Below the pieces are notes generated by a model that did no database searches, was not told the origin of the DNA, and saw only the letters and a program-made list of their open reading frames with translations. The translations under genes and the position numbers were made by a program. From Protoeuglena noctilucae (Eukaryota): a stretch of DNA of 64,000 bases. The stretch spans positions 1,178,001 through 1,242,000 of the forward strand of contig OY253672.1 of the NCBI GenBank assembly GCA_958009085.1, given 5' to 3'. Of this stretch, positions 1 to 64,000 are shown in pieces. Numbering within the stretch: the stretch's first letter is position 1; every line of letters begins with the position of its first letter.

Positions 1-2309
1 GAGGCTGGCGAGTCCCGTGGCGAAGTGGGGCCAGGAGGGCAGGCGAGGCGCCGCCATGCGGATGGCCTCAATGGCGAAGGCGAACATGGCGCTGCCGGGC
101 GGCTTGGTGGCGAGGAAGACCAGGAGGGCCTCCAGGCACCAGGAGAGGTCGGGCCCGGTCAGCACGGACGAGCGGAGCATGGACCCGAGGAGCTGCGTGA
201 CGACGTGCCGCTCGCGGTCGGGGTACTCGTCGAAGTGGACGAACTCGTCCAGCAGAGACTGGACCATGCAGTCCTTGACCTGCTGCTGGCGGGCGACCAG
301 CGACTGCGAGAAGCGCTGCAGCATCTGCGTGGCGTCCGCGATAGTCAGCTTGCCGTGGAAGATCTGGTCGAAGTAGTCGTTCGCCTCGTTGTTGATGTCC
401 TCGGGCCACTGCGGGCGGGGCCAGGGGGCGCGACGGTGGCGACGTGGGGCGGACGGGGACAGGAACACGGCGCAGTGCAGATGCTCTCAACCAGGACCCT
501 CAGCCGCAGGCTGTCGAAAGCATGCCACCTCCTTCGCTCAAGACTGTCAGCCGTAAGCACTCGGCCCCACCGACACCATCGTATGCAACGCAACCCCATG
601 CACGCCTCTCGCCTGCTGCTCCTGCCGTGGCTCTGGCTCCAGCGTCTGTTCTTGCTGCTGGAGCTGCTGGATCTCGTGCACGCGCTGCAGGGCCACCTCG
701 TCCTGCTGCTGCATCATGCCAGAATGCTTCGCCAGGACGCGGTTGATGATGGCCTGGACGGTCGGCGTGAGGCGGATGCGGGAGATGAGGTTCTCGGGCT
801 TGAGCTTCTCGGCGAGGAAGCGGATGATCATGCGGATGAAGTTGAGCTGGCCCTGCTGGACCTTGGAGGTGAGCCAGGCCTCGAGGTCAAAGTACTCGCG
901 TCGGCTGGCGGTGCACGCGATGTCCATGGCGATGTAGGCGGGGGCGACCTCGATGAAGACCCCGATCTGCCCGATGGCCTGGACGGCCTCCACGATCGAG
1001 GAGACGGCCGTGGGGTCCTTCGAGTACATAGCCGCCATCACGCTCACCACCGCGTCGCGGCGCACGGCCCACAGGCGCGAGAGCACGATGCGGTTCTCGG
1101 GGCTCGCGCTCACGTACGACTGGAGCAGGTAGTGGAAGAGGTTGCCGTGCTGCGGGGGCGGGCGGGGGCGCGCCTCGTCAGGCCGGGCTGAGGGTCAGGC
1201 CCGCGTGGGGCGTGGCGAGCGGAGGTGCAGGCACGCACCAGGGCCATCCACTCCCCACCGGCGTGCGCGGTGGAGATGATGAGGACCTCGGGGCACAGCT
1301 TGACCGCGGGCTCGAGGACCTCTCGCACTGCGTCGTGGAGCTGCCCGCCGTTCCAGTCAAAGAGCCGCGCCAGAGTGTCGATCAGATCCGGGCACGCCCA
1401 CGCGCCGTTGGGCGTCCCCATCGGCGACGACCGCCCGGGGATGCCCTCGACGGGCTCGATCTTGCGCGCCGCGTGCCTGCGAGGGCGGTCGTCGCAGAGA
1501 TGCTTGCGACGCCCCGTGCCAGGCCGGGCGCGGGGCAGGGCGAGCCTGGCCGGTTGGATTCGATCGGCAACGGTGGGCTGTCGCACTCACGCGAAGGAGA
1601 AGAGCGGGTCGAGGGTGGCCGCCTTGAGGATGGACAGCTGCGCGGGGGCGTTCTTCCAGAGCGTGACGATGAGCGGCGGCAGGGGGAACGGCCCGCCCAC
1701 GATCAGACGGAAGGACTGCGCCATCCGCGAGAAGGCCGCGAAGTCCGCGAGCACCCACTCGGGCTGGTCCATCAAGCCAATGACCTTCCCCCAGTCCAGG
1801 CTGCGCGGGGAAGGGCCGGGAGGCACGGTCGTGGGCCCTCGCGTGACGGCGCGGGGTCAGAGGCAGAGCTGGCACGCCTCGGCGGCGCGGCGCGCGCGGG
1901 GCAGCGGCAGAGGCGACGCAACGTCCACGCAGCCGGGACCCACCTCGGATTGGCCTCGCGGAGGCATTCGAAGACCGGGCCGAAGTTCCACTCGCCATCC
2001 TTGGGCTTGGTGCGGAGCATGGCGACAAACATGAGGGCGACGGCCTCCTCCGTGATCTTGCCCGTGCCGGCGAGGCGCACCACGCTTTGAAACTGCACAG
2101 GCGAGCCCGGCGAGGCCTCCGACGCAGATGCCACGCATCCGCGCTGTCTCTGGCGCCAACCGCAGACAGCGGCGGGCACGGTGCTCGCGGCGCGGCCCCC
2201 TTCCGCGGCGAAAGTGGCGCCCGGTCACCTGCTGCTTGTTCACGGTGCAGGACGCCCCCATGTCCGATACCAGCCCCGCCATGGCGCCCACTCCAAGGGT
2301 GTCACCCAT
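1..2309 (-). CDS. NOT1: CCR4-NOT transcription complex subunit 1, N-terminal part (multi-exon; continues beyond the left edge of the window)
   Basis: Spliced segments read MGDTLGVGAMAGLVSDMGASCT..., LDWGKVIGLMDQPEW, LWKNAPAQLSILK, AWACPDLIDTL, CTASRREYFDLEAWL and EDINNEANDYFDQIF...FDEYPDRE. These match the CNOT1 HEAT and TTP-binding regions. Confidence 0.88.
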
Positions 2310-2784
2310 CCTGCACCCGCTCCTCCGCGCGGCGCCCGCCCCCGGAGAGGAAAGTCACCCAGCTTGCCCCCCGACGCGTGCGTGCCTTGCAAGCCCCCCG
2401 CAGGCCGTTCTCAAACTCACTCCCGATCGAATGCTATGATGGTTGCGATCCCGACAGACGCGGGTCATCCGTTCGAGTCCGGAAAGGCCGGAGAGAACCA
2501 ACGTCGCCAGGCTCTTCAGATCCCGGCGGAGTCGTGGCATAAGACGTTCCCGGAACGGCCATCGCGCCGACAACGAAAGCCGGAGCGCGAACGGGGTCTG
2601 ACACGAGGGATCTGATAGCGGGTAAACTTTTGCTCACTCTCGGGGCCGTCTGCGACCGTGATACTTTGCCACGCAGCAGATAAAATCGACTTCAACGTCA
2701 GGGGCGCGAGAGAGCACGTCAAGGCGGCCGGAGAGGAGGGGGGGACTGCGTTGAGCCTCGCCATCCACTTTACTGCGAGTGCAG

Positions 2785-3996
2785 TTACAGCTGAGCGAGG
2801 GAGCGCCACCCGTACGCCTCGAGCTCCTTGCGCAGCGCCCTGTGAGGGTCAGGGTCGAGCAGATAGGGGTCAGATACTCGACGCGCGACCCGCGTGCGGC
2901 AGCGGGGCGCTCCGCAGTCGCCCTACCTGATCCGCTTCCGGTTGATCTGCCCGTCAGACTCGCCGATACGGGAGGCGGACCTGGGGCCAGGGGGGAGCTG
3001 TCGCGTCACCCACACAGCCAGAGCAGCCGTGGCCATGGCGGGTCGCTGCTTGCGCCGCACGCCGGCCCCCTCCCAGGTGCGCACCTGTACTCGACCTGCG
3101 TGTTGCCCTTGAACCAGAACTCGACGTCGTCGATGAAGCCGAACGTGGGGGACTCGTACTCCACGTACCTGAGCGCGATAAAGGCCAGATATATTACGAC
3201 ACGTGATCAAACACAAGGGGTGCTCTCTCAAGTCCAACGCTCGACCCCAGGCTCACAGGTATTCCTTCTCCTGCTTGACGACCTTGGGCGTGAAGCCATC
3301 GGGCTTGGTCGACTCCACGGCCTGCGAGTGCGGTAGAAGTCGCATTGCATGCATGCCACGCAACATGCAGAGCACTCCTCAACGATTGGGAATGGCCATC
3401 TCATTTGCAGCTCGCCTGCACGAGTTCCTTCATGGCCTGCTCCTCGGTCTTGCCCGTCTTCTGCGGGGCACGGGCCGATGGGATGTACCAAGCGCGTCCC
3501 GCGACACACACGCCACAGCCGCTGGCACGCCCGTCTCCTCACCTTGGCGTCGTAGGTCCAGGCCGGCACGAAGTGCTGCGGGTCGTTGGCCGCCTCGGAC
3601 GTCGACACGCAGTTCGGCGTCGGCGGGCAAAGGTTGAGCTGCTTGACGCCGCCGCCATAGTCCTGCACGCCGAGGCCCGTGGGCCGGGGCGCGGCACCGA
3701 TGGGGAGAAGCGCGCCGAGGAGGCCGACGTTGACCGAGTAGAGCATCAGCTCGCGCCGGCTCTTGGCAGCGCACACCACGGACTTCCGGGGCGCAGCTGC
3801 GCTTGAGGCGGCCTGCGAGCCGATCGCGACGGTTGCCCTGCGGCACAGCCATGTGATTCCAATATATAACTCATCGCAACCACTTCCGCATCCTGGTCAA
3901 GCTCCTGTCTGCCGCAATTTGTCGTGGATCAACGTCCCCCCAGCGGTGCTCGAAGAGCTGTCGAAAGCCCCCGAGGAACCCGCACCTGGACATCAT
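2785..3996 (-). CDS. DUF1499-family chloroplast (thylakoid-associated) protein, multi-exon
   Basis: Transit-peptide-like start MMSRATVAIGSQAASSAAAPRKSVVCAAKSRRELM. Motifs LNLCPPTPNCVSTS, YVEYESPTFGFIDDVEFWF and RSASRIGESDGQINRKRIRALRKELEAYGW. TAA at 2785-2787. Confidence 0.88.
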
Positions 3997-4317
3997 CGTG
4001 GCAAAGTTGACGGGTGGGTGTCACGCAAAGCGCGAAGACGTCGCGAATGTGCAGTGCACTAGGCAGGCGGAGATGAGGCGCTGCCAGCCGCTGTCCTCGA
4101 TAAGCCCACCGTGCGGTGATGAAGAGCTAGCTAAAAACATGCCGCGGATGATCACACGCTGTGGATGACGCGCCACAGAGTTTGCCAGACCATCGGCACA
4201 GACTGGCTGGCTCCTCAGGAGCGAAGGATTAGCAGCAACGACGAGTACTCCCCAAGTGCATTTCGCTTCTCGCATGCTAGTCGATGGGAGCACCTGCTGC
4301 GCACGGATCCCGTCGGT

Positions 4318-6681
4318 ATGCTGTTTGTGCACGTCGGTCAATGCGGCAACCAAGTGGGCAGCGAAATCTGGAGCCGGGTGGAGCATGACGCCAACTCTAT
4401 CGCTAGTACCTCGGACGCGGGACCCTCCAGCGTCGGGCAGCTCGACTGCTTCCTAAGAAACAACCGGCGAGGTGGGTCCACGCCATGGGCTGTCGGCCAA
4501 TTGATAAAAAGGCGTGAACGTGGATCCTGTTGACGGCAACGTCTCGACCGCCTGGCTGTCTTGCAGGCGGCGTACAGGCCCGGGCCGTCCTCGTAGACAC
4601 GGAGCCCAAGGTGCGGGCTTGGTCCAGGCTTTCCTGAGGCTTGGTGGAGCATGAGATCCTAGTTGCTTCCTTCCAGCAGCGATGACCGCGTCGTGCTGCG
4701 CAGGTGGTGGCCAAGCTCCGGCAGACGGAGATCCTCCGCGAGGCACCGGTGGCGACGGCGCAGCAGGGTCGTGGCAACAACTGGGCGTTTGGTTTCCACG
4801 GTCTCTCGAAGCTCAAACGCAGGAAGCGCGACGGGCCTCAGTGGGTGACGTGCCGTGCCCATCCATGCCTGGTGCCCAGCGCCTGGGGCTGGCGGATTGA
4901 GGCGTCGCTGTGATGTGATGCCACTGCTGCGCCCTGGCCTGCGCAGGGTGCGGTGCGCGACCCGGACGAAGCGTGCAAGCCGCGGTGGCACAACGCTGTG
5001 GAAATCGCCAGAGAGGCGCGGTATGCGACGGAGGAGTCGACGGTGCTGCCTCGCGCCCTGGAGGCCCTGCGGCGCGAGGCCGAGGCCTGCGACGGGCCCT
5101 GCGAGATCGTGCTAGGTCAGTGGCGAACCGCGTGCGCGCGATGAAGGAGGGGAGAGTGTCGATGCGCGAGCCTGGCTGGTGCAGCGGCGGCTGCGGGTCA
5201 GGAGCGCGGCGCTGGGCTGCGATCTCCGCAGTGCATTCCCTGGGGGGCGGCACGGGCTCGGGTCTCGGCGCGCGCATTCTCGAAGCGATGCGGACGGAGA
5301 TGTTTCGGCGCAACTTCATTCTGTGCGCGGCCGTGGGCCCCGACGCCCGGGGCGACACGGTGCTGCAGCCGTACAACGCCGCGCTGTGCTTGGACAAGCA
5401 CCAGCAGCACGCGGACGCCGTGGCGTTGTTCCGGAACGGCACGATCCTGGAGGCGCTGTCGGGCCGGGGCGGGAGGGGCCGGGGGCTGGCGATGGAGGAC
5501 GTCAACAGCTACGTTGCAGCGAGCCTGCTGGGTGCGCTGGCCCCGGTGGGGTGAGTGATGTGTGTAGAGTCCAGGGCCGGTGCTCGGTGCGTCTCAGGTG
5601 CTACCTCTGACGGGCGGCCCTGATTTGTGTGATGCAGACCGGGGCGGGAGTCGCGGGGAGGGTCGCTCGTGGCGCAAGTCGCACCACACCCTCAGTGCAA
5701 GGTCTTCGACATCCAGTGCGCATCCATCAGGTGAGGGAATGCCGCTGCAGTTTGCTGGATATGAGGTGCCGGGGAGGCTGGGGCCAGGGTTGTGGGGCAC
5801 GTGCTGTAACGTTTCACCACCGGCGCGCGCAGCATGGAGCATGCGCCCCTCGGGTCCCACGCGTCGACGTGGAGCGACGTGGCGCGTCTACTGGCAGGCC
5901 TGGCACCGCGGGGGACAGCAGCAGGCAACCCCAACACGAGCGCAGCCACAGCCGTGACAGCGTGGGTACGGTGCCGGGCGTGGGGAGGCAGTTGCCTGGG
6001 TGACCAGTCGCTTACGGCGGTCTCCAGGATTGCACAACACACGACAGGCTGTGGTGCCCTTGCTGGCATGCAGGGTCTCGACTTGGCTGCTCTCCCAGAC
6101 CACCCCGACCCACGCGCCCCGCCCAAGGCCATGCCAAGCAACGCAGAGGAGAAGGAGGCGCTCTGGGTCAGCTCCGTGCTGTCCTCTTTCCACAAATCGA
6201 GCGGATACCGGCACCTCGCATGGGCCGGGCCAGAGGTGGCTCTGGAATACAGCCCTTGGTGCCCAGCCATGGTCTCCACAACGCTCTCGGCGGGCCCGGG
6301 CACTCCCGGGGATCGGAAAGCCGCCGCGCAGCTCAGCTCGCGGGGGCAAGTGTCTCGGTGAGGGCAGCAGCGTTGCTGCTCATTGCTCGGTGCACACGAC
6401 AGGTCCCGCCGTCACCTGGGGTGCTCATCCCACATGGCACCTCCGCTGCTGTTCCGCAGGAACGCGATGCCGGGTCGGCACCAGACGCTGACGGTGGCTT
6501 CGAACCGAGTGGAGGTGGCGGACTACCTCGAGTCGATACAGGCACGGGGGGCGGAGCTGGCACAGGCGGGAGCATACTTTCATTGGTACAGCAAGTACGG
6601 GGTGGCAAGAGAGCAGATCGAGGACGCCCTGGAGAACCTAGCGGGGGTGGCCGACAGCTACCGGGCCGTCCACAAAACGTG
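4318..6681 (+). CDS. Divergent tubulin, most likely zeta (eta/cryptic) tubulin; delta-tubulin is the alternative
   Basis: MLFVHVGQCGNQVG, ARAVLVDTEPK, GRGNNWAFGFHG, HSLGGGTGSGLG (tubulin signature), VLQPYNAALCL and C-terminal GAYFHWYSKYG. The GRGNNWA variant and the overall divergence resemble zeta-tubulins. Confidence 0.8.
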
Positions 6682-6737
6682 ACGAGGGTATATCTGGAAG
6701 AGGAACGCGCCATACAGGCTGGGGTGACCCTGCAGCG

Positions 6738-8324
6738 TCACAGGGCCCCGAAGAAAGGGTTGTTCATGGCGCTGTCCAGCTCGGCCATCGCCCCGCGCAG
6801 CAGCTCCTCGTTGACGGCCTCACGCTCCATGACCAGCGTGGTGCCCGTCTTCTGAAACCCCGCGATTTCCAAGAACTGCATGCCCTCCGGCAAGCATCCC
6901 ACGCGGTTCTGCGGGCGGAGGGACGAGTCGCGAGGTCACGATCCACCTTGAGGGGTACGAGCCAGTCGCTTGGGCGTGTGAAGGCGATCTAGCGGAAGCG
7001 ATGGACCTAGCAGCAAACGCCCCAGCAGCCGCGCAGTGAAGCGTCTCGCCTGGAACGCGGCGTTCTCCAGGTTGATCCGGCGGTACTTGTCCTCGTCGGG
7101 ACTCCGCAGCACGTTCCCGATGTACGCCGCCAGCGTCTTGAACGCCACGGGCGCCAACGCCTCGTGATCCTTCTTCAGCGCCACCAGGGCGTCCCGGAGG
7201 CGCGTGAGCGCCGTCACCGGCTGCATCGCGATCGAGGAGCGGGTGGGTGCGTGAGAACCCGCGCCAAGCGGAGTTGCAAGACCCCGCCAAACATGGCCCG
7301 CCCTCGTCACCTTGACCACCCCGCCGAACCTCTTCGCCTCTGCCTCCTGCTTCTGGCGTTCCTTCTCCGCCTCCGCTGCCTTCTCCTCCTCCGTCAGCTC
7401 CTCGGGGAGGCCCAGCGCCCGCCGCCGCTCCCTTCTGCAAACCCATAGCACGCAGCCCCGTCACTGCCAACCGCCCTCGCCGGCCCTCCTTGCACTGACG
7501 CAACGCTCGCCTGTCCGCCTCCAGCTTGGCCTTCACGGCAGCCATCGCCCGCTCCTTCTCCTCCCTCTCCTTCTGCCTCTCGATCTGCAGCCGCATGCGC
7601 GCCTGGTCCTCCTCAATCCGACGGGCCTCGGCTATCTCCCTCCCCATGCGGATCCGCATCTTTTCCCTGTTCAGGTCCGCCTCTTTCTCCTGCTTGGCCC
7701 GCAACTCCCTCGCTCGCTTCAGGCGCTGCTCCAGCTCCTCCTTGGTCAGCTTCTGCAACGCAGGGCGACGGCACGCGTAAACACAGCGGCGCAACAGGGT
7801 ACACGATATCTTCGCGGGAGGACGCTCTGCCGTCCTCGCCTTCTTTTTCGATGTCGCTGACTCCTTCGGCACCACCAGCTCGTCGTCCAGGTCGTTGTCC
7901 TCGGCATGCTCCTCGAGCCAGTTGAGAGCGCCCTCGACGGTCGAGTTCCCCGAGAAATACGCGGCGCGGACGGCGCGGTTCGGCGAGAAACCGAACTCCA
8001 AAAGTTGCTTGATGATCTCCGCGTTCACCTGCGCCAAGGGAGCGTCAATATTGGCGAGTTGGTGCGCACGAGGTGTGCTGGCGACATCTCGTGTTCTTGG
8101 GCGCCAGCTCCTATCCACGGTTGAGCTGCTCATGCTGATGATGCAGGCGAACCTACCTCCGGGGGCACAAGCTCCTCCTGCTGCGCGGATCCGGCATTTT
8201 CCCCGCCCTCGTCCGCCTGCGAGGCAGCCTGCTGCCCTTCAGCTGGCCCCGCGTCCGCCGAACCGACAGGCGCTTCGGTGGCTTCATTCGATGCAGGCGC
8301 AGTGACCGATGGATCCCCCTCCAT
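6738..8324 (-). CDS. UBA and PUB (PUG) domain protein, putative p97/CDC48 cofactor
   Basis: ELVPPE|VNAEIIKQLLEFGFSPNRAVRAAYFSGNSTVEGALNWLEEH (UBA), a charged coiled coil, FKTLAAYIGNVLRSPDEDKYRRINLENAAFQ (PUB), and C-terminus LDSAMNNPFFGAL followed by TGA at 6738-6740. Confidence 0.85.
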
Positions 8325-8704
8325 GCTCCAGTCCGATGCAGCCAAGGACGTGAACCAACGGAGCCCTCGCGAGCTCGAGGTTGATGAATCCGGCCGGCGC
8401 GATGTACCGCAAACGAGTGAAGATGATCTTTTCATGACAACACGAGACGCACGCAAGCTCAGAAGGCGCCAGGCGGCTCCAGGCCCTGGCAGCGTCGTGT
8501 GTCTGACCCTGGGTGTGTTGTCTACGGAACTCCGACGCATACACCGTGGCATTGTCGTCGCTGTCACAGTGCTGTCCTTTGGGTTGTGAGCGTGGAGACG
8601 GCGCAAGTGGATCATATAGCCGTGGCAGGTCGCTGGGGGCAGCCATGATGCGCCGATAGGGTGGTTGGCAGCCCGTCCGTGAAAATGACGGGCAAGGGGG
8701 AAAT

Positions 8705-11700
8705 CGGGGAGCTGGGCCCGTCCGTGCTGACGGCGGAGGATGTCCTGGACTTCACGCGCATCCTGCTGCAGGTGCACGACGTCCCCGCCGATGCTCCGCG
8801 GAAGAGTCGCAAGAGAATTGGCCCATCCGCATTCCTCGCGCTCCGTTCGTGCTCGCGCAAGAGCCTGCCATGCCTGCGCCGACTCGCTTGACCCACGCTG
8901 CCCCATGCCGCTCGGCTTCGTGTCCCGCGTGGTGCAAAAAACCGGTTTTCTATCCCCCCCCTTCCGCAGGCTCTTGGAGAAATCAAGGCTTTGCGTGAGG
9001 AGTTGGAGCCCGCCCTCAGCCGGTGAGCTTCACGCTGTCATTAGCCATCATCGATGCGTCGTCTGGGCGCGCTGCCCCGGCCTTCACCGATGCGCCTGGC
9101 CACTGGGCTGGGAAGTACGATAAGCCATCGACCTGTGCGGCGGTGTTGGGGCGGGCCCTTCGGGACGTGGCAGCGCGTCCGCGGGCCCTCACATGCAGGC
9201 TCGACGTGGCGCGCCTCTCCGCGGAGCACTCAACGGCCTTCTCCCTCCCCGGGGTCTCGCATGTGCGTCATGGAGAGCCAGTGTCAACGGTGCCGGCCAT
9301 CTCTGCCGGCGCCATGCGCGGGTGGGACGACGCGGGAGGGCAGGCGTCCCCGGGCGCGGCCTCGCGAGCCCCGGCGGACTCCGCGGCCGGCCCGCACGGG
9401 TCCCAGGGCAACGGGTTGTCGCATATTACGACTGTGGTCGACTCTGTCGCGGAAAGGAGCCCGACGGAGGCCTATGCGGGAACGGGCGGGGGCGGGGCTG
9501 GTCCCAGTGGGCCGGGGCAGGCGGGTCCCTCTGAAGGGCAACCGTCCGAGCAGCCAGGGGCCGACATCGCGGACTCCGCGGCTGCGAGCGTCGCGCTGGG
9601 AGCCGAACCTTCTCTCGCCGACGTGGACGCGGGGCCCAGCGGGGTGTTGGAAGGTGCGCCCGTCTCACCACCATCACCTGAGCTTCGGGAGCTCACTGCA
9701 AAGCGGCGCAGGCGGCCTCAGGAACGAGGACGCGAGTGTTCGGCAGCTTCATATCTGTCCTGATATCAAATGCCTGCCTCCCCACCGTCCACAGGTGCGG
9801 AAGTACTGCCGCAGATGTCCCAGACGGAGCTGCTGGCTGCGCGGCTGGACGCGGCAGTCTCCGACGCTCTGCAGCGCGTGGCGATGGGCATCACCGCGGA
9901 CATCTCATTGTCCAGCTCGGCATGGAGCGTACGCATGGGCCTGGACCGGCTGCAAGCGGCACTGGTGAGGGGCCATCCCGTCCCCGAGACGAGGGCCTGG
10001 CAGAGGGACTTACAGCTGGCACAGCGCGTTGTCCTGCTTGCCAGCATGCCTGGGCCCTGCGCCGCGCTAGGCCGCACCTGATGCATGCCCCGCGTGCCAC
10101 CCTCCGCAGCTCCGCATCCAAGAACTCGAGACCGACCTGCGCTTCCGCGCCGAGACCATCTTCAGCGTCAACGTCCCCGCGCTCCTCGACGGCCGTGTGC
10201 CGCGCGTGTCCATCCGACCCGACCGCCCCCACCCGCCCAACATCCCGACCCGGCCCCCCCCCTCCGCGCCGCGCCTGCCGCCCCTGGCCCGCGCGACGGA
10301 CGCGCCGCGACAGCGCGAGGCCGTGCGGAAGTACGTGGAGGGCCTGTTAGGGGTCCGCGTCCCGCCGGACCTCTTGCAGCGCCTGGGGCCGTCCCGTGTG
10401 GATGCGGCGGCCGCCGTCGACGCCGTCGCTGGGATCTCCGGGGTCGAAGAGCTGCCGGTGGCCCCGCCGGAGGGGCAGGGGCGCGCCGTGGGAGGGACCG
10501 CCCCTGATGCGGACCTGACCAAGGGTCCCGTGGTGCGCACCCGCCTCCGGGACATGCAGCGGCACCGCATGAAGGCGAGAGAGCGAGCATGGCTGGAGAG
10601 CGTGGATAGGAGCGGAGATGGATGCATGTTAGCTGGCAGAAGACACGTGCACGACCGCCCTCGGCCTTGTGCAAGCGCATCGTCGCAAGCAGCGTCAACT
10701 GCCCTGCGCTGTTACCTGACCGCAGCTCGCACCGCTGGGGAGCCACAGCCAGCCTATCATGGCAATACCTCGCTTGCCACGGAGGGAGGGCCCGGGGTCC
10801 GCGATGCCAGATTCGACGCTTCATCCGTTTGATGCGAGGGACTCGGGGCCTCTCTCGACAGCGGTGAGGACAGCGAGCGCTGCGACGTTGTAGCACGTGC
10901 CACGCAATGGCAGCCCACACATGCCAGTGAGCCCAGGCTTTACTGGCGCAGCTGATCCAGGTACAACCGTACAGGCCAGGGTCTCACTAACAGCCCTCTC
11001 CTGGCCCCAGGATGCGCCGCTGGTCCCCGGGACACCCTCGCAGGCCCCGAGCGGCCCTCTCGGCGCCACCGTGCGTGGCTCAGCCCTGTCCTCCACGAGC
11101 AGACCCACACGGTCCGCACGGTCCCGGTACACCACCCCGGCACACAGCGTGGGTGGGGCCCGGGCCGCCTCTGCCTCCAGGGCGGCCCGGGGCGGGGACC
11201 CAGGCGCTCTGGGCAGCTCTCAGAAGGCCTTGGATCCAGAGCACGGGGCGGGCAGGCCCGGGACACCATCGCGGGAGCAGCTGGGTCTTCGCCAGAGCGC
11301 CACGTCGGTGGACTATGAGGTCGCCCGGCTTGGGGACGTCAGTGGGACCGGGAAGCCCTTGCGGCCCATCAGGTGAGGGCAGCGACGGCCAGCGCGGGGG
11401 GTTGTCGCAGTGACGGGCTGGGCCTGCAACATTGGGGGTGACTCGCGGGCAATGAGCTGCGCTGTGCTTTTGGTGGAGAGGTGTGCTATGTTCGTGTCGC
11501 CCGCAGCATCCCGAAGCAGCTGTGGGAGGAGGCGCAGGACATGGCAGCGGGCACGAGCGGCGAGGGGCAGGACAAGGAGCACGTCTTGGTCAAGATATTC
11601 AATGGCAACATTGTGGAGGACCAGGCCTTTGCGGTGTTCTATACGCGCAATCAGCACCGGTGGAACCCCATCGCGGTGCTGCTGCTGGAGCTCGAGGAGT

Positions 11701-14700
11701 GGTGCAGCCGCATGAACATCAGGCGATATGTAGTTGGGGTCATGAGTGGCGCATCGCATGCATACGGGCACGGCCTCGGTTGCGATCGGTATCTTGGCGT
11801 GTGGAGTCCCGCACGCCATCTCAAGAACTCTGCCCGCCGCCCCAACTGTTGTCTTGCCAGGGCCGCACCGCGCGTTCACCCGCTCATAGCATCCACCCCT
11901 TCCCTCTGCAGGCGCGCCTACGTCGACAGCTCCGTGCTCGTGCCGCTCGCCCTGGCCACGATCGCCAAGGGCACGCTGCCGCAGCCCATGGACCTCATGG
12001 CATGCATCGCCAACGTGCAAGAGCTCGAGGAGCAGCTCAAGCTGCCGGGTGAGCGCCTAAGCGCTTGGCGGTCAACTGCAGCGTCTACCCCATGGCAGTC
12101 TGCGGCAGTGACCACCCATATCTACCCATGTGCGATGTGTGCCTTCACTGAGCTCAGTTCTTCACCGCTGCCGCGGAATGCAATGATGTCGCACTCATTT
12201 CCTCGCCTGTCCCCGCGTCGCAGGGTGGCGTTTCCGGAGGCCCGGGGGGATGGCCCTGGCGGCCACGGAGATCCAGAAGTGGTGGCGGGGGTACTGGACG
12301 AGGAGACTCATTGCTGTGTGGCATCGGGCGGCACGGGCGGTGCAGACCCAGTGGCGCCTGAGTCAAGTGCGGCGGCGGACCAAGCAGATCATTCTGGTGA
12401 GGGAGCAGAGGATGGTTGGGTGCGACAGCACCGGTGGATGAGCCACGGCCGGGTGGATGGCGGCGCAGGGTGCCACTTAGTTTGCATGTGGCATGGCATG
12501 ACCGCGTGCAATGCCATGCATGTGTACCAATGTCACGTGCCCCACGCTCCTCGCCTCCAGGAAGTGCGGGACCGCCGCGACGAGGCCTTCAGTCGCATCC
12601 AGGCGCGTTTCCGGCAGCAGTGGCCCGCCATCCAGTCCAACGCGCACGTGGTGGTGCACCTCCCAAGCATATCGCTGGCGCGGAAGGACCTGCTCGACGG
12701 GGTCAATCACTGGGAGACCAAGCAGAACATGCAGATCGCACGGCTCACGGACGTGATGAACGAGCTCGTCGACGTCATCTACGTCTGCCCCCACAACAAC
12801 GTGGTCGACATGGACGCCTACTGGTCGAAGCTCCTGCAGATCGGGGGAGTGCCCAACCCCGGCGCCCGCTTCCGCATCGTCGTGCCGGAGAACGCCGAGA
12901 TCCTCCCGGCCCACATGTCCCTCACCTCCAAGCTCATCTTCTCGCCCAAGGCCCTCGCCCGCATCAAGTTCTTTGTCGGGGAGAGACCCGCGTACATCGT
13001 GCCGGGGTCCATGGGCAAGGAGGAGGTCGACCTCGCCGTCGCCTTGGGGTATCCCATCCTCGGGCCCAACCCCATCAAGGCCATGGGTCTCAAGGCCCAC
13101 TCCCGAAGGCGCAAGGTCCTGCGGACGTCCCAGGTGTGACCTTGCTGGACGCCCATGGCACACTCAGCTGTGGTATGCGTACTTGCGGGTTCGCGAGGTG
13201 CAGTTGTCGAATGCGTTGCGACCTGCTTCCACCCTGCGCCCCCTTGTGCCTCAGGTCAATGTGGCCCCCGGCGTGGAGCTCCGTGCCAACTTCTTCCTGC
13301 GACCCACCAAGGCCGACGAGGCACTGACGGCGCAGAGGACGTGGGAGGTGTCTGAGGACAGGCCCATGGCGCCCCTGCAGCGGTTGAAGGACCTGCTTGT
13401 GTGGTGAGACTCAGCAGGACCACCATGCCAGGCCATGATGGGGCGATCAACGCGCAGCAAGGACCCCGCTCATGCGCGATGCACTTGCCCTGCCTTGTGT
13501 GTCGCCCTAGCAGCTTGGACTCCGGTCATGACATGCGATATGCACCTACCCAGCCTTGTGTGTCGCCCACGCAGCGCGGGCGTGGCGTCGTGGGAGCTGG
13601 CAAACGGGCGGCAGAGCGCGTACGACATCATCAAGATATCCGACAGCATCCGACGACTCCTGTACCACGAGAACATGACCGTGTACGACCTGGCGCTGTC
13701 TTTGACCAAGGACTCTCTGACACACGTGCGGGACCTGCTGGAGGAGATACGCAAGTGCTACCCCGTCATGACGCCGAGCGAAATCCTGGCAGCGGAGATG
13801 GCCGTCCTCATGGCGCAGCACCCGAGCAGCCCCCGGTGGCTCATGAAGCTGGACGACGAGCAGGGCGGGCGTGGGTTCGCGTACTTGGACGTCAAGGACG
13901 ACAAGGGTTTGACCCGGGAGCTGCAGCGCATCCACGAGGCCGACCAGGTGCGCTGCGTGGTGGGCTATGTAGACTGGCACTGGAGATGCAGACATGTATG
14001 CAGATTTACTGCGTTGTATATGAGCAATGGCACCACATATGGTGCTGGGGACCGCGGCGGGCAGTGTGGCTTGGCGGCCGCACCCGCCCCCATGCATGGA
14101 AGTGACACTTTGCCCGTTTCGCCTGCGCAGGCCCGGGATTTCTCCGCCATCATGGACATCCTTAGCCGGGCACAGGCGGCCGTCCGCGTGGCGAAGATGC
14201 TAGAGTCGGTGCTCCCGGTCCACGCCGTGGTCTGCTCGCCCCTTTACGGCAGATGGACGCAGTACGCAGAGGCGTTCATACGCTACGGGGGGGTCATGGA
14301 GGCATGTCCGGTACAGGTGCAACCGGCCCGGCGGTGTCTGTAGACAATGGGCTGCAGGCCCACCCCATCACGAGCAACATGGGTGCTGACGCTTGCGATC
14401 GCTGTGCCATGAAAGCTCCGCGCTCTATCCACGCAGGTGGTGGGATCGCCGTACGTGAACCTGCTCGTCACGCCCCAGGGCCAGGTGTCGGTCCTGTCAA
14501 CCCACGAGCTGGTCTTCTGCCCCGCCTACCACGCCATCGGGTCGTCCTTCCCCCAGCAGTCGGTGCCTCCCGCGGCCCTGTCGGACGCCTCAGAGGCCGT
14601 CGCACAGGCCCTCTTCCGCGCAGGCATCGTGGGGTACGTGGCGGTGTCGTTCGTGGCTCTGCGTGAGAAGGGCATGATGCGGCTCTGGGCCATCGACTTC

Positions 14701-15566
14701 GACCTCTCCGTCACCCCGTCCCTGTGCGCCTTCAACCTCTTCCATTTCCTCGTCGATGGGGAGTTCTCACGGCGGGCGGGGGCCTACTTGGCTGAGGTGA
14801 CGGACGCCCAAGGGATGGTGCGCCGATGGGGGACCCATGCAGGAGACGCCTTGCAGCCCACTTGCTCAGGAAGAAGTGCAGACGGGTCCCGCACGGCTGT
14901 GCTCGCAGGAGGGCGTCTACCCGGACACCCTGTCGCAGGGCGCGCCCCAGAGCACGGCCGGGGCGCTGCCGGACGAGGAGGGCGTCCGTTTCAAGCGTCT
15001 CATCCGGCGGTGCTTCGTGTGCCTAGACATGCTGAGCCACCCGATGCTGCGGATGATGAAGGCGAGTGCCGGAGCCGGCATGCAACTCCAGGCAGCACAT
15101 GGGGTGTTAGTGCTTCCTTGGATGCCACCCCACGACCCTCAGGGTGGTGGTTGAGAGCACGTCACCCTCTTCGCCCCGACTGCAGTTCCCCGAGCTCTTC
15201 AGTCGGCTTCGGGAGTCGGGCCTGTGTTTCGACATGGTGCGCAAGCTCGGCATCTCCTTCAATATCATGGACAGCCACACCTCCGGGTGCCTGGGTTGCC
15301 TGGCGGTCGGCGTGACGCCCTACGACGCCTTCATGGAGATCAAGAACCTGCTGGACTTCGTGCACAAGCACGCGACGCGGCTCAAGGTTGCGGGGCCGCA
15401 CATGCCCGACCCCGTCGCCCGGGAGGACGTGCAGAGCTTCCTGCAGCAGCACGCGGCCTTCAAGTTCCTCGTGCAGCACGTCCGGCACAAGGCAGCGGCC
15501 GTGGCCGTGCCGGTGGCGCAGGGGCCGATCGAGAGCATCTCGGGCCTCACCTCCAGCAAGGACTGA
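8705..15566 (+). CDS. IQCH: IQ motif-containing protein H-like (IQCH), multi-exon, probably cilia-associated
   Basis: N-terminal EDVLDFTRILLQ, MDLMACIANVQELEEQLKLPG, IQ-like AATEIQKWWRGY, VVVHLPSISL, MQIARLTDVMNELVDVIYVCP, RFRIVVPEN and LWAIDFDLSVTPSL. Stop at 15564-15566. The exon structure of the N-terminal low-complexity part (9.2-11.4 kb) is uncertain. Confidence 0.78.
13471..13574 (+). repeat. Diverged ~60-nt tandem duplication at the 3' end of an IQCH intron
   Basis: TGCACTTGCCCTGCCTTGTGTGTCGCCCTAGCAG versus TGCACCTACCCAGCCTTGTGTGTCGCCCACGCAG. Both copies end in a CAG acceptor (13513 and 13574). Confidence 0.7.
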
Positions 15567-16338
15567 CGGGGGCCGGGCGACAACTCTGGCGATTGCAAGT
15601 GTGCTCGGGCAGCTGGTTGGGCATTGTGACCGTGACTGTGTTTTTATTGTGTCAACTGCACCTGCCTCTAGCCCTAGCCTCGCTCAGGAAGGCGGGGATT
15701 ACAGCCGTTGGCTCTGAAGAGTGAGAAAGCAGCCCGCCTGCGAAAACTTCGCTGCCTGCGGTGCTGGTGAAGAGGCAGAAAGCCACAAAGAGGGCGCGGC
15801 TATCGGCGGGATGTCCGCTCGCGTCGCGAGAGCTGCCTTTGACGCACGGACGGCCTTTGCGTGCGTCCCTCGCGTGGCTCGCACGTTGCCTCGACGCCGG
15901 GCAGCAGCGCACGCCATAAACGGCGACCAAAAACCAGGCGAGCTACGGGGCAGAGTCTCAGGGGCGCGCGCCGAGGCTCCGGCTCGAGGTCGCTGATGGA
16001 CGGGACCTGTCAATCATCCGCTCGTCCTCCGCAGGCACATCATCCACAGATGCAAATGACTCGGACGATTTGATCTATGTAGCGAAGCTGTTTGGCGTTT
16101 CCACGGCTGTGGCGGTGGCGGTGAGCTGCAGCAATCCCTGGCCGCGCTTTTCCCTGGCCTCTGGCACACTCTCTTCAACTCTCGGCCCTCACTTGTATGC
16201 AGATCAAGTACGGAAGCTTACTGACGCCCGTCGCGACCACCGCGGACCCCACTCTGGCCCTGGCCATGGTCTTGCTGCCCCCTGTGCTGTATGGCACCGT
16301 GAAGCTCGCGCAGAGGTAGCGCAGCTCCCCCTGCCCGC

Positions 16339-17860
16339 TCAGTTAACCCCCTCAGTCGCCATGCGCTGCGCCTCGCGGACGCTCAGGGTCTTGTCGATGG
16401 CCGGGAGGGCCCTGCAGAGGGCGCACATCACCTCACACGTTGACACGTTGAAACTCTCTAAAGCCTGCATCTGCTCGCATCTGCATTCCGCGTCTCCATC
16501 TGGGGCGCGTTCGTTGCAAGCAGCGCGCGTCTCACCCGGTGCGGGGCCCCGTGATGTCGGCGAGGTTCACGTTGGGGACGTACGCGTCGGACCAGGTGTT
16601 GTGCTTCTGCACCACCTGCCTGGGCTTCTCCTTGGGCGACTGGACGTACCCACCGAAGGGCGAGAAGGCCTGCTTGGCGGCCTTGCTCGGCGACTGGTAC
16701 GACGACCGCCACGTGGACGGCTCATTGCCCCACACCGTCACGTCGCCGTACTCGCGCTCCGAGTAGGCCCCAGCGCCGGACTGGAAGGTCCGGGAGACGG
16801 AGATGGACTCGGTGTACGCCCCGCGCACCGGGTCGAACTTCATCGTGTACGACTGCTTCGGCTCGGGCGCCGCCACGGGGGCCTCCTCGGGCACGGCCCA
16901 CTCGCGTGGCGTGCCCTCCGTCAGCGGGGCCCGAGACTGCGGCGGCGCCTGGCCCAGCGCGGTCGACCAGTGCTCGTGCATCTCCCGGCGATCGATCTCC
17001 GCCTCCAGCTTGCCCAGCTGCCTCCTCTGCGGCGGCGGGTGTGGGCGAGCGTCAGACGACCTGCTGTGATGACCTCAGCGTGTTTGGGAACGGCAGAGCA
17101 GGTGGTGCACGCGCCCTCGTGGCACCTGCGACTGGAGCCAGAACCACCAGACGGCCTGAGCGCTGAGCAGCGTGATGCCGGCACCCACGAGCGCCATGGC
17201 CTGGAGGTTCAAGCCAGACGGGGCCCCTTCCTGCGCCGTCATCTCCCTGTGCTGCGTCCTCAGCTCCTCCCGCCGCGCCTTGGCCCTCTGCAGCGCCTTG
17301 GTTTTGCGAGCCGACGTCCCCGAAGGACTCAGGAAGGACCACTGTGTGGTAAACGAGAGGACTGGCATGGCACACACGAGGCAACAAGTGCCATGAGATT
17401 GCTCGCCGTCCACTCGTAGAAGCCAACTCGCCTTGAGCTCATGCCCGAACGTCGCGCGCTCGTGCAGGTAGGCCATGCGGGACAGCTCCCCGAAGCCGCC
17501 CGTCGGGGGCACGTCGTTGTCCGCCTGCCAGAGCCGGACAGCCTCCCGCGTGCGGCTCCCAAAGAAGCCCCGGTTGAAGTCGCCCTGGGTCAGGTACCCC
17601 TCGGACTGCAGGTACCTTTGCAGCTCCCCCACATCATCGCCGAAACTGCCCTCGGCAAGATACCGGGCCCCGAGCGCGTGCACTGGGATGCCGTTGGCCT
17701 GGAGGGTATCGAACTGGTGCTGCCATTCCTTCACGTAGTGAGCGTCCGGCGCCGACCCCTGCGCCAGTGCCGGAACAGGTTGGAGATCGGTGCTGACCTC
17801 TACACACATGCACGTCGCCGTTGCGCGAGGGGCGAGCGCGACAGCGGGACGCCGATGAGC
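16339..17860 (-). CDS. Putative peptidoglycan-binding (PG_binding_1-like) domain membrane protein, probably plastid-targeted; true start uncertain (may lie further upstream)
   Basis: RYLAEGSFGDDVGELQRYLQSEGYLTQGDFNRGFFGSRTREAVRLWQADNDVPPTGGFGELS is a typical PGBD pattern. One TM helix (AMALVGAGITLLSAQAVWWFWL). Spliced C-terminal exons end ...AQRMATEGVN with TGA at 16339-16341. Confidence 0.72.
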
Positions 17861-18746
17861 CTATCACCTCGCTCAGCTTGACTGCTCGAGGTGTGTGTCG
17901 GGCCACAGTGCGATGAGAGATCCGAGACTCCGCACGGCCTCCGCGCTGGAAGAAGGGCTGCGTGGGAAAACGGTCCTGAATAAAAGACCCCAGCCGCTTG
18001 ATCGGAAGCGACTCGGCCCAAGAGGTATTGCGGAGCCGAACAAGGTCAATGCGGAAGGTTTCCTGCCGCGGGCGCCCCGGAGACGCGGGTTGAGGCGGTT
18101 GAGCCCGCGCAGCGGTTTGGGGTACCCAGGGCAGGGCACGGCCTAACGACGAAGAGCATTCGGCAAAAAACAAATCGCTGCCGTGATAGATGGCCGCTAT
18201 CGGATGCCAAGGCGGCTGTTCGGGGGTCGTTGTTGAGTGACATCTGGCGGGCTGGCGCGCCAAGTGTACTGCGAGTCTTGATGCGCCTTTATCGGGGTGC
18301 GAATTCTCAACATTGAATTCCTGGCGGGCCCGTGGCCGCGCACCTGATAGAGCCCCGAAGCAGCAGCCAATGCCCCCATCCCAGCTCCTAAGACTGTCGG
18401 TCTGACTGTCGCGCACGCGTGATGCAGCAGAGGGAAGAGCATAGAAGTTTTGATTGCGCCGGGCATTGGATAGGCTCCATCACTCTCAGAGTGCCGCCGT
18501 CTGGCGCGGCGTTACACGCCAGCCAGCTGGCGCGCTCGCCGGGGAGGGAACTGTCCAGCTGGCGTCCCCGGGTAGGACAGCCGGGCAGTTGTGAGATCAG
18601 GGATCGGCGTTAGCGGTGCATCCATTGGTCAGGGCAGCGCGGTGTGTGAGTGCGGGGTTCTGCATCCGGGCTGCGAGGCGATGGGCGTGCCGGTGGTGGA
18701 GGGGTACGAGTTGTAGAACGCCTGGCCTGTCGCCGTCGACGCCGTC

Positions 18747-19341
18747 ATGCTCTTCTACTCGTTCTTCAAGACGATGGTGGGGAAGGAGGTGGTGGTGGAG
18801 CTCAAGAACGACCTTTCCATCAGTGGGGTTCTGCACTCGGTGGACCAGTACTTAAACATCAAGATGACGGACGTCAAGTGCACGGATGAGCAGCGCTTCC
18901 CGCACATGGTGAGGCCGAACTGGTGCGCCTTCGTGAAGGCGCTCCCACGCCCCGATGGGCGTAGTTGATTGCTCGCCGGCGGCATGATCGTTGGTTTTGC
19001 TCTTCTTGTTTGCGGGGACGGCATCGCTCATCAGGGAGAGAAGCCCGGGTGCTCACTCAAGCCGTGCATCGCGTCGACCGCAGACGGCAGTGCAGAACTG
19101 CTTCATTCGGGGATCTGTCGTCAGATACGTGCATCTTCCGGCAGCTGCAGTGGACACGGAGCTGTTGCACGACGCCACCAGGTGCGATCGGGGTGCAAAA
19201 GAGCGTTGGGAGCGCTTTCGCTTGCGTCGGGCATGCAGCGGTGACGGCGGTCCGCTCTGTCGCTGCCCGACACCGAGTTGCACGTTACCGAACAGTTAAT
19301 GGCTCTTGCACCGCCGCAGGAGGGAGGCACGCGGCGGCTAG
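18747..19341 (+). CDS. LSM2: U6 snRNA-associated Sm-like protein LSm2 (3 exons)
   Basis: [39 protein letters not shown]...FPHM | [19 protein letters not shown]...LLHDATR | REARGG followed by TAG. Confidence 0.96.
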
Positions 19342-19459
19342 GATGGGTTCCAGTAGAGGATGTGTTGCGATTGAAGTCTCACATGTGGAGAGATGTGACC
19401 CTTCAACAAAACGTACTTCGCATCAGCGCTGGCACGACCGGCGGGACCGGCAGCCGCCC

Positions 19460-20629
19460 TCAGGAGCAGCACTGGGGCTTGGCCGCAGGCGCCTGGCCCG
19501 GGGCCCCCATGTCGATGCGCGGCTGCATGGCCATCGCGTCCGCCGGCTTGTTCTGCAGCGCGAGCCGCGTTGCCGTGATAAACGCCTCCTCCACGTTCAC
19601 GTTGTCCTGCGGCGAAGGGGCAGGCCACCACCCTGTGCACTGCGCCGTCACATCTATGCGCCACATGGGTCATTGCATTGCTGTCAGATGCGGGCCATGC
19701 GACGGAGGGCCACTCGCCTTGGCCGAGACCTCGAAAAAGGGCAGGCTCCCCCGTGCAGAGCACCACTGTTCCGCCGTGCGCCGGTCGACCTGGCGAGAGG
19801 ACCTGCGGGGCTGAGACAAGGGCAAGTGAGACGTGCGGGAAGGGACGCGCTGCGGAGAGGGCTCGCCAGCGCAGCGCGGCCCCTCGCCCGCCATCGACGT
19901 CGATCTTGTTGCCCAGGACGACAAACGGGAACTTCTTCTGGTCCGTCCTCTGGTCCCGAGTGTGCGTAAGGAACTCGTTCCGCCAGCTCTCCAAATCCTC
20001 AAAGGTCTTGGTGCTGTTGACGTCGAACACGAGGATGGCGGCGTCCGCCCCGCGGTAGAAGGCCGGCCCCAGGCTCATGAACCGCTCCTGCCCGGCCGTG
20101 TCCCACAGCTGCAGCATGACTGGCTTATCATCTATGCTTAGGGCCTTGGACGAGAAGTCCGCGCCGATGGTGGCCTGCGAGCGGGTTCAAAGCAGGTGCG
20201 TTCAGGCCGGCCCCGCGTCACCCGGGATCCCGCGCTCGCAGCGCCGCGGCTGTGAAACAAAAGGCAGATTCGGGGCTCCAAGAGCGCCGGAAGCCCATCG
20301 GGGTCCTCCGGAAGGCAGCGATGGGCGGCAATCAAAGGGTTCTGCGCGCTGTCACCTTGTACGCCGTTGAGAAGCGCTTCTGGGTATATTGGGTCATCAA
20401 GCTCGTCTTGCCGACCCTGCGAACGACGATGAATGCAGAGGGTCGGGTGAGCGCTCCCCACATCCCCCCGACGGCACGCACGGGCCTGTCAACGCAGTGC
20501 AGAGGACCACATGGGCGCGGAGCGCCTGCGCGCGGCCCCTGCACCACGCCATGCCACCGGCACTTCGACTTGCCCGCTATCTCCCAGGATGACGACTTTG
20601 AGCAGCGTCTGCTTCCTAGCTTGGGCCAT
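19460..20629 (-). CDS. RAB7: Rab7 (RabG)-family small GTPase (5 exons)
   Basis: [81 protein letters not shown] and C-terminal prenylation motif QCCS. Confidence 0.94.
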
Positions 20630-21056
20630 CTGGCCCCACTCAGCAATCCCCCGTCACGACAGCGACCGTTGTGCAAGAGAAGGGGGCTGGGCGCCCTCGG
20701 CGTGACCCTTGCTATCTTAGCAGCGAGGCGAGGCGCAACTGGGCATCGCCGGACAGGGGGCGAGCGTTTCGGTGTGCGTCGTAAGTAGGTCAGACGCAGG
20801 TACTGCCTCTGCCAGCCGGCGGGCTGCCTGTGCACGGGCGGGGTTGGTGACCGCATTTCAGTCTCACCTCGTGCGTCGTTCCTGGACGCCCCGCTGTTCG
20901 CGGATCGGTGTTTGGCGCGGCCTGTGCTCCTTGGCCGTCAAACACACGACTTTTGACGCGACCTTGAGCGATTGAATGGTTGCAGAGGAACGGGCTTAGT
21001 TGTCGGATGGAGCTGGGCCGGCTGAGGGCCTAGGGCTGCGACGCTCGGTGGGAGCG

Positions 21057-24000
21057 ATGACGCCCCCGGGGATGGTGGCCGTGGCAGTGGCCGTTCTGGC
21101 CGCGGCCCTCTACTGGGTCCCGCTGAGCTTGTCTGCGAGCCTCGCGCACGTGCTCCTGGGTGAGAAATGCGGAATGCACGGAACTGCACCCTCGAGTTCC
21201 CCCGCTGAACAATGCCGAGGCAATGGGGCGTTCGTTTGAAGCGATGCGCATGTCGGTCCTCAGGATTCGAATCAAGATGCTCATCCATCGCTGCCGATGC
21301 CCGCAGCGTACTGCCTCCTCGCCGTGCTCGCGAGCGTGTGGGAACCCGCCTCACGAAATGCGTCTCTGCGGTCGAATGCAATGCCAGGAGCCCCATCCGT
21401 GTCGAATGATACCAGCGGCGTCACGGGGACGCCCCAGAAGCTTCAGGGTGAGACAGCCTTGGCGGACTCAGCCGTCGGGCCTTCCGCACCTCCTGAGACG
21501 TCCGACAACCTGCCACTGCGTCCCTCTTTTCCCCAGGCTCGTCCGTGCGGCGTCTCCTGACCCCGCCCCGCGCCAACAAGACCTTACCCGCGCGCACGCC
21601 CATGAAACACGCGGAGGAGTGGCGGGCGCGTGTCCGGTCCCTGCCCGTCGAACGAGCCTGGGACTCGCTGTGCGGCGCCCTGATACAGGAGTGGGTGTAC
21701 GACGCGTGGTGGGCGCAGCTCACGGACGACAAGGAGCTCCCCGTGGACACGCGCCGGCTCCTCAACCGGGCCTTTGGGGAGGTGGCGCACCGGGCCCGGG
21801 GCGTCGACAAGACGGCCCTGCTGGCGCGTGACTGCGTCGGGTTCCTCGCGCAGCAAGTGCGCACGTGGCACGTGGCCACGGCGAGCATCGGGCTCGTGGA
21901 TCCAAGCCACACGACGTGGGCGGGCAGAGACCGTGCCCTACGGTGTGTGGGCTTCTAACCACGCATGCCCGGCTGCCCTGCCGACCCTGGTGCGGCCACG
22001 ACTGCGTGCGCTTCGTCTTTGCTCAAGCATGCGTGTCGCGTGTCCCGCACGCAGGCGAGAGATGCTGGCAGAGCACGTTCTTCACCCCGCCCTGGCGACC
22101 GAGGGCGGCCTGCAAGAGTATTGCCGCAAGCTCGCCGCGGGCCTCGTGTCGGTTCTGGTGCCGGAGTCCAACGACCTGCGCATCCTCCACGTCTTGACCA
22201 GGTAGGTCCAGAGGCACGCAGATCCGTCTTCAGCACGCCCTCGCAATCGATTGTGCTGTGAGTGAAACGCAGCTGAGCAGCGATGGCAGAGCCTTTCGTG
22301 CTCTCAGGGAGATTCTTGCCAACACCGTGTTGCTTCCCATCACGGGTTGGTTCCAACCTTACTATTTGAACAGCCTCGTGACGTACCTGCTGGTGGAGGC
22401 GAGCGCGGGGGAGGACTACAACCCGGGGGACGCTGTGGACGGAGCCGAGCCAGACAAAACCCACATATCCAACCGGTGAGGCGCCGCACTGGTTCACTGC
22501 AAGCTTTGGATGAGGACTGGCCCTCGTTGTCCCCGTCACGCGACATCCATCCCTCACCGTATCAGCTACCATGTTGTCTCATCCACAACGTGCTTTGCGT
22601 GCTACCCTTGGCCAATGGCGATTGAGACTCGACGCGAGTGGCTTGCGCATGCAGGGCCTACGCCAGCGTGCAGGCAGAGCATCGCCATGCGGCCTCGGCG
22701 GAGGCGGCGGAGGCACTGCGTCGCACAGAGCGGGACCTGAGCGCAGGGTCGCCGGCCCCGGCGGCCCCGGCTGCCGCTGTGGCGGTCGAGACGCCGCGTA
22801 GGGATGACCTGGCGACGCAGGCCGGGGCCGAGACGCCAGCGACGGATGGCCAGGTCGTGGGCGGCGCTGAGGACTCCACGCCGGGCCCCTCTGCGCGTCC
22901 CTCGTCGCCCCCCGGGTCGTCCCTGCACTCCCGGGCCGGCAGCCGGAGCTCCTACCCGGACCTGACGACCGCCCGGCAGCGGTACGGCACGATCCTGGCC
23001 GCCAGCGTGCGCTCGGCGGAGGTGGTGATGGATGGCGAGGCCGAGGTGGTCGTGTACACCATCCACGCGTCCAACGGGCAAGAGGAGTGGACGGTGATGC
23101 GGCGATTCCGCAACTTCGAGGCGCTTCACAGGGCCATGCGCGACAACCCCCACTACCGCTACCGACTCCCACCCAAGCGATTCCTGGTCCACACCAAGGC
23201 GAGCACGCACGCTGCCACAGACCAGCCAAAGAATCGCTGTAGCTTCTTCTTGGCCTCTTGCTCTCTTGCTCTCGCTCTCCCTCTCTCGCCATCTCGCTTG
23301 CTGTTGACGGACAGTGCTACCCCTGTCCTTTCGCTGCGGCACCTCACGTTGCTTGTGCTCACACGCGCGCCCGTCTCCGTGGATCGCAGACCGCAGAGTT
23401 CATCGAGTCACGGAAGGCGAAGCTGGACCAGTACATCGGGGCACTGTGCCGGGACTCGCACATATCAAAGTCCTTCGGGCCTCTCTGGGACTTCCTGACA
23501 CCCACGGGGCGGTACCTGCCGGACGTGGGCGTGGATGGGGACGCGCCAAAGGTGCCATGGCATGGCCATAGCAGCACAATCCTACCCGCACAGCCGCACC
23601 TCCGCCCAACCCCAACCGTGCTGCGGCACCCGCACTGCCGCACCTGCACTGCCGCACAGCCGGGGGGCTTGCCTCGGCTCTCTGTCACCCATGGCTTGCA
23701 TCAATATCCTGGCCGGCCTTGCTCCCAGGTGGTGCCCGGTGGTCCCAGCCAGCAGCCCGTGCCCAAGCCGACGATGTTCCAGCGGCTCGTGTCGGTACCC
23801 AACCCCACGCTCAATCGGTTGGCGACCGCGCATCGCCACACAGCAAGCCGGGACCGGCAGGAGGAGACGAGGGAGTGGATTCAGGACAGGGCGGGCACCC
23901 CAGGGCCCATGGTGGTCCCGCCGCCTCAGGCCAATACCCCCGTGCGCGACGCTCCTGAGCTGCGGAGGAGGGCTGACACGACCGGACCCGTGGACGTGCC

Positions 24001-25527
24001 AGGGCCGTCGGAGGTCGCGAGGGCACACACGGTGGACGTCGACGCGACCCTTGTGAGGATCCATAGTGGTGATGGGAATCAGTAGTGCAGGCAGGACGTG
24101 TGGAGTGGCACAGGGACTGTGTCATGCAAGGCCCACCCAGACGGCTGGAGAGCTGGAGCTCATGCGCTGCGTTCTGTGCCCCGTCTGCGCAGGGGCGTCG
24201 GCCGTCCTTGGGCCTCTCTCAGTCCGCGGGAGACCTCAGGACTGTCCAGGCTTTGGATGATGGGGTCCGGGGCAGTGGGTTGGCCAAGGGGCACAAGCCA
24301 CGGATGGCAAGGTGAGGGCCTGAGCTGGGGTGTTGACGAAAGCGACACGGTGTCGCAAGCTGCCCGTTGTCGTCTCAACAAGCGTGTCACGCTTCCCGAC
24401 GGTGAGTCCAGTCCCAACGCGGTGTGTCTTTGCCGCAGCGACGCACCCATGGCACCCCCGGCGGCTTCAGTCCAGGAGGCCGAGGCGGCCCCTCTCAGTG
24501 CCGAGGCCCTGCGGCTGATGGACCCCTTCGATGGTCTGGTCACGGAGATCTTTCGACTGGACTCCCGCGGCTGGTGGCGGCGGCGGATCGTGTTCATGGT
24601 TCGGCAGGCGAGGGCACGCATCGCACAACACTGCCCCTACCTGCCGCACTCCCATAAACCTCTTTCACAGTGGCACTGTGAGTCCTCGCAGGTCTTGTCT
24701 GCGATGGCGGGGGATGCGATGGACAAGTTCATCGTGGCTCAGATCGAGGCCATGCAGCGGGAACACCTCATCGCCAGGGCCATCAAACACCTCGAGGAGT
24801 CGCTGTGGCCCAAGGGCGTGTGGTTCCAACGAGACGCAACAAGCAGGCAGGTGAAGCCGGGGGACAGGTCAGGGAGACTGAGTCACGGTCACTGCTGGGC
24901 CCCAGTCATTGAGACCGGCTGAGCGGGTTGGTCACTCACGTCTTGCTCCTCTCGCTGGCGTTTCAGGCAGCGGCGAGCAACCCGATGTCCCCGGGGTCGA
25001 GTCGAGGCCGGGCGTCGTCTCCCGCCCCACCGGGCGTCGAGCCAGCTGAGCTGGTGCGGGTGCAACGAGAGCTCAAGAAGGCGCTGGAATCCAAGTGCCC
25101 CAAGGTGAGCAAGCGCGGTGCTCGCTTTAAGCGTTGCGGCAGGGTGTGTCGTCGGGTCATGCTGGCACAGGTTAGGTTGGCCAGACGACCCAAGGCCGGC
25201 ATGGCCTTGCTCTCTGATTCCCTCAGGCTCTCTACGCTGTCCTGGGCGAGGAGATCGTGACGGACGGGCTGCAGGACCTCTTCGCCATGCTGCAGGTGAC
25301 ACCTGGGGTTTCCACCTGGGGTCATGTCATGTCCGCTCACAGCTGGTGACCTTCTGATCCAGTTGTCTCCTTCGCAGAGCGAGACGCTGGGCTTGCAGAT
25401 CGGACTCAGCCTGTTGGAGATTGTGGTGGGTGCGCTGTTCCCAGAGCTGCGGGGGCTGCTCGGGGAGATCGGCCTCTTGGGTGGCAGCGGACGCAGCGCC
25501 GCTGTGCATGCGAAGCGCCCTCAGTGA
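21057..25527 (+). CDS. PXA-PX-Nexin_C domain sorting nexin (SNX13/14/Mdm1-like), multi-exon
   Basis: N-terminal TM segment. PXA-like PVERAWDSLCGALIQEWVYDAWWAQLTDDKE. PX VVYTIHASNGQEEWTVMRRFRNFEALH...LPPKRF. Nexin_C-like LVTEIFRLDSRGWWRRR...LEESLWPKG...LLEIVVGALFPEL. Confidence 0.85.
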
Positions 25528-25535
25528 CAGCACGT

Positions 25536-25540
25536 TGTAA
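25536..25540 (+). promoter_or_regulatory. Putative chlorophyte-type polyadenylation signal TGTAA
   Basis: TGTAA lies 8 nt after the sorting nexin stop codon. UGUAA is the known green-algal poly(A) signal. Confidence 0.45.
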
Positions 25541-25770
25541 CGTGTGCAGTGTAGATGTGATAGCTAATTCTCTCCCACTGTACTGTCATGAGATGCTAAG
25601 AGCCCTGTGACGACCATGTGACCTTCCCGTAGAACGTGAAGGTACTGTCACTTCAACTACGAACTCACTGGCGGGGTCTCTTCCCCATGGAAAATCTTCC
25701 CACAAGCCTAGGTAGTAGTCGGCAGACAAGCAGCACAGCGCGAGCCTGGTGCTGCGCTAGTGCTCCGGGG

Positions 25771-25970
25771 NNNNNNNNNNNNNNNNNNNNNNNNNNNNNN
25801 NNNNNNNNNNNNNNNNNNNNNNNNNNNNNNNNNNNNNNNNNNNNNNNNNNNNNNNNNNNNNNNNNNNNNNNNNNNNNNNNNNNNNNNNNNNNNNNNNNNN
25901 NNNNNNNNNNNNNNNNNNNNNNNNNNNNNNNNNNNNNNNNNNNNNNNNNNNNNNNNNNNNNNNNNNNNNN
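25771..25970. other. Assembly gap (200 N)
   Basis: Run of N. It is flanked on the right by a low-complexity coding tract (PEAEAEPEA on the minus strand). Confidence 0.99.
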
Positions 25971-28079
25971 CTGCCTCCGGCTCCGCCTCGGCCTCGGGCA
26001 CCGCCGCGCGCTGGGCCTCGCGCTTGGCGATCTTGGCGGCCTGCTTGCTCTTGAACTCGGCCAGCTTCTCCTCCACCATGGGAAGCTTGCTGGCGCAGTC
26101 GCCGCGCGTCACGGGCGGCGAGATCTTGAGCAGGTTGAAGGTCTTGAGCGTCTCCATTGAGTACGTCACGGGGGACTTCACGGGGTCCGCCTCGGCCTTG
26201 GGCTTCTTGCCCTTGGGGCCCTTGTCCTTCTTCAGCGAGCCGAACATGTCGTCCTCCTCCGCCGTCAGGCGCTTCATTCCGTCGAACGAGTCGATCGCTG
26301 CGGGGCCACGCAAGGCGACCGTCACGGTCACGCAAGGCACGGCACGCGGGCCCCGCCGCGCCCCTGGCCACATCGACACAAAGATGTAGTCCGCGGTCGC
26401 TTCACGCGCTCACCCGCCCCCGCCGCGGCGTCCTCCTTCTTCTCCTTCTTGGGCACGCTGCCCGCCTGCTTCAGGTACGACACGAGCGCCTCGCACGCGG
26501 CGATCTCCTCCTCAAAGGGGTTGGTCTCGATCTCCACGTCCTCCGCGTTGCGCTCGGCGTCGCGACGCTGCGGAAGAGGACAGTGGGTGGGCGCCGTCAG
26601 CCACGGCAACAGGGGACCGTGTCATATGTGACCAGGTACATCCCCTCGGCAACGCCCCGCCCCGTCTCCTCGCCTTCTTCTCCGCCTCCCAGGCCTCCTG
26701 GCGCGCCTTGCGCTCGATGGCGACTTGGGCGCGGAAGATGCGCTCGTTGTCCCACCACTGGTTGTTCCGCTCCTTCCACTCGTCGCGGATTTTGGCCAGC
26801 TCCTCCTTGAGGACGCGGATGACCTCCGACACGGCCTTGCGCTCCGCGACGAGCGTCGGGATGTCCGCCGCCTCCTCCGAGGCCTTGTTCACCACGGCCT
26901 GGAGCTTCTTCGACTCGGCCTCGCGCGCCGCCGTGTTCTCGTCCAGCTTGGCGTTCAGCTCCTTCAACTTCGCGTCCAGCTCCTCCTGCCCGGACGTCTC
27001 CACCTCGGCCTTGTTCATCTGCGGGCGCCGGGGACGGGGCGGGCGGTGGCGGGGACTGCGTCGCCGCGCGTCGCCCTTGTGGCCACGTCACGTCATCGCA
27101 GGGCCCACCTTCGCCTGGTGCTCCTTCACGAGATCGCGGGACTTCTTGAGGGCCTTGATCTGCTCCATGATGCGCTTCTCCTCCTGCAGCTCCAGGGACT
27201 CGTGGGCGATGCGGGCCTCGAGGCGCGCCACCTCCTTGTCGATGTCCTCGACCTTGAAGTAGGAGCCCTGGATGGCCTCCTTGAGCTGCCGGGCCTCGTC
27301 GCGCATCTGCTTGGACAGGTTCCGGAGGCTCTGGAGACGCTCCACGACGTCCTTCTTCTGGTCCTGCAACGGGCGGGCGCAACCGACAACGGGGGTCACG
27401 GCGCGCGGACGAGCCGCGCGCGCGCCCGGGGGCGGCCGCCGTGCGGGCTGGGTGGTTCACGATAAGCGATGCGCGGTTTGCGCCCTCCACGCGCGCGGCC
27501 GGGGCGGCCAACCCACCAGCAGGACGTTGAACTCGGCGCGCAGCTTGGCGATCTTGTCCTTGTGGGCCTGGCCCTGGGACGAGATGCCGTCCTTGGAGTT
27601 CTTCTTGCCCTCGATCAGATCCTTGATCTCGTTCACGCGGTTGTACTGCTCGTCGATCTTCCCCTTCAGCCGGTTCACCTGCGCACATGGGGACCTCCTG
27701 CATTGCCCGGGCGCCGCGCTGCAGATGCAGGGTGATCCCATTGCACGCGAATGCCCCTCCCCGATGCGCGGAGAGCCGCTGGGGCGTCCCCGTGGGCACG
27801 CGGGGCAGAGGCCGCGCTCCACCAGCTTGCCGAACGCGCGCATTCCGCGGGCATCCGCGGAGCCGGCAGCTGAATACGAACGAGTCGGTGAGCACGCGCG
27901 GGGGTCGGATCTCCGGGGAAGCGTCGCGAGCGAGCAGCTCCCGTCCCGGCTCGCACCTGCAGCTCGTGCGCAGTCTTATCCGGCCTCGGGAGCCTCTTGA
28001 CTTTCTGCTTTGGGATGTTCAGCATCTCCTCCGCGGGCTGCTCGGGGGCAGCGGCCGCGATGGTCTCTGCGTCCGTCAT
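25971..28079 (-). CDS. Bfr1 / proton-pump-interactor-like coiled-coil protein; 3' end runs into the gap
   Basis: MTDAETIAAA...KVKRLPRPDKTAHELQ, long coiled coils, IAHESLELQEEKRIMEQIKALKKSR, NPFEEEIAACEALVSYL and VTYSMETLKTFNLLKISPP, a Bfr1-like C-terminal motif. There is also an in-frame upstream ATG at 28136. Confidence 0.7.
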
Positions 28080-28238
28080 CTTGTCGTTTGGGTCGCTGGT
28101 CTCCGGTCTTCGGTAAAGTGCGAAGTCAACGCACATTGATCCCGCTGCTACAGCGAACGCGCCCGCGCCCCTTGAGCCCCGGCAAGCCGCAATGGCAGTG
28201 ACACCGCCAGTCCTGCTTCAACGACCACCCCCCTCGCT

Positions 28239-28948
28239 CTACGCGCTCCCTGGCTCCTCTGGTCGCGGCGCCACGCGAAAGTTTGCGTCCAGATGCGCCC
28301 TCAGAAGCTCATCATTGCTCTTATGCACGGCATTTTTGGTGATGCGCTGTGGTTAGGGGGGGCGGGGCAGGAGCGTCAGCTGGATGGCGAGCACGGCTGG
28401 CTGGCCTGCCCTGTCCTGTGCGGCAAGCTCCTCGCCTCTAGCGTGGCCCACTCGAATCCCTCGCTCGTGGAGCAGTACGCTCGCCGCACTTCCATCACGC
28501 GGAGGGCGAGGGCGGGGTCCTTGGCGAGCAGGGACCGCAGCCAAGCCTCCGGATCGCTCGTGCTCATGTTCGCCAAGTGGTCCGTAAGCAATTGGTACTG
28601 GTTGGCATTGAACGACCCAAGAGACCCTCGTCCGGAGCCCTCGAGCTGCGCCAGGATGATCTTTGCCGCACAGAAGGTAAACAGGCGCTGGAGATGCAGC
28701 GATGCCATCTTCTCTGGGGACCTCCCTGCATGGAGAGTGCCACTCAGTGGAGGATGAGGGGTGTCGGCTGTGTGAGGGGCGGCTCGTGCAGCAACAACTC
28801 GTTCAAAACCCGGCAGGAGCAAAGACTCGCCTCCAAACGAATCGCTGGACACGTACATGCTGCGACAGCGTTGTATTGTTGCCCGGCGACTTGAGTTACT
28901 TCCCCGGCGTGGCCACGCCAGGCCCACGCCCGCGCATGCCAGCGCCAT
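28239..28948 (-). CDS. RBCX: RbcX Rubisco assembly chaperone, chloroplast-targeted (3 exons)
   Basis: Transit peptide, then MYVSSDSFGG|RSPEKMASLHLQRLFTFCAAKIILAQLEG...EAWLRSLLAKDPALALRVMEVRRAY...FEWATLE|RITKNAVHKSNDELLRAHL. Both introns (28726-28830 and 28347-28435) are GC-AG. Confidence 0.92.
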
Positions 28949-29329
28949 CCCCTCGCGGGGGCCGCTCCCCGGCGCTACCACGCCAAGGCTCTCTTTCGCT
29001 GCGAAGAAGGGACGGGGACGAGTGACGGAGGCCCTAATGAGCTCAAACTTGCAACGAACCGTCAGCCGTGCACGCCAGACCCACTTGCTGCGAGCTCCCG
29101 CGGTCTTCAGTTCACCTGGAGGATTCTGGACTGCTTCGTACAGATTTCTGTCCCATCGTCACTCTCCTTTTTCGAGGGCGCAGCGGGACAGCTGCGGCCT
29201 TGCGATCTTCCCTTCGTTCGCTTCGTCTGCCCGCGCCCCGCGGCGTCAGCCTGTCCCTGGTTCGCTTCGGAGTCTGCTTGCCAGGCCTAGCCGCTCCCTC
29301 GCCCTCCGGCCCATGCTCAGCGGCGCAGC

Positions 29330-32300
29330 ATGACGCGGCCAGCGGACTCGGGCGAGGCGCGGCCGCCGATGCCGGCCGCCGGCCGCATCTCCCGCATCGA
29401 GGTGGAGAATTTCAAGTCGTACCGGGGCTTCCAAGTCGTTGGGCCCATGCGGGACTTCACGGCGGTCATCGGGCCCAACGTGAGCCGCGTTGCGCACGCT
29501 GGGCGGGAGCGGCGCGCAGGGCGCCTGTATCGGCGCCCGTCTCACGCGCATCGCGTCTCTCGGATGTCCTGCGCAGGGCGCCGGCAAGTCGAACCTCATG
29601 GACGCCATCAGCTTCGTCCTGGGCGTGCGTTCCCAGCACCTGCGTGGCAACCTGCGCGAGCTCCTCTACAGCCACGCGGATGGCGCAGGCGAGGGCCGCG
29701 GGACGCGCTCACCTGATACTCCGACATCGTCTCTATCCGCTGCGCCTGTTGGCGGACCGCAGCGATCGCTCCAGCGCCCGCAGACGGCACAGCACCGGAC
29801 CACGGGATGGTGCGCCTGGTGTTCGAGCGCGAGCCCGGGCGCGAGACCGTCTTCGAGCGTAGGATCCACCCAGCCTCGTCTTCGGGGGCAGATGCATACG
29901 CCAGCTCGTACAAGGTGGGCAGCGGGGCAAGGGTTGGGCGCCACGGGCCTCGAGGCTCAGCCTTATGCCCTGGGACCTCCCTGCCCCCGCCCCCGCAGAT
30001 CGACGGCCGCACGGTGTCGGCAGAGACCTATACCGGCGAGCTCGAGAGTCTCGGTGTGCTGGTCCGCGCGAAGAACTTTCTGGTCTTCCAGGGCGACATT
30101 GAGAGCGTGGCGAGCAAGACCCCGAAGGTGCACAGCGCTGTGGGCACAAGCGTGAGGGACTGGCGGGGCCCTCCAAGCGCAGCTGGCGATCGCGGATCGC
30201 GTTGCATTCGCGCAGGAGATCACGGCGCTGGTGGAGCAGATTTCCGGGAGCGACTTGCTGCGTCGGGACTACGAGGCGGCGGAGGCACGCAAGCAGGAGG
30301 CGGACGCGCGGCAGATGCTGCTGTTCAGCCGGAAGCGGACGGTGCTCGCGGAGAAGCGGCAGAAGCGGGAGCAGAAGGAGGAGGCGGAGAAGCACCTGAG
30401 CGCACAGAAGGAGCTTCGGGCACTGCAGCAGGAGTACGCGCTGTGGCAGATCCACGTGGCGGTGCGGCAGCTGGCGGACGTGCGCGCGGCCCGGGCCGAG
30501 CTGATCGAGGAGCAGAAGGTGCGTGGGCCGCGGGATGGGGCCGGGGGATAGCGGAGCTGCTTGCCGACACGTGCTTTGGCAACGCTGCCGGCCGTCGCTG
30601 CAGCCTCCTCGCCGCTTCCCCGCTTCTCTAGCCCCCGCCGTTCCGGTCCCGCAACCCGCACCGTCGCTCGTGTTCACCTGCAGGCCAACGCCCGGCGGCT
30701 GGTGGCGAAGGAGGCGGAGGTGGCGGAGCTGGACAAGGAGGCGGCCCGTCAGAAGAAGGCCGTGGTGGTGGCCCGGAAGAAGCTGGCGAGCAAGCAGGCG
30801 GAGGCGGACAAGCACCGGCCGGCGGTGGCGCATTTGCAGGAGCGTGTGGCGCGGCTGCAGAAGGCAACCAAGCAGGAGCGCAAGAGGGCCGCGGAGCTGG
30901 CGGGGGCGCGGGAGGAGATTGAGGGGCAGATCGCCTCGCTGCGAGACGACGCGGCCAAGATTGAGAAGCTGCAGCGAGAGGCGAGGGTGCTGGCAGACAC
31001 CCCATTGCACCGCACTGCACTGCAGTGCCGCACCGTCCACGTTGGGAAAATGCAATGTGCTTTGCTCGTCGCGGGCGCTTCTCATGGCTCCGGTTATCTT
31101 CCACGTGCAGTTTGAGGATGGGGTCGCACGGGACCAGGACGGGGCGGCGCTGGCTCTTGACGCGGAGCAACTGGCCGAGTACAATCGTTGCAAGGGGGAG
31201 GTGGGGGCGCAGACGGTGACGTTGCGGCACGAGATCGACCGGCTGGAGGCGGAGCAGAAGTGAGGCTGGCACTGGGGCGCGGTTGCATGGCGGACGGTGT
31301 GTGTGTAAGGGTGTGTGTGTGAGAAGGGACCCTTTCTATGCACTTGCAGGACGAAGGAGGAGGCCGTTTCGAGGCTGGCGAGCAACGCCATGTCCATCAA
31401 CTCGAGGCGGCACACCTTGACGGCCAAGCAAAAGGACGGCGAGGATCGCTTGGCGAAGCTGCGGGAGCAAGTCGAGGTGAGGGGCGAGATGCAGCGTGGA
31501 TGCCATGACGGGTGCCGAGATGGACGAGACCTGAACTGAGAGTGGCATGGACGTTTGTGTGAGATGTGCGACTCACTCATGAAACCCCTTCGCTGCTCCC
31601 TGTTTCCTGCAGAAGTCCCAGGCTGCGTATGCACAGGCGCAGGCATCCCTTCGCAAGGTCCAGGAGGACTTGAGCGCCACGAGCAGGAAGCGCAGCTTGC
31701 TGACTGCGGACCTGGACAGGGTCGAGGCGCAGATCAGGTGCGGGGAGCGGCGGCGGTGGCGATCGCTGGGTCGGTGGCTGCCGCTGTCGCTTGCGAGGTG
31801 TCGCTGGGACGGTTGCTTACGCAGGGACGCCCGGGCCATGCGCAAGGAGTCGGAGAAGGACAAGAGGAAGGCCGAGGCCGTGAAGTCCATGCAGGCACGC
31901 GGCAGCCAGGCTTGGTGCTTTCACATGCCATGGCACCGACACAGCGACATTGGTCCACGCCGCCGACTGCTCGCAGCTGCCAAGCGAGGCGCCAGGTCGA
32001 TCGAGACGCCGTTTGCTACTTCGTACACGCAGGGCGCGATCAACGGGGTCCACGGTCGCCTGGCGGACCTGGGCAAAGTGACGGAGCGTCAGTTCCGTTT
32101 GGCCCTCACGATGGCGATGAACAAGGACATGGACTCGGTGGTGGTGGAGAACGAGGAGGCCGCCAAGCAGTGCATCCAGGTGAGGCGACCGTGGGGTGGC
32201 CACGGAGCAGACGTGCGGTGGCCGGGCACGGTCGCCGCCCTCTCTTGCCCTTCTCCACGTCCCCTCCTTGCCTCGCTCATTGCCCTATGCTCCCCACCCA

Positions 32301-35300
32301 CCCTGCCTGGATTTGCGCACCTTTCCTGGCGCTCCCCGCAGTTCCTCAAGGACGAGCGCGTGCCTCCCATGACCTTCATCCCGCTGGCTTCAATTGCCGC
32401 CAAGCCCGCCAACGAGCAGCTGCGCACCCTGGGCGACGGAACGCGCCTAGCCATCGACTGCATCGGTGAGTGCATCCATGCGCATGCCAGCATTAGCCAG
32501 TACCAAGACCGCACGGCTGAGCTTCCCAGCACCGCTGGCCCTCGTGCTTGCCGCCCCGGCCACCTCACCCAATGCCAGCCCACCTGTCGTCCCGTGTGAT
32601 GCTTACCCGCAGAGTTCGACGCCAAGTTCGAGCGTGCTTTCCTCTACGCTCTGGGGGATTTCCTGGTGGCAGACACCATTGAGGCAGCCAGAGCATTGGC
32701 GTATGGCCCTGAGAGACACAAGGTGGTCAGCCTGGATGGGACCATCTTCAACAAGTCGGGCACCATCACGGGAGGCATGTCCAGGTGAGTGGCGTGTTAC
32801 GGCTGACTCGCGGGGCCGGCAGGATGCCTCACGGTAGCAAATGCACTCACAGTTGCGTTTGTGATCGCAACACGGACCAGTACCGCCCTCGGTCTGCCTC
32901 CCAAAGCAGTCGATGTCAACGAGCCCGTTGATGGCGAGTCAGTTGACACAAGTCTAACAAACTAAGTCAAAGACACATGGACCAACGACCGTCGCCTTAC
33001 TTCCAACCCCGCAGTGACGTCCAGGCACGCGCCGCGCGATGGGACGACCAGGCCCTGGAGGCCCTGAAGACTCAGCGGGAGAAGCTCCGCTCTCAGCTGG
33101 ACGCCCTGCCCTCCGAACGGGCGCTGCAGGCGGAGGAGCGGGCCCTGGAGGCAGAGGCACGCGCTGCCCAGGAGTCTCTCACAGGCAAGTGCCTGGGGCT
33201 GTGTTGCAATGCAGCAGTGATTGCAGGAGCAGCGTCGTGTGCGAGTGCATGTCAGTGGTGTGCAGATGCGCTATAGTGGTGTGCGGGTGCATGTGTGTGC
33301 CTACCAGTGTCGCTGCTCAACCAACGTCCTCCGCATTATGTGACCGTCCAGTCCACCTCGCCCTGCAACAGCGTGTGACCCTCCCACCCTGCCCATCTTG
33401 TGCCGCACGATGGCCCCCACCCTTCTCATCCCACCCCATTGCCCCACGCAGGCGCCACGGCCGACGCGCGTGCCCTGGAGGAGCGCCTTGCCGGCGTGGA
33501 AGCGGAGCTGCGGTCACTGAACGAGGAGAGGGAACGGACCATCCCGGAACTGACGGGGGCGCGTGCCGCGGTGGACGCCATCAAGCGGCGCATCCAGGCA
33601 GTCAAGTGAGCGTGGTGGCTGCGAAAGGGGCAGCGTGAATGGGGCATGTTGCGGGTCGCACTGGCATGGGTGTTTTGGCCGCCTTTGCGTGCATCATGAG
33701 TTGGATTGGCGTGCATGCACCCTGCCTTGTCCCGTGTGCTTCTCATCAGGCGAGCGTGCGTGTGCCAAAAAGCGCCGGGTAGGTAGGCAGGAACGCCCTC
33801 GTCTCTCGTTGCTACCCCAGGGCGGAGATGGACGCGAAATCGGATCAGATCTTCGCGGAGTTCTCTGCCAAGATGGGCGTGGCGAGCGTGCGGGAGTACG
33901 AGGAGACGAGGCTGAAGCGGCAGACGGAGGTGGCAGAGACGAGGGCAGCGTACAAGACACAGGTGGGTGCATGGCTGGGACCAGGGCAGCGTACAAGACA
34001 CAGGTGGGTGCATGGCGGGAACGCAGGTGGTATGGTGATTGCGAGCAATGTCATCACGTCACTCACTAACGCGATTACAGAGCGGAGGGGATGGAGTTAA
34101 GTCGTGTCTGGTCTGACACAACTGCACCTGGTAGGGCGTTGTTTGGTGCCTGACAGGCCAAGCCTCGTCGTTCTTCTCTGTTGTCCGCAGCTGTCGAAGG
34201 TGGCCAGCAACCTGGAGTACCAGGAGAGCCGCCTGGCCAAGACGGTGGAGGACCTGGGCAAGAGGGAGGCGGTGGTAGCGACAAACGAGGAGGCGCTGAG
34301 GAAAGCCAATGCGGAGCTGAAGGAGGCCGAGGGGCAGCTACGGGCCCTGGAGGCCGCGGTGGCGGAGGTGCAGGCGACGGCGGAAGGTGCGTGGGGCGGG
34401 GGCGGGGGTTGCAAAAACGCGGGTGTGGTGGTTGATGGGATAGGGGGTGACGATGATGATGGGATGGGGAGAGGCGCATGCATGATTCACGGCGACTTAG
34501 GGCCAGCGCTTGGGGGGTGCTGGGGTGGAGAGGGGCGGCGCATGTGGGTTGAGATGCGCATGCGTGTGATCCTCTGTGCCCCGCAGAGGCCCAGGCTCAG
34601 GCGAACGACGCGGCCAAGCGCATGGCGGACGTGAAGCGAGACGTCGCTGCGTGAGTGATGCCGGCATCGGCACAACCCTTGCAGTCCCCTCGCACGCACT
34701 TCATGTCGCGCTTGCCCTCTGCTGGCCATGCACAGCCCCCGTCGCGCCATCCCCCGGTGCCACCCCGGCTCTCGCATTATCACATTGCACAGCTTGCATT
34801 GATCCCTCTGTTCTTCCGCAGCATCGACCGGGAGGTGAAGGCCGCGATGGGTCAGGTGCGGGACAAGGAGGAACGTGCTTCGGACCTGGAGGCGGTCATT
34901 GCCCAGACGGTGCAGCAGGCGCAGATGGACAACGTGGAGCTGCCCAGGAGGGCCGGGGGGGAGACTGAGACAGAAAAGGCGAGGGAGCGGACTGGCACGT
35001 GGATGGTTCACGTTACGTCGCCCTATGCAGAGTGCAGCGCTCTTTTCGCTGTCCATGCCAGCACGCATTCGGCCAATCGCTTACCCCTGTGTCCCCTCAT
35101 CGCCCGCTATCTGCGCAACAGTCGCCTCATGCTTGGTGCTTTTAACATTGCCACGTCTCTTGGCTTTGCAGGACGGGGAGGCCGCGGACGGCGCTGCCGG
35201 GGACACGGCCTATGACTATGACTTCGGCAGAGTGCGGCGGCAGTATTTGAATGTGCCCAACCGCGCCAGGCGCGACGCCATCGACAAGGTGGGGGCCACC

Positions 35301-36527
35301 CATGCAGGGGGTGGGAGCCACGCCATGTCATGTCATGCGCATGTGCCCTCACCCTGTAACACCTGCAACCATGTGTGCCCTCATCCTTTCGCACCTGCAC
35401 CCATGTACCCTCACCCATGTGCCATCACCCATGTGCCCTCACCCTCGCCCCCAGGAGTTCAAGGACAGCATCGCGTCTGTGGCCCAGCAGCTGGACCAGA
35501 TGGCACCGAATCTGAAGGCCATGGAGCAATACGAGGCAGTCAAGCGGCAGGAGAGGGAGCACAATGAGCTGCTGGATAAGGCCAAGGAAGAGGCGCGGGT
35601 GAGAGAGGGCGGGGTGGGAATGGGCACGAGTCCATGCAAGGTTCAGGTCTTACATCTGCTCTTGACAAAACTTGGAAAGGAATGTTCGGATCGAGATGAT
35701 GGGGCGACGTCGCTAAAGTGCTTGGCGTGAATCACGCACCCGTCGATCACCCTCCCCACCCCGCAGGAGGCCACGGCGGAGTTCGAGCGCGTGCACCAGC
35801 AGCGCCTGGCGCTCTTCACGGACGCCTTCGACCACATCTCCCGGTCCATCGACGCCATCTACAAGGAGCTGACGCGGTCGGACGTGCACCCCTTGGGCGG
35901 CATGGCCTACCTGTCCCTGGAGAGCCCAGATGACCCCTTCAACGGGGGCATCAAGTACACCGCCATGCCGCCGTCCAAGCGTTTCCGGGAGATGGAGCAG
36001 CTCAGCGGTGGCGAGAAGACCGTGGCGGCCCTGGCTCTCCTCTTCGCGGTGCACAGCCACCGGCCCAGTCCCTTCTTCATCCTTGACGAGATCGACGCCG
36101 CGCTGGACGCATCCAACATCGCACGCGTGGCGCAGTACATCCGGCAGCGCTCCCGCGGCCAGTGGGACGGGTGCTTCCAGGTGCGGGGCGGTGGGCGGCT
36201 GTTGAGAGACAAGCCAGTAGTCTTTCTCGGTTCTCGACTCGCGGCCAGCCACGCTGTCCGCTATGTCTCTGCGATGATCTTGCAAGGCGGCACGCCAGCA
36301 GCGTCCCCTCGTCTCTGCTGCCACCCTCGCATGTGCCCGTTCCTGCCTCAACATCACGGTGCGACCCACCGTTCCCTGCCCGCCCCGCTCTTACCCAGGC
36401 CATCGTCATCTCTCTCAAGGACGTGTTCTTCGACAAGGCCGACGCCCTCCTCGGCGTCACCAAGAACCTGGAACAGCAGTCCAGCCGAGTGCTCACGTTC
36501 GACCTCTCGGCCTTCCTGGACGCATGA
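29330..36527 (+). CDS. SMC1: Structural maintenance of chromosomes protein 1 (cohesin), multi-exon
   Basis: [11 protein letters not shown]...[47 protein letters not shown], hinge region PPMTFIPL and [20 protein letters not shown]-terminal [59 protein letters not shown]. Confidence 0.96.
33942..34016 (+). repeat. Exact 34-nt direct repeat (41-nt period) spanning an SMC1 exon/intron junction
   Basis: AGGGCAGCGTACAAGACACAGGTGGGTGCATGGC occurs at 33942-33975 and 33983-34016. Confidence 0.9.
35338..35450 (+). repeat. Degenerate intronic minisatellite (~15-nt unit CCATGTGCCCTCAC)
   Basis: Several imperfect copies of CCATGTGCCCTCACC within an SMC1 intron. Confidence 0.6.
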
Positions 36528-36910
36528 GGGGGTTGGGACAGGCACGAGGGGCAGCGAGACTGCGGGACTGCGACGGGCGAGGCGGCGAGGTCGTTCGCAG
36601 GTCGACTGTGCGTCGCGGTCCGGGCAGGCCTCTACCACCAGCCGCTGAATGCAATTTGCGCTGGTTGGGAAGCACGTTTACCTTGGTGTCTGCATGTAGC
36701 AGGATAGCACATAGCCACGTCATGCGCAACGCAACCATGCTGCATGAGAGCAGACGCATCAGCCAGTTTCAAATACGCCCCTGTAGCTTTTGTGCTATGA
36801 CGTTTCTCAGAAACGCGGTGTCGAGTACAGCAACTACAACTACAGGACACGGTCATTGAGCTCACAGCCGATGATTTTTTCGTCAAATAGCCAGACAGTA
36901 TCAGGAGCCC

Positions 36911-39897
36911 TCAGAAAGACAGCAGATCGAGGGTCTTGCGCAGCAGCGGCCCCCCGTCGTTGTTGACGTGCGGCACGATGCTGGCGGGCCGCAGCCACTG
37001 CACAAAGTCCCTCAGCTCGGGACAGCTCGAGTGCTCAGAATAAGGCAAGTCGTACACCACAATCGACGCCTCGGCGGATGCCGCGCCGCCACCCTTCCTA
37101 CGCTGCACTGCGAGAGGGCGACGAAGGGCGGATGGTGACTGTGTGTCACGGGGCGTCACAGAATCTGGGGGTATGCGAAAAGTGACAGCTACAGCCAACA
37201 GCTGCAGCCACGCAGATAGGACCCATTAGTAGCAAAGCTCACCCATGGGCTGGCCGGTGCCCCGGCCCTTGGCCCCCACGGCCCACCCCGTGGGTCGGAA
37301 GGCAATGCAGGTGTTGAAGCGCCCCCGGCACCGCGACATGAGCTTGGCCAGCGCCCGCATCGTGACCCCGCTCAGCGGCATCACGTGCAGGTTCGTCACT
37401 CGCTCGTCTGTCGTCAGCAGCGCCAGGTCTTCGGGTGACAGCCCGATGCATCGCAGCACGCGCAGCTTGGCCTCCGTCACAAACACCTTCCGCTTCAGCC
37501 GCCGCGCGACCTCCAGGTACACCCGCTCCTTGCCCAGCCTGCGAGCGAGTGACGCGACGGTGGGAAAGATGCCAACAAGCGATGTGAACGACAATGACAC
37601 CGGGTAAGGCGAGAAGCAACAGAGGAGAGCGTGGAGATGGTAGCCAATGGCACTTACGTGTAGGAACCGAAGATGAAGAGGGTGCCGGCTCTCTCTCCCG
37701 CGTTGAATGCCTCGGCGCGGACGGCGTCCTCCACAAAGTCGACCACGTCCGACTGGGGCGGGAAGACGCAGTGGAGCTGGCAGAAGGTGGTGTCGAGGAT
37801 GAGCTTGCACCGGCCACGCACGCGCTGCAGCTCCGGCCACGTCGTCATCCTGGCGGGCAGGGGCAGGGGCGGCGGTGGTGGGCGGCATGACGGCTAGCTG
37901 GCAAGGAGAAACACGTGGTGACGCGAACAGGCTGCTATCTCTGGAGGAAAGAGGTAAAGCTGGGTTAGGTCGCTGAACGGGATCTGGCCGAGGACCACAA
38001 GTGCGCACGAAGGGCCGCGCAGGTCGTTGTTCGTCTCACTCCCATCGCCATCAGCCTCACTTGTCGTGGAATCGGAAGTCGCCGGTGTGCAGCACGGGCG
38101 CGCACCCCTCCTTCTCCAGCAGCACCATGGCGGCGCCCGGGCAGTGGTTGGCGTCCAGCAGCGTCAGCTGTGCCCCGTCCACCGTGTGTGGTTGGTTTAA
38201 TGGCAGAGCGCACAGGGCCTTGTCGGGGACCCCCAGGACCGTCCGCGCCAGCTCCGCGGTGATGTGCGTGCAGTAGATGGTGCCGCGATCGAACGCGCTC
38301 GTCAAGCCCTGGTAGTGGTCCTGGGAAGCGAGATGAGGGTGCGGGGTCTGAGGGTGTCTAAGGTGGTATGAGCACGGACAGATAGATGGGGTCGATAGCA
38401 ATGTGGATACTACAATACACCAACACCGATTCGTAGACTTGGCGCCGAGGCTGGCAGGCCATATCACTGCGGCGTCTGCTGTGTCTGTGCCCTCACCGTA
38501 TGGAAGTGAGTCAGGATCCACCGTCGGCACCCGATGTGTGCAAACTTGCGCTTGAAACCGTCCACCATGAAGGCCGTCCGTGCGTCCATGGCCACCAGGA
38601 CGTAGTTGGGGGGGCGTTCATTGCCCCCAGGCCTCTGAGAAGGTCGGTCAACACAGGCCACGTTGTACTAGGCTCCTGGTACAAGGGTGGTCACAACATC
38701 ACAGGACCCGTCGCGAAAATACGCGATTGCCACATATCACATTGCAATCGCCAACTCTCCCTTGCCTTGGCAGCTGCGGCCCGAGGGCGCCTGTCCGTCC
38801 CCTCCTGCACCCCATACCCGCCCTTCCCAGCCCCCCCGTGGTCCTGGCACCCTGGCCGCGGGGTCTCTGCCGCTGTCACGCCCGCGACGCCACCCTTAGG
38901 CGCCGCCCCCGACTCGGATCGGAAGAAATTCGTGATCTGCGGGGTGCCTGGCACCGTCGCCTGGGCCGGCGCAGGCGACACATCTGCAGGGGCTGGCACC
39001 AGCCACGAGGGGGCGCGCAAGACAGGGGCCAGGACGCGGTTGCCAGGGAGGGTGGCCGCGTGCCTGAGGATGGCGCGCCTGTGCTTCTGCACGCACAGTG
39101 ATGAGAACGGGCTGTGGCGGTCTGGACGAGCGTTGCTACCCAACAATGTGGCGCGCATCCTTCGGGCGATCCATGCTTTGCGGCGCCGTGCGGCCCTCGC
39201 CTTGCTGCGCACGCCGCAGGCCTTGAGGTCGGCCTCGGTCAGGAAGCGCACGCTGTCCAAATCAACCTCCTCCCGGGCCAGGCAGTCGGCGTACCGCTCC
39301 ATCTCAAACGTGTGCAGCCAGAGCTTGAGGCACCCCAAGGGATCCGACGATAGTAACTGAGGGCGCAGAATGGGCACTTGCATCGACATGCCCGCACCCC
39401 TCGCAAGCACCGACAACAGTGCGCGGGCTGGATCGCCCAAACGGTGCCCGCCGCTATCAACGCACCTTGGCGAGGGTCGCCTTCGCCGCCCTGCCGTCCA
39501 TGGCATTACTGGCCGCGTTGGCAGGCGTCGGGACCAGGCTAAGCGCCTGCGCCAGCTCCGCCACCGACGAGCCGTCCGAAAAGTCGTCCGCGAACACCGC
39601 CAGGCCGCTGGCCGACAACATCTGGTCAATCATTGGGATCCATGGGTGGTCGCGCGCTAGCTCATCGGCGCTCCGGCCCCGCAGCGCGTAGAATTCGGCC
39701 CTGCCTTCGCGGGTCAGGATGCAGCGCATCGCCCGGGCCTGCAGGAACGACTCGCCGCGGCGTCGCGACAACCATGAGGTGACAGCATTACACAGGTAGA
39801 CGCTTTCACCGCCAAAACTCGCCTTCTCGTCGAGGAGGGGGCCCGCGGCACCCGCCGCGTCCTGCTGCATCGCCAGCGGCCCCGCTGCACGCGGCAT
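36911..39897 (-). CDS. SNM1: DNA cross-link repair protein SNM1/PSO2-like (SAM domain plus metallo-beta-lactamase/beta-CASP)
   Basis: SAM: LKLWLHTFEMERYADCLAREEVDLDSVRFLTEADLKACGV. MBL motifs WILTHFHT|DHYQGL, LLDANHCPGAAMVLL, HTGDFRF, LILDTTFC, GSYT|LGKERV, AFRPTGW and PYSEHSSCPELRDFVQWLRP. The first exon (39897-~39464) splices in phase 0 to the SAM exon. Confidence 0.9.
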
Positions 39898-39905
39898 CGG
39901 GCCTC

Positions 39906-40254
39906 TCAGACCATGATTCCCATGCCTTTCAATCCCTCCTTGGCTCGGGCGATGTCGGCAGTCAGTTCATGCTGCGGGGAGGGAGGGCAGGGATGCCGCG
40001 CCCTGCACGCTGCGGCGCCAAGCCGCCGGCCTTTGCTTCCCCCGCACGCCCACCATGGCATCCGGGTAGTCCCGCATGGACACGACGCCGACGATCAGCT
40101 GAAAGAGCATGTAAACCCCAAGGCACACGAGGCAGTAGACGGGGAAGAGCTTGGCGTGGAAGCGCGACTTGGAGCTGAGCGGGAGGCTCAGCGAGTAGGC
40201 CCAGATGGCTCCAACTACCGCCGCGACGTTGAGCCACCAGAGCAAGAGCCGCAT
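39906..40254 (-). CDS. DPM3: Dolichol-phosphate mannosyltransferase subunit 3 (88 aa, 2 exons: 40254-40054 and 39971-39906)
   Basis: MRLLLWWLNVAAVVGAIWAYSL...LFPVYCLVCLGVYMLFQLIVGVVSMRDYPDAM|HELTADIARAKEGLKGMGIMV followed by TGA. Two TM helices plus the C-terminal D.P.A..EL..DI..AK..L...G pattern and length typical of DPM3. Confidence 0.88.
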
Positions 40255-40712
40255 CCGTGCTCGTGCGGTCCGGCAGCGGGCTAAGTGTGCGCGACAGGGG
40301 ATGGCGCTGCGCCGGAGTTGTCTGCGCGCAACTAACGAGCTTCCTATGCACATGCAATGGCCAGGTCAAGGCAGCTAAGGGCTCGCTGGTGCTGTCAGAG
40401 CTGCGATGCGTGTCCTGACATCGCAGAGGATCGCGACTTCACCTCCTCATGTCGGAACGGGCATCTACACGCAGCATTCCAACGCAATTCTCGGCCTCTC
40501 GCTGGCGTCCAGACGCAGCAGCTTCCTCCCGCGGCCAAGCGCTCGTTCAAACCCCAAGCTCCGCGTCTCGCCCGCGCCGGGCGCCTCGTCGGGCAGCGTC
40601 AGTACCGCCGCGCGGCTTTTCTCGTCAGCATATCGCCTTTATTGCAAGAGGGCTTTCCGAGCCAGCAAATATCCCGCTTCGGGAGCGCTGCCGTGGTTGT
40701 CACCCCGAAGCC

Positions 40713-41901
40713 ATGACGGTCCCGGACGTCGACGTGGACCAGGTATGGTGCCTACCTTCCGGCGACGATAACAAGTCATCGATACACGCTCTGTCTCGCA
40801 GCTGTCCATGCCCAGCGGATGCCCCACGCGCTCCTCCGCAGCTCCACCAGGAGGTGGCGGAGGCAAAGGCGACGTTCGATAAATGGGTCAATGCGAACGC
40901 ATCCGCGGTGGCGGCGTTGAAAGCCAAGGTGCGTAACGGGTGCAATCAGCCCGAGCGTCGGCGGTCTTCGCAATGCATGGGGCCGACACGCACGATCGAC
41001 TCCGCACGTCCTGCCCTGCAGCATCAGAACACGGCGCGGGATGCGCGGGCGACGATCCAGGCGCTGGAGTCGAGGAAGGTGCAGTTGCAAGTGGAGGTGG
41101 ACCGGCTCAAGTTGCGGCTGCAGACGGAAAAGGCGAGGCAGCTGCAGTTTCTCTTTCCACCCTCCACGCCCACGCCCCTGCGCCGCGAGACCCACCCGCC
41201 GCGATGCCGCAGGCGGAGGAGCAAAAGCTCGCCCACGAGCTGGACATCCTCCGGGCGGAGGAGGCGGAGATCCCCCGGCGGGTGCAGGAGCTGCAGCGCC
41301 TCATCGTGCAAGAGGAGGAGAGGTGAGCGGGCCACATGGTTATCAAGGCACATCTCTGTGAAAAAGCACGCTTGGTATGACGACATGAGGTTCCTTTGTA
41401 CCCCACTCACGCAGGGCCGCGCACGAGAGCTCCGCAGTGGCTCTCGCCTCGGCAGAGGTTCGGAGGCATATGGAGCACCTGCAGTCCCAGCTGCGCGTGC
41501 TGGAGGAGACACTTGGGCTTCAGATCCAGCAGGTGCCGGACAAGGGACTCCTCCGCTTCGTGTTCGTGCATCTGGACCCTTGCGACCCGCCCCGGCCCTT
41601 CTCCTTCACGCTCCAGCTCACGGGGCAGTCGACCTACGTCGTCCACGACTGTGCACCCCCGGTAAGCCGCGGGCCCGCGGCGGGCACGCGCTGCGGCAGC
41701 GGATGCCGACGCAGCTGCGTTTCTACCGCGGGCGTGGTGGTATGGGCACCGGGCGCATCACATAACACCCCACCGCCTGCCCCGTCGCAGGTGGCCGACC
41801 TGCCGGCGCTGCTGGGGGCCCTCAGCCACAACCCCAACCACTTCTTCTCCTTCGTGCGTGGCATGCGCAAGGCATTCAAGGCGGGGCTGCTCCACGGCTA
41901 G
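40713..41901 (+). CDS. SPC25: Kinetochore Ndc80-complex subunit Spc25, multi-exon
   Basis: N-terminal coiled coil, then LGLQIQQVPDKGLLRFVFVHLDPCDPPRPFSFTL...YVVHDCAPP|VADLPALLGALS...FFSFVRGMRKAFK, matching the Spc25 RWD domain. Confidence 0.9.
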
Positions 41902-42017
41902 CAGGGCGCACCCATTGAAGGTCTGGCCCGGCTGCCCGCATAGATGGGCCGCGGACGGAGTGGACAGGGACATGCAGGGCCCCTGTGGGTATGTCAAGGC
42001 ACCGAGACATGCCAGTC

Positions 42018-44042
42018 TCAAGCGAACACGGTGTCGGCAAACGCCTTCTCCCTCTTCACGACGCCGCGTCGTCGCCCCTCGTCCTCGACCTCGCGCGGGT
42101 CGCGGGGAGGCGGGTGCAGAGCTGCAGCGTGCGGGGGCTCCCAGTCGCGCACGCCGCGGCGGCTGCTGCTCCGCACCCACGTCCGGAAGGCCTCGTAGGG
42201 GTCGTACTTGCTCGGGCGGGGCTCGGCGAGACCGGAACTGCGTGAGCAGAGACGAGGCCGGCAGCGGTCGTGGTGGGGCGTGACATGGCGAGGGCCCGGC
42301 AGCAGTGTCGAAGGCTCACGTGAACGTGCCACGCAGCTCGGCCCACATGTCGAACTGGGAGCGGCCCGTCGGGGCCCGCACCCCGAGCAGCGCGTCGATG
42401 AATCCGAGGTACTTGGGCGTGGCCTTGGGCGCCTCCACTTCTCGAAGCAGGGACCCAACCATATCGTACTTGGCCACTTCCCCTCGGGGCCTGCAGACAC
42501 ACGCATGCAGGGTGCTCACACGTCGACTCTAACCATGCACACTGGCAGATGCTCCAAGCCGCCCAGCGCGTCCATAGCACCATCACAATTGTGCTGCGTC
42601 GGTGCTCCTGCCCCGCACCTGCTCCAGCCGGGGGACTGGATGACATCGCGAACCATGTCGAGCTTCGAGAGAACGCGGCCGACTTCCGGGTCTCGGAGGG
42701 GCTGGGGGCTGGTGGCGATCTCTTGGACCAAATCGAGCTTGGACAGGATGCGCCGCACGTCGGGGTCGCGCAGCACGTTCTGGGAAGTGGTGAAGGGCCG
42801 GATGACCATCGCGCCAGCCACAGCCAGGGCAGTCGCCACGTCGAGGGCCTGGCCGGCGGCGAGGGCGAGGACGGCTATGGCGCTCGGGCCGCGCGTCGTG
42901 GCGGTGGGCTGGGCAGCTGCAGTTGGGGACTCGACGGGAGCAGCAGGGGCCGGAGCGGACGTCTCCGCGTCGGTCACGGTCGTGGCTTGAGGCGTCAAGG
43001 TAGCTGGGGCGTCCTTGTCCTCGACGCCGCCCTCGAATTCTGGCGACGTCTCTTGCGACCCCGGGGTCGCTGGCGGCGCAGGCACGTCGACATCGATGCT
43101 CCGCTCCTCGGCCGCTGTTGCTGCTGCTGCTGCGCTCGGCTGGCTCTCCACTGCATCGCTCGGCCCCTCTCCCTCAAACTTCTGCGGGGACCATGGCACG
43201 CTTTACCATGTAGTCATGCGATGGTATGCTGCCATCCAAACATGCCCAGCATCCACGGGAGCAGATGCAGGGTCCAGACGGGCGCAGCGTCTTACCTCGA
43301 TGCGCGTCATCGGCGCCGCGACGGTGGCAGCCGAGGTCACGGCAGAGGCCGACGGCTGGGGCCGTGGGGTTGGGTTGTTCGCGACGGGGCGGACTGGGGC
43401 GACGGCCGGCGACGAAGCGGGGGCCGTCCGGACCGGAAGAACGGCCTCGGTGTCTCTGCTTGTGAGCTTGGCTTCCGGAGACTTTGCGTCTGTTGCTGCC
43501 TCGGAAGTGTCGGTGCGGCTCGCCTGGGAGGCCATAGAGCGGGCCCAGAGGGTGGCGAGGACGAGCAGGACGCCCGTTGCCATGGTCGCCTGGGCCACGG
43601 CCTCGACGAGGGCGCTTGACGAGAACACCGAGTCACGCACGGTCTCGGACGTCGTGCGCGCCAGCGCCGTACGCAGCCGGGCCACCTGGGCCGCTACCGT
43701 CTGCTGCACCGTCTGCATCGTCGGCGGCGGTGCCTGCACCTGGGCCGCCACGGCCGCAGATGCCGGGCGCGGCATCGGCAGGGCGACGACGGAAAGGGCG
43801 GCTGCGCCGCCGAGGAGTGCCCTCAGCAAGGGTTGCGCATGCTCCGCCCTGCTCGGCCTGACGGCCGAGAGCCTGCGGTTGAGCAAGGTAGCGCATATAG
43901 TGTTGCTGGGTCGACACACTTGAGCATAATGCGAGGCAGCGACCGGCAGCGCGACCCGCCTGGCCCCGCGAAGCGTGCACGCCCCCCCCCTCCTCGCGGC
44001 ACCGAGTGGTTGCGCCATCTGGTGCACCGTCGGCGCATGCAT
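42018..44042 (-). CDS. Unknown plastid/thylakoid-targeted membrane protein with internal repeats (at least 4 exons)
   Basis: Arg/Ala-rich transit-like N-terminus, then a hydrophobic lumen-transfer-like signal ALLGGAAALSVVALPMPRPASA|A. Hydrophobic segments, an acidic/Pro-rich linker and a 25-aa repeat follow. In-frame GT-AG splicing leads to TGA at 42018-42020. Confidence 0.65.
42640..42790 (-). repeat. 75-nt (25-aa) coding tandem repeat, two copies
   Basis: LRDPDVRRILSKLDLVQEIATSPQP followed by LRDPEVGRVLSKLDMVRDVIQSP. Confidence 0.85.
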
Positions 44043-44706
44043 GGACTTCAAAAATATATGGGCGATACGAAATCGGGCGTGAGACCCTCGCGAGGCCCCA
44101 AAGTGGTTGGATTTTTTCCCACAGAAAATCCACACGACCCGGTGCGATGGGGAGGCCCTGGGCGATCTCTCGTCCAGCACGGACACCGATGACGTTAGAG
44201 GGCCCGAATGCGGTCGATTTAGGACGTTGTTAGTCGCGAATCTCGGTTTGCCAGCAGCGTGTGTGGGTTCTTCCCCATGCACACCCTGTCTTCAAAACGC
44301 GCCGACTCTGGCCCGGCGCACCGCATACCGCGCAACTTTACATGGTTCCGAATCAAATCCCCGCCGCGAGATTGGCGGATTCGCCCCAAACTCGACGAGC
44401 CGGGCCCGAGACAGGGCCCGAGGCAGTTACACGCGTCCGCGCCCCGATTTGAAGGTTTCGAGCCCTCGCCACAGGACTTGTGAGTAGCACATTCGACTTA
44501 GAACAGGGACGAGGAAGGCGCAGGGTCCTTGGACGCCGCGATTGCCGTGGGGCACGCGGTCTTCGCGGTCCAGGCAGGAGCCGGAGGGGCCCCCTCCGCG
44601 CGTCGGTCCGTGCATCGGTGAGGAGGCGCGCAGAGCAAGGGCAAGGGGCGCTCGAGCGCGCTGCAAAGCGAGCTGTTGTTGCATCCCGCCTGGATCTCTC
44701 GCGCAG

Positions 44707-46181
44707 GATGGGGTGACCTGCCCGGGGAGCTGCATCGCGAGATCCTGCGGCTGGTGCCGCTGCGCGACGCGACGGCAGCGCGGGGCGTGTCGCCGGAGAT
44801 GCGCGACGAGGTGGACGAGCTGTGGAGGGCGTGGCGCATCCGGGCCATCAAAAAGGACGATCAGCGTTTTTTGGGATGGAACGTCTTCGGTCCGCTGGCG
44901 GTGTACGCGCATGATGGGTCGCACTCGCATCACCTGGCGAGCCTGGGGCTCTGGAGGCTGGCCCTGCTGATGGCGGAGGGGCCGGACGTCAACGGCATCT
45001 CGTGGCGTCCCGTCTCCGGAGTGAGCAGTGGAGAGCAGTCGCCGCTGATGCTGGCAGTGCAGGCGCTGCGGCATGCGGGGCGCGGGGCAGACGGGGAGGA
45101 GGAGTGGGCGTACGTGCTGGGGGTCGAGGAGGTGGCGCGGATGGTGCGGGTGGCGGTGGCGATGGGGGCAGATGTTAACCGGCGGCTGCACCGAGCATGG
45201 CCGCTGATGATGTTCTGCGTGGAGCGGGGGTGCTTGGAGGGGGTTAAAGCGTGCCTGGCAGCGGGGGCGGAAGTGGACGCGCTCGACAGCCGGGGCATGA
45301 CCGCGCTGGTGCGCGCCGCGCGTATGGGCGACGAGGCGATGGTGGAGGTGCTGCTGGAGGCGGGGGCGTCGGCCAAGGTCGGGGACGATGGCCAGGACGA
45401 CATGCTGGCGATGGTGTGCGACGTTGACCCGACTCCAGGCATCCTGAGGCGCCTGGTGGAGGCGGGGGCGGATGTGATTGGCCGAGGCATGCATGGAGAG
45501 CCCGCGAATATTGTTGCCAGGAACGGCGGTGACGTGGCCCTCATGGAGACCCTGGTGGAGCTGGGGGCGGACATCAGGTCCCCTGGGGCAGCGGGGTTCT
45601 CAGCGATGGATGAGGCGGCGACCGGGGAGCTGGTGCGGTTCTTGGCGGCACATGGGGCGAGCTTCCAGCACGACCAAAGCTTCGAGTCCTCCCTGCACTG
45701 GGCTTGCAGAAGGGAGCGGGTTGACGCCGCCTGCGCTATGATTGAGCTGGGCGCGGACGTCCACGCAAGAGACGGGGACGGCAGGACGCCCCTTCACAAC
45801 GCAGTGCAGTTTTGTATTTGCGACAAGCGGGGGGCCGTGAAGCTCACAGGGCGGCTGCTGGAGGCGGGGGTGGACGCCAAGGCCGCTGATGAGGAGGGCG
45901 TGACTCCCCTGCACGTCGTCACGTATCCGGAATGCGTGGACGTGCTGGTGGCCGCCGGGGCGGACTTGGAGGCGCGGAACAGGGAGGGTTTCACGCCAAT
46001 CTACACCATCGCCACTGAATGTCCTCTTGATTCATTCGACGGCATAAACTTCACCTCCAAAGTCGTGCTGCGGATGGCGGACCTTGGTGCAGACCTGGTC
46101 AACACGGGAGGGCGGCGAGGCTTCGTGGCGCGCAAAGTGGAGGAGCTGCGGGCCCAGCGCAGCCGCGAACAGGCCGGCTGA
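44707..46181 (+). CDS. F-box-like plus ankyrin-repeat protein; one ~1.47-kb uninterrupted frame, start codon unresolved
   Basis: F-box pattern WGDLPGELHREILRLVPLRDATAARGVSPEMR. Multiple ankyrin repeats (GMTALVRAARMGDEAMVEVLLEAGA, GRTPLHNA, GVTPLH, GFTPIY). First in-frame ATG is at 44799. Confidence 0.82.
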
Positions 46182-46721
46182 GCCTGCCAGGTGCTGCTTG
46201 GGCGCTTGGTGCGATATGAGTGGCAGCCCAGCCCTAGTGTTGGACCGTCGGGATGGCAGGCGCAGCCCTTGGCCGTCACAGCTGTCCCTTCCGCCCCGAC
46301 CCTGTGCGCAAGCATGCGACTGGCAGCCGCTGCTGGCCCGGCACCCGCAGGAGATGGAGGTGTGGCGGCAGGGGCCGGGGTGGCGTGGGCTGGCAGCGCA
46401 GTGGGCTGTCTGTGTGGTGGCACAGGGACCGCGTCACGGGCTAGAGCTTAGCTCACGTGGCAGATAGGTCTGGTGCCGGGGCAACTGCTTCTGTCTTTGT
46501 TTCCGCGGAGTGCACGCAGCAAGGCGCGCTTTCTTGTCACCCTTCGGTGCAGCCAGTTTCAAGCAGATACCGACAATCCTGAGTGTCGTGGCCGTTTCTG
46601 ACGTCATGCTTGTTTCCGCTTGCTGCCCTTCTCAAGGCAGCACCACCTAGACGTGGGCATGGCATCCTCTACGGCCGCAGCATCGGTCCCTACCGCCTTG
46701 CCTGCGGTACAACAGCGGGTC

Positions 46722-48502
46722 TCAGGACGTCACAACCCAGCGACTGCATCCATTCGAGCGGCCCTGTCGGATGCAGCCAGAGTCTCCGCCATCACCTACG
46801 CGCCGCCGCATGACGGCAGTCCCTGGCCGGGGGTGCCCCACCGCCCTCTGGGTACCTTGTGGAGGCGACGCCGACGCCGCCCCAGTCACTGCTTCGGCGG
46901 ATGCCCCGGACGCAGCTCCACCCTGCCGCCGCCCGACCTGCAGCATCGCAGGTGGCAACTCGTGTGCTGTTACGCGACGGCACGAGGGCGGGCGTGCATT
47001 GCATGCACGGCACGACAGCCACCCACCTCGTATGCCGCCCATGCGGAGAGAGGAAGCGCCGAAGCCAGGGTTACCGCGGTCACGGCAAGCCAAGGGAACG
47101 GCCTCGAGCTGGGTTTTGCTGTCGCGGGTCCTGGCAAGTCCAACGCCGCAGCAGGCGCTGGTGAGACTGACGCGACCGGCCCCGAGTCCCCATGGCCGCT
47201 GACAGCGCACGTCCCGTCGCCGACCACTAGCAGCGTAGCCGCCGGCTCCCCACCAGGATCTGCTCCCTGGACGACCCTCGCCGCCACCTCGCTGGATGGG
47301 ACCGGCGGCTCAGCACCGACGCTGCCCCGAGTCTCGGTCTCCGCCACAGCGAGGGTCCCTGCCTCGCCACGACCCTCCTGCTCGACCTCCAGCCCTCCTT
47401 GGCGATCCGGGCCTGGGCCAAGAGGCAGAGCGGCCCCCTCCACATCGCCACCAGGCATCATGGGGCACTGGACCGTGACTTTGTCTCGCATGCTCTCTGT
47501 ATCACTCGGGCCCAGACACATGGCCCTCGCATCGCCAAGTAGGAGTCGCGCCAGGCCATCCGCCGCGGCTGGGAGCGGCTGCAGGTCCCGACTCGCCGCC
47601 GTGGCCCTTTGTGCGTCGGGGGCGGAAAGTCGGGTCACCGCCGCGGTCTTAAGGGCCAAAAGGAAATCTCCGCTCGGCTTGACTCGCAGGAGTGACGTGG
47701 GGGGCGCCATAGATGCTGGCAGCGCGGGTATCACCCCGCTGTGGATGACGACAGGCGTGGAGCGCGTGCGGGTTAGGACGTGCCCGAGCCAGGCAGCGAC
47801 GAGCAGCCCCAGGAGCCCCAGCACCACCTTCCAGACCGCAAAAGTGGAGGAGTTTTTGCCCACCACCTGCGGCACCCCCTGCAGGGACAAGGGTGGGTGC
47901 AGTGCCTCATGCCCTGTGCCACGATGCAGTACCAGGATCGCTGTTGCAGACCTCTCGTCTTCCCTCACCTCAGGAGGAGCGAGTGGGGCATCCACTTCAG
48001 CAACGCAGTCCTTGAAGGGGCTTGGCCCGGGATCGCAGTCGAGAAGGGTTGGGAACAGGTGCCGGGGGAGGGCATTGCGATCGACGTTCGTCAAGTCGCC
48101 CATGACACGCTCGGCCGGGCCCCCGTCATGAGTGACGCGCTCAGAGATGGGCGACGACGCGATGGTGCTCGCGGGCTCCCATTCGGGCACTCCTCGCTCC
48201 CAGGCGGCACTGCATGAGCCAGGGCTCAGGCCGGCAGCGCGTGACACGAGCGGCTGAGGGTCAGCGCTGCGCGAGGAGAGGCGCTCGTGCGCCTCGGCAA
48301 TGATGTGCATCGTCTGCTCCATGTTTTGGCGGATGCATTGCACGTACGCCTCGATCCTCGCCCCCGAGTCGAGGTCGTCCATTGCACCCAACTGCAGCGC
48401 ACGGGCCAAACAGGTTCTCGGGGCTCAGGACAGCGCGCAAGCCTTCTTCGACACCGTCGCGAGGTCCCGAACAGCGCCCGGACGCACCCGCCGCTTGTCC
48501 AT
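46722..48502 (-). CDS. Hypothetical protein with an N-terminal helical segment and two predicted TM helices
   Basis: 479-codon ORF (46970-48409) containing FAVWKVVLGLLGLLVAAWLGHVL and WLAVTAVTLASALPLSAWAAY. Plausible flanking exons (ATG at 48502, TGA at 46722). No family recognised. Confidence 0.45.
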
Positions 48503-48982
48503 CGCGTCGAGGGCCGCCCTAGCCAGCGCAGCGTGCGCCCTCCCGCTGCAGCGCCTCGGGAGACGATGGCGCTCGCAGACGCAGCCCTCCGAGCCCTTAG
48601 TAGGTAGATGATGCACCAAGGTCCAGAGGTCGATGTCGCAGCGCTGGACAAGCGCGGTAGCTCCGTCAAAATATCTACTGTCGCGACCTCGAGCTGCGCC
48701 AGGAGGGCGGCCTTACGTCCGCTGCAAGGTGGTGGATGGTCGATTTAAGAGCGTGAAGACCTCATGCCACCACCATCAGTCGCGTTAACGATCCATCCTG
48801 GCTGTTCCCTGGCTGACCGGGGCTGGCCCTCGCCGGGTTCTCCAGTCTGACAGGGGAGCGGAGCGATCGGGCAAAGCCGGATGGCTTTGCCGCACACCTC
48901 AGCACCGATGCATCGTGCCGGCGGTGGATATCCGCGTCCACAGCGCTTGGTGTCGCCGTAGCGACCGCTGCCGCGCACGGCT

Positions 48983-50853
48983 ATGAACGCTGGCACGAAG
49001 GCGACCACATCGAGGGAGTCCGTGACACTGCTCTGCCGTATTTTCGATTTGCTAGGCATTCGTTGGGTCACGCCTGAGACTCTCAGGTGCGAAGCTCCGA
49101 AATGACTGTTTGTGCACGCGACGGGACTTCCCGTTGCGACTGCGAGGCCGATGACCCGCTTCCTCCCCGCGCAGGCAAGCCAAGCTTTGCGCGGGCGTTG
49201 GCGACAGGCTTTGGCGTGCTCTACACGACCTCTGCCTCCTCCATCTGGCCGGGTTTCCTCACAAGGCTGGGCCGGGACTGGAGGCGTTTTGGGCGCAGGC
49301 GAGGGGCAGTGCGACTGGAATCTCCTGGCGTTGCGTCGTCAGAGTCCGTGATATCATGAGAATTCATGCGATTGCTTCGGTGGACTCGCCTGCAGGTCGA
49401 CTTGGAGCGGGGAAGGGACATCCCTCCAGAGGCTAGGGCCCTGGCCCGTCACTGTCTTCTCAGCTGGGGATACGATCAACTCTCCATCCTCTCCGACGAT
49501 CCCCGGGTGTGCACGTCTCAGGAGCTTCTCTACGGTGAGATGCGCCATCGTGGTCATGCCGCATCTCTCGCAAGACAGACCTGTAACCAACTGGAGTCGC
49601 GGGTCCTGCCCCTCGCAGCTTTGGCTTGGCTGGTCTGGAGGGCGGGCGTTTTCGAGCGGGGAGCGCAGCGGCTGGCGGCAGAGGCGGCGGGCCGCGTGGC
49701 GGAGCGCCTGCCGCCATACCCGTACGTGCCTGCCACGGCCCCCGGCGTCCTCTCTCGGCTCGAGGATGAAACCGAGGACGCGGCTACGCTCGTCGCTCAG
49801 GCCGCGATCCTGACGCAGGGCCTGCGAGGCCGCGCCCTGGCCGACGCCCTGGGCGTTCAGGCTGAGATGCTCCTGGGCAAAGTGCGGGCGACCGTACAGG
49901 GCCTCTCTCGGGAGCACGCGGAGGTGGGCAGGCTCGCGCAGTCGCTGGGCCAGGCAGCCTCCCGCCACGGGCCCCCGACCCCGTACGACCTCCACCTCTC
50001 AGCACACCAGAGGACGCGCAAGCGCCACGAGGCAGCGATGGAGGCCGCCGTGGAGGTGATGCAGGTGACGAGCGCTGCTATAAATGCCGTCGATGTGCGC
50101 GATGGCCGATCCCCGGCGGGGCTTCTGCTCGCGTGTCCTTCCTCATGCCAGTGCATCTCGATTGTGACAACGCAGGTCGAGGTCCAGGTGGCCCGCGCAG
50201 CCCAGGCGTTCTTCGCATGGGTCGACGGAGCCCTCGCTGCCGGGCCTGCGCGAGTGCCGGCGTCGCCCGCTGACGGGGCCTCTGCTTCAGCAGCAACGGA
50301 GGCGCCGTTGCCGCCCCTCCCAGCCATGCGCGACTCTTCCGCTGGCCGACGACTCACCGCTCATCGGGAGGCGGCTCTGCGGATGCTGGAGCAGGCGGCG
50401 GTGGGGCTGCGTGGTCTGGGCCCCGCAGCTGCAGATGGCACTAACGCCATGGGCCACACGTCCAGCACAGCGTCTCTGGTAGCGGCGGCAGCGCAGCGGC
50501 TATCGGAGGACCGGGCGGGCGAGGGCATGCCGAGGAGAGATGGGACCCCTGAAGTGCACATGATGGAAGGGGAGTTCCGATTGCAGGAGGCTGGGGCCCC
50601 TTGGCACCCCCACGACGGCTGGGCTGGCGACCCGCCCCTGCGCATGGTTAGCTGGGGCGGGGTGCGTGCGCCGGGGCAGGACGCAGAGAGGGTCGCAGCG
50701 CGAGTGGGCGCTCTGGATGACGCCGTGGGGTTGCTGACGCGCCACGTCGTGGAGGCGAGCCGCGTCTTGGCGAAAGCCAAGGCGCGCAACCGGTCCCGGG
50801 CCCTCCAGGCAGCGGCGCAGCTGTCGGATGAGGTGCGCGTTTCACACGTCTAG
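48983..50853 (+). CDS. TEDC1: Tubulin epsilon and delta complex protein 1-like (TEDC1/C14orf80)
   Basis: Spliced N-terminus SVTLLCRIFDLLGIRWVTPETLR|QAKL...LWRALHDL, then HCLLSWGY...SQELLY|ALAWLVWR and a later AQAFFAWVDGAL. These resemble the TEDC1 motifs PETFRRAK, SRELLLALGWL and FWQWMESV as I recall them. The 3' end is uncertain. Confidence 0.7.
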
Positions 50854-50945
50854 CGCCCAACGACCCGGGTCACGCCTCGGGACGCGCACGCGCTCTTGCC
50901 GGGGCTGTGGGGGGGCTAGGCAGCACCCGACGGCGAGCAGTGCAG

Positions 50946-51896
50946 CTAGTTGAGGGATTTTTGAATGAGTTGCATCAGCACGTCCTTCGGCAAGCCCATG
51001 ACGGAGTCCATGCTCCCTTCCTGCCGAGCGATGCACGGGGTCACGGCTGGGTGCTCTGCCTGCAGCCCGCCTGCGCACCAAAGGACCTCTCCGTCCGCAA
51101 TCACCGCGTCCTCGACCTCCCTGCTGATCTCCTTAAAGTAGATCTTGGCGATGTCGACGCAGCCGTTGCGGGAGCCGCTCGCTAGGTCCGTCACAAGCAC
51201 GCCCGACACGGTGCAGGTCGGGTCCGGCGAGTCGCTGTACTCCCGGATGAACTGCCGGCACTGGCTCTCGTCCTCAGGCTTCTCGCGGATCTGCCCCCGG
51301 AACGTCACGACCTGCAGAAGGTTGGGGGCCAGCCAATCGAAATGGCTCAGCCGCGGAGCCGCAAGAGCGCCTTCTCCAGCAGCGAGCAGCCACAGACCTG
51401 ATCGCAGGTGATGAGCAAACCCTTTTTCGCCTTCTGCGGCGCCATCTTGGTCAGGATGGCGTCCGCCTGCGGATGCATGGGCAGGTAGTCAGGTCGCCGG
51501 GCTGAGAAAGGGCTCAGCCAGCCGCATGGCCCATCCATGCGCACCTTGGCGTTCGCCAGCAGCATCACAAGCTTTTCGGGATCCTGCGGGCGTAAGCACC
51601 AGCACCGAAAATCACGCAAGAGCGAGAGACGAGCCCACACGGTATGCGATCGTAGCAGCGCTCGCCTCGTGTCGAATGGGCTTCTCGTCGATATCTGCCG
51701 TCATCACGCTGTACGTTATGCCCATATCTTTCGATATCTCGTCCATGATCTGCAATCCGATGAGCAGGCGCCCCTATCTGCGTTGCTGCACTCTCCGCGA
51801 CTGCTGGGATTGGCGGCTGCACGCTCTCACCCGTCGCCTGAAGATGGAACTCGATCCCAGTATAACAGGAGGCATGTCTCGGAGCAGCGCAGTCAT
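50946..51896 (-). CDS. Maf-family nucleoside triphosphate pyrophosphatase (YceF/m7GTP-pyrophosphatase-like), multi-exon
   Basis: VILGSSSIFRRR, ADIDEKPIRHE|DPEKLVMLLANAK|ADAI, LLITCDQ|VVTFRGQIREKP, VLWCAGGL and EGSMDSVMGLP. Confidence 0.92.
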
Positions 51897-52130
51897 GGTC
51901 GCGGCGGGGCGCAGCGTTGAGAGCGTCGGGAGTCCGCGCATGCACCTAGCTGGGTTCAACCGTCACCAAAGCAAGTCCGCCGCAACAGTTCGCCGCTAAA
52001 GATTCAAGGAAATCAATGCCATTGAGAGAAAGTGTGCCCATAGCACACATGAGATGCATATATGACACCCGCAAATGGGTGTAACCCTGCCAGAGGTGAC
52101 GCAGTGAAGACCGATGCTCAAATGCATCGC

Positions 52131-55100
52131 TTAGAGTATGGCCCCCCACCCCACATACATGCGCATCAGGTTGTCTGGGTTGGTGGCCTCTGTCAGCAGC
52201 TGCTGCACCTGCCCCTCCACGCCCCGCGTCTCCCCGTCCCCAAAATCTGCGCACAACGCACGAAGCACGATCCTGCGCTGCCTCGTGCTCTGGCCCCTCA
52301 CCGCAGCAGCAATCAAAGCTACAACGGCACACTCTCGTCCCGCACTGCCATCTCTCACCTTGCCCCTCAAGCTTCTGCCGCACTCGCAGGATTGCACGTG
52401 CCGCGTCCGCAGTCCCCTGCAGTGCCTCCGGCGCCACAGCAGCGGCCTCCTCGGCGTCCGCAGCGTCCGGCTGCTCCTCCCTCTGCTGCCACCGCCGGGC
52501 GCGCGACGGCGACAATGCCCACTTGTACAGGGGGTCGTGCACAAACACCTCGATGACGGTCAGCATGGGGTCCCGGTTGGCGCGCAGCACCCCCACCGTG
52601 GCCTCCATGCACCGCCGGAGGGGCCCCTCGACGCCCTGCGGCCCCATGCCGTCCACGATGTCCCTGGTCATGCGGAAAGGCACTCGCTCCGGGGTTGGGA
52701 GCAACCGCCCCTGCTCGAATGCAATGCCCAGGTCGATGTGCACCACCTCCGCCGTCGACATGTCGACGAGGATGTTGGACGAGTGCCGGTCTCCCAGACC
52801 GAGCAGGTACCCCGCCACGCTGGCGGCTGCCGTGGACCTCGTGAAGGTCAGCCGGGCCACGTACCAGTCCCGCGGCGCTGGGAACCTCTCCAGGAAGAAG
52901 TGCCTCAGGACGGGCGGAAAGCGAGACGTCACGTCCGCCCACGCGGCGGGCAAGTGACCCAAACCCTTCTGCTGCTCCAGCACCTGAGCATCCCTGAGCT
53001 TCTGCACGCCCTCAATGTACGCGAGGCCGCCGGGCGGGGCGTAGCGCGCGTGGGCGCCCCCCGAGCGGCCGACGAGCCAGTCGGTGAGGACGAGGGTGTT
53101 GTTGACCCACTCCACCAGCCCGCACCGGGGCGTGAGGGGCACGACCCGGTAGGTGCGCACGGAGAGCGCGCGCTGCCGGCATCGGCCGTCCGCCGCAAGC
53201 AGGGCGTTGATCAGCCCGAACATCTGCTGCATGACGGCGTCTTGCCGGAGGTCGTCGCCGCCGCTCTTGACGAGCTGCGCCCGCCGGGTTCCGTCACTGC
53301 AGCTGACCTTGACGCGCTTTGGGCTGTTGACGCCCCCCACAAACTGCACCTCTCTGTCGAACCCAGTGAAGATCGGCAGCGACTCGGGCGCGTACGTGCC
53401 GGAAGGGTCCACGGGGACCGTGGCTGTCGGGACCGGCACCATGTCGAGTCCCCGGGTGCGACGGACGACGTCGGCAGGGACGTTCGGGAAGCTCTTCAGG
53501 TTCTCTCGGAGGGGCAAAGACCCGATCGCGAGGTAGGCTTCGATGAGCTGCTCCATCTGGCCTGCCACACGCGCTGACCGGTCCTGCGAGGGGGGGGTCA
53601 TGGGCGTCCCGCATGTCTGGCGACCAGTGGCGACAAACACCGCACGCGCCTTCTTGTTGGCTTCTGGAAAGCGGCACGTTCGTCGCATGTTCGGCATCGT
53701 CATCGCTGCCAGCCACGAGCTGGCGCCTGCCCTGTGCCGCAGCTGCTGCACTGCGCACGCTCACCCCCCGCGCCACCAACCGACTCAGGAGCGCCTTGGC
53801 AGCTGCGACCTTCTCCTGGTCGACACGGAACTCCAGACCACCGGCGTTCGACCCCCCCGGCACCCTGGCACCCGCCACGCGGCTCCCATTGGCCAGGGCG
53901 AAGAGGTGGTGCAGCATGTGGTGCGGATGCTGCACCACCACGCGCATCACCAGCGCCTGGACCACGCCCTGGAAGCCAGAGTCCTCGCCAGAGGCGCTGA
54001 GGACTGCCCCGCCCACGCGGCTGGCGATCTGGTAGGCGAGCGGGAGGAACTTGTACGACGCCACCTCAGGAAGCACCGAAGCGAGGTCGGCGTTCACGTC
54101 CGCGTCGGCGCTGGCCGCCAGCCACAGCCGCACGAGCTTGAAGAGCGCGGGGAGGTCGTGCGCGTCCCCGGCCACCAGCGCGTCCTTGCTGGCGCGCAGG
54201 GCAGAGCGGCGGTACTGCAGCAGGGAGGCCTCCATGTGTCGGCGAGCGTCGCGCTCTGCCGCCGTCAGCATGGACAGCTCCCGGGCCTTCCGGGACAGCT
54301 CGGACAGAGCGCGGTCCTGGGCCGCCTTTTCCCGCACCGGCTGCGCCTGCAGGGCCCTGCAGGAAGGACAGGAGAGGGCACCGCACCCATGGGCGTCATC
54401 GCACGCAATGTGCGTTTCCCTGCACACCAGAAGGCCTTGACGCAAGCAACAAGTTCGCTATCAACCACCGATCGCAGCACTCACCGAATCTTGTCCGTCA
54501 CGTGCTCCAGCTCCTCCTCCTGGCGCCTCAGCACGTCCTGCTTGCGTCGGTACTCGGGAGCCTGCATAGCAGCCGCGTGCTGCGTGTGCAGGCGGTCCGC
54601 GAACTGGGCCACGCGCCAGTGCGCCTCGCAGAGAGCCCCCGGCGAGCCCTTCAGGTGATCCAACGCCCCGTGCAGGTAGTTGTCGAGGATCGATGAAGGG
54701 GAGTCCATGCTATGCTCCGCCATCCACCACCCAGCCACGCTCATGGCCTCCCCCAGCCGCTGCCCGTCGCACGACCCGTCCCGCGCCATGTCTGCCACGA
54801 GACCGCGCACCACCCGCACCGCCTGAGCGCGACGGCCTCGGTCCCATGTGAGTTCCACCTCCTCCAGGCGCCACACCGCGTCCGCCCGGCGCAGCGCCGG
54901 GTCCAGCGTGGGCCCCTCGGGGCCCTCCAGCAGCGACCTCACGCTCGCCAGGTACGACTGCCCCAGCGCGTGCTCCCCCGCCACCCGGGCGTGCCTCGCC
55001 GCGCGCCGCCACAGCTCCGCCAGGGCGTTGAGCTGCCGCGTCGCGCTCAGCGCCGCGCCCTGCACCGCCAGCAGCGGCTCCATGAGCCAGAACCGCCCGT

Positions 55101-58100
55101 CGCGCCCCGCAGCTTCCTCGACGATGTGCCACCGTGCCGTCGCCACGGACGCATCCCCCGGCCACCGGCCCACTGCCTCCGACCCCACGCACTGCTCAGA
55201 GCCCTCATAGCTCAGCAACAGCCCGCCCCAGGACCCCGGCAGCCCAGCAAAGGTCTCAGGATGCATCTCCTCTGTGCCGGTCTCAGCCATCCGCGCCAGC
55301 CCCGGGGCGAATCGCAGCGGCCATGCGCTGGCAAGGATCCCCGCCATCTGCAGCTGCACCAGGAGCGCGTTCAGGGAGGCTACGGCTTCAGGGCGGTCGA
55401 CCTCCAGCGCATCGGCAGTGACGCGCGTCGCGAGGGCGAGCGAAGCGCCCAGCTGCTCGGCGTCACCCCCTGCGAGCGCAGAGACGGCCCCGAGGACCGC
55501 GCCGGAGAACCCGGCCTCCAGGAGTAGCGGCGCGTCGTCCGGGGCGGCCGGAGGGGCGCCCCACTGCCCCATGCGCCATGCCGCGTCGGCGACGTGCCCG
55601 GGGCTAACCCCGCCGCGCAGCGTCGCCGCCGCCAGCGCCCCGCAGCCCATCCGCTGCAGGGCTGCAGCCGCGTGCAAGCCGCTTCCCGCCTCTCCGCTCC
55701 CGGTGCGTCCGCCCACGTCCGAGAGCACGAGCGCCGCTGGCCAGTCGCCCTCATGCACTGCAAGCTCTCGCTGTGACGTGCCGTCCAGCCCCGCCTCCAC
55801 TCCGTAAACCCCATCCGGTTCCCCCGTGGCCCGGTGCGCCCTCAGCAGCAGCGCCTCCACCACCGCCCTCTCCTCTGCCCTATGATTGCTCGCCTCCTCC
55901 ACCTCCCACTGCTCCAAATACAGCAACGCCGTCATGGGCGCGTGCAGGGCCAGCGCCGCCTCCGCCATCGTCACGTAGCTCACGTCCAGCCAATACACGT
56001 GGTCCCAGAACACCGGGCTCATCGCCAGCGACCATCGGCCGGTGAGTAGCAGGTGGGCAGCGCCGCCCTCCCTCTGCAGATCCTGGGCGTCCGAGGGGAG
56101 GGGCCGGTTCGGTCCCGACGCAGAAATGGCCGCCGCGGGGCGCTTGCGGCCCTGGGAGACCTGCCGGGCTGCCTTATCAAAGACCCACTTGCCGCATGAC
56201 AGCCGGCGCCCCACCGCCTGCGCATGGGCCAGCCCGTCCTGCCGCAGGCGCCGCAGATGCTCCGCCCACTCCAGCACCGCGCGCACGGCGTGCCGCCGCG
56301 CCTGCAGGCCCTTGCCAAGCGTCGATGCATCAGCCGCGCCCACGCTCCCGGACGCGCCTTGGAGCACGGGCCTCAGCACGTGCTGCTCCAACCCCGCGGA
56401 TATCGCAGCGCAGAATTCCCCCGTCTCGCAGTCCCACGTGGCGATGTCCGCCAGAGCCGGGCCCCCCAGGTGCCTCGCCAGGTCCGGGCACAGCTTGGCC
56501 GCGGGGGCGCACATGCGCAACGCGTCATCCACAGCGCAGCGGAGGAGCGCGGGCACGACCCGGCACACCCAGGAGTCGAAATCGGATCCGTCGCAGGACC
56601 AGAGGCTGGCCGCCGACAGGGTGCTCGGGTCTGAGGGGGTTGGGGTCCCAGGGTCGCTTGGGCCGTCGTGGAGGTCAGCGTAGTGGCTGACATACCGAGA
56701 CTCGGACGGCGGCAGGGATCGAAGCAAATCAGCCACCCCGTCGATGCTGAAGAGGCCGTGCAGGCACGTGTCAGCTGCCGCCACCACGGCCCCGTCCAGC
56801 GATGCCAGGCGCGCCTGCAGGATGCCCAGGGTGCGGGGCAGCCACGGTCGCGGCCAGGGCGACGCGTCGCTGCGGGTGCCCTGCCCGCCCGCGTCACCCG
56901 TTGAAACCCCCGCGTCCCAGTCGCTGAGGGTGGGCGCTGCGATGCACTGAGCTGGGACCGGGCCCATGCTCGCCAGCAGCTGCAGCGCGCACTGGTGCAT
57001 GGGGTCGCTCTCGCGATGCTGCGCCAGCTGCAGCAACCGCAGCGGCCACTTCAGCCCGATTTCCTCCGCGGACCTGCCCCGGGCCGCCACCAGCAGCGCG
57101 TCTGCCGCTGCCTTGCGCACCGTCGGCCCCAGCCACGAGGCATTGCGGCAGAGCCACGCCATGTCCTCTGCGCAGGAAGGCTTCGTGGCATCCCGCTCCC
57201 GGCCGTGCACCTCCCGCAGCGGCCTCAGTGCGTCGGCGGCGGGCAGCGCGGGCACCTCAGCCAAACACGCGCGTAGGTCCTGGCGTGCGGCGCAGTGCCG
57301 CGCCAGCAACCCCGCCAGTTCCCGCAGCCGCGACGGCGACGGAGCGTCTTGCCCCGGCGAGCGCGTGGCTGCCTCGGCGATGGCGCAGGCGATGCCGGCC
57401 ACCAGGTCGGCGTAGGTGGCGGCCGTGTCTGGGTCGGCCGGGAGCGTGTCAAGCAGAGACGCCAGCATGCCAGCAGCATCCTCCGCCACCGCGCCGCCGC
57501 CCGCGAGGACGTGGCAGAGGACGCCCACAAACTGCCTTAGCACCGGGGGGGCGTGCAGGAGGGGACCGATGACTTCTGCTGCTGCGGCCAAGGGTGGGAG
57601 CAAGTCCGGGGCCCGGGTGGTGTCCTGTGCGGCCAGGAGCGGCCTGCAGACGGCGAGGACCAGGCGCAGGGCGTTGCGAGGGCCCCGGAACGACTCCACG
57701 GGGTCGTCATTCGTCACTTTCTTCTTGATGTTGGCGACGACGGTGGCGGCGTCTGCGAACGGGACGGCGTCCGCCCCCTCGGGCCTGACCAGCCGCAGGG
57801 CCTCCGCCAACACGTCCACCAGGTGCTTCGCATACATGGCCTGCCTGCTCTCCTCGCTCAGGTGCTCCACCAGGGCTGTCCCGAGGGGTTTCTTGGCGTC
57901 CTCATGCGCCATCACCAGGCTGATCATCACGGGGAAGCTCAGCCGAAGCAGCCCCGCCTCATCCATGTCGAGCAGCTCGCCCATCAAGCGCACGTGTTCC
58001 GTCCGTCCCTGCCGCAGCAGGTGCGGGACGGCGTGGTACGCAAGGGGCTGCAGGGGCCGCGGCGCGTCCGCGAGGGCCCGCGGGCTCAGGAGCAGAGGTG

Positions 58101-61100
58101 CCGCGTCGTCGAGACAGTCGACGGGGAAGGCCGCCACTGCCCACCGATGGAGCAGTGCCGGCAGCAGAGGCTCCAGGTAAGCATAGGGGTCAGCGTACCC
58201 TCGCACCGAGGCGCAGTGGCCCAGCAGGGCGCGGGCGAGGCTCTGCTGGGTGCGGTCGACCACGGCCATCGCCGCGATCTGGAACACGCAGTCGGCCTCG
58301 AAGGCGGGCGCCCACGGGGCGGCCCGAGCCAGGGCGAGCATGGATGTGGGGATTCTGGCCCGGTCTGCCGTCTCCAGATTAGCAGAGGCCTCTCCGTACG
58401 AACAGAGGGCCGTCCAGCTCTGCGCATCCAACATCTGTACCGGGAGCTGTTGGAAGTGGCGAAAGACGACGTTGGTGTCCGGGAAGGTCGCCAGCAGCGG
58501 CGCCATGTCGCACGCGGCGACGCGGACCGCCTGAGATGGGTCATTGGCCAGTCGGGACAGCACCATGCCGATGTCGTCCGTCAAGACCCTCAGGTCCTCG
58601 CGCTGCGACGCCTTCCAGGCCGCGGCCACCACGCGCAACAGCGCCCTCGCGGCGTCCGCAGCCGCGACGCGCACGGCGGGGCGGAGCGGGAGATCCACCA
58701 CGGAGTCGATCATCGTGGCAAGGCGGGCCGCGGGGCTCACGCCCGCCCCCGCGCCCCCGTGGCTCTGGTTGGAGGCCTGGGACTGGGACTGCGGCTGCGA
58801 TACCTGGGTGTGCACCGAGTGGGACTGCCCGGGGGTGTCCATGGAGGGCGGGACGGGCCCTGCCGCCAGGGCGGTCGCGATGCGCATCAAACGCAGCATT
58901 CGGTCGCTCCCCACGAACCCGTGTCGCGAGTTGCGGCCGCCCTCCACGACCTCGCAGAGCTCGGAGACGCACGCATCCACCACGCCAGCCGGTAAGTGCC
59001 CCCGGTCGCCTTCCAACCCTGCCCCGTGGTCCCCGGCCCCTGCCTCCAGGTGTGAGAGGGCAACTAACGCACCGAGGCACGCGTCCTCCGGCACGAACCG
59101 CAGCGCGACAGCGACGCATTCGGGCAGTCCCCCAGCCGCGTGTCGCATCCGGCGCAGGGCCTCCCAAGCCCGAAGTGGGTCGACGGGGCCCATCGCCGCC
59201 ACCGCGTCCGCCAGCCACGCGCACGCAGCCGCCGCCGCCTCTGCCCTGACAACGCTCTCTGGTGCCGCCTTCGGGGCCTGCGTTGGCCTGGGCGCCTGCG
59301 TCATGAGCGTGCCACCGAAGTCGCCCAGGTCCTCGTCTGCATCGCTCGCATCACCGGCGTCCCCCTGGCTCAGGGCCTCTCCCTCCGCCGCCACGGACTG
59401 CAGGGCCTCGCGGCAGCGGTGCAGCTGCGACGCAAAAAGACTCTCCGCCGAGCCCAGCGCCTGACTCAGCAGCTCAAGCAGGGGGTCGCAGTCGAGGTGT
59501 GCAACTGCCACCGACGCCACTGCCCCGAGTGCGCGCAGGAGCCCAGGGTGCGGAGGCCGTGCGTCAGACACCAACACAGGCATTCCATCGACGCACGCTC
59601 GGAGCTGCCTCTCCAAAGCATCCCGCAGGTCGGCGGCACCCTGGGCGGCGCTGTGTCGATCGTGCACCGCCTCAAGGCACATGGCCATCACCCTCGCCAT
59701 GGCGAAAGCCGCCAGCACACTGCCCGTGCTATCGGCGGTCGCCTGATCGGCCCAGGGTCCTTTGGAGCCCAGGATCTGAGACGGCCGACAGGAAGAGCAA
59801 CCAGTGGGCGTGCCAAAGTAACACACCGAAGTCGTGCCAGTGTGCAAGTCGAGCATGGCAAGCTCCAAGGCGTGGAAGTGGGGTGCAAACACAAGTGCTA
59901 CTTCTCTGGCCGGCAACCGCATGGCTCGATCCTCACCACTTTCGAGGACAGGCTGGCGTGTGTGACTGTCGCTGTGCCTGCGTTGCTGTCCCTGCTCTGT
60001 GCGGGCAAGTCCTTATCGAAGTGCCCCCGCTCGAGCCGCACATGGATCGGCAGCAACGTCGCCTCCTCGTCGCTGTCTGAAGGTCTGCTCGATGCGTACC
60101 ACGCATCCTGGGGGCAAGCAGCCAGTCGATGTGAGTCACAAGGCATGACAAAAGTCCAGCCAGCCCACGCCCCCAGAAGCAACTCGTCTCGCACCCCCCA
60201 TGTGCAGGGCCGCTCGATGTCAACACACCCACCTGGTACGCGAGCGTGGCGTCTGGTGTGTCGATCCCCGTCGCCGCCGCCACCACACATGCGACCTCGG
60301 CAAACGTGACGACGTCACCGCCGCACCGGCCGCACGCACGCAGGGCCCAGCTCAGAGCACGCTGCCGGAGCTTGACGGTGACACTCGACATGGGTACTGC
60401 CCGCAGTGCCTCCGCCATGGCCCGCACGTGGCCCCATATGATGGTCTTGGGGCCGTGCAGGTGGCCGTCCGCCTGGCTGCGTCAGACAACGCGATGCAGG
60501 GTGTGAGTGGGTGTGAATCGGCGTCACAGCCCAGTCTCCGGCATGCCAGGTGCGCATGTCTGTATGACGGTGGTGGTCGTCACGAGCCCATCTGCGGGTA
60601 GCTCACCTTTCGATCAAAGCGCAGATCTTCACTGCGGCCGTCCCTGCCGCCGTGCGGCTGGCGGCGGCGAGCTTGGACAGGATGAAGGCCGTGGCAGCGA
60701 AGCCCTCGGTTAGGACAGCGGGGTTCAGGCTGGCGGAGCGGTGCTCGAGGCATTCGGTGACCAAACCCACTGCGGGAACAGGGCAATCATACGGCTGTGG
60801 GATGTCGCTGTTGAGGGGAGGAAAGCGCATAGGAGGAGCCCTGCGCGCACTCCTGCACGCATCAAGGGCACACTCACGGCATTCCTGGGCGGGGCCCGGG
60901 TCGCCATGCTCGCTCCCGTGCTGCAGCGAGGCTGCGGCGAGCCGGAAGGACCAGATGGCCGCGCTGGAGGCGAGCACGTCGAGTTGCTGGAGCAGGGCCC
61001 GGACGGAGGCGTGGAGCTCAGCGAGGCAGTCGGGGTCGCAGAACAGGCCCTCCTGCAGCATCGTGCACACCAGCGGAGCCCAAGCCTGGGAGGAGCGTCG

Positions 61101-63709
61101 GGCAGGAATCTATCGATATTATCAATATCGATATGAGGGTAGCAGTCAGGGTGTAATTGGTCCGACCAGACAGGCCCGGCGTTGTCTGCGGATTGCTAGC
61201 CCAACCACACCTCTGGGGTCGCCTGGGCCCTCTGCACCAGCTCCCCCAGCACAGCCTTCCTCTCGCTCTCTGTGCTGCCCTCCATCGCGTCGTCCTCCTG
61301 CATGACACACAGGAGGGCTTGACATGTGAACGGCAAAGATGCAATCATCGCCTTGCAACTGTAACATACGCGCGAGGTGAGTGGCAGCCGGCCCGAACGT
61401 GCTACGTGCTGTCTCTTCTGCCATGGCCCGTCACCGTCGCATGCGCCTCACCTGTCCCTTCAAGGAGAGGTGACGGGAGAGGACGTCCGCGGCCAGCTCC
61501 ACCCACCGCGCCCCGCGAGCGGACAGGCGGGCGTGCGGGTCCCGTGGCTCAAACAGCGTACCCGGACTCCGCTCAGCCGAAACCAGCAGAGGGAGGATGA
61601 TGCTCTCCCACCACGCCCGCGCCGTCACGACGTCACCCTCCAAGGCATCGCCTTTGCTCAAAACAGAGAGGAGGGACACTGCGGGTCAGAGTCAAGGCAG
61701 GGCGCGTGACAGCAGGCCCTCAGTGGATGCGACAAGTGTCTAATTGTGGTCTCCTATCCGCATCGGCACTCACGGATCGAGTCCATAATGGTCGCCGACT
61801 TCTTGCGGCTGGCAACCAGGGTGCGCACGCTCGTCAAGAGCCTCGGGAGGAACTGCGCATGGCGAGGCATGGGAAGCGGCACTGAGATGAACGGCACTTT
61901 TGGCCAGCAGACTCTCGTTGCACAGGGTTTGGGAACTGCCGAGGCTGCCTGGGGTACTTGCACTGGGCCCTGGCATATGGGCCACGACACAAAGCACTGG
62001 CTCACCGCAAACGTGGTCTCGTCGCTGCCCGCCATGGCGATGTCATTGGTGAGGCAGTACGACAGGTCCACGACCAGGGCCTGCGTCCCTAGCAGCGCCG
62101 TAAGGCACCCCAGCACTGCGCGGGCGGAACGCAGGGGCGGGTGCTTAGATGCGGTGTTGTCATGCCGCTGCATCGGCCAACACCCCTCCCGTGTCGCCAC
62201 TCGCACCGTTCTGTACGATGCCGGTCAGTGGAGACGCAGCCAGGCCTGGCAGTGCCCTGGTCATACCCTCGAGGATATGCAGTTGGGTGCGGCAGTACGG
62301 ACGGGGGCAGGCATGCTTGGGATCCTTGTGCTCTTTGCGGGGGTGCGCAGTGAGCCCCAAAGACATGCACACGGCGCAACTCTCGTCTTCGTCCGTTTCT
62401 CGGTCCGTCCACGACCCCGGGTAGCCCTCTGCGCGGCACGAAACGCCCCTGATGAGATAAGGAGGAGTGGCGCAGACGGGCCAGCACCCAGCCGCGCACG
62501 CCCACGCACCGATCAACAGGCACAGCGTCTCCAGAGTGTGTAGAGATTCCTTGGTTAGACCCGTCCGCTCGATCTGCATGCGCACGTGCGCCCTGTTCAG
62601 TGCAACACGCTCTGTGCGGCAGCCCATCCCATCGCAAGGCATCCGGCTGCCGCAGGGCGTACCTCGCTCAGACAGTGCCGGATGAGGGCGTCGAAGGTCT
62701 CCGGGTACCCCCTAGCGCAGTAGTCGGGGACGGGGAGCAAGTGGACGCGGAGCAGCAGGGCGAAGTCCTTGTAAGCTGGCATGTCCGGGGAAAGGGAGGT
62801 CAGTCCCAGCCAGCACATGTCAAACAGGGTCCGCGCCACGCGCAGGAGGCGCCGGGGTTTGCCCGCTGCGTCCCCATCTGCGTTCGTTACGGCCTCCCGC
62901 AGCAGCCGGATGAGCGAGGCGTCCGGGCCCCTCTTCTTGTTCTGGGATTTCTCCAGTTCCGCTTCGCACGCGGCGCAGATCTTCTTCACCAGGTTATGCC
63001 ACGACTCGACGGGGGAAGGGCTTCCTGCGAGGGAGGGGAGGGGCGGGCGGGCGTGGTGAAGGCGCTTGCAGGGACAGACGGCAGGCATCAGACCTGTTGG
63101 CCAGTCCGCACGCTCACGGCGCCCTTTGGAGCCGGCACCGCAGTGCCGGCGGGCGCCGGCATTCGGATCGACGGGCTGCAGCGGTCATCATATGCACGCT
63201 GCAAGCGCGGGGGCCCACGCGCAGCAGGGCTGCCGCGGCACCTCGGCTTGAAAACCACTCTCAGCGAAAAGATCGTCACCGGGCAAGCCCTCGGATTTGG
63301 CTACGTATCGTCAAGGACGCCGCGGCGGCCATGCGCGGGTGGGCGAAACATGTTTGCCAGGCCCGAGCCCGCCGGGGGCCCGACTCTGCCCCAGGCGTCC
63401 GGGCTGGCGGAGGAGTGCAACGCGCCCCAACCGATTCCATATATGCCCGGTCACAGTGGGAGGAGCCTTGACTTCCGGCTCCCCCAAGAGGGCATCGGGC
63501 GGGGAAAACACAGCTCGCTTTGCAGGCGATGGGTGGGCTGTGCTCGGCGCCGACGACCATGTACCTGCTCTGAGCTCCAGCGCGTTCTTATGGAGGATCG
63601 CGACCTCGTTGGGCCGATGCAGGTAGGCCTGAAGCTCTGCGGTGGCCTCACGGCGATCGCGGAGTTTGTCTGACGCGAGGGCCTCCAAGAGGCGCTTGAT
63701 GCGAGACAT
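52131..63709 (-). CDS. ATM: Serine/threonine-protein kinase ATM (PIKK family), multi-exon
   Basis: TAN-like N-terminus LEALASDKLRDRREA. FAT region YWLDVSYVTMAEAAL...EPDGVYG and ASYKFLPLAYQIASR. Kinase VGGVNSPK...QLVKSGGDDLRQDAVMQQMF and LGLGDRHSSNIL...[62 protein letters not shown] followed by TAA. Confidence 0.95.
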
Positions 63710-64000
63710 GGTGCGCAGCCCTCTCTTCCCCGAGCACTACGCGCATCATCTGAGCATCTCCATGCTCCAGATGTGCGTCGCGCTGGGTGGAGTCGGTAAA
63801 CACATGGACGTCTAGGGCGGGGGAGCTGCTCGCGATGCACGCCGAGCGGGCACAGAGATCGGCGGCGCGGGCCGTCTTGTGAGCTTTCAGAGGTCAAGGA
63901 TTTCCCTCCATCCAGCGAAACGGTCAGTTCACGGGCATTCCAGGCACTGGCGCTCAGCCGTCAGTGTGTGCACCGCCTGGGGATCGCCAAAACGCGTGCA

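What the first reader, a model, noticed from the sequence alone, without database searches (positions are those of the whole stretch)
36911..40254. Candidate bicistronic transcript: DPM3 stops 8 nt before the SNM1 start codon
Seen: on the minus strand the DPM3 TGA (39908-39906) is followed by GAGGCCCG and then the ATG (39897) of the 146-codon first exon of SNM1, which splices in frame to the SAM exon. There is no room for a DPM3 3' UTR/poly(A) signal or an intergenic SNM1 promoter. The DPM3 AUG has a weak context (CGG-ATG-C). Known: polycistronic nuclear mRNAs with a short upstream ORF have been reported in green algae. Inference: one mRNA encodes an ER glycosylation subunit and a DNA cross-link repair nuclease, two unrelated proteins. 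DPM3 contains several internal AUGs, so termination-reinitiation fits at least as well as leaky scanning. I do not know of this pairing being described.
Basis: partly seen in the sequence, partly recalled or inferred. Interest (0 to 1): 0.82.

Follow-up and report, generated by a model that had tools for sequence, protein, structure and literature searches.

The report
Candidate DPM3–SNM1 bicistronic algal gene pair
In a GC-rich green-lineage alga, a tiny ER glycosylation gene (DPM3) ends 8 bases before a DNA-repair nuclease gene (SNM1) begins; the same tight pairing is kept in one relative, so this is probably one more two-protein messenger RNA of a kind already known in green algae.

Summary
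The layout is real. On the minus strand, DPM3 (88 codons, Pfam-confirmed) stops at 39908-39906. The spacer is GAGGCCCG, and ATG 39897 opens a 635-codon SAM+SNM1/DCLRE1 ORF.

One detail is wrong.

**For a bicistron:**
- In two runs of one study, DPM3-spliced contigs run 53-55 nt past the DPM3 stop, across the SNM1 ATG.
- SNM1 contigs reach back to 39874, overlapping those contigs by 22-24 nt.
- One relative species (metagenome contigs, 75% GC) keeps DPM3, a 56-nt spacer and then SNM1. Its SNM1 N-terminus is homologous and colinear from Met1.

**Against, or still open:**
- No single RNA record spans both ORFs.
- The window's DPM3 is AUG-rich (7 AUGs before ORF2 against 2.9 expected), unlike the AUG-depleted curated green-algal bicistrons.

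**Prior art:** DPM3 is already a curated ORF1 in Auxenochlorella, paired with a thioredoxin/PUB protein. An SNM1-family gene is already an ORF2 in Chlamydomonas and Auxenochlorella. I did not find this particular pairing described.

**Verdict:** probably a conserved bicistronic unit (about 0.6), a new member of a known kind, of moderate interest.

The parts
40330..40482 (.). Short divergent intergenic region (at most 153 bp) between the DPM3 unit (minus strand) and an Spc25 kinetochore gene (plus strand); presumed shared promoter region
   Evidence: The farthest RNA contig of the DPM3 unit ends at 40329. The plus-strand gene's contig starts at 40483. Spc25 Pfam 35.4 bits against a cut-off of 22.3. 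The promoter role is inferred.
40255..40329 (-). 5' UTR, at least 75 nt, with no AUG
   Evidence: X1 contig record 3 reaches 40329. The first ATG of the spliced model is at mRNA position 76.
39906..40254 (-). ORF1: DPM3, 88 codons. Exon 1 40254-40054, 82-nt GT-AG intron 40053-39972, exon 2 39971-39909, TGA 39908-39906
   Evidence: Pfam PF08285 E 9e-10, 39.1 bits. Intron joint seen in 3 of 4 RNA runs. 44 of 90 aligned columns identical to the relative's DPM3, with the intron at the same place.
39898..39905 (-). 8-nt inter-ORF spacer, GAGGCCCG
   Evidence: Read directly. Covered by DPM3-spliced contigs of X1 and X2.
39823..39897 (-). ORF2 (SNM1) coding exon 1: 25 codons from ATG 39897, context GGCCCG-ATG-CC
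   Evidence: GC3 0.88. In the alignment it starts at the same column as the relative's Met1.
39739..39822 (-).
   Evidence: Joint 39736|39821 in X1 and X2 with 4 nt of ambiguity. Read as GCGAGT...CTGCAG. The 28 residues it would encode have no counterpart in the relative. Composition is non-coding-like.
39466..39738 (-). SNM1 coding exon 2: 91 codons. Lineage-specific N-terminal region with no Pfam family
   Evidence: GC3 0.87. tblastn to L002-L004 35% identity, E 4e-14. No other relative among 1.84 billion representatives.
38766..39356 (-). SNM1 exons 3-4 (39356-39201 and 39086-38766), holding the SAM domain and a low-complexity linker; 114-nt GC-AG intron 39200-39087 between them
   Evidence: Pfam SAM_1 25 bits against a cut-off of 23. 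Joints 39356|39466 and 39086|39201 in 3 of 4 runs.
36911..38634 (-). SNM1 exons 5-9: metallo-beta-lactamase / beta-CASP nuclease core. Exons 38634-38497, 38320-38061, 37849-37658, 37538-37243 and 37107-36914, then stop 36913-36911
   Evidence: Pfam DRMBL E 9.5e-10 and 7.8e-13. HFHTDH at residue 318 of the 635-aa product. All four joints between these exons seen in RNA, in 3 or 4 of the 4 runs.
36762..36910 (-). 3' UTR, about 150 nt
   Evidence: Contigs of all 4 runs end at 36762-36784. No poly(A) letters were seen, so the exact end is not shown.

Best explanation
DPM3 and a SAM-domain SNM1/DCLRE1-type nuclease form one conserved transcription unit in a GC-rich green-lineage alga.

Transcription and processing (inferred as a whole): transcription starts in the region of at most 153 bp shared head-to-head with Spc25. 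Nine introns are removed. The result is an mRNA of about 2.4 kb with these parts:
- a 5' UTR of at least 75 nt;
- ORF1, DPM3, 267 nt;
- an 8-nt spacer;
- ORF2, SNM1, 1,908 nt;
- a 3' UTR of about 150 nt.

Translation (inferred): ribosomes starting at the weak-context DPM3 AUG make DPM3. SNM1 is made at a low rate by ribosomes that reach AUG 39897, or the next in-frame AUG at 39870, after terminating at the DPM3 UGA. Every one of the 7 AUGs between the two start codons either reads the DPM3 frame or opens a 2- or 5-codon ORF. No upstream initiation therefore runs over the SNM1 start. Two strong-context AUGs (39923 and 39914) give 5- and 2-codon ORFs ending at the DPM3 stop. For this species I favour termination-reinitiation, partly after leaky scanning into those mini-ORFs, over pure leaky scanning.

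Shown: the gene models, the splices, RNA running through the stop/start junction, and conservation in one relative. Inferred: that one molecule carries both ORFs, and the translation route.
For: 1. Geometry: 8 nt separate the stop and the start. ATG 39897 is the first AUG after the stop and opens a 635-codon ORF on the RNA-supported spliced model.
2. RNA, DPM3 side: X1 record 3 (397 nt) and X2 record 8 (380 nt) carry the spliced DPM3 intron and continue to 39851 and 39853. That is 55 and 53 nt past the stop, with more than 31 nt on both sides of the junction. These lower ends are derived from the 'side' values 121 and 119 and from the record offsets, not from listed pieces.
3. RNA, SNM1 side: the SNM1 contig reaches 39874 in both X1 and X2. 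No poly(A) or other loose end is listed there. Two bins, 36151-36584, have zero depth in all 4 runs, so genomic DNA is not the source.
4. Depth: contig depths of the DPM3 and SNM1 parts are alike (X1 12.8, 15.3, 21.7; X2 6.6, 5.7, 8.66) while the neighbouring Spc25 gene has 65. This is a weak hint only.
5. The SNM1 start is real. GC3 is 0.87-0.88 in the first two exons. The spliced product aligns colinearly with the relative's intronless protein from Met1. Overall it is 43% identical over residues 25-633 (451 bits; the next best of the 8 proteins compared scores 330).
6. Conservation: L002, L003 and L004 are 98.6-99.4% alike, so they count as one species. They have DPM3 (Pfam E 5e-10), the intron at the same place, a stop, a 56-nt AUG-free spacer, and then a 631-codon SNM1 ORF.
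7. Precedent (supplement rows and sections read):
   - green algae have many curated bicistrons with a small ORF1 (median 291-357 nt) and short spacers (median 40-183 nt);
   - DPM3 is ORF1 of one in Auxenochlorella protothecoides;
   - an SNM1-family gene is ORF2 in Chlamydomonas reinhardtii and in A. protothecoides.
8. Green lineage: every hit that carries an organism name among the 120 listed for the relative's SNM1 is from Viridiplantae.
Against: - No single RNA record spans both ORFs. The DPM3 and SNM1 contigs overlap by only 22-24 nt and both stop there in two runs. Contigs cannot show transcript starts, ends or single molecules.
- All four RNA runs belong to one study and at most three samples.
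- The window's ORF1 plus spacer holds 7 AUGs against 2.9 expected (P of at least 7 = 0.02). Two of them are in strong context just before the stop. Curated green-algal bicistrons are AUG-depleted, and an added strong internal AUG severely diminished ORF2 reporter expression (PMC11892635 sections 8 and 13).
- The SNM1 AUG itself has a weak context (C at -3, C at +4), and 8 nt is short for reacquiring initiator tRNA (general knowledge).
- The divergent Spc25 neighbour is also conserved in the relative. Conserved adjacency may therefore partly reflect general microsynteny.
- DPM3 was not found upstream of SNM1 in the other 77 loci with a weak two-sequence HMM. It was also absent from all 42 hydrophobic upstream ORF pieces taken from 16 other loci and scanned with Pfam.
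Confidence: 0.6

Rival explanations
1. There are two overlapping monocistronic mRNAs. DPM3 transcripts are polyadenylated inside the 5' part of SNM1, for instance in or near the 84-nt intron. SNM1 transcripts start at their own start site inside the DPM3 gene body. A mixed locus, with both monocistronic and bicistronic forms, is a variant of this.
For: - The contigs of both X1 and X2 break in the same 22-24-nt zone (39851/39853 against 39874), and no record spans both ORFs.
- An AUG-rich DPM3 (7 against 2.9 expected) is what one expects if SNM1 translation does not depend on scanning through DPM3.
- A 3' UTR of the length seen for SNM1 (about 150 nt) would end DPM3 near 39755, inside the 84-nt intron.
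- Gallaher et al. report many 'incompletely polycistronic' loci (passage read).
Against: - No poly(A) or other loose end is listed at or after the DPM3 stop.
- DPM3 contig depth is not higher than SNM1 depth (weak evidence).
- The same overlap would have to be kept in the relative, where the spacer is 56 nt.
- An SNM1 5' UTR starting inside DPM3 would still carry the strong AUGs at 39923 and 39914, unless the start site lies within the last 16 nt before ATG 39897.
Confidence: 0.27
2. The sequence from 39897 to the SAM exon is not SNM1 coding sequence. It would instead be the DPM3 3' UTR or an SNM1 5' UTR, with SNM1 starting far downstream.
For: - Long chance ORFs abound in this 66% GC window.
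- This region has no Pfam family.
- Apart from the window's own gene call, it has no relative among 1.84 billion representatives and none in the word-based search.
Against: - GC3 is 0.87-0.88, as in the conserved exons.
- The region is homologous to the relative's protein N-terminus (E 4e-14) and colinear with it from Met1.
- RNA splicing keeps the frame through two introns.
- The only downstream ATG noted in the SAM exon lies inside the SAM domain (read).
Confidence: 0.04
3. A DPM3-SNM1 fusion protein is made by frameshifting or stop-codon readthrough.
For: The SNM1 frame is open for 23 codons upstream of ATG 39897, across DPM3 exon 2.
Against: - SNM1 lies in the +2 frame relative to DPM3, so readthrough cannot join them.
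- I saw no X-XXY-YYZ slippery heptamer in exon 2 (by eye).
- The junction folds no better than shuffled sequence (z -0.73).
- Open frames are expected by chance at this GC content.
- An ER-membrane to nuclease fusion has no precedent that I know of (recalled).
Confidence: 0.01

Closest known systems
Green-algal nuclear bicistronic loci (Gallaher et al. 2021, PMC7896298; Duenas et al. 2025, PMC11892635)
   Same: - A small ORF1 (267 nt here; reported medians 291-357 nt).
- A very short spacer (8 nt here, 56 nt in the relative; reported medians 40-183 nt).
- A larger ORF2 of unrelated function.
- A weak-looking ORF1 AUG context.
- Colinearity conserved in another species.
   Different: - No full-length read shows one molecule.
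- ORF1 is AUG-rich instead of AUG-depleted, with strong-context AUGs next to the stop. The leaky-scanning route shown for those loci therefore fits poorly.
Auxenochlorella protothecoides bicistron UTEX250_A02.03190 (DPM3) / UTEX250_A02.03185 (thioredoxin + PUB domain protein)
   Same: DPM3 is the upstream cistron. There ORF1 is 264 nt and the spacer 45 nt, and the pair is colinear in Prototheca cutis and Coccomyxa (supplement rows).
   Different: - The downstream partner there is a thioredoxin/PUB protein, not SNM1.
- That DPM3 ORF has 0 internal AUGs; this one has 7.
Chlamydomonas reinhardtii bicistron Cre12.g513245 (APC15-like) / Cre12.g513254 (SNM1A/DCLRE1A-like), and A. protothecoides UTEX250_A11.34125 / UTEX250_A11.34120
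   Same: A DRMBL-type SNM1-family DNA-repair nuclease is the downstream cistron behind a small ORF (supplement rows).
   Different: - The upstream partner differs: APC15-like, or unannotated.
- Those nucleases are annotated without a SAM domain, so they may be paralogues. Orthology was not tested here.
Termination-reinitiation on closely spaced ORFs (viral TURBS-type systems; short-uORF reinitiation). Recalled, except the discussion in PMC11892635 section 13
   Same: - The stop and the restart codon lie within a few nucleotides of each other.
- All upstream initiations terminate at, or before, one stop just ahead of the restart AUG.
   Different: - No 18S-complementary element could be tested.
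- There is no unusual RNA structure.
- An 88-codon ORF1 is long for efficient cellular reinitiation.

Membership tests
Green-algal nuclear bicistronic locus | Two conserved, non-overlapping protein-coding ORFs on the same strand | tested here: met
   DPM3 Pfam 39.1 bits. SAM and DRMBL Pfam hits. Spliced model has 88-codon and 635-codon ORFs. Homologues found.
Green-algal nuclear bicistronic locus | One mature mRNA molecule spans both ORFs (full-length reads), with no separate start site or poly(A) site | tested here: inconclusive
   DPM3-spliced contigs cross the stop/start junction in 2 runs, and the SNM1 contig overlaps them by 22-24 nt. No single record spans both ORFs, and contigs cannot show molecule ends.
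Green-algal nuclear bicistronic locus | Short inter-ORF spacer and small ORF1 | tested here: met
   Spacer 8 nt and ORF1 267 nt. Relative: 56 nt and 273 nt. Reported medians are 40-183 nt and 291-357 nt.
Green-algal nuclear bicistronic locus | Weak Kozak-like context at the ORF1 AUG | tested here: inconclusive
   Window: C at -3 and C at +4. This is weak by the general rule of a purine at -3 and G at +4 (recalled). Relative: A at -3. A species-specific consensus was not derived.
Green-algal nuclear bicistronic locus | Depletion of AUG upstream of ORF2 | tested here: not met
   Window: 7 observed against 2.9 expected, P(at least 7) = 0.02. Relative: 1 against 3.0. The published feature was read.
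Green-algal nuclear bicistronic locus | Colinearity conserved in other species | tested here: met
   One relative species, seen as 3 near-identical contigs L002-L004. Not detected at the other 77 loci with the two-sequence HMM. Not detected in any of 42 upstream ORF pieces from 16 loci.
Green-algal nuclear bicistronic locus | Both proteins are made (proteomics, Ribo-seq) | not testable with these tools
   No proteomic or ribosome-profiling data were available.
DPM3 (PF08285) | Profile match above the curated threshold | tested here: met
   Exon 1 alone: 39.1 bits against a cut-off of 25, profile positions 3-69 of 90. Relative: 39.9 bits.
SNM1/PSO2/DCLRE1 beta-CASP metallo-beta-lactamase nucleases | DRMBL domain and the HxHxDH metal-binding motif | tested here: met
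   DRMBL E 9.5e-10 and 7.8e-13 on the last two exons. HFHTDH at residue 318. Homologues are named DNA cross-link repair 1A / SNM1.
SNM1/PSO2/DCLRE1 beta-CASP metallo-beta-lactamase nucleases | Nuclease activity and a role in cross-link repair | not testable with these tools
   Inferred from family membership only.
TURBS-type termination-reinitiation | Upstream element complementary to 18S rRNA plus a defined secondary structure | not tested
   No 18S rRNA of this organism was held. A single TGGGA pentamer lies at 39922-39918; the motif is recalled from memory and is absent from the relative's equivalent stretch (by eye). The junction folds are unremarkable.

The most novel reading that the evidence does not exclude
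The locus is an obligate bicistron in which SNM1 is reached by termination-reinitiation rather than leaky scanning. Restart would follow either full DPM3 translation or the 5- and 2-codon mini-ORFs opened by the strong AUGs at 39923 and 39914. That would make it a natural counter-example to the leaky-scanning rule established for green-algal bicistrons.

Taken together with the APC15/SNM1 and unknown-ORF/SNM1 loci of other green algae, it would also suggest a wider pattern. Placing an SNM1-family nuclease as a downstream cistron behind whichever small ORF is at hand may be a recurrent way to keep this nuclease scarce. DPM3 would then be a recurrent 'donor' ORF1 that swaps partners between lineages.
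Probability: 0.2. Interest if true: 0.62.

Novelty: new member of a known kind. Interest (0 to 1): 0.42.

Why it matters
If one mRNA really encodes both proteins, this adds a conserved example to the green-algal polycistron catalogue, seen in two species. It would come from a marine lineage outside the species named in the two studies read here.

It would also show that both DPM3 (as ORF1) and an SNM1-family nuclease (as ORF2) recur in bicistrons with different partners. That bears on how such pairs arise and are exchanged.

Its AUG-rich ORF1 and 8-nt spacer make it a good natural test case for reinitiation against leaky scanning.

For annotation it matters directly. Gene callers will miss DPM3, truncate SNM1 or retain the 84-nt GC-AG intron. 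The only database protein for this region starts at Met10 and reads through that intron.

Tried and rejected
- **Whole genome:** none is held for this window. Paralogues, 18S rRNA and a Kozak consensus could therefore not be examined.
- **N-terminal SNM1 region, relatives:** the word-based search among longer proteins scored none of 2,992 candidates. The HMMER scan of 1.84 billion representatives found only the window's own gene call, P0001.
- **DPM3 exon 1, relatives:** the search found only the window's own P0002, so no broad DPM3 profile could be built.
- **ESM Atlas on the 91-aa exon:** it returned only unnamed bacterial clusters at low recognition. No lead.
- **The genome search on locus handles:** the records are not held. 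I replaced this with a two-sequence HMM (the model was built with an off-by-one start and is discarded) and with Pfam on upstream ORF pieces.
- **First tblastx of L002-L004 against the window:** swamped by GC-rich low-complexity hits. Repeated with filters.
- **Junction RNA structure:** z -0.73 for the window and -0.44 for the relative. No support for an IRES-like or structured element.
- **Rfam and tRNA scans of the window:** no matches.
- **Introner-element idea:** the nine introns match nothing else in the window.
- **TGTAA as a poly(A) signal inside the 84-nt intron** (TGTAA as the chlorophyte signal is recalled): there are 10 and 9 copies per strand against about 17 expected. None lies near the SNM1 3' end. 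Dropped.
- **Haptophyte origin,** suggested by the GC-AG introns: not supported by the homologue names.
- **Earlier findings of this scan:** none.
- **Runs X5-X12:** No contig spans the 6-8 missing 31-mers (my estimate from the contig ends) between 39851 and 39874; this part without bridging cover counts neither way.
Full report
**1. What is in the sequence**

- Gene layout, minus strand. ATG 40254 opens a two-exon ORF (40254-40054 and 39971-39909), separated by an 82-nt GT-AG intron and ending at TGA 39908-39906. Exon 1 alone matches Pfam DPM3 (PF08285) at 39.1 bits against a cut-off of 25.
- After the 8 nt GAGGCCCG comes ATG 39897.
- The downstream exons carry a SAM domain (25 bits against a cut-off of 23) and two DRMBL matches (E 9.5e-10 and 7.8e-13).
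- The assembled product has 635 residues with HFHTDH at residue 318. Its homologues are named DNA cross-link repair 1A / SNM1.

**2. RNA evidence**

- Source. Four metatranscriptome runs hold the region at 99% identity or more for most contigs. They come from one study and at most three samples, and are kept as Logan contigs.
- They are RNA-derived. All 15 joints listed in the 6.5 kb laid are spliced forms, and two bins (36151-36584) have zero depth in all four runs.
- Nine joints define this unit. One is the DPM3 intron, seen in 3 of 4 runs. Eight are SNM1 introns.
- A new intron. Within the stated 4-nt ambiguity this is a GC-AG intron, 39822-39739, in frame. SNM1 thus begins with a 25-codon exon followed by a 91-codon exon.
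- Donor usage. Three of the nine introns, and 4 of the 15 joints in the stretch, use GC donors.

**3. Does RNA cross the stop/start junction?**

- The DPM3 contigs cross it. X1 record 3 (397 nt) covers 40329-40054. By its offset and the 'side' value of 121 it also covers 39971-39851. X2 record 8 (380 nt) likewise reaches 39853.
- Both contigs have the DPM3 intron removed. They carry more than 31 nt on each side of the junction and run 55 and 53 nt beyond the DPM3 stop into the SNM1 ORF.
- The SNM1 contig (X1 record 2, 687 nt, and its X2 counterpart) reaches up to 39874.
- The two contig sets overlap by 24 nt in X1 and 22 nt in X2, but no single record holds both ORFs. No poly(A) or other loose end is listed there.
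- What this shows. DPM3 mRNAs necessarily contain the SNM1 start codon and at least 15 of its codons. It does not show that they continue to the end of SNM1.
- My guess is that the break lies in a stretch of very high GC, so a coverage dip is a plausible cause. This is not tested.
- Contig depths of the DPM3 and SNM1 parts are similar, and well below the neighbouring gene. The tool warns that depth is a poor measure.

**4. Is ATG 39897 the SNM1 start?**

- ORF length means little in a 66% GC window with long ORFs in every frame.
- The first two exons have GC3 of 0.88 and 0.87, like the conserved exons (0.78-0.92). The corresponding position is 0.68 for the 84-nt intron and 0.51-0.71 across the eight SNM1 introns.
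- The region has no Pfam family. Apart from the window's own gene call, it has no relative among 1.84 billion representatives and none in the word-based search.
- It is nevertheless homologous to the N-terminus encoded by metagenome contigs L002-L004 (tblastn 35% identity, E 4e-14).
- The spliced window product aligns with that protein colinearly from Met1. The 28 residues the 84-nt intron would add have no counterpart.
- A start far downstream is therefore unlikely. Met10 (39870) remains an alternative restart site.

**5. The relative**

- L002, L003 and L004 are 98.6-99.4% identical to each other, so they count as one species. Their GC content is about 75%.
- In L004, DPM3 starts at 1759. 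It scores Pfam E 5e-10, and 44 of 90 aligned columns are identical to the window's DPM3.
- It has a 122-nt GT-AG intron at the same position and stops at 2151-2153. A 56-nt spacer without AUG follows. ATG 2210 then opens an intronless 631-codon SAM-SNM1 ORF.
- The window's SNM1 is 43% identical to it over residues 25-633 (451 bits). The next best of the 8 proteins compared scores 330 bits.
- The divergent Spc25 neighbour is conserved too (Spc25 Pfam). This is three-gene microsynteny, which weakens "adjacency means co-transcription" somewhat. The very short tail-to-head spacing is nevertheless kept in both species.
- Among the other loci recovered with an SNM1 exon, I found no DPM3 upstream. 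The two-sequence HMM found none in 77 loci. Pfam found none in 42 hydrophobic upstream ORF pieces from 16 loci. Both tests have limited power.

**6. Which organism?**

- No genome is held.
- Every hit that carries an organism name among the 120 listed for the relative's SNM1 is from Viridiplantae. They include Coccomyxa, Nannochloris, Chlamydomonas sp., Auxenochlorella, Haematococcus and many land plants, most with the same SAM+DRMBL architecture.
- I therefore accept "green-lineage alga".
- The GC-AG share (4 of 15) is high. A 56% share was reported for the haptophyte E. huxleyi (PMC4028052, passages read). The homologue names give no support for a haptophyte origin.

**7. Translation anatomy**

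- On the spliced model, the 5' UTR (at least 75 nt) has no AUG.
- The DPM3 AUG has C at -3 and C at +4.
- Seven further AUGs precede ATG 39897. Five are in the DPM3 frame, and two open ORFs of 5 and 2 codons out of frame. No upstream initiation overlaps the SNM1 start.
- The last two in-frame AUGs (39923 and 39914) have a purine at -3 and G at +4. They leave only 5 and 2 codons before the DPM3 stop.
- The SNM1 AUG has C at -3 and C at +4.
- Seven AUGs compare with 2.9 expected (P of at least 7 = 0.02). The relative has 1 against 3.0 expected.
- The junction RNA folds no better than shuffled sequence.

**8. What is known**

- Gallaher et al. 2021 (PMC7896298; passages and supplement rows read) report 87 exclusively polycistronic loci in C. 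reinhardtii and 173 in C. zofingiensis. They include Cre12.g513245 (APC15-like) / Cre12.g513254 (SNM1A/DCLRE1A-like).
- Duenas et al. 2025 (PMC11892635; outline, sections 6, 8 and 13, and supplement rows read) curate bicistrons with several typical features:
  - a small ORF1;
  - short spacers;
  - short 5' UTRs;
  - weak ORF1 Kozak context;
  - AUG depletion before ORF2.
- The same study shows leaky scanning experimentally.
- Their A. protothecoides set contains DPM3 as ORF1. It is 264 nt, has no internal AUG and a 45-nt spacer, sits ahead of a thioredoxin/PUB protein, and is colinear in Prototheca cutis and Coccomyxa.
- The set separately contains a DRMBL nuclease as ORF2.
- I found no mention of a DPM3-SNM1 pair in those supplements (term searches only, not read in full). 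Full-text searches for DPM3 with bicistronic, for the full DPM3 name with polycistronic, and for DPM3 with SNM1 found none either. The last returned 0 papers.

**9. Verdict**

- The most likely reading (about 0.6) is a conserved DPM3-SNM1 bicistronic unit, a new member of a known kind.
- Its atypical AUG-rich ORF1 and 8-nt spacer favour reinitiation over leaky scanning in this species.
- The main rival (about 0.27) is a pair of overlapping monocistronic mRNAs, or a mixed locus.
- Full-length RNA reads would decide.

Noticed in passing
window 35500-42000: 4 of 15 RNA-supported introns use GC donors (minus strand 39822, 39200 and 38765; plus strand about 41133), all read as AAG|GCGAG or AAG|GCAAG. 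As far as I recall, that is far above the roughly 1% usual in eukaryotes. A 56% share was reported for E. huxleyi (PMC4028052, passages read).
   Followed up: partly
window 36911-39897 compared with L004:2210-4102: The window's SNM1 has 8 introns, while the relative's orthologue is one uninterrupted ORF. The single DPM3 intron is kept at the same position in both. This points to large intron gain or loss between two species that still share three-gene microsynteny.
   Followed up: partly
window 40483-41898 (+): An Spc25 kinetochore gene (Pfam 35.4 bits) lies head-to-head with DPM3, with at most 153 bp between the outermost RNA contigs. It has five RNA-supported introns and about 3-5 times the contig depth of the DPM3/SNM1 contigs in run X1. 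The arrangement is conserved in the relative (L002 605-814, minus strand).
   Followed up: partly
window 39466-39738 (-) and L004:2270-2569: A region of about 90 residues ahead of the SAM domain is shared only by the window's and the relative's SNM1. Other green-algal SAM-SNM1 proteins have different N-termini; some carry a Cys-rich motif instead (read by eye). It has no Pfam family and its function is unknown.
   Followed up: partly
window 39918-39922 (-): A TGGGA pentamer lies 21-25 nt upstream of ATG 39897. From memory it resembles motif 1 of calicivirus reinitiation elements. It is a single 5-mer, absent from the relative's equivalent stretch, and I give it no weight.
   Followed up: no
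window 25771-25970: A run of 200 N, i.e. an assembly gap.
   Followed up: no
window 35731-36648 (+), 51949-53760 (-), 44622-46178 (+), 6823-8238 (-): Other genes seen in long open frames: an SMC C-terminal part convergent with SNM1, a PI3/PI4-kinase domain (E 1e-53), an ankyrin-repeat protein and a UBA-domain protein. A 1,843-codon open frame at 54484-60012 (-) has no Pfam match.
   Followed up: no
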